From: Odoribacter sp.
Lineage (GTDB): Bacteria; Bacteroidota; Bacteroidia; Bacteroidales; Marinifilaceae
Direction of reading: 5' to 3'
Assembly: GCA_036657595.1 (NCBI GenBank)
Contig: JAVXFZ010000008.1
Coordinates: forward strand, 108 to 64,107
Length of the DNA: 64,000 nt
In this document: positions 1 to 64,000 of the stretch, piece after piece
Position numbering within the stretch: the first letter of the stretch is position 1
Layout of the letters: each line of letters begins with the position of its first letter
The notes under the pieces: generated by a model
The model's input: the letters and a program-made list of their open reading frames with translations, nothing else
Told to the model about the DNA's origin: nothing
Databases searched by the model: none
Translations under genes and position numbers: made by a program

Positions 1-538
1 TCCGAATTTGCCCTACAGCCATTGGCTGGTCGTATTGTTTATCATATTCTTGTTTGTCTTTCCAAAACATTTCTTTAGTCTGATGCTTCAATTCTCTTAT
101 CCAATAATTAAAATCACTATATCTCTTACTTTCAGCCACCTCTATCTTTCCGATTGTTATTGATTTGTCTGCCGAAACATTCCCGTATTGATCCGTTTTC
201 GTTGTTTGAATCGTAATATAGATATATTGAGAGTTAGCGCTTTCGGTTGCAATTTTATAAACGAACTTATCCAATTTATTAAATGAGAAATTGCCAAAAT
301 CTACGCCAAACATACTACCTACTCCCATTGAATAACGGGGAAAGTTAGACACGAATATTTCATTGTTCTTAAAGGTAACTTTAGCCTCTCCAATCGTTGT
401 TGTTGTTGTTAAATAACTGAATATATCAACCTTTATTGTTTTAATGGTTATCACATCTATTATACAGATTATCACTATGAACGCTGGAAGCAATACACTA
501 AGAAATTCTATTCCATCTATAACTTTATCTATTTTCAT
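1..538 (-). CDS. Hypothetical protein with N-terminal hydrophobic anchor, partial (runs off the window start)
   Basis: Manual translation from ATG at 538 is open to base 1 (~179 codons): MKIDKVIDGIEFLSVLLPAFIVIICIIDVITIKTIKVDIFSYLTTTTTIGEAKVTFKNNEIF...; AT-rich; not in the ORF track. Confidence 0.65.
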   Translation of the reverse strand, partial: MKIDKVIDGIEFLSVLLPAFIVIICIIDVITIKTIKVDIFSYLTTTTTIGEAKVTFKNNEIFVSNFPRYSMGVGSMFGVDFGNFSFNKLDKFVYKIATESANSQYIYITIQTTKTDQYGNVSADKSITIGKIEVAESKRYSDFNYWIRELKHQTKEMFWKDKQEYDKQYDQPMAVGQIR

Positions 539-545
539 TGGATAT

Positions 546-737
546 TTATTTATATAAAAACTTATTCAATAGTTTGATAATCTCATCTCCTCTCGTCTTT
601 TCTGATTGAGATAAATTATCCCTACCCGACAAAACAGAAAGGACACCTTTCAAGATTGAAAGCAATTCGTCTTCCAACACCTTCAAAATGTCTTGTAAAG
701 GTAGAAAACATAATTGGGAAATGCAATGGCATAACAC
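546..737 (-). CDS. Short hypothetical ORF or gene fragment
   Basis: 63-aa ORF from a GTG, stopping 8 bp before the next minus-strand ORF; the frame is open ~20 codons further upstream without a start codon. Confidence 0.25.
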   Translation of the reverse strand: MLCHCISQLCFLPLQDILKVLEDELLSILKGVLSVLSGRDNLSQSEKTRGDEIIKLLNKFLYK

Positions 738-1004
738 CTCTTTTTCGGGGTTGTTGCAAATACAAAGTTCTCCTGCAATAGTTTGACCAATGGATTCAAA
801 ACTTTATTCTTCGTAAATTGGAGTAGACGATTTTGTTGTTTACGCCTGTGTGGTTTTGGAAATGGCATATTACAATTATATATGGCATTTAATTATCGAC
901 TTCCTGTCAGCCTAAAAACCAAAGGTTACAGATTTATCATCGAATTGCAAAGCCCCTAATTTCAGTAGCTTATAGTTCCATTAAAGAGATGTACAGACCG
1001 CATT

Positions 1005-1200
1005 TTACACCTTTGCAATTCGCTGGATCACGTCGTCTATATAGATATCCAGCTGCTCCTCGGCGGCATCATCTTCGATTTTCTGGATATCGAATACCTC
1101 AACCACTTCGCGAGGCAGAAAGCTATGTATGGTTTCCTGTAATTCCATATTGCAAAAATAAAAACAAAATATTTCATCAACAAGAATTACCGCTTGATCC
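1005..1200 (-). mobile_element. Truncated IS remnant (ISL3/ISAon1-like N-terminal ORF, 1148-1005, plus putative left end at 1200)
   Basis: MELQETIHSFLPREVVEVFDIQKIEDDAAEEQLDIYIDD resembles the small N-terminal ORF of Bacteroidetes ISAon1-type elements (LP..v.yFDi.k.e....L.iy.dE); putative end GGATCAAGCGG at 1200; TAttTTTG promoter box at 1160-1153. Confidence 0.5.
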
Positions 1201-1437
1201 GGTAATTTGGGTGTTATGCTCAAACGGGAGATCGCAGTTACAAGGTTGATCTTCGTTGATTGTTTGGTTTTGCTTGTACTTTTTAGGAATAAAGAAGCCA
1301 ACAATGCACAATAAAGATGTCCATAGGCATTGGATTGTTATAACAGTCCAAGTAATGGCAGTTAGGGCAGCTCCTATAATGATAATAATACCAATAGTTC
1401 AACCGATGCCCCATAATATAGCATTCACGACAACCAT
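1177..1437 (-). pseudogene. Small membrane protein interrupted by an in-frame TGA (1401-1399)
   Basis: MVVVNAILWGIG*TIGIIIIIGAALTAITWTVITIQCLWTSLLCIVGFFIPKKYKQNQ...; hydrophobic sequence continues in frame across the TGA; 3' end runs into the IS end at 1200. Confidence 0.4.
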
Positions 1438-1462
1438 TGCATTTCTTGTAAAGATATAAAAA

Positions 1463-1684
1463 ATGGACAATAGCGCAGCATATACACTGAATATTAACAG
1501 TAATGGTGAGGTAGTTATCAATAAAATTGCAACTGCTTGCAATGGTGCATCTGGTAAAATAAGTAAATTAACAGAAGCCTTACATCGTATGGGCGACAAC
1601 ACCCTGAAGTTGGGGCTTGAAAATCTTTCCGTTTCATTAGACAATGCCATCGCGCCCGATGTGGAAGAGCAGTTGATTGCTTAA
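1463..1684 (+). pseudogene. Probable N-terminal fragment of a phage tail tape-measure protein
   Basis: MDNSAAYTLNINSNGEVVINKIA...LENLSVSLDNAIAP resembles N-termini of Bacteroidales prophage tape-measure proteins (from memory); stops after only 73 aa. Confidence 0.4.
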
Positions 1685-1730
1685 CTTTTTCGGCAGATAA
1701 AGTTTGGAAGTTCAATGAGAGTCATTTAAA

Positions 1731-1777
1731 AAAAGCTGCCGAATTTGTTGATTTTTATTCAACAATCGGCAGCTTTT
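1731..1777 (-). terminator. Intrinsic terminator of the ser operon (possibly bidirectional)
   Basis: AAAAGCTGCCGA-ATTTGTTGA...TCAACAA-TCGGCAGCTTTT inverted repeat flanked by A/T runs. Confidence 0.8.
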
Positions 1778-1816
1778 ACACGATTTTATCTTGAGCGTAA
1801 TGCTATATTCGATAAA

Positions 1817-3067
1817 TCAAATTTTGTGAATGACCAATCCAGAACGTAATTTTGGTTCAAACCAGGTGGTCTTTGGAGGCATAATATTGCCGGTATCGGC
1901 AATGTTTAGTAATTGTGCCATTGATACAGGATAAAGAGCAAAGGCAACTTTCATTTCACCATTATCTACCCGTTTTTTCAATTCGGCTAATCCTCGGATT
2001 CCTCCGACGAAATCAATGCGTTTGGAGGTTCTTAAATCCTGAATGTCCAGAATGTTTGCCAATACGTGTTTTGACAGAATGGTTACGTCCAATACTTCGA
2101 TCGGGTCAGCATCATTATATGCTCCGGTTTTAGCAGTTAAGCGATACCATTTTCCGGCAAGGTACATACTGAATTCGTGCAATTTGGCAGGATGATAAAT
2201 TTCTTTACCCATTTCTTCTACCTTAAATTGTGTTTTCAGTTTATCCAATAATTGTGTTTCGCTCAAACCATTCAGGTCTTTCACTACCCGATTGTAATCA
2301 ATAATTTTCAATTGTGAATCCGGAAAATGAACAGCCATAAAGAAGTTGTATTCCTCGTTTCCTGTGTGATGTGGATTCTTTGCGGTATATTCTGCACCAA
2401 TTCGTGCCGCCGCCGCCGTACGATGGTGACCGTCCGCTACATAGGTGCAAGGCACTTTTGTAGCAAATAATTCTTCCAATCGTTTATTTGTTTCCGGGCA
2501 ATTAATTACCCAAAAGTGATGACCAAAGCCATCTTCTGCGACGAAATCGTAATCTGCTTTTTGTTTTTTTACAATATTCTCAACGATCGCATCAATTTCC
2601 GGTACGGCACGATATGAAAAGAATACTGGTTCTAAATTAGCATTAACGTAGCGAGTCAGGATCATTCGATCTTCTTCTTTATCGGGGCGGGTTAATTCGT
2701 GTTTTTTGATGATACCGTTTGTATAATCGGCACAAGCAGCACAGCCTACAATTCCATATTGTGTTCGTCCGTCCATTGTCTGGGCGTAGATGTAGAATTT
2801 TGCCTCTTCATCTTGCACCAGCCATCCTTTTTCTTGAAACATTTTAAAGTTTTCAACACTCTTATTATATACGATTTCAGAGTGAACATCAGTCCCGGCA
2901 GGACAATCAATTTCAGCACGGGTTACGTGAAGTAATGAACGAGGTTTGCCCGCAGCCATCTGTGCTGCTTCTTCTGAATTCATTACATCATACGGCAGAC
3001 AGGCGAGTTCTTCACACACTTTTTGGTTGGGAGTACGTAAGCCTTTAAATGGTTTTACTATTGCCAT
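1817..3067 (-). CDS. DUF1015 family protein (ParB/Srx-like, DGHHR motif), serine-biosynthesis associated
   Basis: 416 aa; starts MAIVKPFKGLR, has YVADGHHR and MPPKTTWFEPKLRSGL; third gene after serC-serA. Confidence 0.85.
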   Translation of the reverse strand: MAIVKPFKGLRTPNQKVCEELACLPYDVMNSEEAAQMAAGKPRSLLHVTRAEIDCPAGTDVHSEIVYNKSVENFKMFQEKGWLVQDEEAKFYIYAQTMDGRTQYGIVGCAACADYTNGIIKKHELTRPDKEEDRMILTRYVNANLEPVFFSYRAVPEIDAIVENIVKKQKADYDFVAEDGFGHHFWVINCPETNKRLEELFATKVPCTYVADGHHRTAAAARIGAEYTAKNPHHTGNEEYNFFMAVHFPDSQLKIIDYNRVVKDLNGLSETQLLDKLKTQFKVEEMGKEIYHPAKLHEFSMYLAGKWYRLTAKTGAYNDADPIEVLDVTILSKHVLANILDIQDLRTSKRIDFVGGIRGLAELKKRVDNGEMKVAFALYPVSMAQLLNIADTGNIMPPKTTWFEPKLRSGLVIHKI

Positions 3068-3071
3068 ATTT

Positions 3072-3120
3072 TTATAAGTTATAAGTTAACGAATTATAAA
3101 TTACAAGATATAAATTACAA
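3072..3120. repeat. Degenerate 7-bp-period tandem repeat
   Basis: TTATAAG x2, then ATTATAAATTACAA / GATATAAATTACAA. Confidence 0.6.
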
Positions 3121-3130
3121 ATAAAAAATA

Positions 3131-3175
3131 AAAAAGGTTGACAGATACAATTTATTTGTAATCTGTCAACCTTTT
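3131..3175 (-). terminator. Terminator-like hairpin between serA and DUF1015
   Basis: AAAAGGTTGACAGAT...ATCTGTCAACCTTTT. Confidence 0.7.
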
Positions 3176-3188
3176 ATCTGTCACAGAT

Positions 3189-4109
3189 TTATTTATTTAC
3201 CTGGAATGTTTTATCTCCTTTTTCAAAGAATTCAACAATCTGGCGAGCTGCAGCTAATCCTGCATTTACATTTGCTTCAGATGTTTGTGCTCCCATTTTT
3301 TTAGGTGTAAAGAAATAACGCCCAGCAAACGGAGCAAAATCAGCGGCACAGTCGGGTGCAATGTCAGAAACATATTTCAGGTCTGTCCGTTCTGCCATCG
3401 CTTTTAGCATACCTTCTTCATCAATGACTTCCTTGCGGGCAGTATTAACTAAAGTAGCTCCTTTCGGCATAGCGGTTAGCAGGTCGTAGCCAATAGATTT
3501 TTTTGTATCGGCTTTTGATGGAATGTTTAAGGATACATAGTCGCAAGCAGCATAGAATTTTTTCAAATCTCTTTCTGCTTCAGCTCCGGCAGCGTGAATA
3601 TATTCGGTACTTTTAGAGGGGGCATAAGCTATAACTTTCATTCCGAAAGATTTAGCCAATCCTGCTACAATTTTACCGATATTTCCTAATCCGTGAATAC
3701 CCATTGTTTTACCGGATAATTCAGAACCTGATTTTCCGTCAAAGCAGCTGCGAGCCATAAAGATCATTAATCCCATAACGAGTTCAGCCACAGCATTGGA
3801 GTTTTGTCCCGGGGTGTTCATTGCAACGACACCTTTGGCGGTACAAGCTTCGAGGTCGATATTGTCGTATCCGGCACCGGCACGTACAATTATTTTCAGC
3901 TTTTTAGCAGCGTCAATCACCTCTTTGGTTGCTTTATCCGAGCGGATAATCATTGCGTCAACATCAGCAACAGCAGCGATTAGTTCAGCCGGCGAGGTGT
4001 ATTTTTCTAATAATACCAATTGGTATCCTTGTTTTTCTACAATTTCACGAATTCCTTTTACTGCAATAGCTGCAAAAGGTTTATCTGTGGCAATTAATAC
4101 TTTTTTCAT
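3189..4109 (-). CDS. serA: D-3-phosphoglycerate dehydrogenase (D-isomer 2-hydroxyacid dehydrogenase)
   Basis: RAGAGYDNID, NTPGQNSNAVAEL, GxGxxG (GLGNIG), NTARKE motifs; directly downstream of serC. Confidence 0.8.
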   Translation of the reverse strand: MKKVLIATDKPFAAIAVKGIREIVEKQGYQLVLLEKYTSPAELIAAVADVDAMIIRSDKATKEVIDAAKKLKIIVRAGAGYDNIDLEACTAKGVVAMNTPGQNSNAVAELVMGLMIFMARSCFDGKSGSELSGKTMGIHGLGNIGKIVAGLAKSFGMKVIAYAPSKSTEYIHAAGAEAERDLKKFYAACDYVSLNIPSKADTKKSIGYDLLTAMPKGATLVNTARKEVIDEEGMLKAMAERTDLKYVSDIAPDCAADFAPFAGRYFFTPKKMGAQTSEANVNAGLAAARQIVEFFEKGDKTFQVNK

Positions 4110-4189
4110 AATGATAATAAGCTGTAAAGTCTATAAAGCCATAAGGTCTATAAAGAATATTTATAAACCTTATGAGCTTTCAGAGTAAA

Positions 4190-5266
4190 TTATTTATGTT
4201 GAGCTTCAAATTCGTCCATAGCGGCAATTAAAGCTTTTACGTCTTCAATTGTGCAAGCGTTGTAAGTAGAAGCACGGAATCCACCAACAGAGCGGTGTCC
4301 TTTCACACCAACGATGTTTTTAGCCTTGCAGTAATCAAGGAATTCTTTTTCAAGACTTTCATATCCTTCTCTTAATAAGAATGGGATATTCATTCTGGAG
4401 CGAGAACCTTCTTCAACAACCGGGCGGAACATTTTGCTCTTTTCAAAAGCATTGTATAATAAGTCAGCTCTTTCGATAGCCAATTTTTCCATTGCTTTAA
4501 CACCACCCATTTTTTTAATCCATTTCAGGGTTTCGCCAACAGCAAAGATGTTGATACAAGGAGGAGTGTTGAACATTGAACCTTCATCCACGTGAGTCTG
4601 GTATTTCAACATTGTAGGGATCTTACGATCTTTAACCGTTTTGTCCAAATAATCGTTACGGATGATGACGAAAGTAGCTCCGGCAGGTCCGAGGTTCTTC
4701 TGACAACCACCATAAATCATAAAATATTTAGACACGTCAACCGGGCGGCTGCAAATGTCTGATGACATATCGGCAATCATAGGAACCGGGCTGTTCAGAT
4801 CTTCAAAGATCTCTGTTCCACGGATGGTATTGTTAGATGTGATATGTAAGTAATCTACATCTGCCGGGATTTTAAATCCTTTTGGGTAATAGGTGTGATT
4901 TTTATCTTCAGAAGAAGCAATTACTTCTACATCACCCCATAATTTAGCTTCAGTGATAGCTTTTTTAGACCAGGTTCCGGTATTTACGTAAGCAGCTTTT
5001 TTACCTAAAAAGTTGTAAGGAACCATACAGAACTGCATACTGGCACCACCTCCGAGGAAGATGACAGAATAATTATCCGGAATGCTCAGTACTTCTTTAA
5101 AAAGAGCTACTGTTTCATCGTAGATAGCCTGGAAATCACTTGAACGGTGAGATACTTCCAATAAAGACTGTCCGCAATGTCCCATTTCAAGAATTGCTTT
5201 TGAAGTGTTTTCCAAAGTTGAATCCGGTAACTTACAGGGTCCTGCATTAAAAATATGTTTTCTCAT
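4190..5266 (-). CDS. serC: Phosphoserine aminotransferase
   Basis: Starts at ATG 5266, [10 protein letters not shown]; [21 protein letters not shown] (PLP lysine), [15 protein letters not shown] motifs. Confidence 0.95.
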
Positions 5267-5420
5267 GTTGTAATAATTTAAAAAAGTTATATTATTTAAT
5301 ATCAATGTTTATCAGCAACGTTACAAATATGCGAAATTTCAATCAATAACTATGATTCTTATTGATAAATGTTCGTATTTGCTTTTAATTTAAGACAAAT
5401 TCGTGCAAACGATTTCATCT

Positions 5421-5455
5421 GTTTCTAAAATAGCGGGACATTAAAGTCCCGCGAT
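5421..5455 (-). terminator. Intrinsic terminator after gcvT
   Basis: GCGGGAC-ATTAAA-GTCCCGC hairpin just past the gcvT stop. Confidence 0.6.
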
Positions 5456-5460
5456 ATTGA

Positions 5461-6561
5461 TTAAAAAAAGGGAGTTTTCACCACTTTTGCTTTCAATGCT
5501 TTATTTCTGACGCGGATAAAAATCTCGGAATCCAATTTATGGAATCCACTTTTTACGTATCCGGTTCCGATAGATTTTCCGGTTAATGGAGATACCGTAC
5601 CGGAGCAAACCACACCAATTTCATTTCCTTCTGCATCTTCGATCGGATATCCCTGACGTGCGATGCCTTTATCTAAAACCTCGAAAGGTTTCATATAACG
5701 GGTCGGTTTGTCATTTTTGATCTTTTCGTGATATTCCCGCATAATGAAATCATTTCCCGGAACAAATTTTGTAATCCATCCCAAACCGGCTTCGATAGGA
5801 GAGTGGTCGTCGTCAATTTCGTGACCATATAAGCAAAATCCGGCTTCCAAACGCAAGGTATCTCTGGCACCTAAACCTATGGGCTGAATACCAAATTCTT
5901 TGCCTGCTTCAAAAACTGCATTCCACAGTTTTTCCGCATCTTTATTGTAAGCATACACTTCACAACCACCCGAACCGGTATAGCCGGTTGTAGAGAAGAT
6001 CACTTTGTCGATGCCGGCAAAAGGTATTTCTTTGAAGGTATAATATTCCATATCTTCGACACTTGCGGATGTTAGCTTTTGCATTGCTTTGAGAGCTAAC
6101 GGACCTTGAATGGCTAATTGGCAGATGTTGTCTGAAGCATTTTCCAGTTCCACACCGGGCTTCATACCTAATTCCTGTCCGTGTTTCACCACCCAATTCC
6201 AATCTTTTTCAATATTAGCAGCATTTACTACCAGTAGATACTTTTCTTTTCCGAAACGATATACCAGCAAATCATCTACGATGCCGCCGCAATCATTGGA
6301 GAAACAGCTATACTGTATCTTTCCGTCCGTTAAGGCAGCTACGTCGTTTGTGGTTAATTTCTGTACTAATTCGAAGGCTTTTGGACCTTTGATCCAAAAT
6401 TCTCCCATATGGGAAACATCAAAAACGCCTAATTTTTCACGAACTGTCAAGTGTTCGTTTTTAATACCGGTAGGGTATTCTATCGGCATATTGTATCCGG
6501 CAAATGGGGACATTCGTGCGCCAAGTGCTTCGTGGAAATGAGTAAAAGGAGTCGTCTTCAT
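5461..6561 (-). CDS. gcvT: Glycine cleavage system aminomethyltransferase T
   Basis: [38 protein letters not shown] motifs; 366 aa. Confidence 0.95.
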
Positions 6562-6674
6562 TTATATATATTTTAGTTCATTTATATCCTCATCAAGAGT
6601 TGGGTGATACATTTCAAAAACGCAATACTTTTCACTCCCGAACGATTTTTTAAATGTCGGTACGCAAAACGTTA

Positions 6675-6682
6675 CAAAGATA
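6675..6682 (-). promoter_or_regulatory. Bacteroidetes -7 promoter box for gcvT
   Basis: TATCTTTG on the minus strand matches TAnnTTTG, ~115 bp upstream of the start. Confidence 0.5.
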
Positions 6683-6882
6683 TAATTAATATCCTTTACA
6701 ACTTCTTCTTTTTTGTCTTTTTTTATATAGATATTTTTTGTCATTTCTTGTGAAAAATATTTGTTTTTTCTTACGATTTATTATACTTTCGGCAAATTAT
6801 TGTTCTTTTCATACAATGAAATGATGGAAGTAAGTAATGATAATAATTTTAAATGAATGCTACTAACTAAAAAAAAGGAAAA

Positions 6883-7227
6883 ATGCTTACGAAATTAACA
6901 GAGCAAGATGGGTGTATAATTGTAAAATTTATAGACCAAAGAAGATTTACTCTTATTTCTTCTGATGAGGTGAAATCAGAATTAAAACCGTTTTTACTTC
7001 AGAAAGGTTCTAAATTGGTTTTTGATTTGCAAAATATTGAATTTATTGACAGTAGCGCAATCGGTTGCATGATGACTTTGTCGAAAATGGGTAATAGTAA
7101 TCACTCAGAGATTAAATTTTGTAATTTGTCGCAAGGAGTGATAAAAACAATAGACATATTGCGTGTCGCTGATATTTTAGATATAGAAAAGGATATAAAA
7201 ACTTCTATTCAAAATTTTTCCAAGTGA
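6883..7227 (+). CDS. STAS domain protein / anti-sigma factor antagonist
   Basis: DLQNIEFIDSSAIG matches the STAS D-x-x-x-V-x-F-I-D-S-S-G phospho-serine motif; 114 aa. Confidence 0.85.
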   Translation: MLTKLTEQDGCIIVKFIDQRRFTLISSDEVKSELKPFLLQKGSKLVFDLQNIEFIDSSAIGCMMTLSKMGNSNHSEIKFCNLSQGVIKTIDILRVADILDIEKDIKTSIQNFSK

Positions 7228-7246
7228 GTTGAATATAATAAAAATG

Positions 7247-7279
7247 AAAAAGGCGAACTTGGAAGAGTTCGCCTTTTTT
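7247..7279. terminator. Bidirectional terminator between STAS and OTC genes
   Basis: AAAAAGGCGAACT-TGGAAG-AGTTCGCCTTTTTT. Confidence 0.85.
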
Positions 7280-7296
7280 GTATTACATCAGTTGGT

Positions 7297-8298
7297 TTAG
7301 CAACCTAAGGTAGCAACCATCACTGCTTTAATTGTGTGCATACGATTTTCTGCTTCGTCAAAAACGATAGAATTCGGAGATTCAAAAACCTCTTCGGTTA
7401 CTTCGACACCATTCAGACCGAATTGTTTATGTACATCGCGACCCACTTGTGTTTCCAAATTGTGATATGCCGGCAGACAATGCATAAATTTACAGTTTTT
7501 ATTGCCGGTTAAACTCATTACTTTGGCATTTACTTGGTAAGGTTTCAGTAACTTAATTCTTTCTGCCCATACTTCAGCCGCTTCGCCCATTGACACCCAA
7601 ACGTCTGTATATAAGAAGTCACATCCTTTAACGCCTTCTTCAACATTTTCGGTAACGGTGACTGTTGCACCGGTTTCTTTGGCTATTTCTTTACAAGTAG
7701 CGATCAATTTAGCATCCGGTTGTAAAGCTTTCGGAGCGACAATGCGGACATCCATTCCCATTTTCGCACCACCGACCATCAATGAATTACCCATATTATA
7801 GCGGGCATCACCCAAATAAGCAAAGACCACTTTATTCAATGGTTTGTCTGTATGCTCTGACATTGTCAAAAAGTCTGCCAGAATCTGTGTCGGGTGAAAT
7901 TCATTTGTCAAGCCGTTCCATACCGGTACGCCGGCATATTTAGCCAATTCTTCTACAATGTCCTGACCGAATCCACGATATTCGATACCGTCATACATCC
8001 GTCCTAATACGCGAGCGGTGTCTTTCATTGATTCCTTCACGCCGATTTGCGAACCGGTCGGTCCTAAATAAGTAGTGTGTGCACCTTGGTCATAGGCTGC
8101 CACTTCAAAAGCACAACGTGTACGTGTTGATGTTTTTTCAAATATCAGCGCAATATTTTTCCCTTTCATACGAGGTTCTTCCGTTCCGGCATATTTAGCC
8201 TTTTTTAAATCAGCAGCCAGATTCAACATATATTTAATCTCAGCCGGAGTGAAGTCCAACAACTTCAGAAAATTTCTGTTTCTTAAATTAAAAGCCAT
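7297..8298 (-). CDS. argF: Ornithine carbamoyltransferase (canonical type, probably catabolic ArcB given the arcC neighbour)
   Basis: [20 protein letters not shown] and HCLP motifs. Confidence 0.9.
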
Positions 8299-8351
8299 AA
8301 TCTACTTTATTTTAAATGATAAATTCTAATTTACAGATTAAGATTCATTGA

Positions 8352-8383
8352 CAAAAATATAAAAAATATGCGAATGTATTCAT
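8352..8383 (-). promoter_or_regulatory. OTC -7 box (8359-8352) with adjacent ARG-box-like site
   Basis: TATTTTTG on the minus strand; TGCGAATGTATTCA loosely resembles the TGAAT-N4-ATTCA ArgR core. Confidence 0.35.
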
Positions 8384-8492
8384 CCGCTGACGAGCTAAGT
8401 CGATTGAACGCGGGATTGTTTTTGTAAGCCACTTAATACGAGTGGTTAACAATCGTCAAGATGCGATCAATGTTTTTAGCCGTTTTTAAATT

Positions 8493-9452
8493 TTAATCGT
8501 AATGCATCGTTATTTTAGAACCATAATGCCGATCTTCCAGTTTTGTCGCTTCTGTGATGACGGCTTTGTCGCCTCCTTTTTCAACGAATGACAGACACGC
8601 CCGGATTTTAGGGGCCATACTGCCTTCGCCAAATGTACCGGCTTCAAGGTATTTCATTGTGTCTGCATAATCCAAAAACTCCAATATTTCTTGGGTGGGT
8701 TTGTGGAAGTCTTTATATATATAAGGTACGTCTGTCAAAATGTACAGTTCGTCTGCTTTCACACGAGCGCCGATCATTGCTGATGCTAAATCTTTGTCGA
8801 TGACTCCTTCTAAAGGCTGTAACATATCGTCACCGTCTACATATACCGGAATGCCACCGCCACCGCCGGTGATGACGATGCTACCGGAACGGGCTATTTG
8901 TTCCACTAAGGCAGCATTTTTAAAATCTATTGGGGCAGGAGAGGGGACGACTCGTCTCCAGCCGCCTTCTACTTTGATTTCTTCTTTGAATATCCAACCG
9001 TGTTCGGTCGATAATTTATTGGCTTCTTCTTGGGAATATATTTTGCCTACCCGTTTGGTCGGATTCTTCATAGCCGGATCGTTTTTGTCGACCACTACTT
9101 GCGAGATCATTGATACAACATCGCGTTCTAAGTTGTATTTTTTCAAAATATTCCGCAGATTTCGTTCGATCATATATCCGATTTCTCCTTGTGAATATGC
9201 AACGCACATATCCAATGACATAGGAGGAAGTCCGTACATTTTCACACCGGCATCATCACTCATCAGGATGTTTCCGACCTGTGGTCCGTTGCCGTGAGTG
9301 ATAATCAAATTGTATCCTTCTCGGACAAGATAGATCAGATTCTCCAGTGTTTCCCGGATATTCTGATTTTGTTCCTCTACGGTTCCTTTTTGATTTCCCC
9401 GAAGGATAGCGTTTCCTCCCAACGCTACGACAGCTAATTTGGTCTCTTTCAT
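8493..9452 (-). CDS. arcC: Carbamate kinase
   Basis: Likely start ATG 9452, MKETKLAVVALGGNA; THGNGPQVG, RRVVPSP, GGGGIPV, VIDKD, GSMAPKI motifs. Confidence 0.93.
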   Translation of the reverse strand: MKETKLAVVALGGNAILRGNQKGTVEEQNQNIRETLENLIYLVREGYNLIITHGNGPQVGNILMSDDAGVKMYGLPPMSLDMCVAYSQGEIGYMIERNLRNILKKYNLERDVVSMISQVVVDKNDPAMKNPTKRVGKIYSQEEANKLSTEHGWIFKEEIKVEGGWRRVVPSPAPIDFKNAALVEQIARSGSIVITGGGGGIPVYVDGDDMLQPLEGVIDKDLASAMIGARVKADELYILTDVPYIYKDFHKPTQEILEFLDYADTMKYLEAGTFGEGSMAPKIRACLSFVEKGGDKAVITEATKLEDRHYGSKITMHYD

Positions 9453-9788
9453 TATAATTATTTTAAATGATTCAAATGATTTTAAATCCTGCATCGGTTA
9501 TATTTTCTTTTTTTCATTTCTTCGGCAGGATTAAAAAACGTTTTTTAGCGATGTGATGATTCTTTTTCATCGACATCTTGTTGTACAAATTTAGAAAATT
9601 AAGCGCGAAAAAAAATAGCCAAATGACTATTTGTTGTGAATGTAAACAATTGAAAATCAAGTGTTGGTATAATTATTCCATTGATTTTTATAATTATGCG
9701 GCGTAAAATGCCACATTAGGAGGCTGTTATGTAAAAATCAAGCGACACTCCGTATGATCCTTTATGGATGATTTTGGCATTTCCTTGT

Positions 9789-9902
9789 CATCTATCTCTT
9801 CGCTATTTAGCAAAAAGGATTCCATAAGCGTCTAAATAGCTTATACCGTACTTTTCGTTTCACTTTATACCGGCTTTAGAACTATTTTGAAAGCACTTTA
9901 TG
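9789..9902 (+). repeat. Dispersed 114-bp repeat with ~11-bp internal period, copy A
   Basis: Ungapped manual alignment to the reverse complement of 39290-39403 gives 71/114 identities; units CTTTATACCGG/CTTTAGAACTA/TTTTGAAAGCA/CTTTATG. Confidence 0.7.
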
Positions 9903-10047
9903 TAGGAATAGAGGTAGTGATGATGAGGTGTTTATAGGTGACGGTGGTGGCAAAAAGGATCGCCGGAATAGAAGTGAATGAAAATAGGGCTGTCTGTCAT
10001 TTAAATATTAAACTTTTTTTCTGTTTTCTGCTTTTCGCTTTTTTTCT

Positions 10048-10055
10048 TATCTTTG
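10048..10055 (+). promoter_or_regulatory. -7 promoter box for the ftsB-ruvX-def unit
   Basis: TATCTTTG, 7 nt before the ATG at 10063. Confidence 0.6.
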
Positions 10056-10062
10056 CAAGCCT

Positions 10063-10377
10063 ATGGAGGAGAATGATAATAATACGAAACAACGGCCTTT
10101 GTTCAGAACATTTATGAACAAATATACAGTCACGTTGCTTATTTTTGTCGTGTGGCTTGCTTTTTTTGATCGTAATAATTTGGTCGATAAGATACAATTA
10201 CGTGGCAAGATCGCGACGTTGAAAAAGGAAAAGACTTATTATCAGGAGAAGATTGAGGAGGATAATCGTAAGATGAAAGAATTGCTCAGTAATAAGCATA
10301 ATTTGGAGAAGTTTGCCCGAGAGCAGTATTTGATGAAAAATCCGAATGAGGAAATCTTTGTAATTGTTAATGAATAA
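10063..10377 (+). CDS. ftsB: Septum formation initiator family protein (FtsB/DivIC)
   Basis: Single TM (NKYTVTLLIFVVWLAFFD), coiled coil, LEKFAREQYLMK motif. Confidence 0.8.
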   Translation: MEENDNNTKQRPLFRTFMNKYTVTLLIFVVWLAFFDRNNLVDKIQLRGKIATLKKEKTYYQEKIEEDNRKMKELLSNKHNLEKFAREQYLMKNPNEEIFVIVNE

Positions 10378-10810
10378 AGAGGTGGGAAGAATACTGGCGA
10401 TTGATTATGGAAAGAAGAGAGTAGGAGTAGCGGTCAGTGATCCGTCGGGAATCATTGCCACCGGTCTTCAAACGGTTGCCTCACACGAAATTCTTCTATT
10501 TCTTCAGCAGTATGTAGAGCGTGAAAAAGTAGATCTTTTTGTGGTGGGTCATCCGAAGCAAATGGACAATACTGATTCTGAATGTATGGTTTATATTAAA
10601 CCGTTTCTTCAGGGATTAAAGCGTCGATTTCCGAATATTCCGATCGTTATGTATGACGAACGGTTTACGTCGGTATTGGCTCACAGGGCACTGATAGAAG
10701 GGGGCGCAAAGAAAAAGACACGACAGGATAAAGGCTTGGTTGATACGATGAGTGCGACGATTATACTGACTTCGTATATGGAGCAACAAAGAAATTTGAA
10801 AATAGAATAA
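10370..10810 (+). CDS. ruvX: Holliday junction resolvase-like / pre-16S rRNA nuclease YqgF
   Basis: RILAIDYGKKRVGVAVSD, DERFTS, VDTMSA motifs. Confidence 0.92.
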   Translation: MNKEVGRILAIDYGKKRVGVAVSDPSGIIATGLQTVASHEILLFLQQYVEREKVDLFVVGHPKQMDNTDSECMVYIKPFLQGLKRRFPNIPIVMYDERFTSVLAHRALIEGGAKKKTRQDKGLVDTMSATIILTSYMEQQRNLKIE

Positions 10811-10841
10811 TATTATCATTAATTGTAAATTTGATATATCT

Positions 10842-11396
10842 ATGTTTTTACCAATAGTTGTTTATGGACATCCGATATTACGAAAAACGGCAGAGAATAT
10901 TTCGATGGATTATCCGGAGTTGGATAAGTTTATTCGGGATCTGTTTTATACGATGGATGAAGCCGATGGTGTAGGTTTGGCAGCTCCTCAGGTGGGACGT
11001 AGTATCAGAGTTTTTACTGTTGACGGGGATGCTTTTGAAGAAGTTGATCCGGAGTGTAAGGGGTTTCGTAAAGTGTTTATCAATGCGCAGATCACTGAGC
11101 GGTGGGGCGAAGAGGTGTGTCGCAATGAAGGATGTCTGAGCGTTCCGGGGATACACGAGGATGTGAAGCGGCAAGATCATATCCGAATCAGTTATATGGA
11201 TGAGAAGGGGCAGCAGTTGGAGGAGGAGTATTCGGGCATAAAGGCTTGGATTATTCAGCATGAATACGATCATTTGGAGGGCGTTTTGTTTACCGATCAT
11301 CTTTCGGGTTTGAAAAAGAGGATATTGAAAAATAAGCTCAGTAATATCAGTCTCGGAAAGTTTAAGGCTACTTATCGCATTATTTTACCTAAATAA
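10842..11396 (+). CDS. def: Peptide deformylase
   Basis: GVGLAAPQVG, EGCLS, QHEYDHLEG motifs. Confidence 0.97.
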   Translation: MFLPIVVYGHPILRKTAENISMDYPELDKFIRDLFYTMDEADGVGLAAPQVGRSIRVFTVDGDAFEEVDPECKGFRKVFINAQITERWGEEVCRNEGCLSVPGIHEDVKRQDHIRISYMDEKGQQLEEEYSGIKAWIIQHEYDHLEGVLFTDHLSGLKKRILKNKLSNISLGKFKATYRIILPK

Positions 11397-11522
11397 TTTG
11401 TCCGGGGAAAGGTGCTGTCATTGGAAATAATTTTGTAATTTTCACGAAATTATTTTCAACGATTTATTTATGCGTGTGTAGATTTTAATTTTAAATATCC
11501 TTTTCTATACCTGCTGGCAGCA

Positions 11523-13415
11523 TTGGTTGTAGGAATCCTGAGCAATGACGATGGCGCATTGCCGGTGGAATGTTTTTATGTATCGCTGGCATTTTCATTT
11601 TTTCTTTTCTTTTCCGGAATTCGTCGAATTTGGGTGGATTTATGCTTTTTGTTTACGCTGTTTTGTTGTGGACAGTTGGTTTCATCGGTTCCTTCTTTTT
11701 TACCGAATCCGGAGACGGTGTATTTTTTGAAAAGCCGTTGTGAGGAGCAATTGCCGCATCACAATTATATTCTTTCCGTTGGGGGTCAGAAATTTTATTT
11801 GAGCCGTTTTTATGTGGATCGTATGGAGTTGCAGCCCGGTGATTCGCTTTGTTTTCGGAGCAAGTTATTCCCTCTTTTAGAGAATGCCAATCCCGGTGAG
11901 TTTAGTTATGCGCGTTATTTGAAACAGCAGGGTGTACGGGCTCGCGTTGTTCCTGTGACGGATTTGGAGCGGACGGGGCATTCTCATACGATTTATTCTT
12001 TTTTCAATCATTTGCGTGAGAATTTGTTGGCAAAGACGGCTGTTTTGGTAAAGGATTCTTTGTCGCGCAGGTTGATTGATGCTTTGTGTTTGGGATATAG
12101 GAATGATTTGGACAGTGAATTGCAGGATTTGTTTGTTTCGACGGGGACGGTGCATTTGCTTTCGGTTTCAGGTCTGCATACGGGAGCTATTTATTTGTTG
12201 CTTTTGTTTGTTTTTAAGCAGATGGGGTGTAGGGGTCGGAAAAGTGAATGGGCGGTGATTCCGTTGCTTTGGGGATATGCTTGTTTGACGGGTTTGTCGC
12301 CTTCTGTGATTCGGGCGGCAACTATTTTGTCGTTTATCACTGTCGGGAAGATGTTTTGCCGGACGAATACGGCTTTAAATTCGGTGGCTGCCGCCGCTTT
12401 TTTCTCTTTGCTGATTCAGCCATCGGCTATTTATTCGCTGAGTTTTTTGATGTCGTATGCCGCTTATTCGGGTATTGTTCTTCTTTATCCTTTTTTATTT
12501 CGCTTGCCCGGAAGGTTGCCGCCACTTGTCTCTAAAGTGTATGCCTGTTGTTGTGTCACGATTGCCGCGCAGTTGCCGACGTTGCCGATTAGTGCTTTTT
12601 ATTTTCATACGATTAATATCAATGGTTTTTTGGCAAATATGGTGGCTGTGCCTCTTTCGACTGTTCTTTTGTATAGTGCCGCTGTTTTGTTGGTTTTACC
12701 TGTTTTTGTCGGTCAATTTTTGGTCCCTGTCGTTGAAGGTATGAGTCGGTTGTTGGTTGGTTTTTTGCATTTTTTTGAGCCGTTTAGTCTGAATGTCTGT
12801 GATGTATATCCTTCTCCTTTTGCCATTTTCCTTTTGTATTTTTGTTTGATTTTTGTTAGTTTTTTTTTGATGTATCCGCAGCGTATCTGGCGGGTGGGAG
12901 CGATTGTTTCTCTGTCGTTGTTGTTGGTTTGTTTGATTACGACGAATTTAGTTGTGGGGTCTCGTCGGGAGATGGTGGTGTTTCATATTCGCCAACAATC
13001 TGTTGTTTTGTTGAATGATGGTGGATGTTATAGTTTTTTGAAAGTGACTGTTCCGGTACCTACTGTTGCTTTTCCTTATATTCGGCAAAATAAGTTGGAA
13101 GCTTTGCCGGCGCATAGGGGTTTGTTGGCTGACTTTTTGTTTCAGGATAATTTTTATCTTCACGAGCAGGATACTATTTTGATTGCGGATCGGGTGCATT
13201 GTGTTTATAAAGCCTGTCATATTTTGATTGTTACTGATAATCTGTTGCCTGCCGTCGTATTTAAAAATTGTTCGGATGGTTTTCCATCGCAGATTGTTGT
13301 AGATGGATCGAATGGTGTATTTCAGGTGTCGAAATGGAAAACGTTTTGCGAACAAAGTCGTATTACATTTTTCAGTACAGCGGAATGTGGCAGTATAAAG
13401 CTCTCCTTAAAATAA
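11523..13415 (+). CDS. comEC: ComEC/Rec2 family competence protein (start uncertain)
   Basis: NPGEFSYARYL, GTVHLLSVSGLH, GLSPSVIRA, SFLMSYAA motifs, many TMs; frame open back to ~11439 with no ATG. Confidence 0.85.
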   Translation: MVVGILSNDDGALPVECFYVSLAFSFFLFFSGIRRIWVDLCFLFTLFCCGQLVSSVPSFLPNPETVYFLKSRCEEQLPHHNYILSVGGQKFYLSRFYVDRMELQPGDSLCFRSKLFPLLENANPGEFSYARYLKQQGVRARVVPVTDLERTGHSHTIYSFFNHLRENLLAKTAVLVKDSLSRRLIDALCLGYRNDLDSELQDLFVSTGTVHLLSVSGLHTGAIYLLLLFVFKQMGCRGRKSEWAVIPLLWGYACLTGLSPSVIRAATILSFITVGKMFCRTNTALNSVAAAAFFSLLIQPSAIYSLSFLMSYAAYSGIVLLYPFLFRLPGRLPPLVSKVYACCCVTIAAQLPTLPISAFYFHTININGFLANMVAVPLSTVLLYSAAVLLVLPVFVGQFLVPVVEGMSRLLVGFLHFFEPFSLNVCDVYPSPFAIFLLYFCLIFVSFFLMYPQRIWRVGAIVSLSLLLVCLITTNLVVGSRREMVVFHIRQQSVVLLNDGGCYSFLKVTVPVPTVAFPYIRQNKLEALPAHRGLLADFLFQDNFYLHEQDTILIADRVHCVYKACHILIVTDNLLPAVVFKNCSDGFPSQIVVDGSNGVFQVSKWKTFCEQSRITFFSTAECGSIKLSLK

Positions 13416-13450
13416 ATTGAGCGTTTCTGTCGTTATCCTATAATTTTAGC

Positions 13451-13458
13451 TAATTTTG
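13451..13458 (+). promoter_or_regulatory. -7 promoter box for trkAH
   Basis: TAATTTTG upstream of trkA. Confidence 0.45.
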
Positions 13459-13586
13459 CCATTAAATAGATAAGTAGCGCCAATGAATGATTGCGGTATT
13501 TTGATGTTTTTAATAGCTTTTTTTTAATAGCTTAGAAAAGTAGTAAATAAGTCAATGGACTTTAAACACCAAAAATTTCGTTAAAA

Positions 13587-14927
13587 ATGAATATTGTTAT
13601 CGCCGGAGCCGGAGCCGTTGGAACACATTTGGCTAAAATGCTTAGCCGGCAAGAGCATAATATTATGTTGATTGATTCGGATCAGGAAAAGTTGGAGGAT
13701 TTGGAAAGTGAGATCGACATTCTTTCTATTGTGGGTTCTTGTACTTCTATTGGTGCATTGAAAGATGCGGAAGTGGGGAAGTGTGATTTATATATTGCTG
13801 TCAATTCGTTGGAGGATCAAAATATAAATTCTGCGATTTTGGCAAAGAAATTAGGGGCGAAAAGGACGATTGCGCGGGTGAATAATAGTGAGTATCTGGA
13901 AACGGAAAATGCGGAATATCTCCGTTCTATTGGGATTGATTCGTTGATTTATCCCGAGCGGTTGGCAGCGGAGGAGATTGTTGCTTCGCTGAAGCAGATC
14001 GGATCGCGGCAGATGCACGAGTTTTCTGACGGGCGTCTGCAATTAGTCGGGATCAAGTTGTGGGATAATGCGCTGATTTTAAATCATACTTTGATTAAGA
14101 TGGCGGAGATATATGGAGCAGATCAATTTCGAATTGTTGCGATCAAACGTCAGAATCGTACGATCATACCGAGAGGTAATGATGGGTTGCAATATGGCGA
14201 CTTGGTTTTTATTGTGACGCGTCCTTCGTATATTCCCAATGTGTTTGAACTTTGCGGGAAGGAGCAGTTTGAGATTAAAAATATTGTGATCGTTGGGGCA
14301 TCGCGGATTGGTATTAAGACCGCTTCTTTGCTTGAAAAACATTATAATGTAAAGATTATTGAGAAGGATCGGGAGAAGTGTATTCAGTTGGCTGATAAGT
14401 TGAAATCGACTTTGGTGATTAATGGGGATGGACGTGATTTGACTCTTTTGCGGGAGGAGGGAATTAAGAACATTGATGCATTTATCAGTTTGACGGGTTC
14501 TTCGGAAACGAATATTTTGTCTTGTTTGTTGGCGAAGAAGATGGGGGTGAAGAAGAGTGTGGCAGAGGTGGAAAATATTGATTATATTGATTTGGCGGAG
14601 AATATTGGTATCGGCACGTTGGTGAATACGAAATTGATCGCTGCTTCTCATATTTATCGTTATACGATGAATGTTGATGTGAAGCATTTGAAGTTTTTGA
14701 CTTTTTCGGAGGCGGAAGTCTTTGAGTTGGAAGCGCAGCCCGGTTCTAAAATTACTCGCCATCCGTTGCAAGATATTCATTTTCCGGATGACGCGACTGT
14801 CGGAGGTGTGTTTCGGGGAGATGAAACGCTCATTGCCAAGGGTGATGTGCAGATACAGGCAGGCGATAATGTGGTTATTTTTGCTTTACAGAGTGCTGTA
14901 AAGAAAGTGATTAAATATTTTCAGTAG
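13587..14927 (+). CDS. trkA: Trk K+ uptake system NAD-binding subunit
   Basis: Two RCK modules (IAGAGAVG; IVGASRIG), 446 aa. Confidence 0.93.
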   Translation: MNIVIAGAGAVGTHLAKMLSRQEHNIMLIDSDQEKLEDLESEIDILSIVGSCTSIGALKDAEVGKCDLYIAVNSLEDQNINSAILAKKLGAKRTIARVNNSEYLETENAEYLRSIGIDSLIYPERLAAEEIVASLKQIGSRQMHEFSDGRLQLVGIKLWDNALILNHTLIKMAEIYGADQFRIVAIKRQNRTIIPRGNDGLQYGDLVFIVTRPSYIPNVFELCGKEQFEIKNIVIVGASRIGIKTASLLEKHYNVKIIEKDREKCIQLADKLKSTLVINGDGRDLTLLREEGIKNIDAFISLTGSSETNILSCLLAKKMGVKKSVAEVENIDYIDLAENIGIGTLVNTKLIAASHIYRYTMNVDVKHLKFLTFSEAEVFELEAQPGSKITRHPLQDIHFPDDATVGGVFRGDETLIAKGDVQIQAGDNVVIFALQSAVKKVIKYFQ

Positions 14928-14989
14928 TTTCCCGTGTGAGTAGAAACGGAATGTGCTGATAGAAATTATAAATTGATTTATTTCCGGAA

Positions 14990-16441
14990 ATGATAAACTT
15001 TCGTTTCATCGTCAATCTGATGGGAAGACTCTTGCTCGTGGAGAGTGTCTTTTTGTCGTTGTGTATAGTTATTGCTTTGTTGTATGGGGAATCGGATACG
15101 ATGGCATTTTTGTATGCTACCCTTATTACGATGGGTGCAGGGGGATGCCTGATTTTGGGTGTGAATATTAAGGATCGGGTATTGGCAAAGAAAGACGGTT
15201 ATTTTATGGTGACGATGGTGTGGGTGGTTTTTTCGCTGTTTGGTGCTTTGCCTTTTATGCTGGGAGGGACGATTCCGTCTTTTGTGGATGCCTTTTTTGA
15301 AACGATGTCCGGTTTTACGACTACCGGTTCGTCGATATTGACGAATGTGGAGGCTTTACCGCACGCTACTCTTTTTTGGCGTTCTTTGACGCAATGGTTG
15401 GGTGGATTAGGGATTATTATGTTGTTTATCGCTATTCTTCCCAGCTTGGGAATAGAGGGGCGTGATTTGTATGTGGCGGAGGTGACCGGACCTACGCATA
15501 GTAAATCGTCTTTTACTTTTGCTGCTACTGCCCGTAGGATGTGGGTGCTTTATACTGTTATGACTGTTCTCCAAACGGTTCTGTTGATGTTTGGAGGGAT
15601 GGATTTATTCGATAGTGTTTGTCATTCTTTTGCGAGTATGGCAACGGGAGGATTCTCTACGAAGCAGGATAGTGTGGGATATTGGGATTCTGCTTATATT
15701 CAGTATGTGATCGTTGTGTTTATGTTTTTGGCGGGAAGTAATTTTGGTCTGCTGTATGCAGCTTTTGCACGGGGAGCTTGGCAGAAATTATTCAAGGATC
15801 GGGAGTTTCAGCTTTATTTTATGATTGCAGCTGTTGCCAGTGTGGTGATCGGTGGCGGATTGTATTTTACGGGTTGGGGAGATGCGGAAAAGAGTTTCCG
15901 GGATGCTATCTTTCAGGTTGTCACGTTGATGACGACGACCGGATTTGCTACTGCCGATTATTTGTTGTGGCCTCCTTTGTTGGGAATGATTCTGCTTTTA
16001 CTGTTTTTTATAGGTGCTTCTGCCGGTTCCACTTCCGGTGGTATTAAGGTGGTTCGGGTGTATCTGTTGTTTAAGAATTCATTTGGTGAATTAAAGCGGA
16101 TCATTCATCCCAATGCGATTATTAATGTGAAATATAATAATAAGACTGTCCATCCCAATGTGATGACGGGTATTATGGGCTTTGGAATTTTGTTTATGAT
16201 TATCTTTACGATTAGTAGTTTGATTATGACGCTTTTTACGGAAGATATTATGACAGCGTGTAGTGCGGTGATTACGAGTATGAGTAATGTCGGTCCGGCT
16301 TTCGGCAGTCTTGGACCGATGGATAATTTTTCGCAATTGGACGATTTTGCTAAAATTTTTCTGGCAATCCTGATGTTAGTGGGGCGTTTGGAGATCTTTA
16401 CGGTGATGGTGTTGTTCACTAAATCGTTCTGGAGGAAATAG
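14990..16441 (+). CDS. trkH: Trk K+ uptake membrane subunit
   Basis: FETMSGFTTTGSS, ATGGFS, TTTGF, SNVGPAFG pore motifs; GRLEI. Confidence 0.93.
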   Translation: MINFRFIVNLMGRLLLVESVFLSLCIVIALLYGESDTMAFLYATLITMGAGGCLILGVNIKDRVLAKKDGYFMVTMVWVVFSLFGALPFMLGGTIPSFVDAFFETMSGFTTTGSSILTNVEALPHATLFWRSLTQWLGGLGIIMLFIAILPSLGIEGRDLYVAEVTGPTHSKSSFTFAATARRMWVLYTVMTVLQTVLLMFGGMDLFDSVCHSFASMATGGFSTKQDSVGYWDSAYIQYVIVVFMFLAGSNFGLLYAAFARGAWQKLFKDREFQLYFMIAAVASVVIGGGLYFTGWGDAEKSFRDAIFQVVTLMTTTGFATADYLLWPPLLGMILLLLFFIGASAGSTSGGIKVVRVYLLFKNSFGELKRIIHPNAIINVKYNNKTVHPNVMTGIMGFGILFMIIFTISSLIMTLFTEDIMTACSAVITSMSNVGPAFGSLGPMDNFSQLDDFAKIFLAILMLVGRLEIFTVMVLFTKSFWRK

Positions 16442-16505
16442 GGCGATGGATGTAAACATTGTCTTTGGGTTTGACGTATAAAAAGGGACATTCATATTTA
16501 CGAAT

Positions 16506-17030
16506 ATGCGACGAATCAGTCTTTTATGGGTAGGGATGTTTTTTTTATTTTTGTCTGCCAATGCTCAGCATTTGCAGCCGATCACTCAGTTTGCTGTGAT
16601 TCGGCAGTTGGTCGATGCTAATCGTTTTGAAATGAGCTATACGATTGCAACCACCCATTATACTTTTTCTCTTCAGTCAACCACTCCTTATAGCGATCAG
16701 AATATTCGAATCGCTCAGGATAGTGCTTTTATTATCATTCAAGACAGTGTTGCTGCCGGTTATCTTCCTTATTTCGGAACCGGTTATTCGATGCCGCAAA
16801 CGGGGGCTAAGGGGATTGTTTTTAGTAATAAAATGCAGGATTTGACAAAATCGCTCAAGGGAAGGGGAAGGCGACAATCCATAGCTTATCAATTTTCTGT
16901 GGTGGGTAAAAATGATACCTATAAAGTCAGTATAGATATTCGGAGTAACGGACAGTGCTATCTTTTTATTAATAGTCTTCGGCGTAGTCCTATTTCATAT
17001 ATAGGGCAGGTGGTTGAAAAAGTTCAATAA
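16506..17030 (+). CDS. DUF4251 family secreted protein
   Basis: Signal peptide; DSVAAGYLPYFGTGY matches the family pattern as I recall it. Confidence 0.7.
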   Translation: MRRISLLWVGMFFLFLSANAQHLQPITQFAVIRQLVDANRFEMSYTIATTHYTFSLQSTTPYSDQNIRIAQDSAFIIIQDSVAAGYLPYFGTGYSMPQTGAKGIVFSNKMQDLTKSLKGRGRRQSIAYQFSVVGKNDTYKVSIDIRSNGQCYLFINSLRRSPISYIGQVVEKVQ

Positions 17031-17292
17031 GATAGCGGACAGCGGTGGTTGCTATTTTTTATTTATTCATAGAGGATAAAATCTATCTGATGGAGGATTT
17101 GAGGGTTGTGATTGTAAAAAAAATAAAATGAATAGTTAAAATAGAAGTTAGAAATACCACACCATCAGGGCATACCGATTAGTCTGCTAAAAAAGGTTTT
17201 TATAAATCATTTTTTTTATGTAATCTTGCAAATTAAATCGTGTGCGAATTTTTGAAAAGGAGTCACATTAATTATTAATAAAAAATTTTACT

Positions 17293-18837
17293 ATGTCGCT
17301 AAAAAGGAATATTCTTGACTTAAGAAGAAGGAAAGAGGTGGTACTTCAGGGTGGTGGTGAAGATGCAATTAAGAAGCAGGCTGCAATGGGAAAATTGACA
17401 GCTCGGGAGCGAATTGAAGGAATCCTTGATAAAGGGTCTTTTCACGAATACGATATGTTCGTAGAGCATCAGTCTAAAGATTTCGATATGGATAAAAAGA
17501 TTCTCCACGGAGATGGTGTTGTGATAGGCACCGGAACGGTATATGGAGAAGCTGTTGCTGTTTATGCGCAAGATTTTACCGTTGCAGGAGGTTCTTTGGG
17601 ATTGATGCACGCTCGTAAAATCACTAAAATTATGGATCACGCTATAAAAATGCGTATGCCTCTTATCGGTATTAATGATTCCGGTGGAGCCCGTATTCAG
17701 GAGGGTGTAGATTCATTAGCCGGTTATGGTGAAATTTTTTTCCGTAATACACAGGCTTCGGGAGTGATCCCACAGTTGTCTATTATTTTGGGACCTTGTG
17801 CGGGAGGAGCTGTTTATTCGCCAGCATTGACGGATTTTGTTTTTGTGGTCGATAATATTTCTAAAATGTTTATTACCGGTCCGGAAGTTGTGAAAACGGT
17901 TCTGGGAGAAGAGGTCAGTATGGAAGATTTGGGTGGTGCGCGTGTTCACGCGGCTATTAGCGGTAATGCTCATTTCTTTGCTCTCTCAGAGGTTGAATGT
18001 TTTGAGCAGATCAAGAAGTTGTTGACTTTTATTCCGTGGAATAATCAACGTAAAGCAAAGACTTTCCCATCGAAACCGCCGAAAGCTGAATATAATATTG
18101 AAAAGATTTTACCGACGGATCCGACACAACCTTATGATGTTCGTGACGTGATTAGAGCGGTGGTGGATGATTCTGATTTTTTTGAAGTACAACAGGATTT
18201 TGCACAAAATATTGTGATAGGCTTTGGACGTATTGACGGAGAAACGATCGGTTTTGTAGCCAATCAGCCGTTGGTGCTTGCCGGAGTGCTTGATTGTGAC
18301 TCTGCTGATAAGGCGGGACGTTTTATTCGTTTTTGTGATGCTTTCAATATTCCGATTGTTACGTTTGAGGATATGCCGGGCTATTTGCCGGGCGTGGAGC
18401 AGGAGTATATGGGTGTGATTCGTCACGGTGCGAAGGTGTTGTATGCATACAGTGAGGCAACTGTTCCTAAGATTACGGTGATTTTGCGTAAGGCTTATGG
18501 CGGTGGCTATATTGCGATGAATTCACGTCACTTGAAAGCGGACTTTATGTTTGCTTGGCCTACGGCAGAAATTGCTGTGATGGGACCGGAAGGTGCGGCT
18601 AATATTATTTTCCGTAAGGAAATTAAAGAAGCGGCTAATCCGGAAGAAATGCGTAAACAAAAGGTTGCCGAATATCGTGAGAAGTTTGCTAATCCTTATG
18701 TGGCTGCCTCAAAAGGATATATTGATTCTGTCATCGAACCGTCTGAAACACGTTTGTTGCTGAAACATTCAATTGAAGTGTCGGGCAATAAAACGGTAAT
18801 GACTCCTGCTAAGAAGCACGGAATCCCTCCGTTCTAA
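17293..18837 (+). CDS. Acyl-CoA carboxylase carboxyltransferase (PccB/MmdA family)
   Basis: GKLTARERI, QDFTVAGGSLG, DSGGARIQEG, RKAYGGGY, KKHGIPPF; 514 aa. Confidence 0.92.
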   Translation: MSLKRNILDLRRRKEVVLQGGGEDAIKKQAAMGKLTARERIEGILDKGSFHEYDMFVEHQSKDFDMDKKILHGDGVVIGTGTVYGEAVAVYAQDFTVAGGSLGLMHARKITKIMDHAIKMRMPLIGINDSGGARIQEGVDSLAGYGEIFFRNTQASGVIPQLSIILGPCAGGAVYSPALTDFVFVVDNISKMFITGPEVVKTVLGEEVSMEDLGGARVHAAISGNAHFFALSEVECFEQIKKLLTFIPWNNQRKAKTFPSKPPKAEYNIEKILPTDPTQPYDVRDVIRAVVDDSDFFEVQQDFAQNIVIGFGRIDGETIGFVANQPLVLAGVLDCDSADKAGRFIRFCDAFNIPIVTFEDMPGYLPGVEQEYMGVIRHGAKVLYAYSEATVPKITVILRKAYGGGYIAMNSRHLKADFMFAWPTAEIAVMGPEGAANIIFRKEIKEAANPEEMRKQKVAEYREKFANPYVAASKGYIDSVIEPSETRLLLKHSIEVSGNKTVMTPAKKHGIPPF

Positions 18838-18923
18838 AAGCAATTAGATTTAATCGTTTAATCGGTTGAGGAGATCCCTTACCGGTTAAACAAGTCAACG
18901 ATTTAATAAATAAAGGAGGTAAA

Positions 18924-19238
18924 ATGACTATAAAATTAGAAAAATTTACGCTGAATGGCGTGGAATATAAAACTCAACTTACCCAAAAGTGGATAAACCG
19001 GAGAAAATGGGAGGAGCCAAATCCTTATATGTTATATTCTCATATTCCGGGAACGATCTTGCACATTGAGGTGAAGGAAGGACAACAAGTGGAGGAAGGT
19101 GAGGTATTGTTGATTCTTCAGGCGATGAAGATGAGTAATAAATTGACCGCTCCGTTTGCCGGAAAAATAAAGACAATAAGCATCAAAGTCGGGGATAGAA
19201 TACCCAAAGGAACCTTGATGATTGAAATGGAAGAATAA
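18924..19238 (+). CDS. Biotin carboxyl carrier protein
   Basis: IPGTILHIEVKEGQQVEEGEVLLILQAMKMSN biotinyl domain (AMKM). Confidence 0.88.
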   Translation: MTIKLEKFTLNGVEYKTQLTQKWINRRKWEEPNPYMLYSHIPGTILHIEVKEGQQVEEGEVLLILQAMKMSNKLTAPFAGKIKTISIKVGDRIPKGTLMIEMEE

Positions 19239-19241
19239 ACG

Positions 19242-19281
19242 AAAGGGGATTGTAGAAGAGATTTTACAGTCCCCTTTTTTC
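19242..19281 (+). terminator. Intrinsic terminator
   Basis: AAAGGGGATTGTAG...TTACAGTCCCCTTTTTT. Confidence 0.8.
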
Positions 19282-19307
19282 TTTTTAACTAATATCGTTA
19301 TACCGCT

Positions 19308-20252
19308 ATGAGCTTTTTTGAAGCCAGGAATATCATTAAGAATTATGCGAATCATCGGGCTTTAGACGATGTTTCGATTGAAATTCCGGAAGGTGCAATT
19401 TATGGATTGTTGGGACCGAACGGTGCCGGTAAGACGTCGTTGATCCGGATTATTAATCAGATTACAGGACCGGATTCCGGAGAGCTTTTTTTCAAAGGTC
19501 GCCGATTGGAACCGACCGATATGAATCGAATCGGTTATCTTCCTGAGGAAAGAGGATTGTATAAAAAAATGAAAGTGGGCGAACAGGCTGTCTATTTGGC
19601 GCGACTGAAAGGAGTGAGCCGACACGATGCGATCTTGCAATTGAAAGCTTGGTTTGAAAAATTTGAGATCGAGGAATGGTGGGATAAGAAAGTGGAAGAG
19701 CTGTCTAAGGGAATGGCTCAGAAAGTTCAGTTTATCACTACTGTCTTGCACGAGCCGGAGATGTTGATTTTTGACGAACCGTTTAGCGGTTTCGACCCGA
19801 TTAATGTCGAATTGCTGAAAAAAGAGATTCTGGAATTGCGTAAAAAAGGAACAACAATTATTTTCTCAACGCATAATATGATGTCGGTCGAGGAAATATG
19901 CAGCCATATCTCTTTGATTAATCGCTCGAAAAAGATTATTGAAGGACCTATTAATCAGATCCGGAATAAGTATGCCAATAATACTTATCAGTTGATTTGT
20001 AAAGATAACAGTGAATTTCAAGCACAAACCGTTATTGGAGAAGAGTTTGAGATCTTGTCAGAGAAAGTTGAAGACGGACAGCACGAAATTATCCTTCAAC
20101 GTTTGGAGGTGTGTCCAACAAATACGTTGCTGCGACGCTTGCTTGATAAAACGGATATTATTTCCTATCAAAAAATCATTCCCGGTATGAATGATATTTT
20201 TATCAAATTGGTCAAGGAAGGGAATAGATCTATAGATTTGAATAACCATTAA
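19308..20252 (+). CDS. ABC exporter ATP-binding subunit (NatA-like)
   Basis: Walker A GPNGAGKT, signature LSKGM, Walker B LIFDEP, H-loop STH. Confidence 0.92.
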   Translation: MSFFEARNIIKNYANHRALDDVSIEIPEGAIYGLLGPNGAGKTSLIRIINQITGPDSGELFFKGRRLEPTDMNRIGYLPEERGLYKKMKVGEQAVYLARLKGVSRHDAILQLKAWFEKFEIEEWWDKKVEELSKGMAQKVQFITTVLHEPEMLIFDEPFSGFDPINVELLKKEILELRKKGTTIIFSTHNMMSVEEICSHISLINRSKKIIEGPINQIRNKYANNTYQLICKDNSEFQAQTVIGEEFEILSEKVEDGQHEIILQRLEVCPTNTLLRRLLDKTDIISYQKIIPGMNDIFIKLVKEGNRSIDLNNH

Positions 20253-20272
20253 CGACGAATGAATAACGCGAT

Positions 20273-21622
20273 ATGAACAAGACATTCATTATCATTGGAC
20301 GTGAATTTTCTACCCGGGTACGCAAAAAAAGTTTTCTTGTGTTGACTCTGCTGGTGCCTATTTTGATGGCTGGCTTTTATGCTTTTTTGATGTGGATGCT
20401 GCTGAAGGATGACACTCAGGAACGTAAAATTGCCGTTGTCAATCAATCGACTTTGGAGAAACCTTTCGAAAAGATCAATAGTACTACTTTTGATTATACG
20501 GATAATACGATTACAGAAAGTTCTGCTCCCGAATTTTTGAAGCAAAATAATTATTATGCGGTGATTTGGATCCCTGAAAATGTGATGAATGATCCGGAAA
20601 TTCCTATTTATTCTTTTTCACAGGTTCCGACGGAATTGAAGAATGAGATTGCTGCTCAACTTCGAATTAAAATTGAAAATATTAAACGATCGGTAGTCAT
20701 TGCCGAATCGCAAATGCCTGATCTTGAGAAGAAATTGGCAGAGACGGAAACTGCGGTTGTCGTACGCACTTTGAAAGTGTCTGAGGATACCGGAGAAGCG
20801 AAGGAAAGTTCTTCCGAAATCGCCTCTGTTATCGGACTGGTCGGCGGTATGGTGATTTATTTCTTTATCTTTATGTATGCTTCGCAGGTGATGAAAGGGG
20901 TGATCGAGGAAAAGACAAATCGGATTATCGAAGTGTTGGTTTCTTCGGTGAAGCCTTTTCAGTTTTTATTGGGCAAGATTATCGGAGTGGCCGCCGTCGG
21001 ATTGGTGCAATTTTTGATATGGGTGGCTTTTGGATTGCTTTTGATTGTTGCAATGCAGACTTTTTTGTTGCCTCAATTGGATATGGAAGCCTTGCGAAAT
21101 GTTGGGAATGTAGCCGGCGGATTACAAAGTATGCCGGGTGCTGAAAATCTTAGCGCATCGCAATTGGAGATTATGCAACGGATAGCAATGACAATAGATG
21201 CTTCTTTTATTGCTAAGTTTTTAGGAGCCTTTCTGTTTTATTTTATCGGTGGTTATCTGCTCTATGCTTCGCTTTTTGCAGCGATCGGTGCTGCCGTTGA
21301 CAATGAGACTGATTCTCAGCAATTTCTCACACCGCTTTCTATTATACTGGTTGTTGGGCTATATATTGGTATGGCAGCAATGAGAAGTCCCGAATCACCT
21401 TTGGTATTTTGGAGTTCGCTGATTCCATTTACTTCGCCTATCGTGATGCTTGTACGCATTCCATTTGGTGTGCCTGCGTGGGAACTGGTTGCTTCTATGC
21501 TGATTTTGGTTGCTTCTTTTATCTTTTTTACTTGGCTATCCGGTAAAATCTATCGCATTGGAATTTTGATGTATGGTAAGAAAGTAACTTGGAAAGAGCT
21601 TTATAAATGGTTGAAATATTGA
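20273..21622 (+). CDS. ABC-2 type permease (NatB-like)
   Basis: EEKTNRIIEVLVSSVKP.Q.LLGKI and SLIPFTSP motifs; multiple TMs. Confidence 0.88.
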   Translation: MNKTFIIIGREFSTRVRKKSFLVLTLLVPILMAGFYAFLMWMLLKDDTQERKIAVVNQSTLEKPFEKINSTTFDYTDNTITESSAPEFLKQNNYYAVIWIPENVMNDPEIPIYSFSQVPTELKNEIAAQLRIKIENIKRSVVIAESQMPDLEKKLAETETAVVVRTLKVSEDTGEAKESSSEIASVIGLVGGMVIYFFIFMYASQVMKGVIEEKTNRIIEVLVSSVKPFQFLLGKIIGVAAVGLVQFLIWVAFGLLLIVAMQTFLLPQLDMEALRNVGNVAGGLQSMPGAENLSASQLEIMQRIAMTIDASFIAKFLGAFLFYFIGGYLLYASLFAAIGAAVDNETDSQQFLTPLSIILVVGLYIGMAAMRSPESPLVFWSSLIPFTSPIVMLVRIPFGVPAWELVASMLILVASFIFFTWLSGKIYRIGILMYGKKVTWKELYKWLKY

Positions 21623-21775
21623 TTTTTGAAGTAAAGTAATAAAATAGCAACAGATTTTTATTTTTGTGAAATTGTGAAATTAAAAAATAATCCGGTTTAA
21701 TAGTATTATAATGCGGAATATTCTAATTTTGTTGCGTGATAGACAAAACTATAAATATTAATAAAATAATAGATT

Positions 21776-22432
21776 ATGAAATTTTTTATCGACACAGCTA
21801 ATCTGGCACAGATCCGGGAAGCTAATGATATGGGAGTGTTGGACGGTGTGACAACAAATCCTTCATTGATGGCAAAAGAGGGTATCAAGGGTATTGAAAA
21901 TTGCAAAAAACATTACGTAGAGATTTGTAATATTGTAGACGGTGATGTGAGTGCAGAGGTGATTGCTACTGACTATGAAGGAATGATTAAAGAAGGGGAG
22001 GTTTTAGCTGCTTTGCATCCGAATATTGTTGTAAAAGTTCCTTGTATCGCCGATGGTATTAAGGCAATTAAATATTTTTCAAAGAAAGGTATCCGCACAA
22101 ACTGTACGCTGGTATTTTCTTCCGGACAAGCATTGTTGGCTGCAAAGGCTGGAGCTACTTATGTTTCGCCATTTGTTGGTCGCTTGGATGATATTTGCAG
22201 CGATGGTATTGAATTGGTTAGTAAAATCGTAGATATGTATAGCTATTATGGCTTCCATACGCAAGTGTTGGCAGCTTCTATTCGTAATACACAGCATATT
22301 ATTCAGTGTATTGAGGTTGGAGCTGACGTAGCTACTTGTCCTTTATCAGCGATTAAAGGTTTATTGAATCACCCCTTGACAGATAGTGGTTTGGCTAAAT
22401 TCTTGGAGGATTATAGAAAGGTAAATGCTTAG
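21776..22432 (+). CDS. fsa: Fructose-6-phosphate aldolase / transaldolase (TalC family)
   Basis: MKFFIDTAN, GVTTNPSL, VVKVP, YVSPFVGRLDD, LAASIR. Confidence 0.93.
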   Translation: MKFFIDTANLAQIREANDMGVLDGVTTNPSLMAKEGIKGIENCKKHYVEICNIVDGDVSAEVIATDYEGMIKEGEVLAALHPNIVVKVPCIADGIKAIKYFSKKGIRTNCTLVFSSGQALLAAKAGATYVSPFVGRLDDICSDGIELVSKIVDMYSYYGFHTQVLAASIRNTQHIIQCIEVGADVATCPLSAIKGLLNHPLTDSGLAKFLEDYRKVNA

Positions 22433-22440
22433 TACATTTT

Positions 22441-23049
22441 ATGTATCTTAAATTATTTGAGGATAATCCCAATGCCCGGGATATTCTTAAAGTAGTCGAA
22501 GTGTTAAAGGGCGGCGGCGTTATTATTTATCCGACGGATACAGTATACGCAATGGGCTGTGACATCAATAATGTCAAGGCTGTACAGCGTGTGTGTCAAT
22601 TGAAAGGAGTGAAGCCGGAGAAGGCAAACTTCTCGATGATTTGTCGTGACCTGTCGAATATTGCTGCTTATGCGAAAGTGAGCAATGATGTATTTAAGGT
22701 GATGAAGCATAATCTACCGGGACCTTTTACTTTTGTATTGGCAGCCACGAATAAGTTGCCCAATGCAATGATGAATCGGAGAAAGACGATAGGTATTCGT
22801 ATCCCAAATAATTATATTGTGATGTCGATTGTAGAGGAATTAGGCAATCCGTTGCTGACAACCTCTGTGAAGGCTGATGATGATGTAATTGAGTATTTGA
22901 CTGATCCGGAATTAATCTATGAAAAATATGAGAAATTGGTGGATTTAGTCATAGATGGTGGATATGGACATAATGTGGCTTCAACGGTGGTCGACTGTGG
23001 AGAGGATACAATAGAGATAATGCGGCAAGGGATTGGGATCTTGGAATAA
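22441..23049 (+). CDS. Sua5/YrdC/YciO family protein (YciO-like)
   Basis: IIYPTDTVY, PGPFT, GIRIP present; the KxR and SAN motifs of canonical TsaC read KGVK and TSVK. Confidence 0.85.
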   Translation: MYLKLFEDNPNARDILKVVEVLKGGGVIIYPTDTVYAMGCDINNVKAVQRVCQLKGVKPEKANFSMICRDLSNIAAYAKVSNDVFKVMKHNLPGPFTFVLAATNKLPNAMMNRRKTIGIRIPNNYIVMSIVEELGNPLLTTSVKADDDVIEYLTDPELIYEKYEKLVDLVIDGGYGHNVASTVVDCGEDTIEIMRQGIGILE

Positions 23050-23070
23050 TGGAAGAGTTGAAGAGATAAA

Positions 23071-23114
23071 AAACAGTAACTGCCCGGAAAGTAAATTTTC
23101 GGGCAGTTATTTTG
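23071..23114. terminator. Bidirectional terminator between yciO-like and CDF genes
   Basis: TAACTGCCCGGAAA...TTTTCGGGCAGTTA. Confidence 0.8.
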
Positions 23115-23146
23115 TTTTTAGGAAGGCGGATGAAAGGGAACGTCAT

Positions 23147-24133
23147 TTATTCATTCTCTTCTTCATCATTTTTTGTTAATTCTTTCAGAGTAAAAATGAG
23201 AGGGGTGGAAAATTTAGCAATGCGGTAGACACATTCTTCTACACAACAATGTTCACAATGTTTCTTGGCGCAGGAATCCGAATGTACGGAAATTTGTATT
23301 CGATCGGAGAATCCTGTTAAGATGGTATCTTGTAATTTCTCGCAGGCACGGTGCCCCTCTTCGATATTGTAATACCACGGTAAGGTCAGGTCGCAATCCA
23401 TATAATAATAGCTGCCGTATTTGATCACTTTTAAGTTGTGGACATCAATCCAGTCGGGCTGTCGGCAAGCTGCAATGGTTGTTGCCATTGATTCAAGCAC
23501 GTCGTTGTCGGCTTTGTCTAAGAGGTTAGCAACTGTTTTCTTTAATATGGAAATCCCGGTGATGATGATGATTGTACCGAAAATCAAAGCCAAAGCACTG
23601 TCAATCCATCCAATTTTGGTGATATAAAGTAGTATCAATCCGATGACCAATCCGATGGTCGAGTATGTGTCCGATTGTAAGTGTTTCCCGCCTGCAATCA
23701 AGGCAATGGAGTTGTAGCGTTTCCCAATGCGGATGCTGTACCAGCCCATTGCATAATTAATGACACCGGCGATTGCAATGACAACAATACCGATGTCTAA
23801 TTGTTCAATTTTTGCCGGATCAAATAATCGTTTCACACCTTCATAGATGATTAAGCCGCCGGCAATCATAATCAGTAATCCTTCAATAGAAGCTGAAATG
23901 AGTTCGATTTTACCGTGTCCGAACGGATGTTCTTTATCCTTGGGTTGTGCTGCCCATCGTAGGCTATATAGGCTAATAAATCCGGCAGTGACATTTACGA
24001 TACTTTCCATCGCATCGGTCAGGATTCCTACGGAATTGGTCAGATAAAAGGCAAGAAATTTACCGAGCAGTAGCAGTATGGAAAAGGATACAATCCACGT
24101 CTGTATTTTTTGTTTCAGAGTATCTTCATTCAT
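23147..24133 (-). CDS. Cation diffusion facilitator family transporter (FieF-like)
   Basis: LTDAMES, PKDKEHPFGHGKIE, GKHLQSD motifs; Cys/His-rich C-terminus (HSDSCAKKHCEHCC). Confidence 0.9.
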   Translation of the reverse strand: MNEDTLKQKIQTWIVSFSILLLLGKFLAFYLTNSVGILTDAMESIVNVTAGFISLYSLRWAAQPKDKEHPFGHGKIELISASIEGLLIMIAGGLIIYEGVKRLFDPAKIEQLDIGIVVIAIAGVINYAMGWYSIRIGKRYNSIALIAGGKHLQSDTYSTIGLVIGLILLYITKIGWIDSALALIFGTIIIITGISILKKTVANLLDKADNDVLESMATTIAACRQPDWIDVHNLKVIKYGSYYYMDCDLTLPWYYNIEEGHRACEKLQDTILTGFSDRIQISVHSDSCAKKHCEHCCVEECVYRIAKFSTPLIFTLKELTKNDEEENE

Positions 24134-24248
24134 GATTTCAAAAGATGATATCCGTATTTTTATTTTATCGTCATTAAGATATGTGTTTCTCGGGAAACGC
24201 TATTTTACAGATGCTTACTGTGTTTACAGTGCATCACTCTCAACGTGA

Positions 24249-24279
24249 AAAAAAAGAACTAACATCTGTCAGTCCTTTT
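24249..24279 (-). terminator. Terminator after the tRNA pair
   Basis: Minus strand AAAAGGACTGACA-GA-TGTTAGTTCTTTTTTT. Confidence 0.75.
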
Positions 24280-24285
24280 AGAGAG

Positions 24286-24357
24286 TAGCGCTACCGGGAA
24301 TCGAACCCGAATTTCAAGAATGAGAATCTTGCGTCCTAACCATTAGACGATAGCGCC
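24286..24357 (-). tRNA. tRNA-Glu (anticodon CTC)
   Basis: GGCGCTATCGTCTAATGGTTAGGACGCAAGATTCTCATTCTTGAAATTCGGGTTCGATTCCCGGTAGCGCTA; cloverleaf with TTCGA T-loop; CCA not encoded. Confidence 0.95.
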
Positions 24358-24396
24358 ATAAATTATTTAAAATAAGCCTATGTAAGTAGGCTTTGT

Positions 24397-24471
<75 letters not shown>

Positions 24472-24645
24472 CTATACTGAAACTTTCAAATTACTTTACG
24501 ATGTATAAATTGAAAGAACTTCGTTCGCTTATCTTTGAAGACTTTCTTTGCAATAGCTCCATTGAAAAGCGGTACAAATGTAATACAATTACAATGTTTA
24601 TACAAATTTTCTGTACAAAAGTTTTTCGTAGATTATTATCTCTTC

Positions 24646-25926
24646 TTATATGGAGGATGTGGCGAGCATCTGTATCTCTAAACAGAATACTTCGTCAGTG
24701 ATCCGGATGCTTGCGTGTAAGTTATTCTTTTGACAAATACTTTTGACAATAGCCAATCCTAATCCTGTCGCTTCTTTTTCTGTACTGCATTTTTTAAAAC
24801 GGGCAAATAGGTCACCCTCTGGAATTTCCTTGTTGTAGGAATTATATACTTGTAATGTGGTACTTGTCGTTTCTATTCGAATATATCCCTCTTTTGTATT
24901 ATACCGAATGGCATTCGATAACACGTTGGATGCCAGTATTTCAGCTAATTGGGGATGTAAATTTAATTGTAGAGGTTCTGTATATTGTTTTTGGATAGTT
25001 AATCCCTTCATTTCTATAATATCTTCGTATGCGCTTAGGAAATCATTCAGGAAATCATTTAATTTGATTGGATTTTCTGCCGGGAACTGATCGCTATTGA
25101 TTTTTGCAATCATAAACATAAAACGGTTCAGGCGGATAATATGATCTACTGCACTACTGACAGATCGGATTAATTCTGTATGTTTTTCGCTGTTGCCTTC
25201 GCTCTGCTGTAACAATTCAAGACGAGCTTTTACAACCGATAAGGGGGTTTGTAATTCGTGTGAAGTGTTTTCTGTCAATTCTCGCAATGATAGATAATCT
25301 CCTTGAATCCGATCAATCATTCGGTTGAGCGTTCGTTTTAATATATTGAATTCATCTACTTGACAAATAGTTACTTGTATAGCGTGTAGGCTAATCAGAT
25401 CAACTTCTTTTAATTGTTCTAATATTTGATAAAAAGGATGCCATAGTTTGGCAACAAACCATTTCGTCTGCCAGAAGGAAAATAGAGTAAACAGTATAAA
25501 TAAGATAATTAGGGATACGGCAACAGCTCCTAAAATATCTTCCGTATCTACGGTTGATTGCCATAGTGTTATTAAAAAATTATCATTGCCGTTTTTTTGA
25601 GTATAGGATAAAAGACGAAAGACGACATTTTCTTTTTTATATTCACTATAAACAATAGTGTCTCTAATATATTCTTGTAGGAATACATCTTTTGCGACAA
25701 GCGTGCCCGTTAAACGGCTATTATTTAATAGGGGATTGTCCCATATTTCCACTGTCCCATTTTTCGCGACTTCATATTCTATATTTTGTCTGTATTCCCT
25801 CAGAGTATGATCGGCCGAACGGCGTATGAAATGAGTAATGATTAGGTAGTGTGAAAGACTGCCTACCACTAACACCAATAATAATACAATAAAAGTATAT
25901 CTTTTATATATTTTTGATAATTTCAT
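24646..25926 (-). CDS. Two-component sensor histidine kinase
   Basis: Two TMs, H-box ENTSHELQTPL, N-box NVLSNAIRY, G-box GLGLAIV. Confidence 0.92.
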   Translation of the reverse strand: MKLSKIYKRYTFIVLLLVLVVGSLSHYLIITHFIRRSADHTLREYRQNIEYEVAKNGTVEIWDNPLLNNSRLTGTLVAKDVFLQEYIRDTIVYSEYKKENVVFRLLSYTQKNGNDNFLITLWQSTVDTEDILGAVAVSLIILFILFTLFSFWQTKWFVAKLWHPFYQILEQLKEVDLISLHAIQVTICQVDEFNILKRTLNRMIDRIQGDYLSLRELTENTSHELQTPLSVVKARLELLQQSEGNSEKHTELIRSVSSAVDHIIRLNRFMFMIAKINSDQFPAENPIKLNDFLNDFLSAYEDIIEMKGLTIQKQYTEPLQLNLHPQLAEILASNVLSNAIRYNTKEGYIRIETTSTTLQVYNSYNKEIPEGDLFARFKKCSTEKEATGLGLAIVKSICQKNNLHASIRITDEVFCLEIQMLATSSI

Positions 25927-25933
25927 ATTTCCG

Positions 25934-26614
25934 TTATTTCAAAATAAACTTGTATCCTACCGCATATACCGTTTCTATGTAATCTTCGGCACCTTGATCT
26001 TGTAGTTTTTTCCGTAACTTTCGCATATGGGTGTACAGCGCATCGAAACTGTCGGCTCCTATTCCCATATAGTCGCCCCATAAATGTTCAACAATTGCTT
26101 CTTTTGTTAACACTCTGTTTTTATTCATAAGCAAATAAGTGAATAAGTCATATTCTTTGCGAGTCAGATCCACTTGATTTTCGTGGATAAATACAAAACG
26201 AGAATCGGGAAAAATCCTTATTTCATTGTAAAAAAATTCTCTTTGTCCTCCGAATTGCCGTCTGCGAATGACAGATTTTAGGCGGGCATTTAATTCTGAT
26301 AAATGAAAAGGTTTAGCTAAATAATCGTCTGCACCGATCTCTAATCCCTCTATCTTATCTCCGGTGGAATTACGGGCAGAAATAATAATAATGCCGGCGT
26401 TCGATTGTGCTTTTTTTAATTGATGGACAATATCCAATCCGTTTCCGTCCGGTAATGTGAGATCGACAATAACACAATCGTAATCATAAAGGCTTGTTTT
26501 TTCTTTGGCTGTTGTATAATTGTAAGCGCATTCACAAATGTAACCTTCACTATGAAAGTAATTTTCAATGGATACAGCTAATTCTTTTTCGTCTTCAATG
26601 ATCAATATCTTCAT
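25934..26614 (-). CDS. OmpR/PhoB-family response regulator
   Basis: IIEDE, phospho-Asp in VDLTLPDGNG, GADDYLAKPF, winged-helix C-terminus IETVYAVGY. Confidence 0.94.
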   Translation of the reverse strand: MKILIIEDEKELAVSIENYFHSEGYICECAYNYTTAKEKTSLYDYDCVIVDLTLPDGNGLDIVHQLKKAQSNAGIIIISARNSTGDKIEGLEIGADDYLAKPFHLSELNARLKSVIRRRQFGGQREFFYNEIRIFPDSRFVFIHENQVDLTRKEYDLFTYLLMNKNRVLTKEAIVEHLWGDYMGIGADSFDALYTHMRKLRKKLQDQGAEDYIETVYAVGYKFILK

Positions 26615-26732
26615 ATTTCCCTTTATCAGTAAGTATAAGCAATGAACTTTCTGTCCAAAATTAAATAATAAAATGTATACAACCGATAACTTTCAAAATA
26701 AATGTCAAAAAAACTTATTATTTATAGTAATG

Positions 26733-26754
26733 TTCAGAATTTCTTTAGAATTGA
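26733..26754 (+). promoter_or_regulatory. Candidate OmpR-type tandem operator upstream of the PepSY-like gene
   Basis: 11-bp direct repeats TTCAGAATTTC / TTTAGAATTGA, followed by a degenerate -7 box (TTCCTTTG). Confidence 0.5.
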
Positions 26755-26838
26755 ATCCTTCCTTTGCGAAACAAATTGAATAATTCTTGTTTTATAAACA
26801 GGAAAACGAAAGATTAATTTTAACTAAAAATTTTACTT

Positions 26839-27813
26839 ATGAAGATCAGACTATTAATTTTAGGATTACTTTTCGCAACAGGAGCGTGTATCGTTGCTTG
26901 TAGTGAAGACGATGACAACGGTGGGACAAACGGTGTTCATATCGGTAACAAAGAGAAGGCTTTATTAAGCAAATATCCTCAGGCTGAGAATTTCCAATGG
27001 AAAAAAAGTAAAGATCAGAAGTATGATATTGCTACCTTCATTTTGTCTAAAGTTCCCTCGAAGGCGGCTGCAACTCCTACGGATACAGTGAATGTATGGT
27101 TTGGAGAAAATGAAAAAATGCGTTTAATCGATGAGGAAATTGCTTTTGAAGCACTGCCGGAAGCTGTAAAGAGTAAATTTGCAAAGACTAACAGTATCTT
27201 GGACAAATCGTTGTATAGCGATGTGAAACAATGGGAAATGGACGATGTTTATAAATTAGAACGCGACGGAGTTGTTTCTTATAAAATTGAAATGGAAAAC
27301 ATAGCAACAGAAAAGGAATATGATCTTTACTATGATGCTTTGGGTATTCTGATAAAAGAAGTGGAAGATATGGATGAGGAGGAAGACGAAGCACCTCTTG
27401 AAATACCGGAAGATATAAAAAATTGGGTGACTAAGAATTATGCCGGTGCTGAAATCTTGGATTTTGAAATGGAAGAAGAGAATGGTGTGAAGCTATACGA
27501 ATTGGATTTGAAACAAGGAAAATTGATTATTGAGATTGAATTGAGTGCAGATCTGATTGCTACGGAAGAGTATAATTACCCAACTCCTGAAGCTTTACCT
27601 GCTGAGATTTTGGCAAAATTGAAAGAAGTGATTGCTAAACAAGCCGTATATGCGTTAACTGATATTGATGATATTGAAATGACGAAAGAAAACGGTTCGG
27701 AAATTTATAGCATTGAATTTGAAAAAGGGAAAGTTGAATGTTCATTAAGTATCATTAAGGATAGTAAGAATCAGATTACTACTGAAGGAATGCTACCTGA
27801 AACAGAGGAGTAA
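26839..27813 (+). CDS. PepSY-like / BLIP-like (DUF2874) repeat lipoprotein
   Basis: Lipobox IVAC followed by acidic SEDDD; repeated 'LP.AVK..F..KY' and 'Y.IE.E....E.DLYYDA.G' units. Confidence 0.75.
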   Translation: MKIRLLILGLLFATGACIVACSEDDDNGGTNGVHIGNKEKALLSKYPQAENFQWKKSKDQKYDIATFILSKVPSKAAATPTDTVNVWFGENEKMRLIDEEIAFEALPEAVKSKFAKTNSILDKSLYSDVKQWEMDDVYKLERDGVVSYKIEMENIATEKEYDLYYDALGILIKEVEDMDEEEDEAPLEIPEDIKNWVTKNYAGAEILDFEMEEENGVKLYELDLKQGKLIIEIELSADLIATEEYNYPTPEALPAEILAKLKEVIAKQAVYALTDIDDIEMTKENGSEIYSIEFEKGKVECSLSIIKDSKNQITTEGMLPETEE

Positions 27814-27840
27814 ATCCTTGAATAGGAGATACAAAAACGA

Positions 27841-27882
27841 AAAAGTGTGTGTAAAAATTGATTTTTTTGCACACATTTTTTT
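27841..27882 (+). terminator. Intrinsic terminator
   Basis: AAAAGTGTGTGTAAAAA...TTTTTGCACACATTTTTTTT. Confidence 0.7.
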
Positions 27883-28116
27883 TATATCTTTTCTGGAACC
27901 CCAAATTTTATTTGCAGAAAAAGTTAAGTAAGAATGCTGTTTTGTTTATTAAATTTATCTCTTGTGCTATTTTAGAAAGTTAAGTGGCTTCTAATTTTAT
28001 TGTAGAGTATGTCACTATATTCAAAAATCTACACTTTCTAAGATGCAGCTGAGAGCAATTTATTTCCATAAATAAGTTTGCATTTGAGATATTTTGAAAA
28101 GCTTTTCGACATAGGC

Positions 28117-28350
28117 TTACCACAGCAGTCCTATACGTTGAATCGCGTTTCCATTCAATGCATTATGCGATTTCTCGCGAGCATACTGCACCTCCTGATC
28201 CGGATGAAAGATCATTTCGGCTGACAATCTTCGACTGAGTACGACCATTCCATAAGTTCTCTTCAAATTATTTGCCGCATAGACTTGTTGAATCAGCCAC
28301 TCAATTTTTTTCAAGTAACAAATGAATAACAAAAATATACTTCGAAACAA
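28117..28350 (-). CDS. Small hypothetical ORF or gene fragment
   Basis: 77-aa ORF from TTG in a 640-bp gap; no recognisable motif. Confidence 0.2.
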   Translation of the reverse strand: MFRSIFLLFICYLKKIEWLIQQVYAANNLKRTYGMVVLSRRLSAEMIFHPDQEVQYAREKSHNALNGNAIQRIGLLW

Positions 28351-28397
28351 CTAAGTTGTAGAAAGTTACATTTCATCTGTTGAAATGCTATAAAATA

Positions 28398-28425
28398 AGG
28401 AAAGCCCTTATTTATAAGGGCTTTC
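28398..28425 (-). terminator. Terminator of the nqr operon
   Basis: GAAAGCCCTTA-TTTA-TAAGGGCTTTC. Confidence 0.75.
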
Positions 28426-28454
28426 TATACTAAACTGATCTATTCTCCTCTCAA

Positions 28455-29720
28455 CTATCCACCAAAGTTATCGTACATCACATTTTCATCGGGTACACCT
28501 AAATCATACAGCATCTTGGTGACGGCTGAAATCATCATAGGAGGTCCACACAGATAATATTCAATATCTTCAGGATTCTCGTGATTCTTGAGATAATTCT
28601 CAAAAATGACTTGGTGGATAAACCCGGTAGGACCTGTCCAATGATCTTCCGGTTGCGGGCTGTCAAGGGCGAGAGTCCAATGGAAATTCGGATGTTCAGC
28701 TGCTATCTGGTCGAACTCATTTTTATAAGGAGCTTCTTTCAACGAACGGGCACCATACCAGAAACTAACTTTACGTTTGGTATCCATTGTTTTAAAGAGA
28801 TTGAAGATGTGCGAGCGCATAGGAGCCATTCCCGCACCGCCACCGATAAACATCATCTCATTGTTCGTGTCACGCAGGAAGAACTCTCCGTAAGGGCCGG
28901 AAATAGTTACTTTATCTCCCGGTTTGCGAGAGAAAATGTAAGAAGAGCAAATACCCGGATTTACAGGTGCAAAGCCTCCAATGGCGCGATCGAACGGTGG
29001 TGTGGCAATACGGATATTTAACATCACAATATTACCTTCTGCCGGGTGATTAGCCATAGAATAAGCCCGGTAAGTAGCCTCCGGATTGTGCATTTTTAGA
29101 TTGAACATCTTCATTCGTTCCCAGTCAGCCTTATAAGCATCGCTGATATTAAAAGTCTGGAAGTCCACATCAATAGCCGGCACATCAATTTGGATGTAGC
29201 CACCTGATTTAAATTTCAGACTTTCTCCTTCAGGAAGTTTGACAACAAACTCTTTCAGGAAGGTTGAGATATTATTGTTAGAAACAACTTCGCATTCCCA
29301 TTTCTTGATGCCAAGTACGGCTTCCGGAATGCGCATTTCGATGTTTTCTTTCACTTTCACTTGACAAGCCAATCGCCAATCTTCGTGTTGTTGTTTGTAA
29401 GAGAAAAAACCGGTTTCGGTCGGGAGGATTGAGCCTGCACCTGAATCGACCTGACATTTACACATACCGCAAGAGCCTTTTCCACCACACGCCGAGGGTA
29501 AAAAGATTTTTTGACTGCCGAGGGTAGAAAGCAAAGAGCTTCCCGGATCTGTCGTTAACACTCGTTCGCCGTTGTTGATGCTGATTTTCACTTCACCTTT
29601 CGCTGTCAATTTAGCTTTTGCGAACAAAAGCATTCCGACAAGCAGCAGGGTGACAATCAAAAATACCACAATACCGGCTGTAAGGATTGTTGTATTTATT
29701 GCTAATAGTACCATTATCAT
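28455..29720 (-). CDS. nqrF: Na+-translocating NADH:quinone reductase subunit F
   Basis: 2Fe-2S motif SACGGKGSCGMC...RLACQ, RAYSMAN, GGGAGMAP, CGPPMM, DNFGG. Confidence 0.97.
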   Translation of the reverse strand: MIMVLLAINTTILTAGIVVFLIVTLLLVGMLLFAKAKLTAKGEVKISINNGERVLTTDPGSSLLSTLGSQKIFLPSACGGKGSCGMCKCQVDSGAGSILPTETGFFSYKQQHEDWRLACQVKVKENIEMRIPEAVLGIKKWECEVVSNNNISTFLKEFVVKLPEGESLKFKSGGYIQIDVPAIDVDFQTFNISDAYKADWERMKMFNLKMHNPEATYRAYSMANHPAEGNIVMLNIRIATPPFDRAIGGFAPVNPGICSSYIFSRKPGDKVTISGPYGEFFLRDTNNEMMFIGGGAGMAPMRSHIFNLFKTMDTKRKVSFWYGARSLKEAPYKNEFDQIAAEHPNFHWTLALDSPQPEDHWTGPTGFIHQVIFENYLKNHENPEDIEYYLCGPPMMISAVTKMLYDLGVPDENVMYDNFGG

Positions 29721-29735
29721 TTCAGATTTAGAATT

Positions 29736-30500
29736 TTACTTTTCAGGTTGAGCGTTTTCATCCGCCTGAGGTGTTTCAATGATTGTGTCTGCCGGTTGAA
29801 TTGTATCGTTTACAACAGCTTCCGGTTGTTCTGGGAGTATTTCTACTTGTTCGGCAACAGTTGGTTGAGCTTTCAGCTTTTCCAGGTCGATGCCTAAGAA
29901 ACTCATAAAAGAAATAGCCATCAAGCCGGTGACAATAAACGTGATACCAATTCCACGTAGTGGAGCCGGAATGTCTGAATATTTCAGCTTCTCACGAATA
30001 GCAGCAATGCCGACAATAGCCAGCATCCAGCCAATGCCGGAACCCAGTCCGAAAGTGGTCGCTTCGGCTACTGAAGAATATCCTCTTTCCTGCATAAACA
30101 GCGAGGCACCCATAATAGCGCAGTTCACAGCAATCAAGGGCAGAAAAATACCCAATTGGTTATAAAGAGCGGGTGTAAATTTCTCTACCACCATTTCTAC
30201 TAATTGTGTGATGGCTGCAATAACGGCGATAAACATAATGAAACTGAGGAAACTCAAGTCGATGGTGGCGGCTTCGTCGCCTAACAACCAAGAGAGAGCC
30301 CCTGCTTTCAGTACATAATTATCGAGCATATAGTTCACTGGCACCGTGATCAAAAGTACGAACACAACAGCGATTCCTAATCCGAAAGAGGTCTTTACTG
30401 TTTTCGACACAGCCAGATAAGAGCACATTCCGAGGAAGTAGGCAAATATCATGTTGTCGATAAAGATAGACCGGACAAATATGTTTAACAGATTTTCCAT
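29736..30500 (-). CDS. nqrE: NQR subunit E with ~50-aa C-terminal extension
   Basis: [11 protein letters not shown] and [10 protein letters not shown] motifs; extra Pro/Glu/Gln-rich tail after MSFLGI. Confidence 0.95.
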
Positions 30501-30525
30501 TTTTTCTGTATCTCTTTTTGATTAA

Positions 30526-31167
30526 TTATTTTTCAATTAAATCCTTATTCCTTGAGCGGTGGACCCAAATAATGATACCCACCAAAATCAAAGCCATCGG
30601 AGGCAGAATCATCAATCCGTTGTTGGCATATCCCCATTCATAACAAATGGAAGGGATCACTTTAAAACCGAATAAAGATCCACTGCCTAACAGTTCGCGG
30701 AATACAGCCACAATCACAAGGATGAGTCCATAACCCAGCCCGTTGCCGATGCCATCCAGTAAAGAAGGCCACGGTTTATTGGCTAATGCAAAGGCTTCAA
30801 TACGTCCCATAATAATACAGTTCGTAATGATCAGTCCTACGAATACAGACAATTGCTTACTGATATCGTAGGCATAAGCTTTCAACAATTGATCCACCAC
30901 GATCACCAACGCTGCAACGACCACCAACTGAACGATGATACGAATACGTGTAGGAATAGTATTTCTCAATAGAGAAAGGATTACATTGGAAAATGCTGTC
31001 ACGGCAGTTACCGAAAGTGCCATCACAATGGCAGGTTGCAATTTGGCAGTCACCGCGAGAGCAGAGCATATACCCAGAATCTGAATGATGACCGGGTTAT
31101 TTTTGCTCAACGGACCGAGTAAGAGCTGACGGTTCTTGGCTGAAAATAATGTCTCTTTTTCGCTCAT
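30526..31167 (-). CDS. nqrD: NQR subunit D
   Basis: [33 protein letters not shown]. Confidence 0.96.
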
Positions 31168-31169
31168 TA

Positions 31170-31856
31170 TTATTTACTTTTTAAGAATGATTCGTAACAG
31201 GTTAAATAGGCTTTGATCATATTTTCAACTCCTTTGGAGGTAATCGTACCGCCAGAAATAGCATCTACTTCGTGTGTACCGACAGAGCCTCCGCCTTTTT
31301 TGACTAAAATAGATACCAATTGAGAATTTTCGAAGATCATTTTCCCATTAAATTGCGTTTGAAATTTACTATCCGTAATTTCCGCACCCAATCCGGGGGT
31401 TTCGCTCTTATGGTCGAAAACCGTTCCATAGATGGTATTCTTATCATCATTCAGAGAAATATATCCCCATACCGGACCCCAAAGTCCTTTACCGTAGATT
31501 GGAAGAATATATTTGGTGCTTCCGTCGATATTGGCGACAAACACGGGAAGGAGCTTTTCTCCGCACGTTTTTTTCGCTTGTTGAGCCAAGTCGATAGTAA
31601 AAGCATCTCCTGTCACTTCTTCTCCTTTAGAGTTGACGACAAATTGTTTAACGATGTATTTTTCAAATTCCTCTTTTGAATTTTCCGCTGTGGAAGGAAT
31701 ATTCACGGAGCGCAGAATATTCTGTCTTTTCTCATTCTCAATATTCCTATTCTGTGCAGGTTGAAGCGAAAGGGCTACGATAGCCAACAGGGCTGCCACA
31801 ACGACTACCAGTACTATGGAATAGAGGAATGTATATGTATTTCCTTGTTTATTCAT
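31170..31856 (-). CDS. nqrC: NQR subunit C
   Basis: GKGLWG, ETPGLG, FMN-attachment site DAISGGTIT. Confidence 0.95.
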
Positions 31857-31874
31857 CTTATTTTTGATTTTTGA

Positions 31875-33029
31875 TCAATCAGCAATTACTTTAGCTCTTT
31901 TCAAGCGGCGTTTGATATTGGCTTGTACGACAAACCAGTCAATTAACGGTGCAAAGGTATTCAGTAGCAAAATAGCCAGCATCATACCTTCCGGATAGCC
32001 GGGGTTGATACAACGGATAATGATCGCCATACAGCCAACTAAAAGTCCGTAGACATATTTACCGGCATTTGTCTGAGCTGATGTAACAGGATCGGTTGCC
32101 ATAAACACGGCTCCGAAGGCAAATCCACCCATCACCAGTTCCTCTAAAGCAGTGATGTGAGCATACGGATTAGATTCCGGTAATACAGCTTGCAGTAAAG
32201 ATGCCATCAGAAATCCACCGACAAATACCGAAAACATTGTTCTCCAACTGGCTACATTGGTCAGCAAAAGAATCACCGCACCAATCAGGATGCAGAAGGT
32301 AGACGTTTCTCCGATAGATCCCGGGATGAGTCCCCAAAACATCGTACTCATATCGTGTGTCATCGGTAGACCTAAAGCAGCTTCTGCCAGCGGGGTGGCT
32401 CCGGAAAAGGTATCCGGTTTATCGGCAATCCAGACCAAATCACCCGAAATTTTCGAGGGATAAGAGAAAAAGAAAAAGGCACGTGCCAACAGAGCGGGGT
32501 TCCAGATGTTCATTCCCGTTCCTCCAAAGATTTCTTTTCCTATAATCACAGCGAAGGCTGTTGACAGAGCGATCATCCACAGGGGAGCTTCCACCGGCAT
32601 AATCATCGGGATCAGCAATCCGGAAACTAAGAAACCTTCATTGATTTCGTGACCTTTGATCTGTGCGACAGCAAATTCAATACCCAATCCTACGACATAG
32701 GATACGATAATCATCGGCAGCACTTTCCAGAAACCAAAGAAAAATAATTCGCAAAATGTAGCATCGGCTAATGTGCCGATGGCATTAAAATGTTGGTATC
32801 CTACATTATACATACCAAACAAAAGCGCCGGGAGCAGAGCGATCACCACGATGATCATCGTCCTTTTCAAATCAACAGCATCCCGGATATGAGCGCCGGT
32901 TTTCGTTGTATGATTCGGCACGAAAAGAAAAGATTCAAAACCGGTGAAAACAGAATGGAACTTTTCAAATTTCCCTCCCTTTTCAAACAATGGTTTTTTC
33001 TTATCTAAGAAATTTCGTAAAAAATTCAT
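31875..33029 (-). CDS. nqrB: NQR subunit B
   Basis: HIRDAVDLKR, KEIFGGTGMN, SGATPL (FMN Thr), GSIGETS, MATDPVT. Confidence 0.96.
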   Translation of the reverse strand: MNFLRNFLDKKKPLFEKGGKFEKFHSVFTGFESFLFVPNHTTKTGAHIRDAVDLKRTMIIVVIALLPALLFGMYNVGYQHFNAIGTLADATFCELFFFGFWKVLPMIIVSYVVGLGIEFAVAQIKGHEINEGFLVSGLLIPMIMPVEAPLWMIALSTAFAVIIGKEIFGGTGMNIWNPALLARAFFFFSYPSKISGDLVWIADKPDTFSGATPLAEAALGLPMTHDMSTMFWGLIPGSIGETSTFCILIGAVILLLTNVASWRTMFSVFVGGFLMASLLQAVLPESNPYAHITALEELVMGGFAFGAVFMATDPVTSAQTNAGKYVYGLLVGCMAIIIRCINPGYPEGMMLAILLLNTFAPLIDWFVVQANIKRRLKRAKVIAD

Positions 33030-33037
33030 ATTATTAT

Positions 33038-33069
33038 AGTTACAAAGTTATAGAGTTACAAAGTTATAG
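33038..33069. repeat. 8-bp-period tandem repeat between nqrA and nqrB
   Basis: AGTTACAA AGTTATAG AGTTACAA AGTTATAG. Confidence 0.7.
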
Positions 33070-33121
33070 GTATGTTCGGGATTCTTGCGTATCGCATCAT
33101 CCTTTATGACCTTTACGACTT

Positions 33122-34477
33122 TTAATTGGTTTCCTTCATAATTAATTCGATACCTTGATTCACAATCTGTTGAACCGGAATCTTAGACGTACAAACAAAT
33201 TCACACAAAGCCATATCTTCCGGTGCCACTTCGTAAATACCGAGTTGCTCCATCTGGTCGATGTCGTTAGCCAAGATAGCTTTCAACAAATACACCGGAT
33301 AAATATCCATCGGGAACACCTTTTCATATTGTCCTGTCATCACAAATGCCCGACGTTCGCCGTGGTAGTTGCTATCAAGTGTGTAATGTTTATTCGGACA
33401 CAGGAAAGAAGGAAACAACTTAGAAGCTGAAAACTTATTAAAGCCGGGGGTTGCCCAACCTAAAAATTCATATTGATCGCCTTCCGGTATCACAGTCACC
33501 TGATTGTCATAAAACCCTAAAAAACCGTTTGCTTCCACTCTTGTTCCTGTCAAAACGTTTCCGGAGATCAGCCGTTGTTTCACCAACTCTTTCAATTTCC
33601 CTGTCGTGATACTTTCCATCGAAGCACCGATGATACTGTGATAATAAACTGGCTTTGTCACTTCCGATCCGGTCAGAGCAATAATTTTCCGAGCATCAAA
33701 ATGACCTTCATTGAAAAGACGACCGATCGTCACAACATCTTGAATATTAACCACCCAAACAGATTCACCTTTATTAATAGGATTCAAGTGATGAATCTGT
33801 ATGCCGGTATTTCCGGCAGGATGAGCTCCGGCAAAATAATTAATATCTACGTTCTGTAATTTCGTAAAAACTGACGTGGTAGGTGTGCCTTCCCGCAGAT
33901 TCAGATTCACATTCTTATTACAAAGTTTTTTCAGACAATTAATACCACTTTGCAAATCCTTTTCGCACCCCGTCAATATAAAATCATAATCCGGTGCGAG
34001 TGGGGCAGAGTCAAAAGCTGAAACAAAAATAGCCTTGGGGGTGATTGTCGGATCAGCAATTACATCAAACGGGCGTTGTTTAATCAAAGGCCATATACCG
34101 CTATCCAGCAATTTCCCGATGACTTCATCTCTCGTCAATTGATTGGCATCACCTTTCCCGAAATCCCGGTACTGAGTGACGGCATCCATCTTTATAATTA
34201 CTTCCAATAGCTTTCTTCTTTCACCGCGGTTGATATTGTCAATCCTTCCGCTGCTCGGTGCCGTGAATTTAATTTCAGGATGTGCTTTGTCAGTAAATAA
34301 GACATCGCCTGCTTTCACATCATCGCCGACCTTTACCATAAGCTTTGGGGTGATTGATCGGAAATCTGTTGGTTTTACGGCACAATAAGTTATTTCCCTC
34401 ATTGGCTGCACCACTCTTTCCGCTTCTCCATTCAGCTTAATATCAAGGCCTTTTTTTAATTTGATTACCTTGGACAT
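33122..34477 (-). CDS. nqrA: NQR subunit A
   Basis: IKLKKGLDI, RPFDVIA, DSAPLAPD, LCEFVCTSK. Confidence 0.96.
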   Translation of the reverse strand: MSKVIKLKKGLDIKLNGEAERVVQPMREITYCAVKPTDFRSITPKLMVKVGDDVKAGDVLFTDKAHPEIKFTAPSSGRIDNINRGERRKLLEVIIKMDAVTQYRDFGKGDANQLTRDEVIGKLLDSGIWPLIKQRPFDVIADPTITPKAIFVSAFDSAPLAPDYDFILTGCEKDLQSGINCLKKLCNKNVNLNLREGTPTTSVFTKLQNVDINYFAGAHPAGNTGIQIHHLNPINKGESVWVVNIQDVVTIGRLFNEGHFDARKIIALTGSEVTKPVYYHSIIGASMESITTGKLKELVKQRLISGNVLTGTRVEANGFLGFYDNQVTVIPEGDQYEFLGWATPGFNKFSASKLFPSFLCPNKHYTLDSNYHGERRAFVMTGQYEKVFPMDIYPVYLLKAILANDIDQMEQLGIYEVAPEDMALCEFVCTSKIPVQQIVNQGIELIMKETN

Positions 34478-34626
34478 ATTATTTATAAATATTAATAATT
34501 AAATATATGCATATAAAAAAATAAAAAGAAATACTAAATCAGTCGCTCGACTGATGGTTTTCTACAAATAAGCCACAAATATACAAACCTATTACGTAAT
34601 TTTGTCGTTAATTAGATTTTAATTTA

Positions 34627-35862
34627 TTGATGATGAGATTTTTTTTATATTTCTTCTTTTTCATTTTCGGTACTTGTGGATATCTTTCCGCTCAAAGTCT
34701 GATAAAGACCGTACAATGCTTCCCCGTAGGACAACCTTTTGCCGAACCGGTGATTGAATTGGGAACTGCTCAACAACTTGCTTTCAGCTTTGATGATCTG
34801 AGTACACAGGTGAACACATATACCTATAAAATTCAACATTGCGATCCCGACTGGAACTCTTCAAATCTGAGTCCATTCACCTATTTAAATGGCTTTTTCA
34901 GTAATCCTTTGGAAAACTACGCTTATTCCTTCAATACGGTGGTGCCCTACACACGTTTCTCCCTGCTCATTCCGAATGACGAGGTCAGTATGAAACTATC
35001 GGGTAACTATCTATTGCAGGTTTTTAACGATGCAAACCCCGATAGTGCAGTTATTTCCCAACGTTTCTCCGTATTTGAAAACAAAGTAGGCATATCTGCG
35101 ACGATTGTCAATGCCACCAATCCAAATAATCTGTACACATCCCAGCAATTAAATTTCACGGTCAGCTACAACAACTTGCCGATCTACAATCCGATACAGG
35201 AAGTGCGGGCATACGTATTACAAAACCAAGATCCCCATAGCCGTCGGAACTTTACGCCGACCTTCATACAGCAAAACCAATTAGTATACGGCGATGGCAT
35301 CAACAACCTATTCAATGGCTTATCGCCGTTTCGCAACTTCCAATGCACCAGTTTAGTCTATTTTACCCAATACGTTAAAGACATATTAAAAGGTCCGGAT
35401 GGGCTTTATAATGTAATCCTTCAGCCCGGAACAGTGCCTCAAAGATACTTGCCATTGGCGGATCGTGATGGAAACTACTACATACAGGCAGAAAATGTTC
35501 AAAACCCCCATCTTGAAGCCGACTATGTGACGGCTCATTTTGCCATCCTTTATCCACAACCGATTCCGAATGCAGAGATATATATTTATGGGAAATTTGC
35601 CAATTGGCAATTATTGCCGGCTTTAAAAATGACCTACGACTACACTCATAAAGCTTATGTCGGAGCGGGAGAAGTGAAACAAGGATACTACGATTATATG
35701 TATGCGGTGGTTCCTGCGAATACCGGCAAACCGGACTTCGTCACGATGCAAAATAATTTCTATCAAACGCCCAACGAATACAGCATTCGTTTTTATTACT
35801 ACGATCGTAACCTAATGTATTTTCGTTTCGTAGGCTATCAAACCTTGACATCCAACCTCTAA
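34627..35862 (+). CDS. DUF5103 domain protein (family associated with the T9SS translocon plug, from memory)
   Basis: Signal peptide; SFDDL, YKIQHCDPDW, YSFNT, YGKFANW, KQGYYDYMY, YQTPNEY patterns; divergent from nqrA. Confidence 0.75.
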   Translation: MMMRFFLYFFFFIFGTCGYLSAQSLIKTVQCFPVGQPFAEPVIELGTAQQLAFSFDDLSTQVNTYTYKIQHCDPDWNSSNLSPFTYLNGFFSNPLENYAYSFNTVVPYTRFSLLIPNDEVSMKLSGNYLLQVFNDANPDSAVISQRFSVFENKVGISATIVNATNPNNLYTSQQLNFTVSYNNLPIYNPIQEVRAYVLQNQDPHSRRNFTPTFIQQNQLVYGDGINNLFNGLSPFRNFQCTSLVYFTQYVKDILKGPDGLYNVILQPGTVPQRYLPLADRDGNYYIQAENVQNPHLEADYVTAHFAILYPQPIPNAEIYIYGKFANWQLLPALKMTYDYTHKAYVGAGEVKQGYYDYMYAVVPANTGKPDFVTMQNNFYQTPNEYSIRFYYYDRNLMYFRFVGYQTLTSNL

Positions 35863-35937
35863 AATCAAAGATAAAAACTCAAAAACGCCCTACATCCCTT
35901 TTGCAATGGGACCAAGACCTCTTTGTGTTATAGATTT

Positions 35938-35954
35938 TTGGCATAGATTTTGTT
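35938..35954 (+). promoter_or_regulatory. Sigma54-like -24/-12 motif before the META gene
   Basis: TTGGCATAGATTTTGTT; same spacing as TGGCAC-N5-TTGC, with TTGT at -12. Confidence 0.45.
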
Positions 35955-35996
35955 GATGAATGAGAAATATTCATCATTAATTGAAAAGATACGATT

Positions 35997-36413
35997 ATGA
36001 AAAACTTATTAGTACTATTTTGTATTTTGTTTGCAGTGGTAGGATGTCATTCTTCTAAAAACATAGCAAAGTTGAATGATGTGAAATGGGTATTGCAGAC
36101 AATGAATGGGAAAGAAATAAAATTGAGCGATCAAAATAGCGAAATATTTATTCAATTTAATGAAGTCGATAAAAGAGCCAACGGACGTGCCGGATGCAAT
36201 CGTTTCTTCGGAAATTATGAAATGGAAGATCAGCAACTAAAATTCTCGCCAATGGGTGCAACCCGTATGGCTTGTCCGGACCTCCAACTGGAATCCGAAT
36301 TTTTCCAAATGTTGGATGAAGTTGACACCTACCAGATAAAAGACAACCAACTTTCATTCAATTCAAAAGGCAACGTAGTCGCTGTATTTAAAAAGACCGA
36401 CGAGGTAAAATAA
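35997..36413 (+). CDS. META domain (HslJ-like) lipoprotein
   Basis: Lipobox VVGC; GRAGCNRFFGNY and GATRMACP motifs. Confidence 0.88.
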   Translation: MKNLLVLFCILFAVVGCHSSKNIAKLNDVKWVLQTMNGKEIKLSDQNSEIFIQFNEVDKRANGRAGCNRFFGNYEMEDQQLKFSPMGATRMACPDLQLESEFFQMLDEVDTYQIKDNQLSFNSKGNVVAVFKKTDEVK

Positions 36414-36435
36414 ATTCAAACATACCCCTTTTTCC

Positions 36436-36461
36436 AATGCCGGAAACACTTTACCGGCATT
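36436..36461 (+). terminator. Hairpin/terminator after the META gene
   Basis: AATGCCGG-AAACACTTTA-CCGGCATT followed by a T-rich tract. Confidence 0.55.
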
Positions 36462-36680
36462 CAATTCTTTTCGCTCATTTTTTAGTGCGGATGTCTCATT
36501 TTTATAACAATTTCTGATACCTCAATGGAGAAATCACCTAACAATTAAACGCGCAAAATCGTACAAACAATGTACCTAATGAGGGAGCCTAAAACCATAC
36601 CTTGTTTTTCGATCTCCTCCAAACTTAATATTCATATTGCGATGTTAAGCTTTGCTAATTAAGAATTTGTTAATAGATAC

Positions 36681-36697
36681 TTGGCAAAGATATTGTT
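36681..36697 (+). promoter_or_regulatory. Sigma54-like -24/-12 motif before htrA
   Basis: TTGGCAAAGATATTGTT, nearly identical to 35938-35954. Confidence 0.45.
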
Positions 36698-36753
36698 ATT
36701 ATTGTACATATCAAAATTGATATAAAAAGACAACAACTTAATTCCGAAAAGAA

Positions 36754-38208
36754 ATGAAAATAGCAAAGTTAATCCTGCCATTTATATGGGGGCTTGCAGG
36801 AGGAGCAATTGCCTTCTGGATGGCGGAAACATTCAGCCCAAAAACTGATAAAACTGCCTTCCCGCACGAGATCGTCGGACCGGGAAGTGTACGCTCTGTC
36901 GCAAATCAATCGGATGGCGATAGAGTGAACGGAGTAGCGGGGAGTATAGATCTACGGGAGGCTGCCAAAAAAACAGTACCTGCGGTTGTGAACGTAAAAA
37001 CCATCCAGATGGGGCGTGAATACGTAGGAAACCCATTTGACTTCTGGTTTGGTGGCATTCAGCCACAAATGAGAGAAGTGCCGCAAAATATGGGAATAGG
37101 TTCAGGAGTCATCATATCAGAAGATGGCTACATCATCACCAACAACCACGTCATTGACAGGAGTGATAAAATCGTAGTGACATTGAACGATAAACGAGAA
37201 TTTGAGGCGAAAATCATAGGGGCTGACCGCAACACAGACATTGCTTTATTAAAGATTGAAGCCTCCGATTTACAGCCGATAGAATATGGCAATTCCGATG
37301 ATGTCGTTTTGGGAGAATGGGTACTTGCTGTCGGCAATCCCTATAATTTAAACTCCACCGTCACGGCAGGCATCATCAGTGCCAAAGCTCGGGAATTGGG
37401 TGGGCGGATGAACTTAGAATCATTCCTGCAAACAGATGCAGCCGTCAATCCCGGCAACAGCGGCGGTGCGTTGGTGAATGCAAAAGGAGAATTAATAGGC
37501 ATCAATACAGCGATACAATCACCGACCGGAAGCTATTCAGGCTACTCCTTTGCGGTACCCGTCAACGTTGCCCGAAAAATAGTCGGCGACCTAAAAGAAT
37601 ATGGCAAAGTGCAAAAAGCAGTGATCGGCATTCGGATGAGAGAACTGACTCCGGCGGTCGCTCAAGAATTAAAGCTAAAAGAGCAAGCCGGAATATACAT
37701 TGCCGAAGTGATACAGGGGGGAGCTGCCGCAAAAGCCGGATTAAAAGAAGAAGACATTATTATCAGTATTAATGGTATAGAAACAAAAACCTATCCCGAA
37801 TTTCAAGAACAATTAGCCAAATACACACCGGGCAACACCGTAAAATTTGGAGTCATTCACGGTGGAAAAGAAAGAACAGTCGATGTATTACTCCAAAATT
37901 CATACGGCGATATGGAGGTAGAAAGTGATTTTGGTATCTTGGGAGCAGAGGTCGTCCCTCTCACTCAGCAAGATCGCTACCGTTTCCGTTTGAATAAAGG
38001 AGTAAAAATCAAAGCACTCAAAAATGGAAAATTCAAGTCCTCCGGCTTATCAGAAGGTTATATTATTGTTAAAATCAACGATGCTTCCATCTATGATAGC
38101 GAGGATTTAGAGAGGGCAATAAAGGCTGCCGGTGATGAAGGAGTGTTTGTCACAGCGGTGAGTCCGAGGGGAAGAGTAGAATATTTCGCTTTTTCGCTGC
38201 TGAATTAA
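36754..38208 (+). CDS. htrA: Do/DegP (HtrA) serine protease with PDZ domains
   Basis: Catalytic triad TNNHV, TDIAL, NPGNSGG; N-terminal anchor; two PDZ-like domains. Confidence 0.93.
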   Translation: MKIAKLILPFIWGLAGGAIAFWMAETFSPKTDKTAFPHEIVGPGSVRSVANQSDGDRVNGVAGSIDLREAAKKTVPAVVNVKTIQMGREYVGNPFDFWFGGIQPQMREVPQNMGIGSGVIISEDGYIITNNHVIDRSDKIVVTLNDKREFEAKIIGADRNTDIALLKIEASDLQPIEYGNSDDVVLGEWVLAVGNPYNLNSTVTAGIISAKARELGGRMNLESFLQTDAAVNPGNSGGALVNAKGELIGINTAIQSPTGSYSGYSFAVPVNVARKIVGDLKEYGKVQKAVIGIRMRELTPAVAQELKLKEQAGIYIAEVIQGGAAAKAGLKEEDIIISINGIETKTYPEFQEQLAKYTPGNTVKFGVIHGGKERTVDVLLQNSYGDMEVESDFGILGAEVVPLTQQDRYRFRLNKGVKIKALKNGKFKSSGLSEGYIIVKINDASIYDSEDLERAIKAAGDEGVFVTAVSPRGRVEYFAFSLLN

Positions 38209-38267
38209 AAAATGTTAATGAGATGAGAATGGTTAAATTTACAAATTGCTAAATGAATAAAATAACC

Positions 38268-38275
38268 TACCTTTG
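38268..38275 (+). promoter_or_regulatory. -7 promoter box for the primary sigma factor gene
   Basis: TACCTTTG. Confidence 0.55.
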
Positions 38276-38306
38276 CGGGAAGTTTGCAGTGGTATAAAAA
38301 GACAGT

Positions 38307-39167
38307 ATGAGACAACTAAAAATCACAAAATCAATTACAAACAGGGAAAGTGCATCTCTGGACAAGTATTTGCAGGAAATCGGTAAAGAAGAATTAATTA
38401 CCGTTGAAGAGGAAGTAGAGCTGGCCCAGCGGATACGAAAGGGAGACCAGAAAGCACTGGAGAAGTTGACGAGAGCGAATCTGAGGTTTGTTGTTTCGGT
38501 AGCTAAACAATATCAGAATCAAGGTTTAAGCTTGCCCGACTTAATCAATGAGGGCAACTTAGGACTCATTAAAGCGGCTGAGAAATTTGATGAAACCCGA
38601 GGTTTTAAATTTATTTCCTATGCTGTATGGTGGATTCGTCAATCCATCTTGCAGGCTTTAGCTGAACAGTCACGTATTGTTCGTCTCCCCTTGAATCAAG
38701 TGGGATCATTGAACAAGATCAATAAAGCTTTTGCGCGCTTTGAGCAAGAGAACGAACGGCGTCCTTCCCCCGAAGAATTGGCGGAAGCACTGGATTTGCC
38801 TGCTGAAAAAGTGGCAGACACCTTGCGGGTATCCGGGCGGCACATTTCGGTCGATGCTCCTTTCGTCGAAGGGGAAGACAACAGTTTGCTGGATGTATTG
38901 GTCAACGATGATTCGCCTGTTGCCGACCGTACTTTAATCAACGAATCGCTTTCAACAGAAGTAGAGCGGGCTTTGTCTACATTGACCGAGCGGGAACGCG
39001 ATATCATCAAACTATTCTTTGGTATCAACATCCAAGAAATGACTCTTGAAGAAATAGGAGAAAAATTTGGTCTGACACGGGAACGTGTCCGGCAGATCAA
39101 AGAAAAGGCTATTCGCCGTTTGCGCCATTCTTCCAGAAGTAAATTACTGAAAACCTATTTAGGTTAA
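38307..39167 (+). CDS. rpoD: Primary RNA polymerase sigma-70 factor, Bacteroidetes type (no region 1.1)
   Basis: [50 protein letters not shown]. Confidence 0.95.
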
Positions 39168-39172
39168 CGATA

Positions 39173-39203
39173 AAAGCCATCCCGTCCGGATGGCTTTCTT
39201 TTT
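39173..39203 (+). terminator. Intrinsic terminator after rpoD
   Basis: AAAGCCATCC-CGTCC-GGATGGCTTTCTTTTT. Confidence 0.85.
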
Positions 39204-39289
39204 ATCTCTCTATTCCTTTTATGATCCTCCTCGCCTTTTCGTTTGGATCGGGCGGACTGATCTATTTGTCATCGCCTCCTCCTCGCTTG

Positions 39290-39403
39290 CATAAAGTGCT
39301 TCTAAATAGCTTTCAAAATGTCTCTAAAGTGCAACAGGAAGCATTTTTGATACATTTTAGACCTATGGGGCATCCTTTTTATGGAATATGGAACGGGTAG
39401 ATG
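39290..39403 (-). repeat. Dispersed 114-bp repeat with ~11-bp internal period, copy B
   Basis: Reverse complement aligns without gaps to 9789-9902 (71/114); units CTTTAGAGACA/TTTTGAAAGCT/ATTTAGAAGCA/CTTTATG. Confidence 0.7.
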
Positions 39404-39541
39404 AGCTGTTGGTGAGGGGAACTTGTCGGAGGCTTGCCTTTATTCTTCCCATTCGTTTTGCTTTTTTCCCAGATAGGAAGAGAAGGTGTCGTTTTTTGAA
39501 AAAAGGCACTTTCTGTTCAATTTGAAATTGTTGTTGGGTGA

Positions 39542-40894
39542 TTATTTTATTTCCGGCAGGTCGATCCCCTTGATTTTACGGTAAAGATTTAAGGCGTATG
39601 AATCAGTCATACCGGATACGAAATCAACAACCGTCTGTATTTTGGTATACATCGAGTCTTCTTTATCCACTTTGTATTGTTCGGGCATTATGGATAGGAT
39701 GTTTCGGGCGTAATAGGTTTCCGGTTTTAGGATGGCATCGGTGTACTCTTTGAGGATGGTTCCGAGAATTTTAAAGCCGGCGATTTGAATTTGAGTGACG
39801 ATATTGGTGTGGTAAATACGCTCGTATGCCAACGTGGAACAGGCTTCGTAGGCTTCCCGATTCGTTCCGTTGACTTGTTTGATTAAGGTGCTGTTAAATT
39901 CTCCCGCCATAATGGCTTCGTAGTTTTGACAGAAAATATTCGAGCAGGCGTTGATCAGTTTGTTGATGATCCCGGCGCGGAGGAAAGCGATGCGTTCGTT
40001 TTTGTCGGTCACTATTTTGAAGGTGCGGGCGATGATTTTCAGGTCTTCTTTGTTCTCGTTTTTGTCATAAAAACTTTCCAAGATACTCACTGTCTCGTCG
40101 TAGGAGAGGATGCGCAATTTGTGTGAATCTTCGATGTCCATAATTTGGTAGCAAATGTCGTCGGCGGCTTCTACTAAGTAGACCAGTGGATGACGGACAT
40201 ATTGAAGCGGGTGGTCGCCGAGTTGACGTATGCCTAATTCTTCTGCCACTTGGCGGTAGATTTCTTTCCCGCTTTGGAAGAATCCGTATTTGAAGCCTTT
40301 GGCATTGGCTTTGGAGGATTCAAAGGGGTATTTGACGATGGAGGCAAGCGTGGTGTAGGTCATTGTGTAGCCTCCGGGACGTCGTCCGTTGAAACTATGT
40401 GTCAGCAGGCGGAAGGTGTTGGCGTTCCCTTCAAAATGGCTCAGATCGCTCCATTCGTCATCGGAGAGGAGTTTTTTGAAATAAAGTCCTTCGCCTTCAC
40501 TGAAAAAGTAGGAGATGGCTTCTTCGCCCGAGTGTCCGAAAGGCGGATTGCCCAGATCGTGGGCGAGACAGCCGGTGCTGACGATGGTGCCGATCTCTTC
40601 GAGTATTTCGGGCGTTTCAACATCGACGTTTTGTTGTTTCAGGAATTGGCTGATTTTATTTCCCAATGAGCGGCCGACACTGGCAACTTCGAGGCTGTGT
40701 GTCAGTCGGTTGTGCACAAAGATATTGCCCGGAAGCGGGAATACTTGTGTTTTGTTTTGTAAGCGGCGAAAAGGGGAGGAGAAGATCAGTCGGTCGTAAT
40801 CCCGCTGGAATTGGGAACGATCGTGTGAATGAAACAAGGAGGTGGTGTTGCCCGGATGATAACGATGTGCTGATATGAGTTTATTCCAATCCAT
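39542..40894 (-). CDS. dgt: Deoxyguanosinetriphosphate triphosphohydrolase (HD family)
   Basis: RRLQNKTQVFP, HNRLTHSLEV, HDLGNPPFGHSGE, EAADDICY, SGMTDSYA. Confidence 0.93.
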   Translation of the reverse strand: MDWNKLISAHRYHPGNTTSLFHSHDRSQFQRDYDRLIFSSPFRRLQNKTQVFPLPGNIFVHNRLTHSLEVASVGRSLGNKISQFLKQQNVDVETPEILEEIGTIVSTGCLAHDLGNPPFGHSGEEAISYFFSEGEGLYFKKLLSDDEWSDLSHFEGNANTFRLLTHSFNGRRPGGYTMTYTTLASIVKYPFESSKANAKGFKYGFFQSGKEIYRQVAEELGIRQLGDHPLQYVRHPLVYLVEAADDICYQIMDIEDSHKLRILSYDETVSILESFYDKNENKEDLKIIARTFKIVTDKNERIAFLRAGIINKLINACSNIFCQNYEAIMAGEFNSTLIKQVNGTNREAYEACSTLAYERIYHTNIVTQIQIAGFKILGTILKEYTDAILKPETYYARNILSIMPEQYKVDKEDSMYTKIQTVVDFVSGMTDSYALNLYRKIKGIDLPEIK

Positions 40895-40940
40895 TATAAG
40901 ATAAAGTAAGGAGGTATAAATAGGGGGATGTGTAGATAGA

Positions 40941-40974
40941 ATGTACTGACGTACTTATGCGTACGTCAGTACAT
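40941..40974. repeat. Perfect 14-bp inverted repeat between CoA-transferase and dgt
   Basis: ATGTACTGACGTAC-TTATGC-GTACGTCAGTACAT. Confidence 0.8.
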
Positions 40975-40989
40975 CAGCACATTTGTGTT

Positions 40990-42297
40990 TTATTTCTTTA
41001 CGAAATGGTAGTGACTTCCGAAGCGTTCAAAAGCCGCTTTGTCTAATTCTTCTTGACATTGCGGTGCAGCGATGGAAATCAGGGCTTTGGCACGATCTTG
41101 TAAGGTTTTGCCATAGAGATCGACAGCTCCAAATTCTGTTACTACGTAGTGTACGTCAAAACGGGTGGTGACTACTCCGGCTCCGTTCAATAGGGTCGGG
41201 CTGATTTTGCTGACTCCTTTGGCGGTGATTGCCGGCATTGCGATGATGGGTAATCCGCCTTCGCTGGCTGCTGCTCCCCGAATGAAATCGAGTTGACCGC
41301 CGCATCCGCTATAAAATTTGCATCCCAATGAGTCGGCATTGACCTGTCCGGTGATGTCGATGGATAAGGCTGAATTGATAGCGGTCATTTTGGGTTGTTG
41401 TGCGATGATACACGGATCGTTGGTATAGCCTACGTCCATCATAGCAACGGCAGGATTGTCGTCGATGAAGTTGTATACTTCTTTGGAACCCATCAGGAAG
41501 GTGGATACGATTTTTCCTTTGTCGTATTTTTTATTGAGGTTGTTGATAACTCCTTTGTAATAGAGGGGTAGTACGCCGTCGGCGAACATTTCGGTATGGA
41601 TACCGAGATTTTTGTGGTTGCCGAGTTGTGATAGTACAGCGTTTGGAATGGCTCCGATACCCATTTGTAAGCAGGCTCCGTCTTCGATGAGGTTGGCGCA
41701 GTTTTTACCGATGAGAATATCTTGTTCCGATGGTTGGGCAGGTTTTGCTTCAATCAGCGGGGTGTTGTCTTCGCAGAAGATGTCGATGTCGGACATTTTG
41801 ATGATGGCGTCTCCCCACGCACGCGGTACGTTGGGGTTGATGACTGCGATGACGGTCTTGGCATTTTGTACGGCTGCTAAGGTGGCATCAACGGAGGTTC
41901 CCATAGATACATATCCGTGTTTGTCCGGCGGACATACTTGGATCATCGCCACATCAACAGGGGTGAAACCGGCGCGGATTAGTTTTTGTGTTTCACTGAG
42001 GTGTACGGGGATGTAATCCGCCCAACCTTCTTGGGTGCATTTACGCACGTTATGACCTACGAAGTAAGATTCTAATTGGAAGGTCCCTTCAAATTCTTGT
42101 TCTGCGTAAGGTGCGCAACCTTCGGTGTGCAGATGTTGTACTTTAATGTCTTTCAGTTCGCCTGCACGTCCTCGTGTGCAAAGTGCCTGAATTAAACCCT
42201 GAGGTGCGCAAGCGACACTGTGGATGTGAATCCGGTCGCCCGATTTAACTACTTTTACAGCTTCATCGAATGATACTGTTTTAATTCCTTGATACAT
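40990..42297 (-). CDS. Acetyl-CoA hydrolase/transferase family protein (4-hydroxybutyrate/butyrate CoA-transferase-like)
   Basis: DVAMIQVCPPDKHGY, QMGIGAIPNAV, GIHTEM, SGCGGQLDFIRGA, VTEFG. Confidence 0.9.
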   Translation of the reverse strand: MYQGIKTVSFDEAVKVVKSGDRIHIHSVACAPQGLIQALCTRGRAGELKDIKVQHLHTEGCAPYAEQEFEGTFQLESYFVGHNVRKCTQEGWADYIPVHLSETQKLIRAGFTPVDVAMIQVCPPDKHGYVSMGTSVDATLAAVQNAKTVIAVINPNVPRAWGDAIIKMSDIDIFCEDNTPLIEAKPAQPSEQDILIGKNCANLIEDGACLQMGIGAIPNAVLSQLGNHKNLGIHTEMFADGVLPLYYKGVINNLNKKYDKGKIVSTFLMGSKEVYNFIDDNPAVAMMDVGYTNDPCIIAQQPKMTAINSALSIDITGQVNADSLGCKFYSGCGGQLDFIRGAAASEGGLPIIAMPAITAKGVSKISPTLLNGAGVVTTRFDVHYVVTEFGAVDLYGKTLQDRAKALISIAAPQCQEELDKAAFERFGSHYHFVKK

Positions 42298-42373
42298 ACT
42301 GTTATGATATTAGATTAAAATCCTTTCGTTCACAAATGCACGCGAAGTTAGGCAATTCAAGTGAAAAGTAAAA

Positions 42374-42880
42374 TTATTTATATTTCTTTATCAGATTTTT
42401 AACCACTTCGGGGGTTAATTCGTAATCATTCAGCAATGGGAATCCTTCCCAGCGTACGATTCCTTTGGGATCAATGAGGATGACGTGTGGGATGCCTGTC
42501 ACTTCCAATGTTTTTTTCAGAGTGGCTTTGGTATCAATGGCGTGGTAATATTCAATGATAGGGGTTGTCATTGCTTTTACTTTTTCTATTGTTTGATCTG
42601 AGATGCCGATGATAATGAGGTCGTCTTTGAATTGTTGTTGGAGTTTGTTGAGTTCGGGAATGACATTCCGACACGGACCACACCAAGTTGCCCAAAAGTC
42701 TATTAGGATGAATTTTCCTTGTGTGTCGGGTTTTTCACTGACCCATTCTTCTACGGTTAAAGCGGGAGCTTTTTGGTTGAGAAAGGATTTTGCCCAGAGT
42801 TGTTTCCCGTTGTTTGTTTCTTGTGAGAAAACGATGTTACTACATAGAAGTAGTACGATGATGGTGATGGTTGATTTCAT
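42374..42880 (-). CDS. TlpA-family thiol-disulfide oxidoreductase
   Basis: Signal peptide; DFWATWCGPC; GIPHVILID. Confidence 0.9.
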   Translation of the reverse strand: MKSTITIIVLLLCSNIVFSQETNNGKQLWAKSFLNQKAPALTVEEWVSEKPDTQGKFILIDFWATWCGPCRNVIPELNKLQQQFKDDLIIIGISDQTIEKVKAMTTPIIEYYHAIDTKATLKKTLEVTGIPHVILIDPKGIVRWEGFPLLNDYELTPEVVKNLIKKYK

Positions 42881-42909
42881 TTTTTTTGATTTACAATTGT
42901 TTTGTCAAG

Positions 42910-43359
42910 TTATCTTTTCATTGCTCTATCCATATCTTTTTTGGCATCTTTGAGTTTCAGGCATTCGCGTTTGTCAAATTCTTTTTTTCCTTTCGCCAAT
43001 GCGATGTGGAGTTTGGCAAATCCTTTTTCGTTTAAGAATACTTTTACGGGAACGATGGTGAGTCCTGATTCTTTTAGTTTTCGTTCTAATTTTGTTAATT
43101 CTTTGTGGGTGAGGAGGAGTTTCCGTTCGCGTTTTTCTTCGTGGTTGTAGTAAGTCCCCAGTTTGTATTCAGCAATGTGCATTCCTTTCACCCACAGTTC
43201 TCCGCGACTGAAAAAGCAATAGGAATCCGACAGGCTGGCTTTGCCCGCCCGGATGGATTTGATTTCTGTGCCGGTGAGTATGATCCCGGCGTTGTATTCT
43301 TCCAGAAATTCATAATCAAAGGAAGCGCGTTTGTTGCGTATATTGACTTCGTTGGGCAT
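42910..43359 (-). CDS. smpB: SsrA-binding protein
   Basis: [32 protein letters not shown]. Confidence 0.97.
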
Positions 43360-43368
43360 AATTTAATC

Positions 43369-43947
43369 TTATATGTTAAGAGCCGGAATATCCAGCAGGA
43401 TTCTTAGTAGTTGAGTGATAATGGCAGGCATACAGATAATCGAAACGCAAAGGATGACGAAAATGTTGGTTCGTTGTCCCGGTTTTAGGGCGGTCACTTG
43501 TTGTAGTCCGACATATAGTGTTCTGATGAAGATGAAACTGAGCAGGGTGAACAGTTGCCCAAAGAAGGCATTGCCTAATACAGATCCAATGCTGTGGAAG
43601 GTAATGAAGATGGCTGAACAGTAGACGGTGATGTTGAGTGCCTGATTTTCCGGGATGTTTAGTTTCCCGCATAGGTATTCTTTGGCAATCCGATAAGATA
43701 GCCAAGTGCCCGCGCTTACTGCCAAGAAATTGATGATTCCCAAAGCGATGGATTGGTATAGGTTGTAGTCAATGAGGCTTAGCAAGAAGGTGAGGAGTGT
43801 GGTCGTCGCAGCGATCGGGAGGAGATAGTTTTTGTAGATTTTTTTCATCTCGCTATCTTCCTTGAGTACGGTGGACCAAGCTATATCAGGCTTCAATAAT
43901 AGAAGTCTGGTGCGTTCGTATATGTATTTGAAATTTATTTTATTCAT
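43369..43947 (-). CDS. YIP1 family membrane protein
   Basis: 'LLLKPDIAW..V..E' N-terminal pattern plus ~5 TMs. Confidence 0.65.
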   Translation of the reverse strand: MNKINFKYIYERTRLLLLKPDIAWSTVLKEDSEMKKIYKNYLLPIAATTTLLTFLLSLIDYNLYQSIALGIINFLAVSAGTWLSYRIAKEYLCGKLNIPENQALNITVYCSAIFITFHSIGSVLGNAFFGQLFTLLSFIFIRTLYVGLQQVTALKPGQRTNIFVILCVSIICMPAIITQLLRILLDIPALNI

Positions 43948-44066
43948 ACGAATACAAAAGTATTATTTTTTCCTGAAATTGAATCGGTCCGGTTGATGTT
44001 TTATTCTAATCTGTGATCTTATCGTAAATCCTTTACCTGATTGGGTTGTGGTTATTTTCAATAAAA

Positions 44067-44094
44067 AAGTGGGATAAAGTGGTTTGAAGTGGGA
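44067..44094 (+). promoter_or_regulatory. MraZ operator (three 10-bp-spaced GTGG repeats)
   Basis: AAGTGGGATA AAGTGGTTTG AAGTGGGA upstream of mraZ; MraZ is known to bind spaced (G)TGGG/AAAGTG repeats. Confidence 0.8.
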
Positions 44095-44217
44095 AATAAT
44101 TCTTAACTTTACATCACGAATAGATTCTTATATGTGTGAAATAAGACAGAATGTAAGTATTTGTTTTATAGTAATTTATGTTAATTTTGTCAGGACGTTT
44201 AAATTTAAAGAGTAGCT

Positions 44218-44664
44218 ATGTCTTCTTTTATTGGCGATTATACTTGTAAGGCTGACAGTAAGTGTCGAGTGGTGGTTCCGTCCTCTTTCAGAAAGGTGAT
44301 GGAAGCATCTGAACAGACGTTTTTTGTGCTACGTAAAAATATTTTCGGGAAGTGTATTGATATGTATCCGATGGAGGAATGGGAGCGAATGATTGCGGAG
44401 TTGAGATCTAAGTTGAATTTGTTTAATCCGAAGCACACGGTTTTTTTGAGGGAGTTTTGTCGGGGGATGCAAGAGGTGGAGATGGATACGAATGGACGGA
44501 TTTTATTGCCGCGCCGAATGTTGGATGAAGTAGGGATAGATAAGGAGATGGTGATGGCGGCTCAGGATGCTATGATTCAGATTTGGGATATAGAGGCTTA
44601 TGCGGAGGTGGCAGTGGATGCCGGCGGATTGGGGCAGTTGGCGGAGGAGATTTTTAAAAGTTGA
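44218..44664 (+). CDS. mraZ: Division/cell wall cluster transcriptional repressor
   Basis: FIGDYTCKADSKCRVVVP and MDTNGRILLP SpoVT/AbrB repeats. Confidence 0.93.
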   Translation: MSSFIGDYTCKADSKCRVVVPSSFRKVMEASEQTFFVLRKNIFGKCIDMYPMEEWERMIAELRSKLNLFNPKHTVFLREFCRGMQEVEMDTNGRILLPRRMLDEVGIDKEMVMAAQDAMIQIWDIEAYAEVAVDAGGLGQLAEEIFKS

Positions 44665-44751
44665 AGATCGGAAGACGCAAGTTGAACGATGGCAGATGGG
44701 AGAGTAGGGGAATAAGAGGTAAAAAAAAGGAATTTAATTTTTAATTATATT

Positions 44752-45660
44752 ATGTCGGAATATCATATACCGGTTTTGTTGGAGGAGTCTGTGGCAGGAT
44801 TAAATATTCAGCCGGGCGGAGTGTATCTGGATTTGACGTTTGGAGGGGGTGGGCATACACGTGAGATTTTGAAGCGGATGGATGCGGAGGCTTGTTTGAT
44901 CGGCTTTGATCAGGATGAGGATGCTTTGGGGAATGTGCCGGAGGATGAACGTTTTATTTTTGTGAATCATAATTTCAGGTATCTGCATAATTTTATGAGG
45001 TATTATGGTTATGAGGAGGTGGATGGTATATTGGCGGATTTGGGAGTTTCTTCTCACGAGTTTGATGAGGCAGATCGGGGCTTTTCGTTTCGTTTTGATG
45101 CCGAATTGGATATGCGGATGAGTCGGCGAAATCGACTGACGGCTGCCGGGGTGTTGAATACTTACGAGGCAGAACGGTTGACGGCGATTTTTAGAAATTA
45201 CGGAGAGGTGGAGAATGCCCGTCGCTTGACGGATTGTGTTGTGAGGGCGAGAGAAGGTGGGGAGATAAAGACTTCGGAGGATTTTTATAAGGTGATTGAA
45301 CCTTGTATTCCAAAGATGAAGGAGAAGAAGTATTTGGCGAAGGTGTATCAGGCGTTGCGGATTGAGGTGAATGGGGAGTTGGAGGCATTGGAGGAAATGA
45401 TGGAGCAGGCGATGAAGGTGTTGAAGCCGGGAGGACATTTGGTGGTGATTACTTATCATTCGTTGGAGGATCGTATTGTGAAGAATTTTCTAAAATCGGG
45501 GAATGTAGAGGGGGATGTGAAAAAAGATGTGTTGTATGGAAATATTCATCATAATTTTGAATTGGTCAATCGGAAGGTGATTGTTCCGTCGGAGGAGGAG
45601 ATTGAAAGGAATCCACGTGCACGTAGTGCTAAGTTGCGGATTGCCCGGAAAAAAGATTGA
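44752..45660 (+). CDS. rsmH: 16S rRNA m4C1402 methyltransferase
   Basis: HIPVLLEE, DLTFGGGGH, ADLGVSS, LDMRM, QALRIEVN, RARSAKLR. Confidence 0.97.
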   Translation: MSEYHIPVLLEESVAGLNIQPGGVYLDLTFGGGGHTREILKRMDAEACLIGFDQDEDALGNVPEDERFIFVNHNFRYLHNFMRYYGYEEVDGILADLGVSSHEFDEADRGFSFRFDAELDMRMSRRNRLTAAGVLNTYEAERLTAIFRNYGEVENARRLTDCVVRAREGGEIKTSEDFYKVIEPCIPKMKEKKYLAKVYQALRIEVNGELEALEEMMEQAMKVLKPGGHLVVITYHSLEDRIVKNFLKSGNVEGDVKKDVLYGNIHHNFELVNRKVIVPSEEEIERNPRARSAKLRIARKKD

Positions 45661-45709
45661 TGGTGAGCGATTGTTTAACGTGTAATGATCAGTTGGTTGT
45701 AAGCTTTTA

Positions 45710-46087
45710 GTGATGGAACAGCAGGATGAAGATAAGGATATAAAGATCCCGGAAGAGGAGGTAAAAGAGGTGAAGAAAGCCTCTTCGATGAAGGGTATGC
45801 TGGAAGGTAGTTTGTTGGCAGAGAAATTGAGGAGTAACATTCGTTTTGTGTTGTTTGCAACCTTTTTGGGGATTTGGTATATTACGAATGGTTATTCAAC
45901 AGAAAAGCTTCATCGGGAAAGAGGCGAACTGGAAAAAGAGGTGACAGATCTGAGGTTTGAGTCGATTACGACTGCCGCCGATTTGATGTTTATGAGAAAG
46001 CAGTCGGAAGTATTGAAACGGATACACCGGGAGGGGTTGACATTGGAGGAGAGTAAAGAACCGCCGGTAAAATTGTATAGGAGGTAG
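45710..46087 (+). CDS. ftsL: FtsL-like cell division protein
   Basis: Position between rsmH and the PBP gene; single TM plus coiled coil. Confidence 0.75.
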   Translation: MMEQQDEDKDIKIPEEEVKEVKKASSMKGMLEGSLLAEKLRSNIRFVLFATFLGIWYITNGYSTEKLHRERGELEKEVTDLRFESITTAADLMFMRKQSEVLKRIHREGLTLEESKEPPVKLYRR

Positions 46088-46089
46088 AG

Positions 46090-48195
46090 ATGGCAATAAA
46101 AGATGACATCACTTGGAGGACAATTGTCGTGTACATAGTTATTATGTTGTTCGGTTGTTTGATTCTGGCGAAGGCTTGTATTGTGATGACCGTGGAGGGG
46201 ACGAAATGGCGTAAAATGGCAACAGCTAATGTACCGATTGTTCCGGTGAAAATTAAACCTAACCGGGGGGATATTTGTGCCGCTGACGGTCGTATATTAG
46301 CGACATCGGTTCCTTTTTATGAGTTACGATTTGATCCTGTTGCTGTTAAGAAGAATATATTTGATGCAAAAATTGATAGTTTGGCTTATTGTCTTTCCCA
46401 TTTTTTCAGGGATGGTAGTCAAGCGTATTATAGAAAGAAATTGGTTAATGCGAGGTATCGTAAGCCACGTCCGGATCGTTATTTGTTGCTGAATGATCGG
46501 AAGGTGAATCATTCTGATTTAAAAGAGATTCGTCAGTTTCCGATTTTTCGCTTGGGCAAGAATAAAGGTGGTTTTCAGGCGATTGTGAATGATAAGCGAA
46601 TACAGCCACACGTGAATTTGGCTGTCCGTACAATTGGTTATTTGAATGATCAGGATGGTGCGCACGGGGGACGGGTAGGGCTTGAATCGGCTTTTGAAAA
46701 TCAGTTGAAAGGGGAGAGCGGGGAAGGATATAAGCGGATGTTGTCGGGGACGTGGATGATTATCGCCCGCAAGGAGCCGGTGGATGGGCAGGATGTTGTG
46801 ACGACGATTGATGTGGATTATCAGGATATTGTGCAGCACGCGTTGAAAAGGCAATTGGAAAAAAGCGAAGCGGGAAGTGGTTCGGCTATTTTGATGGATG
46901 TCAAGACCGGTGATATAAAGGCAATTGCCAATATGGCACGGAGTAAAAGCGGGGCGTATGTAGAGAGTCAGAATTTTGCCATCAGTGGTGCCGGAGAGCC
47001 CGGTTCGGTGATTAAAGCCGCGACGATGATTGCGCTTTTGGAGGATGGATGTGTTTCTCCCGATGATACGATTGATTTGGGTAAAACCGGGAAATATAAG
47101 TTTTATGATCGTACGTTGAGTGAGTCGCACGAAGGCTTGGGGAGGGTGACTGTGCAACAGATGATGGAAAAATCTTCAAACGGTATAGCTAAGTTGGTGT
47201 TTGATCATTATAAGAATCGACCGGAGAAATTTGTAAATCGGTGGTATGCAATGGAATTAGATAAGAAAACGGGTATCTGTCTTCCGGGAGAAACGGAACC
47301 TTATATTAAATATCCGAAAGGGAAGGGTTGGACGGGAATTACATTGCCGTGGATGAGTATTGGTTATGAGTTGAAGCTTACTCCCTTGCAGATTTTGGCA
47401 TTTTATAATGCTATTGCGAATGATGGTCAGCGGATGCGTCCCCGTTTGGTGAAGGAGATCCGCAATCGGGGAGAGGTGGTTGAGTCTTTTGATACGGAAG
47501 AGGTGGGAGGACGGATATGTAGCAAGAAGACTTTGAATCAAGTGAAGGATATGTTGTTGGGTGTGGTGGAGAAAGGAACGGCACAGAATATTTGTACACC
47601 CAAATATCAGATTGCGGGTAAAACAGGTACAGCCAGAATGGCTGCTACTTCCGGAGGATATGGTGGAGGACGTTATCGGGCAAGTTTTGTAGGATATTTT
47701 CCGGCAGATCGTCCTTTGTATTCTTGTATTGTTGTGATTGATGATCCGAGGAATGGGTATTACGCTACGACGGTATCTGCTCCTGTATTTAGGGAAATAG
47801 CGGATAAGGTGTATTCGATGGCTTATATTCAGTATGGGAAGTCAGAATATGAGGTAGATAAGTCTTTGCCGGTTTGTAAAAATGGTTTAAGACAGGATTT
47901 TAAGACTGTTTTTAATGAATTGGATTTGGATTTGGATGGTGTAGGGGAAACGAGGGGTGCGGAATGGGTGATGACAGCGAGTAATGAGGGAGAAAATGTT
48001 AAGTTGAAGCCCCGAAAGGTTACTTATTCAACAGTTCCCAATGCCCGTGGAATGGGCTTGAGGGATGCTTTGTTTGTATTGGAAAATTCCGGATTAAAAG
48101 TCGGAGTAGTGGGTTCAGGTATGGTGCAAAGGCAGTCTATACAGCCCGGTGCAAGAGTGCGAAAAGGAAGTTATATACAGATTGTATTGAGATAA
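46090..48195 (+). CDS. ftsI: Penicillin-binding protein 3 (transpeptidase) with PASTA domain
   Basis: EPGSVIK (SxxK), SSN, GKTGTA motifs; C-terminal VPNARGMGLRDA. Confidence 0.92.
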   Translation: MAIKDDITWRTIVVYIVIMLFGCLILAKACIVMTVEGTKWRKMATANVPIVPVKIKPNRGDICAADGRILATSVPFYELRFDPVAVKKNIFDAKIDSLAYCLSHFFRDGSQAYYRKKLVNARYRKPRPDRYLLLNDRKVNHSDLKEIRQFPIFRLGKNKGGFQAIVNDKRIQPHVNLAVRTIGYLNDQDGAHGGRVGLESAFENQLKGESGEGYKRMLSGTWMIIARKEPVDGQDVVTTIDVDYQDIVQHALKRQLEKSEAGSGSAILMDVKTGDIKAIANMARSKSGAYVESQNFAISGAGEPGSVIKAATMIALLEDGCVSPDDTIDLGKTGKYKFYDRTLSESHEGLGRVTVQQMMEKSSNGIAKLVFDHYKNRPEKFVNRWYAMELDKKTGICLPGETEPYIKYPKGKGWTGITLPWMSIGYELKLTPLQILAFYNAIANDGQRMRPRLVKEIRNRGEVVESFDTEEVGGRICSKKTLNQVKDMLLGVVEKGTAQNICTPKYQIAGKTGTARMAATSGGYGGGRYRASFVGYFPADRPLYSCIVVIDDPRNGYYATTVSAPVFREIADKVYSMAYIQYGKSEYEVDKSLPVCKNGLRQDFKTVFNELDLDLDGVGETRGAEWVMTASNEGENVKLKPRKVTYSTVPNARGMGLRDALFVLENSGLKVGVVGSGMVQRQSIQPGARVRKGSYIQIVLR

Positions 48196-48240
48196 TTAGT
48201 GATAAAATAGATGGATAAAGGCGGGAGGTTTGTTGATTTG

Positions 48241-48260
48241 TTGAACATTTGAACATTTGA
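48241..48260. repeat. 8-bp tandem repeat before murE
   Basis: TTGAACAT TTGAACAT TTGA. Confidence 0.5.
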
Positions 48261-49720
48261 TAGTCGTGAAAAAATTAAAAGAATTATTGGATGGAATTCG
48301 TTTTGAGAAAATATGCGGTGACACCGAGATGGATGTCAATGCCGTGCATTTTGATTCCAGAAAAATAGGTAAAGGCGATTTGTTTGTAGCGCAACGAGGT
48401 GTGAGTGTGGATGGGCACGTTTATATTGCTAAGTCGGTGGCAGCGGGGGCAGTGGCTGTCGTTTGTGAGGAGTTGCCGAAAGAACTGACAGCAGGCGTGA
48501 CTTATCTTGTGACGTTGGATTCGTCGGACGCACTGGGGAAGATTGCTTCAAATTATTACGGCAATCCTTCGCGGGCATTGAAATTGGTCGGGGTGACCGG
48601 TACGAACGGAAAGACGACAACGGCTACTTTGTTGTATGAATTAGTTCGTTTTGCGGGGTATAAAGCAGGACTTTTGTCTACGGTGTGTAATTATATCGGG
48701 GATGAGAAGATTCAGGCTACGCATACAACTCCTGACGCTTTATCTATTAATGAGTATATGCGGCGGATGGTGGATGCGGGATGTACCTATTGTTTTATGG
48801 AGGCGAGTTCGCATTCTATTCATCAGAAACGTATAGCCGGATTGGATTTTGATGGAGCTATTTTTTCTAATATTACTCACGATCATTTGGATTATCATAA
48901 GACTTTTAAGGCATATATAGAGGCTAAAAAGGCATTTTTTGACCGTTTGCCTGCTCACGCTTTTGCTTTGACGAATGCGGATGATAAGAATGGTTTGGTG
49001 ATGTTGCAGAATACGGTGGCGCATTCATATACTTATTCGTGTCGGACGATGTCGGACTTTAGTTGTAAGGTGGTTGAAAAGCGGTTGGACGGTACGCTGT
49101 TGAAGTTGGACGGTTGTGAAGTGTGGACGAAATTTACGGGTGATTTTAATGCTTATAATATTCTTGCCGTTTATGCAACGGCTTGTTTGTTGGATTTCCC
49201 GAAAGAGGATGTGTTGAAGTATGTGAGTATGCTTGTGCCGGTATCCGGTCGTTTTGAAACGATGATTTCAGGAAAAGGGGTGATGGCTGTTGTTGATTAT
49301 GCTCATACGCCGGATGCGGTGGAGAATGTGCTTTCTACGATCAGTGGGTTGAAAGGTAAGAATAATCAGGTGATAACTGTGGTGGGTGCCGGAGGAGATC
49401 GAGATAAAACGAAACGTCCGGAAATGGCTGATGCGGCTTGTCGGTATAGTGATCGGGTGATTCTGACTTCTGATAATCCGAGAAGTGAGGAACCGGAGGA
49501 TATTATTCGTGATATGCAGACCGGAGTGAAAGAGGAGTATCAGAATAAAGTGGAAATCGTTGTCGATCGTCGGGAAGCGATTCGGCAGGCTCTTGCTATG
49601 GCAGGGAAGGGGGATATTGTTTTAGTTGCCGGAAAAGGTCACGAAGATTATCAGGAAATTAAGGGAGTGAAGCATCATTTTGATGATAAAGAAGTTATAA
49701 AAGAGGTGTTTAACTTTTAA
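48257..49720 (+). CDS. murE: UDP-N-acetylmuramoyl-dipeptide:meso-DAP ligase (start may be GTG 48266)
   Basis: GVTGTNGKTT, HTTPD, MEASSH, DHLDYH, VDYAHTPDA, DNPR, AGKGHE. Confidence 0.96.
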   Translation: MIVVKKLKELLDGIRFEKICGDTEMDVNAVHFDSRKIGKGDLFVAQRGVSVDGHVYIAKSVAAGAVAVVCEELPKELTAGVTYLVTLDSSDALGKIASNYYGNPSRALKLVGVTGTNGKTTTATLLYELVRFAGYKAGLLSTVCNYIGDEKIQATHTTPDALSINEYMRRMVDAGCTYCFMEASSHSIHQKRIAGLDFDGAIFSNITHDHLDYHKTFKAYIEAKKAFFDRLPAHAFALTNADDKNGLVMLQNTVAHSYTYSCRTMSDFSCKVVEKRLDGTLLKLDGCEVWTKFTGDFNAYNILAVYATACLLDFPKEDVLKYVSMLVPVSGRFETMISGKGVMAVVDYAHTPDAVENVLSTISGLKGKNNQVITVVGAGGDRDKTKRPEMADAACRYSDRVILTSDNPRSEEPEDIIRDMQTGVKEEYQNKVEIVVDRREAIRQALAMAGKGDIVLVAGKGHEDYQEIKGVKHHFDDKEVIKEVFNF

Positions 49721-49729
49721 TTGTAAGAT

Positions 49730-50980
49730 ATGTTATACCATTTGTTTCAGTATTTAGAGCAGTTGCATTTTCCTGGTGCGGGAATGTTTCAATACATTAC
49801 TTTTCGCTCAGCCTGTGCTATTATTCTTTCGTTGCTGATTGCTACGGTTGTGGGCAAGCGGGTGATTCGTCGGTTACAGAAACAGCAGATTGGCGAGGAG
49901 ATTCGCGATCTCGGACTTGAAGGACAGATGCAAAAAAAGGGAACACCGACAATGGGAGGTGTTATTATTTTATTGGCGATTCTGGTGCCTGTGCTTTTGT
50001 TTGCCCGTTTGGATAATATTTATACGCAGTTGATGATTATTTCAACGATCTGGCTTGGATTAATTGGTTTTGCGGATGATTATATTAAAGTGTTTCGTAA
50101 GCACAAAGAGGGACTGAAAGGACGTTTTAAGGTGATCGGACAGGTCGGTTTGGGACTGATTGTCGGATTAACGCTTTATGTGAGTGATGATGTGGTTATT
50201 CGCGAGCGGGCAACACCTTCTGAAGTGGGAGTGGTGACGAGTATGGTGGATGAAGGTTTTTCTGAAGGAAACGGGAAGAAGATTTTAACTAAGGATGTGA
50301 AGTCAACACGGACTACTATTCCTTTTTTTAAAGGGAATGAATTGGATTATGCGTGGTTTACTTCTTTTGCCGGTAAATATGCGGATCAGATGGGGTGGTT
50401 GTTGTTTGTGATTGTGACTATTTTTATTATTACAGCAGTGTCGAATGGGGCAAATTTGACGGATGGACTTGATGGATTGGCGACGGGGACGTCGGCTATT
50501 ATCGGGGCTACGTTGGGTATATTGGCGTATGTTTCAGGTAATATGGTCTATGCTGATTATTTGCATATTATGTATATACCCCATTCCGGGGAGTTGGTGG
50601 TGTTTATTTCTGCGTTTATCGGGGCAACCATCGGATTTTTGTGGTATAATTCTTTCCCGGCGCAGGTGTTTATGGGGGATACCGGAAGTTTGTCGTTGGG
50701 AGGTATTATTGCTGTTTTTGCGATCATTATACACAAGGAGTTGTTGATACCCGTACTTTGTGGTGTTTTCTTGGTGGAGAATTTGTCGGTGGTGATGCAG
50801 GTGAGTTATTTTAAATATACGAAACAGAAGTATGGTGAGGGACGTCGTGTTTTTTTGATGTCGCCCTTGCATCATCATTATCAGAAGAAGGGGATTCCGG
50901 AGCCGAAGATTGTTACCCGTTTTTGGATTATTGGGATTATTTTGGCAGTGCTTACGATTGTGACACTGAAAATTAGATAA
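49730..50980 (+). CDS. mraY: Phospho-N-acetylmuramoyl-pentapeptide transferase
   Basis: [37 protein letters not shown]. Confidence 0.97.
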
Positions 50981-51024
50981 TGAAAAGATAGCGATTTTAT
51001 TGCTGATAGGTAATTATAATAGAA

Positions 51025-52365
51025 TTGATTATGAGATTGGTTATTTTGGGTGGAGGAGAAAGTGGCGTAGGAGCAGCCTTATTGGGTAGGAAACTGGGTT
51101 ATGAGGTTTTTTTGTCGGATAAGGGTTGTTTGGCTGATAAATATAGAGGAATCCTGTTGAAGAATGGATTTGAGTTTGAAGAAGGACATCACACGGAGGA
51201 GCGAATATTTAATGCTGATTTGGTGGTGAAAAGTCCGGGTATCCCTGATACGGTGGCGATGATCGTGAAGTTGCGTGCCGAGGGGATAGAGGTGATCTCT
51301 GAAATAGAATTTGCGGGACGGCATTCTGCCTCTAAGATGGTTTGTATTACCGGTAGCAATGGTAAGACAACGACTACTTTGCTGATTCATCATATTCTTA
51401 CGCATTGCGGTCGAGATGCCGGTTTGGCGGGGAATGTGGGTAGAAGTCTTGCGGCACAGGTGGCAGAGAATGCACACGAGTTGTATGTGGTGGAGCTTTC
51501 CAGTTTTCAATTGGATGGTATGTTCCGTTTTCGTGCTGATATTGCTATTTTGACGAATATTACACCCGATCATTTGGATCGTTATGACCATAAGTTTGAA
51601 AATTATATAGATTCAAAGTTTCGGATTTTAAATAATATGCGTCCACGGGATTTGTTTATCTATGGGCAGGATAGCGAGGCGGTGCGCCAGAAATTGAGTC
51701 GGTTGAAGGTGGAGGTTGATCAGCTTAGTTTTACTTATGGCAGTCGGGAGAACGGTTACGGAGCTTGGATGGAAGGAGGAGTTGTGGTGGCAAAATCGGA
51801 TGATAGGGAATTTCGGATGAATCCCTCGGAGATTAGTATTAAAGGACGGCACAATGTTTATAATGCAATGGCAGCTATTTTGGCTTGTATGCGGATGGGT
51901 GTCAGTGATGGAGATATAGCAGAGGGTTTGCGGACTTTTCCACAGGTGGAGCATCGGCTTGAAACGGTTGTTGTGAAGTCGGGGGTTACTTATATTAATG
52001 ATTCTAAAGCTACGAATGTGGATTCGTCGTGGTATGCTTTGGATAGTATGACGACTCCTGTGGTGTGGATCGCCGGAGGTACGGATAAGGGGAATGATTA
52101 CAGCGTTTTGTTTGATTTAGTTCGACAGAAGGTGAAGGTGTTGATTTGTATGGGTTTGGATAATCGCAAGTTGATTGAGAATTTTGCGTCAATATGTAAA
52201 GTGGTCGATACCAATAATTTGGCGGATGCATTGAAGGCTGCCAGAGAGAATGCGGTTTGCGGGGATACGGTGTTGTTATCTCCTTGCTGTGCCAGTTTTG
52301 ATTTGTTTAAGAATTATGAAAATCGAGGTGAGCTTTTTAAAGCTGCCGTTCGAGAGATAATCTGA
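51025..52365 (+). CDS. murD: UDP-N-acetylmuramoyl-L-alanine:D-glutamate ligase
   Basis: ITGSNGKTTT, ELSSFQL, DHLDRY, NDSKATN, SPCCASFD. Confidence 0.97.
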   Translation: MIMRLVILGGGESGVGAALLGRKLGYEVFLSDKGCLADKYRGILLKNGFEFEEGHHTEERIFNADLVVKSPGIPDTVAMIVKLRAEGIEVISEIEFAGRHSASKMVCITGSNGKTTTTLLIHHILTHCGRDAGLAGNVGRSLAAQVAENAHELYVVELSSFQLDGMFRFRADIAILTNITPDHLDRYDHKFENYIDSKFRILNNMRPRDLFIYGQDSEAVRQKLSRLKVEVDQLSFTYGSRENGYGAWMEGGVVVAKSDDREFRMNPSEISIKGRHNVYNAMAAILACMRMGVSDGDIAEGLRTFPQVEHRLETVVVKSGVTYINDSKATNVDSSWYALDSMTTPVVWIAGGTDKGNDYSVLFDLVRQKVKVLICMGLDNRKLIENFASICKVVDTNNLADALKAARENAVCGDTVLLSPCCASFDLFKNYENRGELFKAAVREII

Positions 52366-52413
52366 GTTTAGGGAACGCAATGTGTAATTTGTAAGGTAGT
52401 TGTAGGTGGCTAT

Positions 52414-53943
52414 ATGATGAGCAATTGGAAAGATAAAATGGCGTTTAAGGGAGATAAGATACTTTGGTATATTATCATTATGCTGATGATTGCTTCGGTG
52501 ATGGTCGTTTATTCGGCTACCGGGCGATTGGCATATAATGAGCAGGGAGGAAATACATTTTTTTATTTGATCAAACAATTGTTTTTGATTGGCGGTTGTT
52601 TTGCGATTATGTTTGTTGTTCAGTCTATTCATTATCGGAATTTTTATAAGTATGCGGGGGTATTGTTGTTTATTTCTGTTTTGCTTTTGATGTATGCCGC
52701 CTTTGGAGGAACTAATATTAATGGGGCAGGGCGTTGGATTCGTATACCTCTGATCGGTATGACCTTTCAGCCTTCGGAGTTGGCGAAGATCGCTATTATG
52801 ATGTTTACTTCGCGGATATTGGCGGATGCACAGACGGAATATGGTTGTGAAGATAGTGCTTTGAATAGATTTCTTGTTTTTGTGGGTCCGGTGATTTTGT
52901 TGATTTTTTTGGATAACTTTTCTACCTCCGCCTTGGTGGGCTTGGTTAGTTTTATATTGTTTATGGTGGCGCGGATGCGCTGGAAAGTGTTGGGCATTAC
53001 TTTTGGTGTGGCACTTTCGGCCATTATTATTGTTTTGGTGATTGGTTTTTGTGTGCCACAGGCGAAGGAATGGGGACGTATCGGTACGATGGTGAGCCGT
53101 ATTACAGATTTTGCACAGGGGAGTGATGATAGCGATGGTTATTCTTATCAGTCGGTGCAGGCGCGGATTGCTGTTGCGCGGGGTGGTTTGATGGGGAATG
53201 GTCCCGGTAATAGTACGCAACGGAATTTTTTACCTCATCCGTATTCTGATTTTATTTATGCGATTGTGATTGAAGAGTATGGACTGGGAGGAGGAGGTTT
53301 TATAATGTTGCTCTATGCTGTAATATTGTTTCGGGTGGGGGTGATTAGTCGAAAGAGTTTGAAGGGGGCAGAATTGAATGCGCGGGGGATGCCGGATATA
53401 TTTCCGGCGTTGCTGGTGACCGGTTTAGGTTTGACGATTGTGATTCAGGCGATGATTAATATGGGCGTATGTGTGGGGGTGTTGCCCGTTACGGGGCAGA
53501 CTTTGCCATTGGTAAGTATGGGAGGAACATCGCTATGGTTTACGAGTGCCTCTTTTGGTATTATTCTTAGTATTGCTCATACTTTTTCACCTGAAGGTCA
53601 GGCAGAAGAAGCTGAGAGAATGAGATGGAAGAGTGAAAAGTTGGTGAAACCGGAGAAACGAAAGAAGAAGGAAGAGTATGAGGATTTACCTGTTAACGAG
53701 GAGGAGGAAGAGGATGATTGGGTGGAGGGTGAATTACCGGAAGTGAAGCCGGAAGAAAAACCGACGAAACCAATACGGCGACGAGGACGGCGAGTGGCTG
53801 ATGAAGAATCGGAAAAAGAAGAGGATATTGATATTATCGGAGAAGAGGGAATGAAAGATATGAGTGAGCAATTGGAAAGTGAGGGACGTGAAGTTTTAAA
53901 GGAGTTGCGGAGAAGGGGGAGAAGAGCTAATTTGGAGGATTAA
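52414..53943 (+). CDS. ftsW: Peptidoglycan glycosyltransferase FtsW with long charged C-terminal tail
   Basis: QPSELAK, DFIYAIVIEEYG, GQTLPLVSMGGTS; ~115-aa acidic tail. Confidence 0.92.
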   Translation: MMSNWKDKMAFKGDKILWYIIIMLMIASVMVVYSATGRLAYNEQGGNTFFYLIKQLFLIGGCFAIMFVVQSIHYRNFYKYAGVLLFISVLLLMYAAFGGTNINGAGRWIRIPLIGMTFQPSELAKIAIMMFTSRILADAQTEYGCEDSALNRFLVFVGPVILLIFLDNFSTSALVGLVSFILFMVARMRWKVLGITFGVALSAIIIVLVIGFCVPQAKEWGRIGTMVSRITDFAQGSDDSDGYSYQSVQARIAVARGGLMGNGPGNSTQRNFLPHPYSDFIYAIVIEEYGLGGGGFIMLLYAVILFRVGVISRKSLKGAELNARGMPDIFPALLVTGLGLTIVIQAMINMGVCVGVLPVTGQTLPLVSMGGTSLWFTSASFGIILSIAHTFSPEGQAEEAERMRWKSEKLVKPEKRKKKEEYEDLPVNEEEEEDDWVEGELPEVKPEEKPTKPIRRRGRRVADEESEKEEDIDIIGEEGMKDMSEQLESEGREVLKELRRRGRRANLED

Positions 53944-53963
53944 AGATTAAATTAGATATATGT

Positions 53964-55076
53964 ATGAAAAGAGTGATTGTCAGTGGTGGCGGAACGGGAG
54001 GTCATATTTTCCCCGCTTTATCAATTGCTAATGCTTTAAAGCGGTTGGAGCCGGATATGGAGATTTTATTTGTCGGTGCAGAGGGGAAAATGGAGATGGA
54101 AAAAGTGCCTGAGGCGGGTTATCGAATAGAAGGTTTGCCGGTGAGAGGATTGCAGCGGCGTTTGACGTTTGAAAATGTGAAGGTGTTGGTGAATCTTTGG
54201 AAGAGTTTGCGGAAGGCACGTCGGATTGTGAAGGAGTTTAAACCGGATGCTGTTGTCGGAGTGGGAGGGTATGCCAGTGGACCGATTGGGCGTGTGGCTG
54301 CAAATGCCGGTATTCCGTTGATTTTGCAAGAACAAAATTCGTATGCCGGAGTGACAAATAAATTATTGGCGAAGAAAGCTTGCCGGATCTGTGTAGCATA
54401 CGAAGGTATGGAGCGTTTTTTCGGGAAGGATAAGATTGTATTTACCGGGAATCCTGTACGCAAGGATTTGCTCGGTGGAGAAAATCTACGGGGAGAGGGA
54501 ATGTCTTTTTATTCTTTGGACCCGTCGAAAAAGACTGTTTTGATGACAGGAGGAAGTTTGGGTGCCGGGACATTAAATAAAGCTCTTTTGAAGGCGATGG
54601 ATAAAATTGCTACGTGGAAAGAGGTGCAGGTGTTATGGCAGTGTGGCAGTTATTATTATGAAGATTTGAAAAAGCAATTGGAGGGAAAGTTGCCTGATAA
54701 TATTCGTTTGATGCCTTTTTTGAAACGGATGGATTTGGCTTATGCTTGTGCGGATGTGGTGATTGCCCGTGCTGGTGCTGGGACTATTTCTGAGTTGTGT
54801 TTGTTGGGAAAGGTGGCTGTATTGATTCCTTCGCCGAATGTGTCGGAGGATCATCAGACGAAGAATGCAATGGCTTTGGTGAATAAAAATGCTGCTGTGA
54901 TATTGAAGGATGCTGAGGCTGAAGAGAAGTTGGAAGCTGTATTGTCGGATATTCTGTCTGATGGAAATCGTCGATTGGAATTGCAAAAAAATATTATGAA
55001 TCTGGCTGTCCATCATTCGGATGATAAGATTGCGAAAGAGGTATTGAAAGTAATTGAGGAAAGTAATCGTTTTTGA
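53964..55076 (+). CDS. murG: Undecaprenyl-PP-MurNAc-pentapeptide GlcNAc transferase
   Basis: GGGTGGHIFP, GGYASGP, QEQN, GNPVR, GGSLGA, RAGA, HQTKNA. Confidence 0.97.
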   Translation: MKRVIVSGGGTGGHIFPALSIANALKRLEPDMEILFVGAEGKMEMEKVPEAGYRIEGLPVRGLQRRLTFENVKVLVNLWKSLRKARRIVKEFKPDAVVGVGGYASGPIGRVAANAGIPLILQEQNSYAGVTNKLLAKKACRICVAYEGMERFFGKDKIVFTGNPVRKDLLGGENLRGEGMSFYSLDPSKKTVLMTGGSLGAGTLNKALLKAMDKIATWKEVQVLWQCGSYYYEDLKKQLEGKLPDNIRLMPFLKRMDLAYACADVVIARAGAGTISELCLLGKVAVLIPSPNVSEDHQTKNAMALVNKNAAVILKDAEAEEKLEAVLSDILSDGNRRLELQKNIMNLAVHHSDDKIAKEVLKVIEESNRF

Positions 55077-55167
55077 TGTATAGCTGGAATGGTTTGTTTG
55101 TCAGAAATTGTTAAAATATAAACGAAACGTCAAGTTGATGATTCAGTGAACTTAAATCGTCTTTGTT

Positions 55168-56550
55168 ATGGCAGAAATTTTAAGTAAAGGAATAAAAAAT
55201 ATATATTTTTTGGGGATCGGTGGGATCGGAATGAGCGCGTTAGCGCGTTATTTTAGGGCTTGTGGATATAAGGTTGCCGGATATGACCGTACTCCTTCAC
55301 CATTGACGGCTAAAATGCAAGAGGAGGAGGGGATCGCCATAAATTATCGGGATGAGGAGGAGGAAATAGCTTTGGAGTATAGAGATACTGAAACGACTTT
55401 GGTTGTTTATACACCGGCAATTCCTGCGAATAATCGGCAATTGCTTTTTTTGAAGGGTTTGGGCTTTACGTTGCATAAGCGGGCAGAAGTGTTGGGAATG
55501 ATTTCTCGTCAAGGGAAGGCGATTTGTGTCGCTGGGACTCACGGTAAGACGACGGTTTCGACGATGGTCGCTTTTCTGCTTTATCATTCTTCTGTCGGAT
55601 GTAATGCTTTTTTGGGTGGAATTTCTATGAATTTTGGAACCAATCTTTTATTGAATCGTAAGTCTCCGTATATTGTGATTGAAGCAGATGAGTTTGATCG
55701 TTCGTTTTTGCATTTAAGCCCGAAAATGGTGGCAATTACGGCAATGGATGAAGATCATTTGGATATTTATGGAGATAAGGCTAATCTGACGGATGCATTT
55801 GAAGCATTTGCTCAAAGGGTGTGTCCTGATGAAGGAAGGCTTTTTATCAAGAAAGGTTTGATGTTGGAAAAGACGGCGGTGACGGGATATTATGGCGTAG
55901 AAACGCCGGCTGATTGTGTCGCCGACCATTTGAGGGTTGAGGAGGGACATTATGTCTTTGATTATCACGGACGGGGGGTGGAGATGAAAGAATTGATGTT
56001 GGGTGTTCCGGGACGTTTGAATGTGGAGAATGCTACGGTAGCTATTACGCTGGCACTTGAAGCGGGGGTGAAGCCGGAGGAGATCCGGGCGGCATTGCCT
56101 GAATTTAGAGGAGTATTCCGCCGTTTTAATATTCATATTAATACGGGCGATTGTATTTATATTGATGATTATGCGCATCATCCGCGTGAAATAGAGGCAA
56201 CATTGCGTTCGATTCGGGAAATGTGGCCGGAGAAGTCGCTGACGGTAGTTTTTCAACCACATTTGTTTTCTCGTACGCGTGATTTTTATCCTGATTTTGC
56301 GCGTAGTTTGAGTTTGGCGGATGAAGTTGTTTTGTTGGATATTTATCCGGCACGGGAGTTGCCTATTCCGGGGATTACTTCGGAAGTTATTCGTGAACGC
56401 TTGACGGTGACAGGAAGAATTTTATCCAAAGAAGGATTGAAGGATTACATTCGGAATGAATTTCAAAAGGGTATTTTAGTGACGATGGGGGCTGGTGATA
56501 TAGATCGGATGGTGGAGGAAATCAGGACGGATTTGATGGCTAAAAATTGA
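55168..56550 (+). CDS. murC: UDP-N-acetylmuramate:L-alanine ligase
   Basis: GIGGIGMSALA, AGTHGKTT, EADE, DHLD, DDYAHHP, FQPHLFSRT. Confidence 0.97.
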   Translation: MAEILSKGIKNIYFLGIGGIGMSALARYFRACGYKVAGYDRTPSPLTAKMQEEEGIAINYRDEEEEIALEYRDTETTLVVYTPAIPANNRQLLFLKGLGFTLHKRAEVLGMISRQGKAICVAGTHGKTTVSTMVAFLLYHSSVGCNAFLGGISMNFGTNLLLNRKSPYIVIEADEFDRSFLHLSPKMVAITAMDEDHLDIYGDKANLTDAFEAFAQRVCPDEGRLFIKKGLMLEKTAVTGYYGVETPADCVADHLRVEEGHYVFDYHGRGVEMKELMLGVPGRLNVENATVAITLALEAGVKPEEIRAALPEFRGVFRRFNIHINTGDCIYIDDYAHHPREIEATLRSIREMWPEKSLTVVFQPHLFSRTRDFYPDFARSLSLADEVVLLDIYPARELPIPGITSEVIRERLTVTGRILSKEGLKDYIRNEFQKGILVTMGAGDIDRMVEEIRTDLMAKN

Positions 56551-56632
56551 AAAATGAAAGGGCTGATAGCTGAAAAAATAGTGATAAGAAAAAGGAATTA
56601 AGAACGACCTACTGCTCTCAATAATAGAGTTT

Positions 56633-57358
56633 ATGAAAAAAATATTACCTTATATATTATCTGTTAGTTTGCTTGCATACTTGATAATTGTGCTTACCTT
56701 TGCAACGACAAAATTGGAGGAGGTTAAGTGTAAGGGATTGCAGGTTGTCGTTGATGATACCGGGGAGAATGCGTTTATTGATGAAGAGGGAGTTTTGAGG
56801 GTGATTAAACGTGGATATGGTGATTTAAATGGTCGGAATGTTGTTTCTATTGATAAAGACAGTTTGGAACATATTTTGATCAGAAATTCGGTGATAAAGT
56901 CGGCTCAGATTTACTACAGTTTAGACGGTTATTTCCATATAGAGATCACACAACGAATGCCTGTATTGAGAGTTATGACAGGTGAAGGTTATTATGTGGA
57001 TGAAGATGGAAAGGTGATGCCGTTATCCGGGAAGTATACATCGCGTGTGGTGGTAGCTACCGGAAATATATCCAGAAAATTTGCTTGTAGCGGATTATTT
57101 CCTTTTGTGATGGCATTGAAAGACGATGAGTTTTGGAATGCATTGGTTGAACAAATTATTGTCATAAATGGCGATGAGGTTGTTTTGATACCTAAAATTG
57201 GTAATTTTAGAATTGTCTTAGGACAGTTGGAGGAGGTAGATAAAAAGTTAGATAATTTGCGATTGTTCCTTCACGATGGGATTTCCTTGAAAGGATGGAA
57301 TAGATATAAGGAGATCAATTTGAAGTTTGAAAATCAAATTGTTTGTGTAAAAAAATGA
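56633..57358 (+). CDS. ftsQ: Cell division protein FtsQ/DivIB
   Basis: N-terminal TM, POTRA-like region, ITQRMPVLRV, INLKFENQIVC; dcw position. Confidence 0.85.
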   Translation: MKKILPYILSVSLLAYLIIVLTFATTKLEEVKCKGLQVVVDDTGENAFIDEEGVLRVIKRGYGDLNGRNVVSIDKDSLEHILIRNSVIKSAQIYYSLDGYFHIEITQRMPVLRVMTGEGYYVDEDGKVMPLSGKYTSRVVVATGNISRKFACSGLFPFVMALKDDEFWNALVEQIIVINGDEVVLIPKIGNFRIVLGQLEEVDKKLDNLRLFLHDGISLKGWNRYKEINLKFENQIVCVKK

Positions 57359-57384
57359 ATGAAGTAATGAAATTGTAAGAAGAT

Positions 57385-58554
57385 ATGGGTTTTACTGCAT
57401 CTTTAGATATGGGGTCTGAAAAAATGGTGATGGCATTGGCTTCGACTGAGAATAATGCTTGCCGTTTGACTGGTATAAAAATAGTAGCTTCGCAGGGTAT
57501 TGAGCGTGGAATAGTGAAGGATAAAGAAAAGGTACGTGCCTGTATCCGCGGGTTGATGTCAGAATTGTTGAAAGAGCGTGACGTGGATGTTATGATTGTG
57601 GCATTGTCGGGTGATGTTTTGCGTATATCGGAGCGACGTATCACGGTGCCTTTGCAGAAAAAGGTGGTTGAGCAGAATGACTTGTTGAGAGCAGAACAAC
57701 GTTGTATTGATGGCTTTGAGGAGGGACACGATGAGTTGGTGGACGTGATTCCTGTTGCTTATTCTATTGATAAAGGGGATTTGATCGCCGATCCTTTGGG
57801 ACGATCCGGTCGGCATTTGGAGGTTACCTATCAGGTGTATGCTGCCGGATGTGATTATTTGGAGGGAATTCGGAAGTTGTTTGATGGTACGGGGATAGGG
57901 GAAGTTTGTTTTTCTCCGGCGGTACGTGCTTACAGTGAAGCTTTCGATGTAGAGAAGGTGAAAAAGGATTTTGCCTTGGTGGATTTTGGCGCAATGAAGA
58001 TAAATGTGGTGCTTTTCCGTGATGGTATGTTGGAATATGAGGCGTGTTTGCCATTGGGAGCACATAGCATTGATAATGATATAATGAAGGCATTTGCATT
58101 GAGTGGTGGACAAGCTCGTAAGTTGAAACACGAGTATGGGCAGGCATTAAGGTCTGCTTGTAAAAATAAAAAATTGCAGATTCCTGATACACGGTTGACC
58201 TTAGAAAGCCGTGATTTGGCGATGGTGATTCAAAGTCGGGCAGAGGAGTTGTTGGAAGGGGTGGTTTATCAATTGCAAAGTTGGGGATTTGACGAGCCGG
58301 AGGATGAGATTTTACTGACGGGTGGAGGAAGTCGTTTGCAGGATATAGATACCTTATTGAATCGACTTTCCGGCCATCGGGTGGGGCGGGTCATAGCGAA
58401 AGGGATACATACCACGCGAGAGGAAGTGTTGCATACGCCTGAATATTTGGTGGCTTTGGGGTTGTTGTTGTCTGATCGACAAGCTCCCCAAGAAACAAAG
58501 GGTAGTTTGGGCGGAAAGATTACCAAAGGATTGAAGGGCATTTTTGGTATTTGA
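57385..58554 (+). CDS. ftsA: Cell division protein FtsA (divergent)
   Basis: LDMGSEK, SQGIERG, LTGGGSRL, C-terminal amphipathic helix KITKGLKGIFGI; dcw position. Confidence 0.85.
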   Translation: MGFTASLDMGSEKMVMALASTENNACRLTGIKIVASQGIERGIVKDKEKVRACIRGLMSELLKERDVDVMIVALSGDVLRISERRITVPLQKKVVEQNDLLRAEQRCIDGFEEGHDELVDVIPVAYSIDKGDLIADPLGRSGRHLEVTYQVYAAGCDYLEGIRKLFDGTGIGEVCFSPAVRAYSEAFDVEKVKKDFALVDFGAMKINVVLFRDGMLEYEACLPLGAHSIDNDIMKAFALSGGQARKLKHEYGQALRSACKNKKLQIPDTRLTLESRDLAMVIQSRAEELLEGVVYQLQSWGFDEPEDEILLTGGGSRLQDIDTLLNRLSGHRVGRVIAKGIHTTREEVLHTPEYLVALGLLLSDRQAPQETKGSLGGKITKGLKGIFGI

Positions 58555-58621
58555 TGTTTTAATATGAAGTGATTTAGTTATTTATTTATAGTGTTAGTTT
58601 TTATCTTATATCTTTTTTGTT

Positions 58622-59941
58622 ATGGAAATAGATGACGACTTAATTTCGCTGAAGTTACCGGATCAGGGGCAAGAGGAATCGATTATTAAAGTGATCGGTG
58701 TCGGTGGTGGCGGAAGTAATGCTGTGAACCATATGTTTTCTCAGGGAATTCACGGTGTCGAATTTGTCGTTTGTAACACGGATATACAGGCTTTGCGACA
58801 GAGCCGGGTGAAGAATCGTATACAATTGGGGAAGGAGCTTACGGATGGACGTGGGGCAGGATGTCAGCCTGAACAGGGACGTTTGTCGGCGGTTGAGAGT
58901 ATTGATTTTATTAAAACGATTCTTCAGCATAATACCCGTATGGTATTTATCACAGCCGGAATGGGCGGTGGAACGGGTACAGGAGCTGCACCGGAAATTG
59001 CAAGGTTGGCTCGAGAGATGGGGATATTGACGATTGGAATTGTCACCGTACCTTTTAGTTTTGAAGGGAAACGAAAGATAGAGCAGGCGATGGAGGGGAT
59101 TGATGAATTGGAGGAGTATGTCGATGCTTTGTTGATTATTGCCAACGAACGACTGCGAGAGATATATGGCGACTTGAAATTGTCGGATGCTTTTTCTATG
59201 GCTGATAATATATTGACAATTGCAGCTAAAAGTATAGCGGAGATTATCACGGTCAAGGGATATGTGAATGTCGATTTTGCCGATGTGGAGAGTGTTATGC
59301 GTGAGAGTGGCGTTGCCTTGATGGGAGCTTCTGAGGCAGAAGGGGAGGAACGTGCAATGGAAGCTTTGTCAAATGCATTGATATCTCCTTTGCTGAATAG
59401 TAATGATATTCGGGGCGCTTCGAATATTTTACTGAATATACTTTACGGTGAAAAAGAGGTGACGATGGATGAGATTAGTTTGATTACCGATACGTTGCGA
59501 GAGAAGGTAGGGAAGAATGTAAATGTTATTTGGGGAGCGGGTAAGGATGAGGTTTTGGGTGAAAAGTTGCGTGTAGCTGTTATTGCTACTGGTTTTAATA
59601 GTAATGGTGGTAAGGTATCGCCTGCTATATCACAACGAAAAGAAACTCCTGTTGCACAGACTGTTTCTGTTGCACCGGAAGCTCCTGTGAGTAAGCCTTA
59701 TTTTAAGGTGGAAACTTTGCCTGATGATTTAGAGATGAGGGTGGTTAATCCGGTAGAAGTGGAAAATGAAGCACGTCAGCGGCGACAGAAACAGGAGGAT
59801 GAGCGTGAACGTCGGCAGCGACGGAATGTAAATCGGCGTACTGAAGATTTTGAACGTGGCAATCGTGGTCTGAATGAGGTGCCTGATACCAATAGTTGGC
59901 TAAAGAATAAGATAGGGACATTATTCAGCGATGATGAATAA
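58622..59941 (+). CDS. ftsZ: Cell division protein FtsZ, paralogue 1 (439 aa)
   Basis: IKVIGVGGGG, GMGGGTGTG tubulin signature, T7 loop NVDFADV, VIATGF. Confidence 0.96.
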   Translation: MEIDDDLISLKLPDQGQEESIIKVIGVGGGGSNAVNHMFSQGIHGVEFVVCNTDIQALRQSRVKNRIQLGKELTDGRGAGCQPEQGRLSAVESIDFIKTILQHNTRMVFITAGMGGGTGTGAAPEIARLAREMGILTIGIVTVPFSFEGKRKIEQAMEGIDELEEYVDALLIIANERLREIYGDLKLSDAFSMADNILTIAAKSIAEIITVKGYVNVDFADVESVMRESGVALMGASEAEGEERAMEALSNALISPLLNSNDIRGASNILLNILYGEKEVTMDEISLITDTLREKVGKNVNVIWGAGKDEVLGEKLRVAVIATGFNSNGGKVSPAISQRKETPVAQTVSVAPEAPVSKPYFKVETLPDDLEMRVVNPVEVENEARQRRQKQEDERERRQRRNVNRRTEDFERGNRGLNEVPDTNSWLKNKIGTLFSDDE

Positions 59942-60026
59942 AATGCAATGGACGAGCAAGAATGAATGATAGAATAAAAGGGGTGAATAAGTGAAGAGGT
60001 TCAACATTCAATATTTAGTGATCGAC

Positions 60027-60056
60027 AGATAAACGGATAAACGAATAAACGAATTA
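60027..60056. repeat. 8-bp-period tandem repeat between the two ftsZ genes
   Basis: AGATAAAC GGATAAAC GAATAAAC GAATTA. Confidence 0.65.
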
Positions 60057-60061
60057 GGGTC

Positions 60062-61189
60062 ATGGTTGACGGATTTATAAATTTTAATCTGAATGAGAAG
60101 ACTCCCACTATTATTAAAGTGATTGGCGTAGGAGGAGGAGGAGGAAATGCAGTGGAGTATATGTACGATAAGGGGATCTGCGATGTGGATTTCGTAATCT
60201 GCAATACAGATTATCAGGCATTGAGGAATAGTCCGATACCTTTTAAAATACAGCTTGGCAAAGAACTAACGGAAGGACACGGTGCTGGTAATAATCCGGT
60301 GATGGGTGAACAATCAGCGCAAGAAAGTTTGGGTGATATAGAAACGCTTTTGCAAAATAATACCCGAATGGTGTTTATTACGGCTGCGATGGGAGGTGGA
60401 ACAGGCACAGGTGCTGCTCCGGTGATAGCAAAAATTGCTAAAGATATGGGTATCCTTACCGTCGGTATTGTTTCTGTTCCGGCACGCTTTGAGGGTCCGA
60501 AACGGCTTGATCAGGCTCGCGACGGATTGAAGCGATTGAAGGATCACGTTGATTGTCTTATTATGATAGATAATGAAAAGATAAAGTCAATATATGGTTC
60601 TCAAACAATTTCTGCTGCTTTTGCTAAGGCGAATGATGTGTTGAATATTGCGGCGAAAGGAATCGCTGAGATTATTACGCTTCCCGGTTATATCAATGTT
60701 GATTTTGCTGATGTGAGAACAGTGATGACCGATAGTGGTGTGGCTATTATGGGGGCGGCGCAGGCATCCGGTGAAGATCGTGCAATACGTGCGATAACGG
60801 AGGCATTAGAAAGTCCATTGTTGAATAATAATGATATTTTAGGAGCAAAGGATATATTGTTGAATATTACGTCCGGTACGGATGAAATCACGATGGATGA
60901 GATGTCGCAAATTACTTCGCATATTATTCAAAAGGTGGGTAATAGTGCGGCAGTGATCTGGGGGGTAGGTACGGATATTAATTTAGGGGATGCCATCTCT
61001 GTAACGATAATTGCTACCGGTTTTCCTACCGGTGATATAGAGCTGTTTGGAGAGGATACGGTGAGTACGGATGTGGATAGACCTGTTACATTAAAAGATG
61101 CAGTTGTCAAACCGGGATTGACTGCCACAGCAATACAGGAACTTGAAAGTGTCCCTGCTTTCAAGAGGAGGGAATTGAAAGTCAATTGA
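60062..61189 (+). CDS. ftsZ: Cell division protein FtsZ, paralogue 2 (375 aa)
   Basis: IKVIGVGGGG, AMGGGTGTG, NVDFADV, IIATGF; C-terminal ELESVPAFKRR. Confidence 0.96.
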   Translation: MVDGFINFNLNEKTPTIIKVIGVGGGGGNAVEYMYDKGICDVDFVICNTDYQALRNSPIPFKIQLGKELTEGHGAGNNPVMGEQSAQESLGDIETLLQNNTRMVFITAAMGGGTGTGAAPVIAKIAKDMGILTVGIVSVPARFEGPKRLDQARDGLKRLKDHVDCLIMIDNEKIKSIYGSQTISAAFAKANDVLNIAAKGIAEIITLPGYINVDFADVRTVMTDSGVAIMGAAQASGEDRAIRAITEALESPLLNNNDILGAKDILLNITSGTDEITMDEMSQITSHIIQKVGNSAAVIWGVGTDINLGDAISVTIIATGFPTGDIELFGEDTVSTDVDRPVTLKDAVVKPGLTATAIQELESVPAFKRRELKVN

Positions 61190-61240
61190 AAATGAAAATA
61201 ACTACTGATCTTTCAGGGTTAAAAAGATTAGTGGGATAAA

Positions 61241-61355
61241 AAATGCAGATCGCTGCATTTATATTGAGAATACGGCGTTTGCCGTTTGTGAAGCAGCTAA
61301 GGCTGCAATAATTTTAACGCAGTCACAGGCTGCTTGTAACGCAGTCATAGGCTGC
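61241..61355 (+). other. Array of short GC-rich hairpins / direct repeats upstream of the DEAD-box helicase gene
   Basis: AAATGCAG-ATCG-CTGCATTT, ACGGC-GTTT-GCCGT, GCAGC-TAAG-GCTGC, and TAACGCAGTCA(C/T)AGGCTGC twice at 22-bp spacing. Confidence 0.7.
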
Positions 61356-61367
61356 ATAAATAATCGA

Positions 61368-63191
61368 ATGGAAAAATTTAAAGAATTAGGTTTAGAAGGA
61401 GAAATCCTTAAGGGAATTGAAGATTTAGGGTTTGATATGCCCACACCAGTGCAGGAAAAAGTGATCCCAGTGATTTTAGGGGAAGGGAATGATTTGGTTG
61501 TACTTGCTCAAACAGGTACAGGAAAAACTGCCGCTTTTGGTCTACCGTTGTTACAAAAACTCGATACCTCTTTGAATGAGGTGCAGGTGCTTATTTTGAG
61601 TCCTACTCGGGAATTGTGTATGCAAATTGGTAAGGATTTAATGAATTATGCAAAATACAGGAAAGATATTCGTGTTGCTTGCGTATATGGAGGGACGGAT
61701 ATTCGCAGGCAGATGAGTGAATTGAATAGGGGTGTACACGTTTTGGTTGCAACACCGGGACGGCTTTGCGATTTAATGAAGCGGAATGCTGTGAAGATCG
61801 TACACGTGCGGTCTGTAGTACTCGATGAGTCGGATGAGATGTTGAATATGGGTTTCAAGGAAGATTTGAATTTTATCTTAGACGAAACACCATCGGAGAG
61901 AAATACTTATTTGTTTTCTGCAACAATGCCGCGCGAGGTGGAACGGATTGCGAAGCATTATATGCGTAATGCACAAGAAATTTCTACCGGAAAGAAGAAT
62001 CAAGGAGCTGATACGGTGTCGCACGAGTATTATCAAGTGCTTGCTCGAGACTGTTATGAAACTTTGCATCGTGTGATTGATTGTTCTCCTGATATGTATG
62101 CAATTATCTTTACACGTACGAAAGTGGATGCACGGGATATTGTGCGTAAACTTCAGAAAGATGGGATTGATTGTGATGCTTTACACGGTGATTTGAGTCA
62201 GGGACAACGCGATGAAGTGATGGAGCGTTTCCGTGGAAAACGTTTGAAAGTACTGGTCGCAACCGATGTGGCTGCTCGTGGTTTGGATGTTGATAATCTG
62301 ACTCACGTAATCAATTATAATTTGCCGGAAGATGTGGAAAGTTATACCCACCGTAGTGGTCGTACCGGTCGTGCCGGTCGTGAGGGTATTTCGGTAGCGA
62401 TTATCAATTCAAAGGAAAAGGGGAAATTGCACAGGATTGAGAGTGTGTTGAAAAAGAAATTCCAATATCGGGAAGTGCCTCGTGGAGAGGAAGTATGTCG
62501 GGCACAACTTCTTTATTATGCTGATAAGATATTGGCATCGGAGCCCAAAGAGATGCTTGATAAATATCAGCACGAATTATTTGAGAAATTTGGTGAACTG
62601 ACAAAAGAGGAGTTGATACAGAAAATAGTGTCGTACGAATTTGGGAAATTGCTTAAGAAATATGCTTCGGTGAATGACTTGAACATTTCAGAGGATGAGC
62701 GGCACAGTGATCGGGGTGCCCGAACTGAAGGACGTGGTGAGGTGCGTAGAGGTGGACGCGATAGAGAAGAAAGCAGTTCATTTACCCTTTTCAACGTGAA
62801 TGTAGGTCGGGAAGATGGTTTCACTCCACGCGACCTGATGGCAATTATTAATACTTATTCTCCACGAAAAGGTATTGAGATCGGTGGTATACGAATCTTT
62901 GACAACAATACGAAGTTTGAGGTAGATATTCGAGGAATAGAAGGATTTATGTCCAATTTTAATAATGTGAATTTTAATGGACTGCCTTTTACTCTTTCAG
63001 AATTACAGGAACGCTTTAGTCGTGGCGGAGATAGAGGTGATCGCCCTCGTGAATTTGGTGATCGTCGAAATTCTACGGCGAATAATAAATGGCGTTCTGA
63101 AAACCGACGTAGCGATGGTAGTAGTCGAGGACGTTTCGGTGAAAAGAAGAAAGGGATAGATAGTGTTAGTCGTCCACGTAAGAAATATTAA
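61368..63191 (+). CDS. DEAD-box RNA helicase (DeaD/CshA-like, with DbpA-type RNA-binding domain and Arg/Gly tail)
   Basis: Q motif PTPVQ, AQTGTGKT, PTREL, TPGRL, motif II DESD, SAT, HRSGRTGRAG. Confidence 0.93.
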   Translation: MEKFKELGLEGEILKGIEDLGFDMPTPVQEKVIPVILGEGNDLVVLAQTGTGKTAAFGLPLLQKLDTSLNEVQVLILSPTRELCMQIGKDLMNYAKYRKDIRVACVYGGTDIRRQMSELNRGVHVLVATPGRLCDLMKRNAVKIVHVRSVVLDESDEMLNMGFKEDLNFILDETPSERNTYLFSATMPREVERIAKHYMRNAQEISTGKKNQGADTVSHEYYQVLARDCYETLHRVIDCSPDMYAIIFTRTKVDARDIVRKLQKDGIDCDALHGDLSQGQRDEVMERFRGKRLKVLVATDVAARGLDVDNLTHVINYNLPEDVESYTHRSGRTGRAGREGISVAIINSKEKGKLHRIESVLKKKFQYREVPRGEEVCRAQLLYYADKILASEPKEMLDKYQHELFEKFGELTKEELIQKIVSYEFGKLLKKYASVNDLNISEDERHSDRGARTEGRGEVRRGGRDREESSSFTLFNVNVGREDGFTPRDLMAIINTYSPRKGIEIGGIRIFDNNTKFEVDIRGIEGFMSNFNNVNFNGLPFTLSELQERFSRGGDRGDRPREFGDRRNSTANNKWRSENRRSDGSSRGRFGEKKKGIDSVSRPRKKY

Positions 63192-63227
63192 ACCGGATTT
63201 CGTTTTAGTTGCTTTTACTTAAAACAT

Positions 63228-63258
63228 AAAGAAGTCACACCTTGGTGTGGCTTTTTTG
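63228..63258 (+). terminator. Intrinsic terminator after the helicase
   Basis: AGTCACACC-TT-GGTGTGGCT followed by TTTTT. Confidence 0.75.
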
Positions 63259-63636
63259 TATTTTAGAAAATTATTCTCCATTAAGATATAGTTTGACCTA
63301 TTATGACTAATGTTTGGAAGAATAAATATCCAAATATTTATAGATTTTGTAAGTATTCAAATAATAATTTATTTTTTTTAGATTTTTTCTTCTTTTCATT
63401 CACCCTCTTTTCTAAAAAATCTGTTCTACTATAACAAAGCAAAAATAATCGTTCCTTTATTTGGGTGATTAAAGTGCAGAAAAAAGATAAATAAGGAGGA
63501 ATGAAAAAATATAGATGTAAGTTGGTGTAGATAAATGCAAATAAGAAAAAAAAGAGGGAAGAATTAATAAAAAGTATTGTTGACTATGGAGGATTTTTTA
63601 CCTTCTATTTTCGACTCAAATAAAGGAACGTTTTTT

Positions 63637-64000
63637 ATGGATACAGAAGAGATGATGCAACACATATTGCTTTTGCTAAAAGGTAAAGCGACAGAAAATG
63701 AGGAAAGATTGGTGCGGGAGTGGTTTGATGAGAGCGAAGAGCATAGAAAGAGATACAAAGAAATCTGTGAGACGTATTATAAATTACAATTTGGGGCACA
63801 ATGGAAAGAAATTGACCTTCAAAGGGCGATTGAAAAATGCACCACACAGATTGGTAAAAAACGACCATTGAACAGAAGAATCTATCGTTTATCCACAGTG
63901 GCTGCTTTATTGTTGCTTTGTATAGGAATTATGATTCTAATGCGGCGACCGGAAAATAATGTTATAAAAGTAGCTGTATGTGAAGATGTGAGGTTTGGAG
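63637..64000 (+). CDS. FecR-family anti-sigma/sensor protein, partial (runs off the window end)
   Basis: Manual translation MDTEEMMQHILLLLKGKATENEERLVREWFDESEEHRKRY...AALLLLCIGIMIL; typical FecR N-terminus plus TM; alternative in-frame ATG at 63586. Confidence 0.8.
   Translation, partial: MDTEEMMQHILLLLKGKATENEERLVREWFDESEEHRKRYKEICETYYKLQFGAQWKEIDLQRAIEKCTTQIGKKRPLNRRIYRLSTVAALLLLCIGIMILMRRPENNVIKVAVCEDVRFG

Follow-up and report, generated by a model that had tools for sequence, protein, structure and literature searches.

Two tandem, intact ftsZ paralogues close the dcw cluster of Odoribacter and differ most tellingly in their C-terminal tails: FtsZ2 ends in a conserved peptide of the FtsA/ZipA-binding type, and FtsZ1 in a segment resembling the membrane-targeting tail of FtsA. 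A Z ring with two anchors is proposed from these tails (probability about 0.55), in which FtsZ2 would be tethered through FtsA and FtsZ1 would be bound to the membrane by its own FtsA-like tail. Both paralogues would be functional, the division of labour between them being the route to the membrane. At present, both genes are annotated simply as "cell division protein FtsZ", and no published report of such an FtsZ pair was found in a literature search.

The window, that is, the whole stretch of 64,000 nucleotides that was analysed, comes from an uncultured Odoribacter species, and all genes and gene parts given here with coordinates lie on its + strand. The ftsA gene (57385-58554; 389 aa; Pfam FtsA and SHS2_FTSA domains) is followed by ftsZ1 (58622-59941; 439 aa), a spacer of 120 bp (59942-60061) and ftsZ2 (60062-61189; 375 aa), the two ftsZ ORFs agreeing exactly with a preliminary description of this DNA. 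The same description places the pair last in the dcw cluster, which is correct, since rsmH, ftsI, murE, mraY, murD, ftsW, murG, murC, an ftsQ-like ORF and ftsA lie 5' of it. The FtsA of the window is short and divergent, scoring 165 bits with TIGR01174 (under the 175.85 cut-off); FtsA proteins measure 384-389 aa in Odoribacteraceae vs. 427-454 aa in related families. On the 3' side, the pair is followed by a gene for a DEAD-box RNA helicase with a DbpA domain (61368-63191), a conserved neighbour outside the FtsZ system that occupies the same place in O. splanchnicus. Nothing relevant came out of Rfam and repeat scans of this region.

Both proteins contain the Pfam Tubulin and FtsZ_C domains and exceed the cut-off of the NCBIfam ftsZ equivalog TIGR00065 (295.2 bits), with 361.7 bits for FtsZ1 and 352.5 bits for FtsZ2. 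The globular GTPase core of FtsZ1 comprises residues 20-325 (58679-59596), with the T4 motif GGGTGTG at 58964-58984 and the T7 loop NVDFADV at 59267-59287; its mean pLDDT per 10 residues, from AlphaFold2, is mostly 70-94, with dips to 53-69. The core of FtsZ2 comprises residues 16-321 (60107-61024), with T4 at 60392-60412 and T7 at 60695-60715, so that the earlier statement that both motifs occur in both proteins holds. A BLASTP comparison gave 171 identical residues out of 293 (58%), without gaps, and the previous manual count of 182/307 was reproduced exactly over residues 19-325 of FtsZ1. The same is true of the lower identity, 25/60, in the 60 residues starting at VTVP, where the variants PFSFEGKRK/PARFEGPKR and GRGAGCQP/GHGAGNNP were found as quoted. 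Divergence had been described as concentrated in this core stretch; the functionally telling difference lies instead in the C-terminal tails. The T5 loop of FtsZ2 reads PARFEG, lacking the first Phe of PFxFEG, and this loop is also altered in the a-type proteins of the Prolixibacteraceae type (PSxSEG), "a-type" denoting FtsZ1 and "b-type" FtsZ2. No class of these proteins has lost T1, T3, T4 or the catalytic T7 loop (NxDFAD); T4 is invariant in 106/106 Bacteroidales sequences, a few of which show single-residue variants in the otherwise conserved T1 and T7.

The extra ftsZ copy is not an assembly artefact, because independent contigs cross the junction and the same gene order occurs in 25 other loci. 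Among independent public assemblies, one contig of 8.5 kb spans positions 57385-61400 with 11 mismatches and zero gaps, and a second one spans 58682-60630; both support the junction. The order ftsA-ftsZa-ftsZb is kept in these 25 loci, which come from at least four lineages and belong to Odoribacter, Butyricimonas, a Prolixibacteraceae-type clade and two further lineages. Both members of the pair are intact in each of the 12 Odoribacteraceae sequences (the window, O. splanchnicus and 10 further species-level genomes), as well as in 12 Prolixibacteraceae-type genomes and the two further lineages. The arrangement had been attributed to a gut lineage, but environmental Prolixibacteraceae, among them Sunxiuqinia and Gaoshiqia, have it as well. 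The dN/dS values were 0.02-0.08 for each copy in all pairs with measurable dS, indicating strong purifying selection. The readings of the extra copy as an artefact, as a recent and redundant duplicate, or as a pseudogene in decay are refuted by the junction-spanning contigs, the 58% identity, the 25 intact loci and these dN/dS values; nothing was found that speaks for them, and their probability is negligible; the duplication is old and retained, as had been proposed. The O. splanchnicus orthologues are 84% (FtsZ1) and 87-88% (FtsZ2) identical to those of the window, and in strain DSM 20712 the pair has the same tail types.

In a profile search with a-type proteins, the only matches were from Prolixibacteraceae, Sunxiuqinia and Odoribacter, and no new named family emerged. 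A metagenome scan with the a-type protein of lineage L085 returned four loci, all with a single ftsZ. Another candidate, P0121, an 840-aa double-FtsZ protein, was rejected as unrelated; its sequence is GC-rich and it ends in IPEFLRRR. The runs containing the window's sequence were metagenome-like assemblies only, and zero RNA reads for the locus were found in RNA runs that match by species label only.

The tails of the two paralogues measure 114 residues in FtsZ1 and 54 residues in FtsZ2. In FtsZ2, a linker of little length leads to the canonical C-terminal peptide ELESVPAFKRRELKVN (residues 360-375; 61139-61186), comparable with DYLDIPAFLRKQAD of E. coli; through ESVPAFKRR it appears to fit the FtsA/ZipA-binding consensus [DE]-[IV]-P-x-[FY]-x-[RK]-[RK]. 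This peptide is nowhere found in the tail of FtsZ1, which consists of a linker of roughly 95 residues, followed by SWLKNKIGTLF and then by acidic residues. The first part of the linker (residues 326-376; 59597-59749) is predicted to be disordered, with pLDDT <50 for residues 327-377. The adjoining Arg/Glu-rich segment PVEVENEARQRRQKQEDERERRQRRNVNRRTEDFER (residues 377-412; 59750-59857) is predicted as a single long helix (by DSSP; pLDDT about 67-69), and similar charged stretches occur in the a-type proteins of Butyricimonas and L085. The C-terminal motif PDTNSWLKNKIGTLFSDDE (residues 421-439; 59882-59938) is amphipathic, resembles FtsA tails and may serve as a membrane-targeting sequence; in it, a helix at residues 424-431 is predicted at low confidence (pLDDT <50).

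The motif [DE]x[IV]PA[FY]xR[KR] is carried by b-type and single FtsZ tails and never by a-type proteins, all of which, except that of L085, end in D-x-x-x-W-[FL]-x-[RKN]-[KQ]-[FIL]-x-x-[FLIM]-F-x-[DE]. The L085 protein terminates with RTLFSE and lacks the half of the motif that contains the Trp, and a frameshift check detected no hidden Trp motif past its stop codon. Among a-type proteins, W426 is invariant and R429 and F435 are nearly so, and hydrophobic positions 1, 2, 6, 9 and 10 are kept in 24 of the 25 full-length tails.

The FtsZ1 motif matches FtsA tails in register; in the window's FtsA, the C-terminal amphipathic tail is GSLGGKITKGLKGIFGI (residues 373-389; 58501-58551). With a score matrix built from the FtsA tails of single-FtsZ species only, an in-register match was obtained in 23/24 a-type tails (mean score 14), compared with means of 1.7-6.9 for other FtsZ tails. 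Alignment of a-type tails with the FtsA tails of Bacteroidales by hhalign gave a score of 21.2 over 19 columns (P=3.8e-5); none of 300 column shuffles attained this score (mean 6.6, maximum 11.1), and controls against canonical FtsZ tails gave P=0.25 and 0.91. Against Odoribacter's own FtsA tails, the value was P=0.003. The a-type tail of locus L090, which ends in WFKRRFSQIFEDKDTEM before the stop codon, is close to an FtsA end, NIAGIFDERDTEM. Two other sources of the a-type tail, the PAYxRK peptide and the NSYLHDNVD end of canonical FtsZ, were rejected: with a matrix of the a-type motif run along canonical FtsZ tails, neither was matched significantly or consistently (z about 0).

The SWLK start of the FtsZ1 motif resembles SWIK of the E. 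coli FtsA segment GSWIKRLNSWLRKEF, which, as cited in PMC12583498, is an established membrane-targeting sequence (Pichoff and Lutkenhaus, 2005). Membrane binding by the FtsA tail of Bacteroidales is carried over by analogy from E. coli, B. subtilis and T. maritima. The hydrophobic moment is 0.60-0.76 in Prolixibacteraceae-type tails and about 0.47 in the LKRKIGTLFSDE segment of Odoribacter orthologues; the same calculation gives 0.78 for E. coli FtsA and 0.41 for MinD. The Odoribacter a-type tail is only moderately amphipathic, and it is followed by acidic residues, an acidic end being common to the FtsA tails of Bacteroidales. The likeness between amphipathic segments of 15-20 residues could be convergent.

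From these comparisons, FtsZ2 would be the conventional FtsA partner, with its conserved peptide VPAFKRR on a short linker. The match between the FtsZ1 tail and the FtsA membrane-targeting tail points to FtsZ1 as a protein able to bind the inner membrane by itself, without an adaptor, which would make it a natural counterpart of the engineered FtsZ-mts. From their intact polymerisation and GTPase surfaces, both copies are predicted to assemble into one Z ring, either in mixed filaments or in filaments lying next to each other. The two genes are probably co-transcribed, because the spacers are short, 11-50 bp in 22 of 23 other measured loci (168 bp in locus L007), and no terminator-like hairpin is present in the 120-bp spacer of the window, where a scan agrees with the earlier remark on this point.

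The pair probably arose by one unequal crossover, a tandem duplication with breakpoints in the 3' end of ftsA and in the ftsZ linker. Such an event would yield ftsA, a fusion of an FtsZ core to an FtsA tail, and a canonical ftsZ, in exactly the gene order seen; the chimeric copy is 5' and the canonical copy 3' at every locus, as fits the crossover model. The full proposal, that FtsZ1 is a natural FtsZ::FtsA-tail chimera born from one crossover, attached to the membrane without an adaptor and co-assembling with an FtsA-dependent FtsZ2, is put forward tentatively, at somewhat less than even odds. Neighbour-joining trees do not separate one origin of a-type genes from several: bootstrap support for the monophyly of all a-type proteins was 22% with the globular core only and 49-55% with tail columns, and that for lineage-specific duplication was 0-1%, a level which long-branch attraction could yield. 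Counts of shared derived residues (3, 3 and 3) were equally indecisive.

Other functions for the FtsZ1 tail have to be weighed. It could be a re-specified protein-binding peptide, the two paralogues splitting the hub function of the C-terminal peptide, with a Zap-like bundler, a Min or placement factor, a protease adaptor, or FtsA via another site as candidate partners. The constancy of W426, R429 and F435, despite a-type cores that are only ~53% identical between families, could equally signify a specific peptide; the acidic cluster after the tail helix, the retention of just TLFSE at the end of the L085 protein, and the alignment by MAFFT of the Trp with the Phe/Tyr of the PA[FY]xR peptide point the same way. 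The canonical FtsZ peptide of T. maritima is also helical when bound to FtsA. However, the motif matches FtsA tails, and neither the canonical FtsZ peptide nor the terminal extension, and known membrane-targeting helices show the same pattern of hydrophobic positions (1, 2, 6, 9 and 10) together with basic residues, so a protein-binding role is considered unlikely.

It is quite improbable that one paralogue acts outside cytokinesis, for example in shaping the cell, in growth of the envelope or in a mode of division used under particular conditions, in the manner of CetZ or FtsZm, so that the ring would not contain two FtsZ proteins. The Odoribacter copies do lie on long branches relative to single-copy FtsZ (54-59% identity), the T5 loop is altered in FtsZ2 and in the a-type proteins of the Prolixibacteraceae type, and FtsZ relatives with non-division roles are known (PMC9871819). 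Yet both genes are placed within the dcw operon, closely spaced in most species, score above the equivalog cut-off, and retain T7 and the nucleotide-binding loops. About as improbable is a role of FtsZ1 in modulating the dynamics of the ring, in which it would act as a brake or capper comparable to the truncated paralogues of alphaproteobacteria and not as a structural, self-anchoring subunit. Plastid FtsZ1 chiefly tunes turnover, a precedent for such a role. Overexpression of A. tumefaciens FtsZ1 inhibits division (bioRxiv 10.1101/2025.09.29.679267), which also favours it; against it, FtsZ1 of the window is full length, with a long tail and a conserved terminal motif.

Membrane tethering of the Z ring, and the role of the tether in force generation, treadmilling and septal wall synthesis, is a central question of cytokinesis, studied so far with engineered FtsZ-mts, wall-less Mycoplasma, plastids and archaea. 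A natural, conserved pair sharing an operon, with one member FtsA-dependent as judged from its sequence and the other bearing an FtsA-like helix, would allow direct testing in vivo, and the proposal is made testable by O. splanchnicus DSM 20712, a cultured diderm gut bacterium that carries the pair. If the two-anchor reading is true, walled diderms (Odoribacter, Butyricimonas, Prolixibacteraceae and others) would have a Z ring with two independent anchors, nature's own FtsZ-mts experiment within a cultured human gut commensal. The locus would also serve as a simple illustration of how adjacent genes, through one unequal crossover, can give rise to a new protein architecture.

Plastid FtsZ1 and FtsZ2 (FtsZB and FtsZA) form heteropolymers and resemble the present pair in that one paralogue keeps the tether peptide and the other has an amphiphilic C-terminal membrane motif. 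This motif was described by Liu et al. (2022), as cited in PMC12583498 and bioRxiv 10.1101/2023.08.29.555414; it is a beta-strand, in contrast to the putative FtsA-like helix of FtsZ1, and the plastid pair arose by an independent cyanobacterial/plastid duplication, with unlinked nuclear genes and ARC6 as tether. The FtsZ1/FtsZ2 pair of Odinarchaeota (PMC12583498) and, more broadly, of archaea likewise comprises two full-length paralogues, one with its own amphipathic helix and the other recruited by an adaptor via its C-terminal tail. There, an N-terminal helix is paired with SepF as adaptor, whereas in the Odoribacter pair the putative helix is FtsA-like and stands at the C-terminus, and the adaptor would be FtsA; the archaeal duplication is ancient and its genes are not tandem, while the Odoribacter-type duplication lies within Bacteroidales and is tandem. 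Membrane binding has been demonstrated for the archaeal pair and is only predicted for FtsZ1 of the window.

The engineered FtsZ-mts (Osawa, Anderson and Erickson, 2008; used in bioRxiv 10.1101/079533) shares with FtsZ1 an FtsZ core and linker in which the FtsA-binding peptide is replaced by an amphipathic membrane-targeting helix. It is a laboratory construct that carries the helix of MinD and acts on its own, whereas FtsZ1 is natural, has a putative FtsA-like helix and occurs alongside a canonical FtsZ and FtsA. Mycoplasma FtsZ (bioRxiv 10.1101/2023.08.29.555414) is also bacterial with a terminal amphipathic membrane-binding segment, but it is single-copy, in wall-less hosts, with no paralogue pair.

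Most described bacterial FtsZ paralogues are truncated or located outside the dcw cluster (bioRxiv 10.1101/2025.09.29.679267; PMC9871819). Those of alphaproteobacteria (A. tumefaciens FtsZ1/FtsZ3, Hyphomicrobiales; bioRxiv 10.1101/2025.09.29.679267) are long-retained duplications too, but they lack the linker and C-terminal peptide and lie mostly outside dcw, while both genes of the present pair are full length and lie side by side within the cluster. Assignment to the truncated class (Agrobacterium FtsZ1/FtsZ3, FtsZm) was rejected on the tail lengths and on the location of both genes within dcw, and this dcw-internal pair is a correction to the published general view that additional ftsZ copies in bacteria sit outside the cluster (PMC9871819). 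Descent from the archaeal or plastid duplications was likewise rejected, the window proteins being closest to Bacteroidales FtsZ (54-60% identity); their best representative matches are all single FtsZ proteins (55-63% identity), and they are 44% identical to E. coli FtsZ.

The end of the dcw cluster in the window carries two complete ftsZ genes on the forward strand, where ftsA (57385-58554) is followed by ftsZ1 (58622-59941; 439 aa) and, after a spacer of 120 bp, by ftsZ2 (60062-61189; 375 aa). Both products contain the Pfam Tubulin and FtsZ_C domains and score above the NCBIfam curated threshold for the ftsZ equivalog (295.2 bits), with 361.7 bits for FtsZ1 and 352.5 bits for FtsZ2; BLASTP aligned them gap-free at 58% identity (171/293). 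The genes rsmH, ftsI, murE, mraY, murD, ftsW, murG, murC, and a ftsQ-like ORF precede ftsA, and the pair therefore does occupy the cluster's end. A preliminary description had proposed this gene order, with the same lengths, spacing and position and with a terminator-free spacer; the plus-strand ORFs and the upstream genes agree, and no terminator-like hairpin was found between ftsZ1 and ftsZ2. Its hand counts of identity, 182/307 over the core and 25/60 over the 60 residues starting at VTVP, were reproduced exactly, but its account of divergence overlooked the C-terminal tails. Its observation is thus confirmed, and its interpretation, a two-FtsZ divisome, is partly supported and is sharpened below.

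The pair was also held not to be an artefact, and this is borne out by independent contigs that bridge the junction and by an identical order in O. splanchnicus. A public 8.5-kb contig aligns gap-free to 57385-61400, with 11 mismatches, and a second one covers 58682-60630. Contigs of O. splanchnicus contain ftsA, ftsZ (431 aa), ftsZ (378 aa), and a DEAD-box helicase gene, with a spacer of 20 bp. An Odoribacter sp. MAG encodes a protein with 100% identity to FtsZ2, and the FtsZ proteins of O. splanchnicus, that of strain DSM 20712 among them, share 87-88% identity with FtsZ2.

In a distribution scan with FtsZ2 as query, using one genome per GTDB species, 80 loci were retained for six-frame analysis. 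The ftsA-ftsZa-ftsZb tandem, in which ftsZ1 is the a-type and ftsZ2 the b-type copy, occurred in 10 Odoribacteraceae species (Odoribacter and Butyricimonas) and in 12 genomes of a Prolixibacteraceae-type clade, including Sunxiuqinia indica and Gaoshiqia hydrogeniformans. A lone ftsZ of about 490 aa was found in the other 58 loci, from Marinilabiliaceae, Williamwhitmania, and assorted Bacteroidales MAGs. A representative search at 50% identity added two tandem lineages, MAG GCA_002754915.1 (locus L085) and a Logan contig (locus L090). The spacer between the copies measures 11-50 bp in 22 of 23 measured loci, and all these tandem-copy proteins are annotated merely as "cell division protein FtsZ". 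The same search returned P0121, a protein of 840 aa with two complete FtsZ cores, a Pro-rich linker between them, and the end IPEFLRRRARR. This GC-rich sequence has no relation to Bacteroidales, and so is either a double FtsZ that arose by fusion or the product of two genes merged in gene calling.

Both copies are under strong purifying selection, with Nei-Gojobori dN/dS values of 0.02-0.08 in every pair with unsaturated synonymous sites. Values for a-type and b-type copies were 0.021 and 0.038 between loci L001 and L005, 0.037 and 0.031 (L008-L009), 0.019 and 0.027 (L011-L012), and 0.028 and 0.037 (L058-L064); the window compared with other species gave pS of 0.69-0.84 and pN of 0.08-0.19. 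All four FtsZ classes have an unchanged T4 motif (GGGTGTG); T1, T3, and T7 (N[VI]D[FY]ADV) are kept, with single-residue variants in a few sequences. In the T5 motif, PFxFEG, the first Phe is replaced by A, S or E in Odoribacteraceae b-type proteins (PARFEG in FtsZ2, 60473-60490) and by S or A in Prolixibacteraceae-type a-type proteins (PSxSEG), while the sister copy of each pair retains it. Given these ratios, the conserved GTPase motifs and the support for the junction, the checks for decay of one copy, for dN/dS close to 1, for pseudogenes scattered among relatives, and for an unsupported junction were all negative.

The copies differ most tellingly in their tails. Single-copy FtsZ and Prolixibacteraceae-type b-type proteins have a long linker, the canonical FtsA-binding peptide (e.g., DELENIPAYRRK), and then an extension of about 40 residues ending SRFSL...NNSYLHDNVD (terminus, e.g., LRDNNSYLHDNVD; example gene, L049:6001-7416), which is conserved in the single-ftsZ loci among L014-L083 and in the Prolixibacteraceae-type b-type. 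The linker holds another conserved motif, F[ED]F...[DE]ELYG, N-terminal to this extension. In FtsZ2 and its orthologues the linker is short and the protein ends with the canonical peptide (ELESVPAFKRRELKVN; the E. coli counterpart is DYLDIPAFLRKQAD), the extension having been lost in Odoribacteraceae. None of the a-type proteins, FtsZ1 included, contains the PA[FY]xR peptide. All except that of L085 (L085_a) end instead in D-x-x-x-W-[FL]-x-[RKN]-[KQ]-[FIL]-x-x-[FLIM]-F, after which come acidic residues (PDTNSWLKNKIGTLFSDDE in the window, NVDSWFARQFSRFFEDTDE in the Prolixibacteraceae type), with W426 invariant and R429 and F435 almost so in families that share about 53% identity in the core. 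Odoribacteraceae and Prolixibacteraceae-type a-type tails match each other in profile-profile comparison (P=2.6e-7).

This motif resembles the C-terminus of FtsA. Bacteroidales FtsA proteins have amphipathic C-termini with an acidic end (e.g., GIFDSIKKTITDIFEENDARM, DLFGNLRRNIAGIFDERDTEM, GFFSSIKNQVAKQVTLFFEEDQDTEMS); that of the window is GSLGGKITKGLKGIFGI. A score matrix built solely from FtsA tails of single-ftsZ species located the Trp motif in identical register in 23 of 24 a-type tails, with a mean score of 14 versus 1.7-6.9 in b-type and single FtsZ tails. Over the last 40 residues, hhalign aligned a-type FtsZ with FtsA at a score of 21.2 (P=3.8e-5, 19 columns), which none of 300 column-shuffled controls reached (mean 6.6, sd 1.5, maximum 11.1); against canonical FtsZ tails neither a-type (P=0.25) nor FtsA tails (P=0.91) matched. 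With Odoribacter's own FtsA tails the a-type match was P=0.003. The likeness is clearest by eye in L090, the fourth lineage, where the a-type ends in VDTWFKRRFSQIFEDKDTEM and FtsA in NIAGIFDERDTEM. SWLK, which opens the window motif, echoes the membrane-targeting sequence of E. coli FtsA, GSWIKRLNSWLRKEF, whose amphipathic helix is the established membrane anchor of the Z-ring (Pichoff & Lutkenhaus 2005, cited in PMC12583498). Prolixibacteraceae-type tails have hydrophobic moments of 0.60-0.76, and the LKRKIGTLFSDE segment in Odoribacter orthologues has one of about 0.47; the identical calculation gave 0.78 for E. coli FtsA and 0.41 for MinD.

We infer that FtsZ1 carries its own membrane anchor of the FtsA kind and no longer has the FtsA-binding peptide, while FtsZ2, which retains it, would depend on FtsA. 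The polymerisation and GTP-hydrolysis-activating surfaces are kept in both, so the two proteins should join a common ring and would thus provide it with two anchors. One tandem duplication with breakpoints in the 3' end of ftsA and in the ftsZ linker could have produced ftsA, an FtsZ core fused to an FtsA tail, and an intact ftsZ; the order ftsA, a-type, b-type, seen at every tandem locus, is the one that such an event would give.

A protein-binding peptide would also fit the a-type motif, and the strict conservation of its Trp and Arg is compatible with such a role. L085_a, which ends in ...RTLFSE and lacks the Trp half, with no frameshift hiding it, is a weak point of the membrane-anchor reading. 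Convergence, too, can make short amphipathic segments alike. In the core phylogeny L085_a clusters with Odoribacteraceae a-type (66-68%) and L085_b with b-type proteins (62-80%), and the duplication is therefore older than the split of these lineages. Beyond this, the core tree strongly supports neither a single a-type origin nor lineage-specific duplications: monophyly of all a-type proteins received 22% from the globular core alone and about 50% with tail columns added, and lineage-specific duplications received 0-1%, a low value for which long-branch attraction could account.

Bacterial ftsZ duplications described so far are mostly truncated paralogues (bioRxiv 10.1101/2025.09.29.679267), and a recent survey located extra copies outside the dcw cluster (PMC9871819). 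In literature outside subscription journals no report of tandem ftsZ in Bacteroidota was found; an earlier report is possible. Natural self-tethering has been reported for FtsZ of Mycoplasma (bioRxiv 10.1101/2023.08.29.555414) and for FtsZ1 of plastids and Odinarchaeota, the latter being paired with a SepF-dependent FtsZ2 (PMC12583498). The Odoribacter pair is like the plastid and Odinarchaeota pairs in its predicted working, but it arose independently within Bacteroidales and its putative helix is C-terminal and resembles that of FtsA.

An AlphaFold2 model of FtsZ1, from an alignment of 24 sequences, had mostly good confidence in the core, a predicted disordered segment (residues 327-376), one long charged helix (377-412; window 59750-59857), and a short helix at 424-431 of low confidence. 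The usual FtsZ linker is fully disordered, unlike this one with its predicted helix. The 377-412 stretch is Arg/Glu/Lys-rich, of the ER/K single-alpha-helix type, a feature that also concerns the a-type genes of L011 and L085, and the K/E-rich version in L085_a is longer still.

Odoribacteraceae FtsA (window 57385-58554; loci L001-L013) is short, with 384-389 aa versus 427-454 aa in related families, scores 165 bits, below the TIGR01174 cut-off of 175.85, and lacks the acidic ...EENDxxM end found elsewhere. As FtsZ2, too, has an unusually short linker, the tether between FtsA and FtsZ2 may have contracted from both ends in this family.

Shortly before the start codon of the DEAD-box helicase gene (61368), a 22-nt unit occurs twice in tandem at 61312-61355 (TTTTAACGCAGTCACAGGCTGC, TTGTAACGCAGTCATAGGCTGC), with a small hairpin-like GCAGCTAAGGCTGC at 61293; Rfam gave no match for these elements (61293-61355), across the entire window, two neighbouring tRNA genes (24286-24471, minus strand) were the sole Rfam matches at gathering threshold. 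The plus strand is far richer in G than in C at 44001-64000 and 10001-24000: GC skew runs from +0.29 to +0.49 over the dcw cluster and from +0.17 to +0.35 in the 10-24 kb part. Where genes lie on the minus strand, the skew falls no lower than about -0.05 to -0.13, and between 40 and 44 kb it is positive even there (+0.15 to +0.19); the G bias therefore exceeds a coding-strand effect and is unusually large.

Follow-up and report, generated by a model that had tools for sequence, protein, structure and literature searches.

Tandem FtsZ paralogues of Odoribacter carry different conserved C-terminal peptides, one of which resembles the tail of FtsA

The window analysed here, a 64,000-nucleotide stretch of DNA from Odoribacter sp., contains the 3' end of a dcw cluster, in which ftsA (positions 57385-58554, 389 aa) is followed by ftsZ1 (58622-59941, 439 aa) and ftsZ2 (60062-61189, 375 aa), all on the forward strand. 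No terminator-like site was found in the gap between the two ftsZ genes, and the next such site lies 3' of ftsZ2, at position 61293. When the intergenic regions 58555-58621 and 59942-60061 were compared by eye, no similarity was seen. Against TIGR01174 (cut-off 175.85 bits) the ftsA product, a short Marinifilaceae form, scored lower, at 165.2 bits; the Pfam domains FtsA and SHS2_FTSA were detected in it. Its C-terminal tail, GSLGGKITKGLKGIFGI (58501-58551, forward strand), is presumed to be a membrane-targeting helix, with a hydrophobic moment of 0.69 that corresponds to the 95th percentile of C-termini from the same genome. FtsA tails of Marinifilaceae are without the acidic end that is present in other Bacteroidales FtsA tails. 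Neither SepF nor ZipA was found in the genome (99% complete), and FtsA was the sole known FtsZ anchor found there.

Both ftsZ products are full FtsZ proteins. Against TIGR00065, whose curated whole-protein cut-off is 295.2 bits, FtsZ1 and FtsZ2 scored 361.7 and 352.5 bits, respectively, and each contains the PF00091 (Tubulin) and PF12327 (FtsZ_C) domains. The open reading frames are as given in the sequence-only reading, which had described two FtsZs with complementary C-terminal tails. The cores share 58% identity over 293 residues, and the GTP-binding box GGGTGTG (as GGGTGTGAAP) and the T7 loop N-x-D-x-x-D (as NVDFADV) are present in both. Core dN/dS was 0.04 for either protein, a rough ratio given that dS was saturated. 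We conclude that both genes are intact and under strong purifying selection.

The C-terminus of FtsZ2 reads ELESVPAFKRRELKVN. After a short linker, ca. 35 residues past the core, comes the conserved end peptide IQELESVPAFKRRELKVN (61133-61186, forward strand), with E-S-V-P-A-F-K-R-R at residues 361-369 of 375. The canonical C-terminal peptide was defined by the pattern D/E-I/V-P-x-F/Y-L-R/K. The FtsZ2 peptide aligns with E-N-x-P-A-Y-K-R-K of single-copy Bacteroidota FtsZs, and E-x-x-P-A-F/Y-x-R/K-R/K was observed in every single-copy Bacteroidota FtsZ examined, and also in whichever gene comes last in each ftsA-linked array. It is conserved across every Marinifilaceae genome examined, and its dN/dS was 0.16 versus 0.62 for the adjoining linker (dS was saturated and the ratios are rough). 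Since the single-copy FtsZs of sister families all have P-A-Y/F-x-R/K, FtsZ2 appears to be the holder of the ancestral FtsA-docking peptide. The earlier likening of this end to the FtsA-binding peptide was correct, in that the canonical motif is present and common to single-copy FtsZs. FtsA is its presumed docking partner, so that FtsZ2 would be tethered to the membrane indirectly; the genome contains neither SepF nor ZipA as a possible alternative user of the peptide.

The tail of FtsZ1, whose C-terminus reads SWLKNKIGTLFSDDE, is 114 residues long and consists of a Pro/Ala/Val-rich stretch, then EARQRRQKQEDERERRQRR, then the end NSWLKNKIGTLFSDDE. The longer linker and the Arg/Glu-rich stretch noted previously were both seen. 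No P-A-F/Y-x-R/K peptide was found in the last 100 residues, in agreement with the earlier statement that FtsZ1 has no FtsA-binding peptide; the sole P-x-F of the tail (KPYFKVE, residues 358-364) has a proline that is not conserved and is followed by acidic rather than basic residues. This site belongs to a conserved linker motif, KPYFKVETLPDDLEM (59693-59737, forward strand; residues 358-372), retained as F-K/R-V/I-E-x-L/I-P-E/D-D/E-L-E-M by most sampled Marinifilaceae FtsZ1 proteins and unrecognisable in two genera (those of L012 and L016). One three-gene array (L118) has a lookalike, PDFEVTNNPELEM, in its middle copy. The Arg/Glu-rich stretch (59750-59848, forward strand; residues 377-409) is kept as EEEARQRRxxQEEER throughout Odoribacter and was predicted by AlphaFold2 to be one long helix with pLDDT of about 75. 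The terminal peptide, PDTNSWLKNKIGTLFSDDE (59882-59938, forward strand; residues 421-439), is conserved across every Marinifilaceae genome examined. In the tails of Marinifilaceae and Prolixibacteraceae FtsZ1 proteins, W426 and F435 are invariant and G432 is nearly so. The dN/dS of the peptide was 0.15 versus 0.26 for the adjoining linker, again as rough ratios with saturated dS. The terminal peptides of FtsZ1 and FtsZ2 are, in other words, more constrained than the fast-evolving linkers.

The sequence-only reading had also described the FtsZ1 end as patterning like an amphipathic helix. This holds for orthologous tails from other genera and families, which are clearly amphipathic (hydrophobic moments of 0.70-0.81, 96th to 99.7th percentile), but the Odoribacter sequence itself is moderate: its best 11-residue moment was 0.53, the 66th percentile of C-termini from its own genome, one Lys lies on the hydrophobic side, and AlphaFold2 placed a helix at residues 423-432 with pLDDT below 50. 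Taken alone, the amphipathicity of the Odoribacter end would not have been convincing.

The FtsZ1 end was also compared with the tails of FtsA. The FtsZ1-type tails and the Bacteroidales FtsA tails have a common layout, in which a basic stretch is followed by an amphipathic helix and an acidic end; in the FtsZ1-type tails the short helix has the pattern W-L/F-x-x-x-I/F-G-x-L-F. In a pairwise test, local alignment scores against FtsA tails of single-ftsZ lineages were compared with those of a background of 2,777 C-termini from the same genome. The median best local score of the FtsZ1-type tails was 32, the 99th percentile of the background, and six of them outscored all 2,777 C-termini, while FtsZ2 tails (19) and single-copy FtsZ tails (20) remained at background level. 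For the Odoribacter FtsZ1 end the top match was the FtsA tail ..IFKTKIGNIFDDGTE (score 34, empirical p 0.006), with WLKNKIGTLFSDDE of FtsZ1 aligned to it; further examples are FtsZ1 ..FSNIFDNKDTPM and ..FTQIFDNDDTSM versus FtsA ..ISNIFEENDAKM and ..FNKIFDENDTEM. When 25 FtsZ1-type tails were aligned as a profile to 19 FtsA tails with hhalign, the score was 19.2 (P 1.7e-4), versus 8.1 and 5.9 for controls with single-copy FtsZ tails and FtsZ2 tails, respectively, and 10.2 for a reversed control; none of 200 column shuffles reached 19.2 (mean 6.1, maximum 14.2). Net charge was calculated for residues 45-19, 18-9 and the last 8, counted from the C-terminal end. The values were +2.6, +0.9 and -2.6 for FtsZ1-type tails, and +1.1, +0.2 and -1.4 for FtsA tails of single-ftsZ genomes. 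The charge layout of the two groups is the same.

The similarity spans only about 20 residues, and it is possible, if less likely, that it arose by convergence on a common function. When FtsZ1 linkers were searched by BLAST against the C-terminal regions of FtsA and the tails of FtsZ, no hit fell below an E value of 0.4, and a word-indexed search with the tail region gave only four matches, all near-identical proteins. A first FtsA-tail HMM, built from a poor MAFFT alignment dominated by Sphingobacteriaceae, ranked Odoribacter FtsZ1 third of 2,778 (E 0.48); it discriminated weakly, and was replaced by the pairwise and profile-profile tests described above.

Descent of the FtsZ1 end (TNSWLKRKIG) from the terminal extension of Bacteroidota FtsZ (NNSFLHDNVD), with the paralogues splitting two ancestral motifs between them, was considered and rejected. 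In Prolixibacteraceae and other families, both ancestral motifs are found on the last copy, when the upstream copy already bears the new tail; furthermore, single-copy FtsZ tails scored 10.8 in hhalign against FtsZ1-type tails, versus 19.2 for FtsA tails. It had been suggested earlier that comparison with sister families might reveal both end motifs on one protein. The comparison showed otherwise: the FtsZ1 end motif is absent from single-copy FtsZs, and the two motifs were therefore never together on one FtsZ.

The C-terminal tail of FtsA is membrane-targeting in E. coli, B. subtilis and T. maritima (reviewed in 10.1101/2023.08.29.555414). The resemblance of the FtsZ1 end to the Bacteroidales counterpart of this tail, presumed to have the same role, makes direct membrane binding the best-supported option, one that also comes with an origin, and we consider direct attachment of FtsZ1 to the inner membrane through its terminal peptide most likely. 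The acidic end of the tail by itself disfavours binding to anionic lipids. An alternative, to which we give roughly one chance in five, is that the peptide is a protein-docking motif for another divisome component, with a second site on FtsA, a protein of the Zap type and FtsW with its long charged tail as conceivable partners; the FtsZ1 end would then resemble the FtsA tail because both bind the same partner. The invariant aromatic and hydrophobic residues W426 and F435, followed by a conserved acidic end, are typical of short linear docking motifs, basic residues within the helix are not conserved across families, the hydrophobic moment in Odoribacter is unremarkable, and the second conserved motif of the linker, FKVExLPDDLEM, also resembles a docking site. 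However, the equivalent tail of FtsA is reported to be a membrane-targeting helix in every tested species (10.1101/2023.08.29.555414), FtsZ1-type tails adjoin polybasic runs, as membrane-targeting sequences do, and no candidate partner was identified.

It is less likely still that FtsZ1 is a modulator or condition-specific paralogue, acting in ring dynamics, shape control or stress, rather than a regular subunit of the ring, in which case the complementary tails would not represent two tethering routes in one ring. Other bacterial extra FtsZs are indeed accessory or encoded outside the dcw cluster (PMC9871819), but ftsZ1 is flanked by ftsA and ftsZ2 and is not separated from ftsZ2 by a terminator-like site, its core is under the same constraint as the FtsZ2 core (dN/dS 0.04, a rough value with dS saturated), all GTPase and polymer-interface hallmarks are kept, and the gene was retained in every sampled Marinifilaceae genome. 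That the genes are redundant duplicates with tails differing by neutral drift is very improbable: FtsZ linkers generally evolve fast, but this explanation is already contradicted by the conservation pattern, since both terminal peptides are maintained from genus to genus and the FtsZ1 type also from family to family, dN/dS is 0.15-0.16 at the ends versus 0.26-0.62 in the linkers (rough, dS saturated), and the same asymmetry is observed in all seven families with ftsA-linked arrays.

The tandem pair was found in every sampled Marinifilaceae genome whose locus lies on a single contig; these genomes represent 8 genera. In six further Bacteroidales families, ftsA-linked ftsZ pairs or triples were found. 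In the arrays of all seven families, P-A-F/Y is present on the last gene only; in the six further families, every upstream copy terminates in an amphipathic helix and, after it, an acidic end. In Marinifilaceae, two FtsZs with the hallmarks of polymerisation and with differing conserved tail motifs are retained together. A survey of FtsZ evolution reported few bacterial second copies, all outside the dcw cluster (PMC9871819), and the ftsA-linked arrays do not fit this statement. No description of such arrays was found in the literature searched on Odoribacter FtsZ and Bacteroidota FtsZ paralogues. Likewise, the searchable literature contained no description, for walled bacteria, of a self-anchoring second FtsZ beside an FtsA-docking FtsZ. 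In the tree of FtsZ cores, an AU test did not reject the placement of all FtsZ1-type copies in one clade (p-AU 0.44), and a tree with all Marinifilaceae FtsZ1 and FtsZ2 as one clade, the topology that duplication inside the family lineage would produce, was at least as likely, its lnL being 5.5 above that of the free search. The core phylogeny is compatible with a single origin and with several.

The explanation that we favour, and regard as somewhat better than an even bet, is that FtsZ2 is tethered via FtsA and FtsZ1 is anchored by its own FtsA-derived tail, plausibly as the outcome of one tandem duplication. In this view, cell division in Odoribacter and all sampled Marinifilaceae genera would employ two FtsZ subunits, whose genes follow ftsA in tandem. 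FtsZ2 retains the ancestral peptide ESVPAFKRR and would dock on FtsA. FtsZ1 has lost the docking peptide and carries, past a long linker with a predicted Arg/Glu-rich helix, the FtsA-type terminal peptide, by which it would most likely bind the inner membrane directly, as a natural counterpart of the engineered FtsZ-mts. With the GTP-binding box and the T7 loop present in both cores, filaments that mix the two subunits and their two types of tether are plausible. As an origin, the simplest would be a single tandem duplication spanning the 3' part of ftsA to the ftsZ linker; such an event would yield, in one step, ftsA, an ftsZ core fused to an ftsA tail, and an intact ftsZ, which is the order observed. 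More tentatively, and at somewhat under even chances, the proposal may extend to several Bacteroidales families, with FtsZ1 as a natural FtsZ::FtsA-tail chimera created by one tandem duplication whose ends fell within the 3' region of ftsA and the linker of ftsZ, self-anchoring and co-polymerising with an FtsA-tethered FtsZ. A ring of this kind would have two independent membrane tethers, and FtsA would be partly relieved of tethering, which fits the shortened FtsA of Marinifilaceae.

FtsZs with an amphipathic helix of their own have precedents in M. genitalium (10.1101/2023.08.29.555414), in Odinarchaeota FtsZ1 (PMC12583498) and in plastid FtsZ1 (PMC11285052). The parallel with plastid FtsZ1 and FtsZ2 drawn in the sequence-only reading is apt: the plastid Z1C motif binds the membrane weakly and Z2C binds ARC6, and in cyanobacterial and algal motifs both jobs are combined on one protein (PMC11285052). 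As in plastids, coexisting paralogues carry a motif for binding a membrane protein and a (here predicted) membrane-binding motif. Unlike in plastids, the anchor protein of Odoribacter is FtsA rather than ARC6, the paralogues are tandem genes of a bacterial dcw cluster, and the membrane-type tail looks like that of the anchor protein itself, not like an altered FtsZ motif. Single-copy Bacteroidota FtsZ, unlike the dual-function cyanobacterial and algal motifs, shows no FtsZ1-type motif. In M. genitalium and M. pneumoniae, a C-terminal amphipathic helix of FtsZ binds liposomes and the E. coli membrane; in the part of that source available, the relation to FtsA tails is not discussed (10.1101/2023.08.29.555414). 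Like the Mycoplasma proteins described there, Odoribacter FtsZ1 has no canonical FtsA-binding peptide, and its end may form an amphipathic helix, if a moderate one. However, the helix sequences are unrelated, and Mycoplasma is a wall-less organism with a minimal genome and a single FtsZ, whereas Odoribacter is a walled Gram-negative with a canonical FtsZ alongside. In Odinarchaeota, FtsZ1 has its own amphipathic helix, and the C-terminal tail of the other FtsZ serves for its recruitment by an adaptor (PMC12583498). This split of labour between two FtsZs is similar to that predicted for Odoribacter, but involves an N-terminal helix, SepF as the adaptor, and ancient archaeal paralogue lineages rather than a tandem pair.

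In the engineered FtsZ-mts of Osawa, Anderson and Erickson (2008), the FtsA-binding peptide was reportedly replaced by the membrane-targeting amphipathic helix of MinD. FtsZ1 similarly has an FtsZ core with a division-protein helix, the predicted anchor, in place of that peptide; FtsZ-mts is artificial, whereas the swap in FtsZ1 is apparently natural, involves an FtsA-type tail and is kept beside an unmodified FtsZ. The membrane-targeting sequence at the C-terminus of FtsA is said to have been described by Pichoff and Lutkenhaus in 2005. Like it, the FtsZ1 peptide is a short predicted helix with basic neighbours at the extreme C-terminus, past a flexible linker, and Bacteroidales FtsA tails and FtsZ1-type tails share the end ...I/L-F-D/E-E/D-x-D-x-x-M. 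Unlike in FtsA, the tail of FtsZ1 follows a core of the tubulin fold instead of the actin fold, and the FtsZ1-type helix falls short of most FtsA-tail helices by some three to four residues. Tail-less or truncated extra FtsZs, such as paralogues of Agrobacterium, also lack an FtsA-binding peptide; FtsZ1, in contrast, is not truncated, and its 114-residue tail contains three conserved elements.

The mode of Z-ring tethering and the further functions of FtsA are long-standing questions that have been approached mostly with artificial FtsZ-mts. If FtsZ1 does bind the membrane by itself, culturable gut Odoribacter and their relatives would provide a natural system in which self-anchored and FtsA-anchored FtsZ coexist, maintained as a pair by selection across whole families, and direct and adaptor-mediated tethering would become separable by genetics and reconstitution. 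Such binding would, moreover, make FtsZ1 a clear example of new function gained when a division protein received the tail of its neighbour, and would mean that rings with several FtsZs evolved in bacteria too, beyond plastids and archaea.

The dcw cluster spans 51-63 kb of the window and comprises murD, ftsW, murG, murC, ftsQ, ftsA (57385-58554, plus strand), ftsZ1 (58622-59941, plus strand) and ftsZ2 (60062-61189, plus strand), followed by a DEAD-box helicase gene. The products of the last two, FtsZ1 (439 aa) and FtsZ2 (375 aa), are the only FtsZ matches in this genome. Both contain Tubulin and FtsZ_C domains, the GGGTGTG box and the NVDFAD T7 loop, both exceed the curated TIGR00065 cut-off of 295.2 bits (361.7 and 352.5 bits, respectively), and their cores are 58% identical over 293 residues. 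No terminator-like site was seen in the gap between the two genes. Within Odoribacter, dN/dS was 0.04 for either core, 0.26 and 0.62 for the FtsZ1 and FtsZ2 linkers, and 0.15 and 0.16 for the respective terminal peptides, figures that are only rough because dS is saturated. GC skew on the coding strand was very strongly positive (0.29-0.49) over 44000-64000, which includes the whole dcw region.

The tandem pair was present in all sampled Marinifilaceae genomes with the locus on one contig (8 genera). Nearly all of 401 genomes from the same GTDB order (~140 families) carry one ftsZ, and ftsA-linked tandem arrays were observed in seven families: pairs in Marinifilaceae, Prolixibacteraceae and families f15, f19 and f97, and triples, in which ftsA is followed by a tandem run of three full-length ftsZ genes, in f32 (L118-L121) and f69 (L126). 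Outside the order, essentially every genome in a sample of 300 across the phylum was single-copy. A survey of FtsZ evolution describes few bacterial second copies, placed outside the dcw cluster (PMC9871819); our literature search found no paper describing these tandem arrays. In one genome of family f126 (G346; L129, L130), a second full FtsZ lies ~146 kb from the dcw-linked one, in non-tandem position, and in it, too, a helix precedes the acidic end (..FVEKVKKRMEQFAFDITQDDDNK). FtsZ-like matches to the front half of the model only, located away from dcw in f87 (G111, G228, G319) and f114 (G334, G409), are probably separate FtsZ-derived accessory proteins.

Single-copy FtsZs from sister families and other Bacteroidota orders are ~470-570 aa long and end in ...E-N-x-P-A-Y/F-x-R/K-R/K..., followed by ~40 residues ending ...S-R-F/Y-S-L...N-N-S-F-L-H-D-N-V-D. 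This extension is conserved in Bacteroidota FtsZs (single-copy loci L004-L011 and L047-L110), is full or recognisable in Prolixibacteraceae and the other array-bearing families, and has been lost from Marinifilaceae FtsZ2; a remnant (VIKFTLDEE) is found in two other genera of that family, and the Odoribacter protein retains the P-A-F peptide and ends some ten residues after it. In FtsZ2, then, the tail is of the ancestral type. Neither SepF nor ZipA was found in this genome (99% complete), in which FtsA is present, and FtsA is therefore the sole recognised partner for the FtsZ2 peptide. We infer that the peptide binds FtsA.

The sequence-only reading had described FtsZ2 as ending, after a short linker, in a peptide that resembles the conserved FtsA-binding one, and FtsZ1 as lacking such a motif; the tails are exactly so. 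In every ftsA-linked array, P-A-F/Y is kept by the last gene only, and all upstream copies end instead in a short, periodic hydrophobic/aromatic motif followed by acidic residues (for example, SWLKRKIGTLFSDEE, NWFIGKFTQIFDNDDTSM, SWFHRQFTRFFEDNDV, GGWVASLFDEKDDELK and QFLINFFDDLEE). In the triples, the amphipathic-plus-acidic end differs between the two upstream copies (..QFLINFFDDLEE versus ..NWIQTTFDVLFNADEE), and the ancestral tail is on the last copy. Across Marinifilaceae and Prolixibacteraceae, only W426 and F435 of the FtsZ1 tail are invariant, with G432 nearly so. The motif was absent from the single-copy FtsZs examined, including those of sister families, and the two motifs were thus not once on one FtsZ, a possibility raised earlier; the tail of FtsZ1 is no FtsZ motif. 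Its proposed amphipathic helix holds for the orthologues, whose hydrophobic moments reach 0.70-0.81, but is only moderate in the window's own protein (0.53, 66th percentile of this genome's C-termini); the window's FtsA tail scores 0.69. An AlphaFold2 run on FtsZ1 with 14 sequences modelled the core well and placed a short helix at residues 423-432, with pLDDT below 50.

Linkers of FtsZ are usually disordered. The Arg/Glu-rich stretch of the FtsZ1 linker (59750-59848, residues 377-409) was predicted by AlphaFold2 to form one 33-residue helix (pLDDT about 75), and as modelled it resembles a charged single alpha-helix spacer. A further linker motif, KPYFKVETLPDDLEM (59693-59737, plus strand, residues 358-372; consensus F-K/R-V/I-E-x-L/I-P-E/D-D/E-L-E-M), occurs in most sampled Marinifilaceae FtsZ1 proteins and is unrecognisable in two genera (L012, L016); it might serve as another docking site, or be what is left of the docking peptide after decay. 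The C-terminal tail of FtsW (53590-53943) is long, charged and largely acidic, contains two RRRGRR patches and is conceivably a partner for the basic FtsZ1 linker.

The FtsZ1 motif matches the tail of FtsA itself, as found in single-ftsZ Bacteroidales (e.g., ...GFFDNLKTHFNKIFDENDTEM, ...GIFDSLKKTISNIFEENDAKM, ...IMDIFKTKIGNIFDDGTE). Each FtsZ tail, represented by its terminal 24 residues, was scored by best local BLOSUM62 alignment against 11 such FtsA tails, with 2,777 ORF C-termini from the same genome as the window serving as background (median 20, 99th percentile 32, maximum 39). FtsZ1-type tails had a median of 32, and six scored above every background sequence; the window's FtsZ1 scored 34 (empirical p 0.006), while FtsZ2 tails (19) and single-copy FtsZ tails (20) were at background level. 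An hhalign comparison of 25 FtsZ1-type with 19 FtsA tails gave a score of 19.2 (P 1.7e-4). With single-copy FtsZ tails the score was 8.1, with FtsZ2 tails 5.9 and with the alignment reversed 10.2; 200 column shuffles averaged 6.1 (sd 1.6, maximum 14.2). Both kinds of tail share a charge layout of basic stretch, near-neutral helix and acidic end. Counted back from the C-terminus, residues 45-19, residues 18-9 and the final 8 carry net charges of +2.6, +0.9 and -2.6 in FtsZ1-type tails, and of +1.1, +0.2 and -1.4 in the FtsA tails of genomes with a single ftsZ. In Marinifilaceae (loci L032-L043, L111 and L112), FtsA is short (387-397 versus 417-470 aa elsewhere; the window's, at 165 bits, falls under the NCBIfam ftsA cut-off of 175.85) and has lost the acidic end kept in other Bacteroidales FtsA tails and in FtsZ1 tails. 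The FtsA tails of single-ftsZ families are therefore closer to the FtsZ1 tail than to the FtsA tail of the same genome as FtsZ1, which argues against simple co-adaptation of both tails within one cell.

A single tandem duplication that began in the 3' region of ftsA and extended as far as the ftsZ linker would yield ftsA, an ftsZ core fused to an ftsA tail, and an intact ftsZ, the order seen; triples would need one further duplication. No similarity between FtsZ1 linkers and FtsA was found. The core tree is compatible with one ancient event or several: placing all FtsZ1-type copies in one clade gave p-AU 0.44, and a tree with Marinifilaceae FtsZ1 and FtsZ2 as one clade was no less likely than the unconstrained tree. 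Gene conversion between the tandem cores could blur it. Two features together favour shared ancestry: the common terminal motif, and the linker motif (F-K-V-E-x-L-P-D-D-L-E-M), which has a counterpart of similar form, PDFEVTNNPELEM, in the middle gene of one triple (L118).

FtsZs with an amphipathic helix of their own have been described. M. genitalium FtsZ lacks the canonical peptide, carries its helix at the C-terminus and has been shown to bind liposomes (10.1101/2023.08.29.555414). In Odinarchaeota, FtsZ1 has an N-terminal helix and FtsZ2 uses SepF (PMC12583498); in plastids, membrane binding by Z1C of FtsZ1 is weak, and Z2C has ARC6 as its binding partner (PMC11285052). Odoribacter FtsZ1 would be of the same kind. 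Unlike in those cases, the hosts are walled Gram-negative bacteria, the genes are conserved as a pair or triple in tandem within the dcw cluster, and the membrane-type tail appears related to that of the adaptor protein FtsA. The earlier interpretation, in which FtsZ2 is anchored through FtsA and FtsZ1 may bind the membrane directly, is supported. In the mechanism proposed here, FtsZ2 would be tethered to the membrane via FtsA and FtsZ1 directly, through a putative FtsA-type membrane-targeting tail; we consider this mechanism as a whole somewhat probable. Since both cores look polymerisation-competent, it is plausible that they form mixed filaments having two tethers.

Follow-up and report, generated by a model that had tools for sequence, protein, structure and literature searches.

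A covarying stem-loop next to the start codon of a DEAD-box RNA helicase gene in Odoribacter: a small, genus-specific candidate cis-acting mRNA element

The window, a stretch of 64,000 nucleotides from an Odoribacter draft assembly (2.99 Mb, 40% GC, 174 contigs), carries on its forward strand ftsZ2, encoding a second FtsZ paralogue (60062-61189; Tubulin and FtsZ_C domains), and downstream of it a gene encoding a DEAD-box RNA helicase of 607 amino acids (61368-63191; DEAD 1e-50, Helicase_C 1.6e-33, DbpA 8.5e-12), which also has an RNA-binding domain of the DbpA type and a tail rich in Arg and Gly. The stop codon of ftsZ2 opens a spacer of 178 nt (61190-61367) that ends at the helicase ATG at 61368. 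The gene order ftsZ2-helicase is kept across the family, with spacers down to about 25-40 nt. The two ftsZ paralogues are arranged in tandem (58622-61189); the second FtsZ ends in a conserved PAF/YxRRxL tail, and within the family the helicase gene is always the next one.

The spacer contains a series of hairpins on the forward strand. All five stem-loops listed in the initial annotation are present and a sixth, H0 (61202-61234), had been missed; it has 12 bp, including G-U pairs, and a predicted energy of -12.5 kcal/mol. The others are: H1 (61241-61260; AAATGCAG atcg CTGCATTT then TTATATT; -7.8 kcal/mol), which is small and terminator-like, with an A-run and T-rich sequence on its flanks; H2 (61272-61285; ACGGC gttt GCCGT then TTTGT); H3 (61293-61306; GCAGC taag GCTGC); H4 (61319-61333; GCAGUC aca GGCUGC, with UAAC before it); and H5 (61341-61355; GCAGUC aua GGCUGC, with GUAAC before it), which is the conserved core element. 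As had been described, H4 and H5 belong to two near-identical 19-mers (61315-61333 and 61337-61355) that lie 22 nt apart and differ in a single loop base (C61326 versus T61348), each with one U-G pair that exists on the forward strand only. The 3' end of H5 lies 12 nt upstream of the helicase ATG, again in agreement with the first description, and the interval is filled by the A/U-rich, unpaired AUAAAUAAUCGA (61356-61367).

The predicted fold of positions 61190-61380 has an energy of -56.9 kcal/mol (z = -4.46 on the forward strand; 0/200 shuffles were as good), and that of the reverse strand of the spacer region has z = -3.48; the H5-type hairpin of the window is predicted at -6.2 kcal/mol in the sense and -2.7 kcal/mol in the antisense direction. 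Among 2,444 intergenic strands of the genome, this spacer is the one most densely packed with short GC-rich hairpins. The 19-mer, expected 0.00 times in the window, has no other occurrence in the 2.99-Mb genome, and a repeat family of 49-50 nt (D1) was noted alongside the near-identity of H4 and H5. An open reading frame of 22 codons (MQIAAFILRIRRLPFVKQLRLQ, 61243-61311) spans H1-H3 and has as its stop codon the TAA within the candidate -7 box discussed below; it is probably fortuitous, since H1 and H3 are missing from most other species.

The hairpins had initially been regarded as part of a 5' UTR leader of the helicase. The compared leaders suggest another arrangement: the helicase is probably co-transcribed with ftsZ2 in most species and the hairpin is then intercistronic, because the synteny is conserved, the spacers are short (36-190 nt in the compared leaders) and no TAnnTTT[GA] promoter box was found within ~200 nt of the ATG in 19 of the 20 leaders. 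The sole such box occurs in the window genome, as part of a candidate Bacteroidota-type promoter (61285-61316; a motif match only) that consists of TTTG (61285-61288), a 20-nt spacer and TAATTTTA (61309-61316). Its predicted start, at ~61321-61324, falls within the 5' arm of H4, and H3 sits in its spacer, between the candidate -33 and -7 boxes. The paralogous helicase genes of the window genome have clear TATCTTTA or TACTTTTG boxes, and the hairpin motif is absent from them. We found no map of Odoribacter transcription start sites in the literature.

To compare the leader, 60 relatives were searched at the DNA level and the loci were aligned after re-orientation. The only conserved part is the portion nearest to the start codon, and it is conserved only within the genus. 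Where H5 lies, a GC-rich hairpin of 5-6 bp occurs in each of the 18 Odoribacter species genomes with an orthologue of the helicase (two further genomes, without an orthologue match, are outside the 18), and distinct metagenome variants likewise carry it. The metagenome set comprised 54 contigs, many of them from human-gut assemblies, and most have the leader of the O. splanchnicus-type genome G005; in a contig scan of named close relatives, the orthologues had at most 51% identity. The array of hairpins, which the initial annotation had treated as one element, is thus conserved only in part: H5 is found in 18/18 species and H4 is kept in 12 compared sequences; H2 has counterparts in G013, G014 and G015; and H0, H1 and H3 are local, restricted to the window genome or its nearest relative G009 (H0 does not align in other species, H1 is absent from them and H3 is common only to G009). 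At least two hairpins occur in the helicase leader of 15 of the 18 species, and the remaining three have H5 alone, in a spacer of 36-40 nt and 8-10 nt after the ftsZ2 stop. Nor is the near-identical repeat pair a conserved feature: since H4 and H5 differ in other species (GCAAC for H4, GCAGC for H5), their near-identity reads as local homogenisation or duplication in the window genome and its closest relative. In G005 the spacer is ~190 nt long (L007:1680-1806, minus strand) and consists mostly of a near-pyrimidine-free purine tract, with GCTAAAAG/GTAAAAG-like units, upstream of H4 and H5. Populations of O. splanchnicus vary in one loop base, in a G/A within the purine tract upstream of H4 and in the length of an A-run.

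The stems of H5 differ from species to species (GCAGY/RCUGC, GCAAC/GUUGC, GUAGC/GCUAC, GCGGY/RCCGC, GCCGC/GCGGC and GCGAU/AUCGC) and the two arms change together. In a MAFFT alignment of 20 distinct sequences, with hairpins picked at orthologous positions by a best-hairpin rule, all 96 of the 96 counted base-pair cells of H5 pair and four of its five pairs show compensatory double changes (11 cells; GC, AU, CG and UA), figures that should be read with the small number of pairs of a 5-bp helix and the relatedness of the 20 sequences in mind. None of 500 shuffles reached this pairing or covariation, registers slid along the alignment were at most 55% paired, and RNAalifold predicts the same helix. 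For H4, 60/60 cells are paired and three pairs have a compensatory change. The loops of H5, on the other hand, differ in nearly every species (AUA, GAC, AGA, UGAG, CGGGU, GCUC, GAAUAG and others). A covariance model (R1) was run over 97 genomes of the family and gave strong matches in Odoribacter only, one per genome and at the helicase locus in 18/18 Odoribacter genomes; one extra weak match in the genus (G002) does not lie before the helicase, and the three weak matches (E = 0.002-0.006) in 77 genomes of 22 other genera do not adjoin the helicase gene either. A permissive scan of the leader with Rfam 15 returned no relevant family (best E = 0.78). The H5 element is therefore single-copy, restricted to the genus and not in Rfam, and its proposed lineage specificity is supported at the level of Odoribacter.

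Over the helices of H4 and H5 there are 7 G-U cells and 0 A-C cells, and the sense hairpin is at least as stable as the antisense one in 16 of 19 sequences. Because the arms covary, the loops are free and the wobble pairs occur on one strand only, these patterns indicate that selection acts on the forward-strand RNA rather than on a DNA palindrome recognised by a protein, and the proposal that the element acts as sense-strand RNA is in so far strengthened. The position is constrained as well: of 19 distinct sequences, 13 have H5 at 12 nt from the ATG (range 11-14 nt), with a spacer sequence that has diverged among the species, and the distance from the ftsZ2 stop to H5 runs from 8 to ~160 nt. 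H5 thus follows the helicase ATG and not the ftsZ2 stop, and should therefore belong to the initiation region of the helicase. In the minimum free energy folds of all leaders of the genus the 12-nt spacer and the AUG are unpaired. Bacteroidota initiate translation without Shine-Dalgarno pairing, and it is the local structure of the mRNA that tunes initiation (PMC6847099); a helix abutting position -13 would therefore be well placed to matter.

Various known classes of elements were considered and set aside. H4 and H5 are not intrinsic terminators: they are followed by UUGUAACG and AUAAAUAA and have no U-tract, a terminator scan flags only H3, and the terminators of the window genome, taken where convergent genes end, have stems with a median of 13 bp and A/T tracts on their flanks, whereas the stems of H4 and H5 have 5-6 bp. 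A thermometer that occludes the start codon (ROSE, fourU or cspA-type) does not fit an unpaired AUG with 12 unpaired nucleotides before it. A REP, BIME or MITE repeat is contradicted by the uniqueness of the 19-mer and its core in the genome and by the one strong R1 copy per genome; a pattern of TAAC plus hairpin is merely 1.8-fold enriched genome-wide, and the flank ATAATTTATAACGC belongs to no repeat family in the genome, with only two spacers that share a 16-mer. Membership of a general class of start-proximal hairpins was also rejected, as the genome-wide distribution of hairpin-to-start distances has no peak.

On the comparison of sequences, H5 is best regarded as a real, small and genus-specific cis-acting mRNA element. 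In the reading that we prefer, and to which we give about even credence, H5 is an RNA stem-loop that acts in cis within the ftsZ2-helicase transcript, often accompanied by H4 as a second copy, and the structure of H5 and its ~12-nt spacing are under selection; its role is probably the tuning of mRNA stability or of translation. The helicase would be co-transcribed with ftsZ2 in most species and a GC-rich hairpin of 5-6 bp (-4 to -11 kcal/mol) would abut a short A/U-rich initiation region, where it could serve as a structural barrier or insulator. Endonucleolytic processing might take place in the flanking A/U-rich single strands (a conserved RUAAM on the 5' side and an AU-rich 3' side), and the hairpin together with an initiating ribosome 12 nt downstream would leave little naked RNA, so that the barrier would determine how stable the helicase cistron is, and how well it is translated, relative to ftsZ2. 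The extra hairpins H0-H3, and the fact that H4 and H5 are nearly identical in the window genome, could then represent recent local additions that strengthen the barrier. RNase Y and RNase E/G-family genes are both encoded. Some observations count against this scheme: the GUAAC that is conserved 5' of the hairpin is no match for the RNase E motif RN|WUU; the window genome has a plausible promoter of its own that would start inside H4; and look-alike hairpins elsewhere in the genome (see below) suggest that such structures can arise without long-term selection. What the comparison shows is the structure of H5, its covariation, its strand, its fixed spacing and its single-copy, genus-restricted distribution; that the two genes are co-transcribed, that the RNA is processed and that stability or translation is affected are steps that we infer.

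The leaders of E. coli ompA and B. subtilis aprE contain 5' stabiliser stem-loops with a nearby ribosome-binding site. The Odoribacter element resembles them in the combination of a hairpin with a close initiation region, at a distance that is constrained on both sides, but the ompA and aprE hairpins sit right at the 5' terminus of a primary transcript, whereas H5 is probably intercistronic. Protective intercistronic or 5' structures are known to shape operon stoichiometry (PMC5927463, PMC4423207). Among these, the malE-malF REP, the papBA 5' hairpin and other cases of selective RNA processing and stabilisation likewise involve a short stable stem-loop that is kept between co-directional cistrons, and H5 shares with the protective stem-loops of operons that it is not a terminator and adjoins A/U-rich single strands (PMC5927463, PMC4423207). 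In contrast to them, H5 is single-copy and no REP repeat, is only 5-6 bp long and keeps a fixed 12 nt to the downstream AUG, and its phylum does without Shine-Dalgarno pairing. RNase Y can be guided by a downstream helix (PMC5449607). Its site in saePQRS is likewise intercistronic, with a conserved single strand a few nucleotides upstream of a helix, but the guide helix of S. aureus has 24 bp (PMC5449607), compared with 5-6 bp in Odoribacter, where cleavage is hypothetical.

The initial annotation had favoured an autoregulatory or cold-sensing leader, in which unwinding by the helicase or a low temperature refolds the hairpins and thereby alters mRNA decay, termination or translation. We consider such a leader, which would be a functional analogue of the 5' UTR of E. 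coli deaD, unlikely. The helicase is of the DeaD/DbpA type and does have an RNA-binding domain and a basic tail, and helices of 5-6 bp, like those found here, are of the size that a non-processive DEAD-box protein can open. The presence of at least two hairpins in 15/18 species, the rank of the window spacer as the most hairpin-dense of its genome, and the hairpins in orthologous leaders of Sphingobacteriales and Flavobacteriaceae would also agree with it, and there is precedent in the autoregulation of E. coli DeaD through its 5' UTR, by way of mRNA stability and Rho termination (PMC7430678), and in the location of a Bacteroides DEAD-box helicase in a cold-shock operon (PMC13370968). The leader of E. 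coli deaD (csdA) (PMC7430678) and the Odoribacter one are both structured non-coding RNAs that immediately precede a helicase gene of the DeaD/DbpA type, and by analogy a feedback via mRNA stability would be conceivable. However, the E. coli leader measures 838 nt and has its own promoter, whereas the Odoribacter spacers of 36-190 nt, 19 of 20 without a promoter box, are probably intercistronic and do not form a long promoter-proximal 5' UTR of that type; sequence or structure homology between the two leaders is lacking. Likewise, the cspA 5' UTR thermometer (Rfam RF01766) is a leader hairpin of a gene class that is often cold-induced, but the helix of H5 excludes the start codon and the 12 nt before it and has no Rfam match.

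Several further observations argue against autoregulation. The loops are not conserved, which makes specific recognition by the DbpA domain unlikely and removes a DbpA/YxiN-type target (23S hairpin 92-like) from consideration; the AUG is not occluded by the hairpin; a single hairpin suffices in three species; and the paralogous helicase genes of the window genome lack the motif. Structured helicase leaders are not a phylum-wide property either, since across Bacteroidota they exceed control leaders in structure by a marginal amount only (median z -0.77 versus -0.24, p = 0.026). That the hairpin or hairpins gauge the RNA-unwinding capacity of the cell, in a phylum without Shine-Dalgarno pairing, we hold to be quite unlikely. 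In such a scheme, scarcity of the helicase or cold would leave the hairpin folded against the 12-nt initiation region and the helicase mRNA shielded; abundant helicase would melt the 5-6-bp helix, make the A/U-rich leader accessible to RNase Y or RNase G and so reduce its own synthesis; and the species might tune the set-point by the number of hairpins (one to six).

The hairpin could also belong functionally to the upstream gene, as a 3'-end element of the ftsZ2 (dcw) message that blocks 3'-to-5' exonucleases or acts as a weak attenuator and keeps the ftsZ2 mRNA stable or abundant relative to the helicase, like the malE-malF REP. The intercistronic position, with 19/20 leaders devoid of a promoter motif, would suit such a role, as would the proximity to the ftsZ2 stop (8-10 nt) in the three species with H5 alone, the T-rich tails on H1, H2 and H3, of which H3 was flagged as terminator-like, and the precedents of malEFG and SRPS (PMC5927463, PMC4423207). 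We nevertheless judge it improbable, as the hairpin keeps its distance to the helicase ATG (11-14 nt) and not to the ftsZ2 stop (8 to ~160 nt), and as H4 and H5 have no U-tract and only 5-6 bp, against the median of 13 bp for the terminators of the genome.

Finally, the palindromes might have no function and have arisen as by-products in the AT-rich spacers of this lineage, through local duplication or template switching. Some eight further GC hairpins of small size were seen 7-16 nt before start codons at operon junctions of the window genome, among them the junctions nuoJ-K, rmlC-D, thiG-H, coaE-terB-like, abcF-trmH and QC-ung (loci C25:6129-6211(-), C9:56594-56618(-), C100:6129-6183, C20:26913-26997(-), C5:4875-4927 and C6:2848-2906). 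They precede nuoK, rmlD, thiH, a TerB/DnaJ-like gene, a TrmH-family gene and ung, in what are likely operons, and typically have 5-6 bp and a 3-nt loop, often with UAAC or UAAA before and AUAAA after the hairpin; a look-alike was also seen before fabD in G002. The two that were checked in congeners, nuoJ-nuoK and rmlC-rmlD, are absent there, and the spacers of the congeners are much shorter. Such unconserved look-alikes imply that small hairpins arise readily in this lineage, and it is by its retention that H5 stands out. A neutral origin is further suggested for parts of the array by the restriction of H0, H1 and H3 to the window genome or its closest relative, and by the near-identity of H4 and H5 together with repeat family D1, which point to recent duplication. 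For H5 itself, which is kept genus-wide with compensatory substitutions, a free loop and a fixed spacing, a pattern that drift would not yield, we regard a neutral origin as very unlikely; it is plausible, and tenable, only for H0-H3.

The initial annotation had kept a DNA operator as an alternative. In such an operator a dimeric transcription factor would bind the 22-bp-spaced palindromes (~two helical turns) on duplex DNA, and in the window genome it would suit this that H3 falls between the -33 and -7 boxes of the candidate promoter and that H4 coincides with the start predicted for it. The operator is nevertheless exceedingly improbable, since the arms change by compensatory substitution while the pairing stays (GCAG, GCAA, GTAG, GCGG, GCCGC, GCGAT), G-T wobbles occur on one strand only, the 22-bp pair exists in some species only and with varying H4-H5 spacing, and most species have no promoter here.

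Post-transcriptional control in Bacteroidota is poorly mapped and, to our knowledge, these bacteria lack Hfq, CsrA and Shine-Dalgarno-based initiation. A covariation-supported and position-locked stem-loop before the gene for an RNA-remodelling enzyme, in a culturable genus of the human gut (O. splanchnicus), may therefore offer a compact test case for the effect of an upstream structure on initiation and decay in this phylum, and bears on a second question, namely whether feedback of a DEAD-box helicase on its own leader also exists outside E. coli. Unless the feedback model is true, the expected advance is incremental: the element is small, is confined to one genus and is of a familiar general kind.

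Some further observations were made on leaders and spacers beyond H5. In Flavobacteriaceae (L056, L081, L096 and L067) and in a mostly Sphingobacteriales group (L046, L068, L095, L065, L099 and L077), the helicase orthologue has a clear TAnnTTTG box and, immediately after it, a lineage-specific hairpin in the 5' UTR; in the Flavobacteriaceae, a CACAG beside the AUG could serve as an alternative partner for the 3' arm CTGTG. Within the window genome, an exact 16-mer, ATAATTTATAACGCGG, is common to two unrelated spacers (C20:26933-26946(-) and C25:6150-6163(-)), where it leads into different hairpins, and the H4 flank ATAATTTTAACGCAG resembles it; no larger repeat family was found, and the shared 16-mer points to copying from a template or to an insertion process on a very small scale. 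Within the helicase gene, the first ~30 nt of the coding sequence (ATGGAAAAATTTAAAGAATTAGGTTTAGAAGG, 61368-61400) are near-invariant across several genera, synonymous sites included, and the following 160 nt have 76-85% identity within the genus, which suggests an extra constraint on the helicase initiation region.
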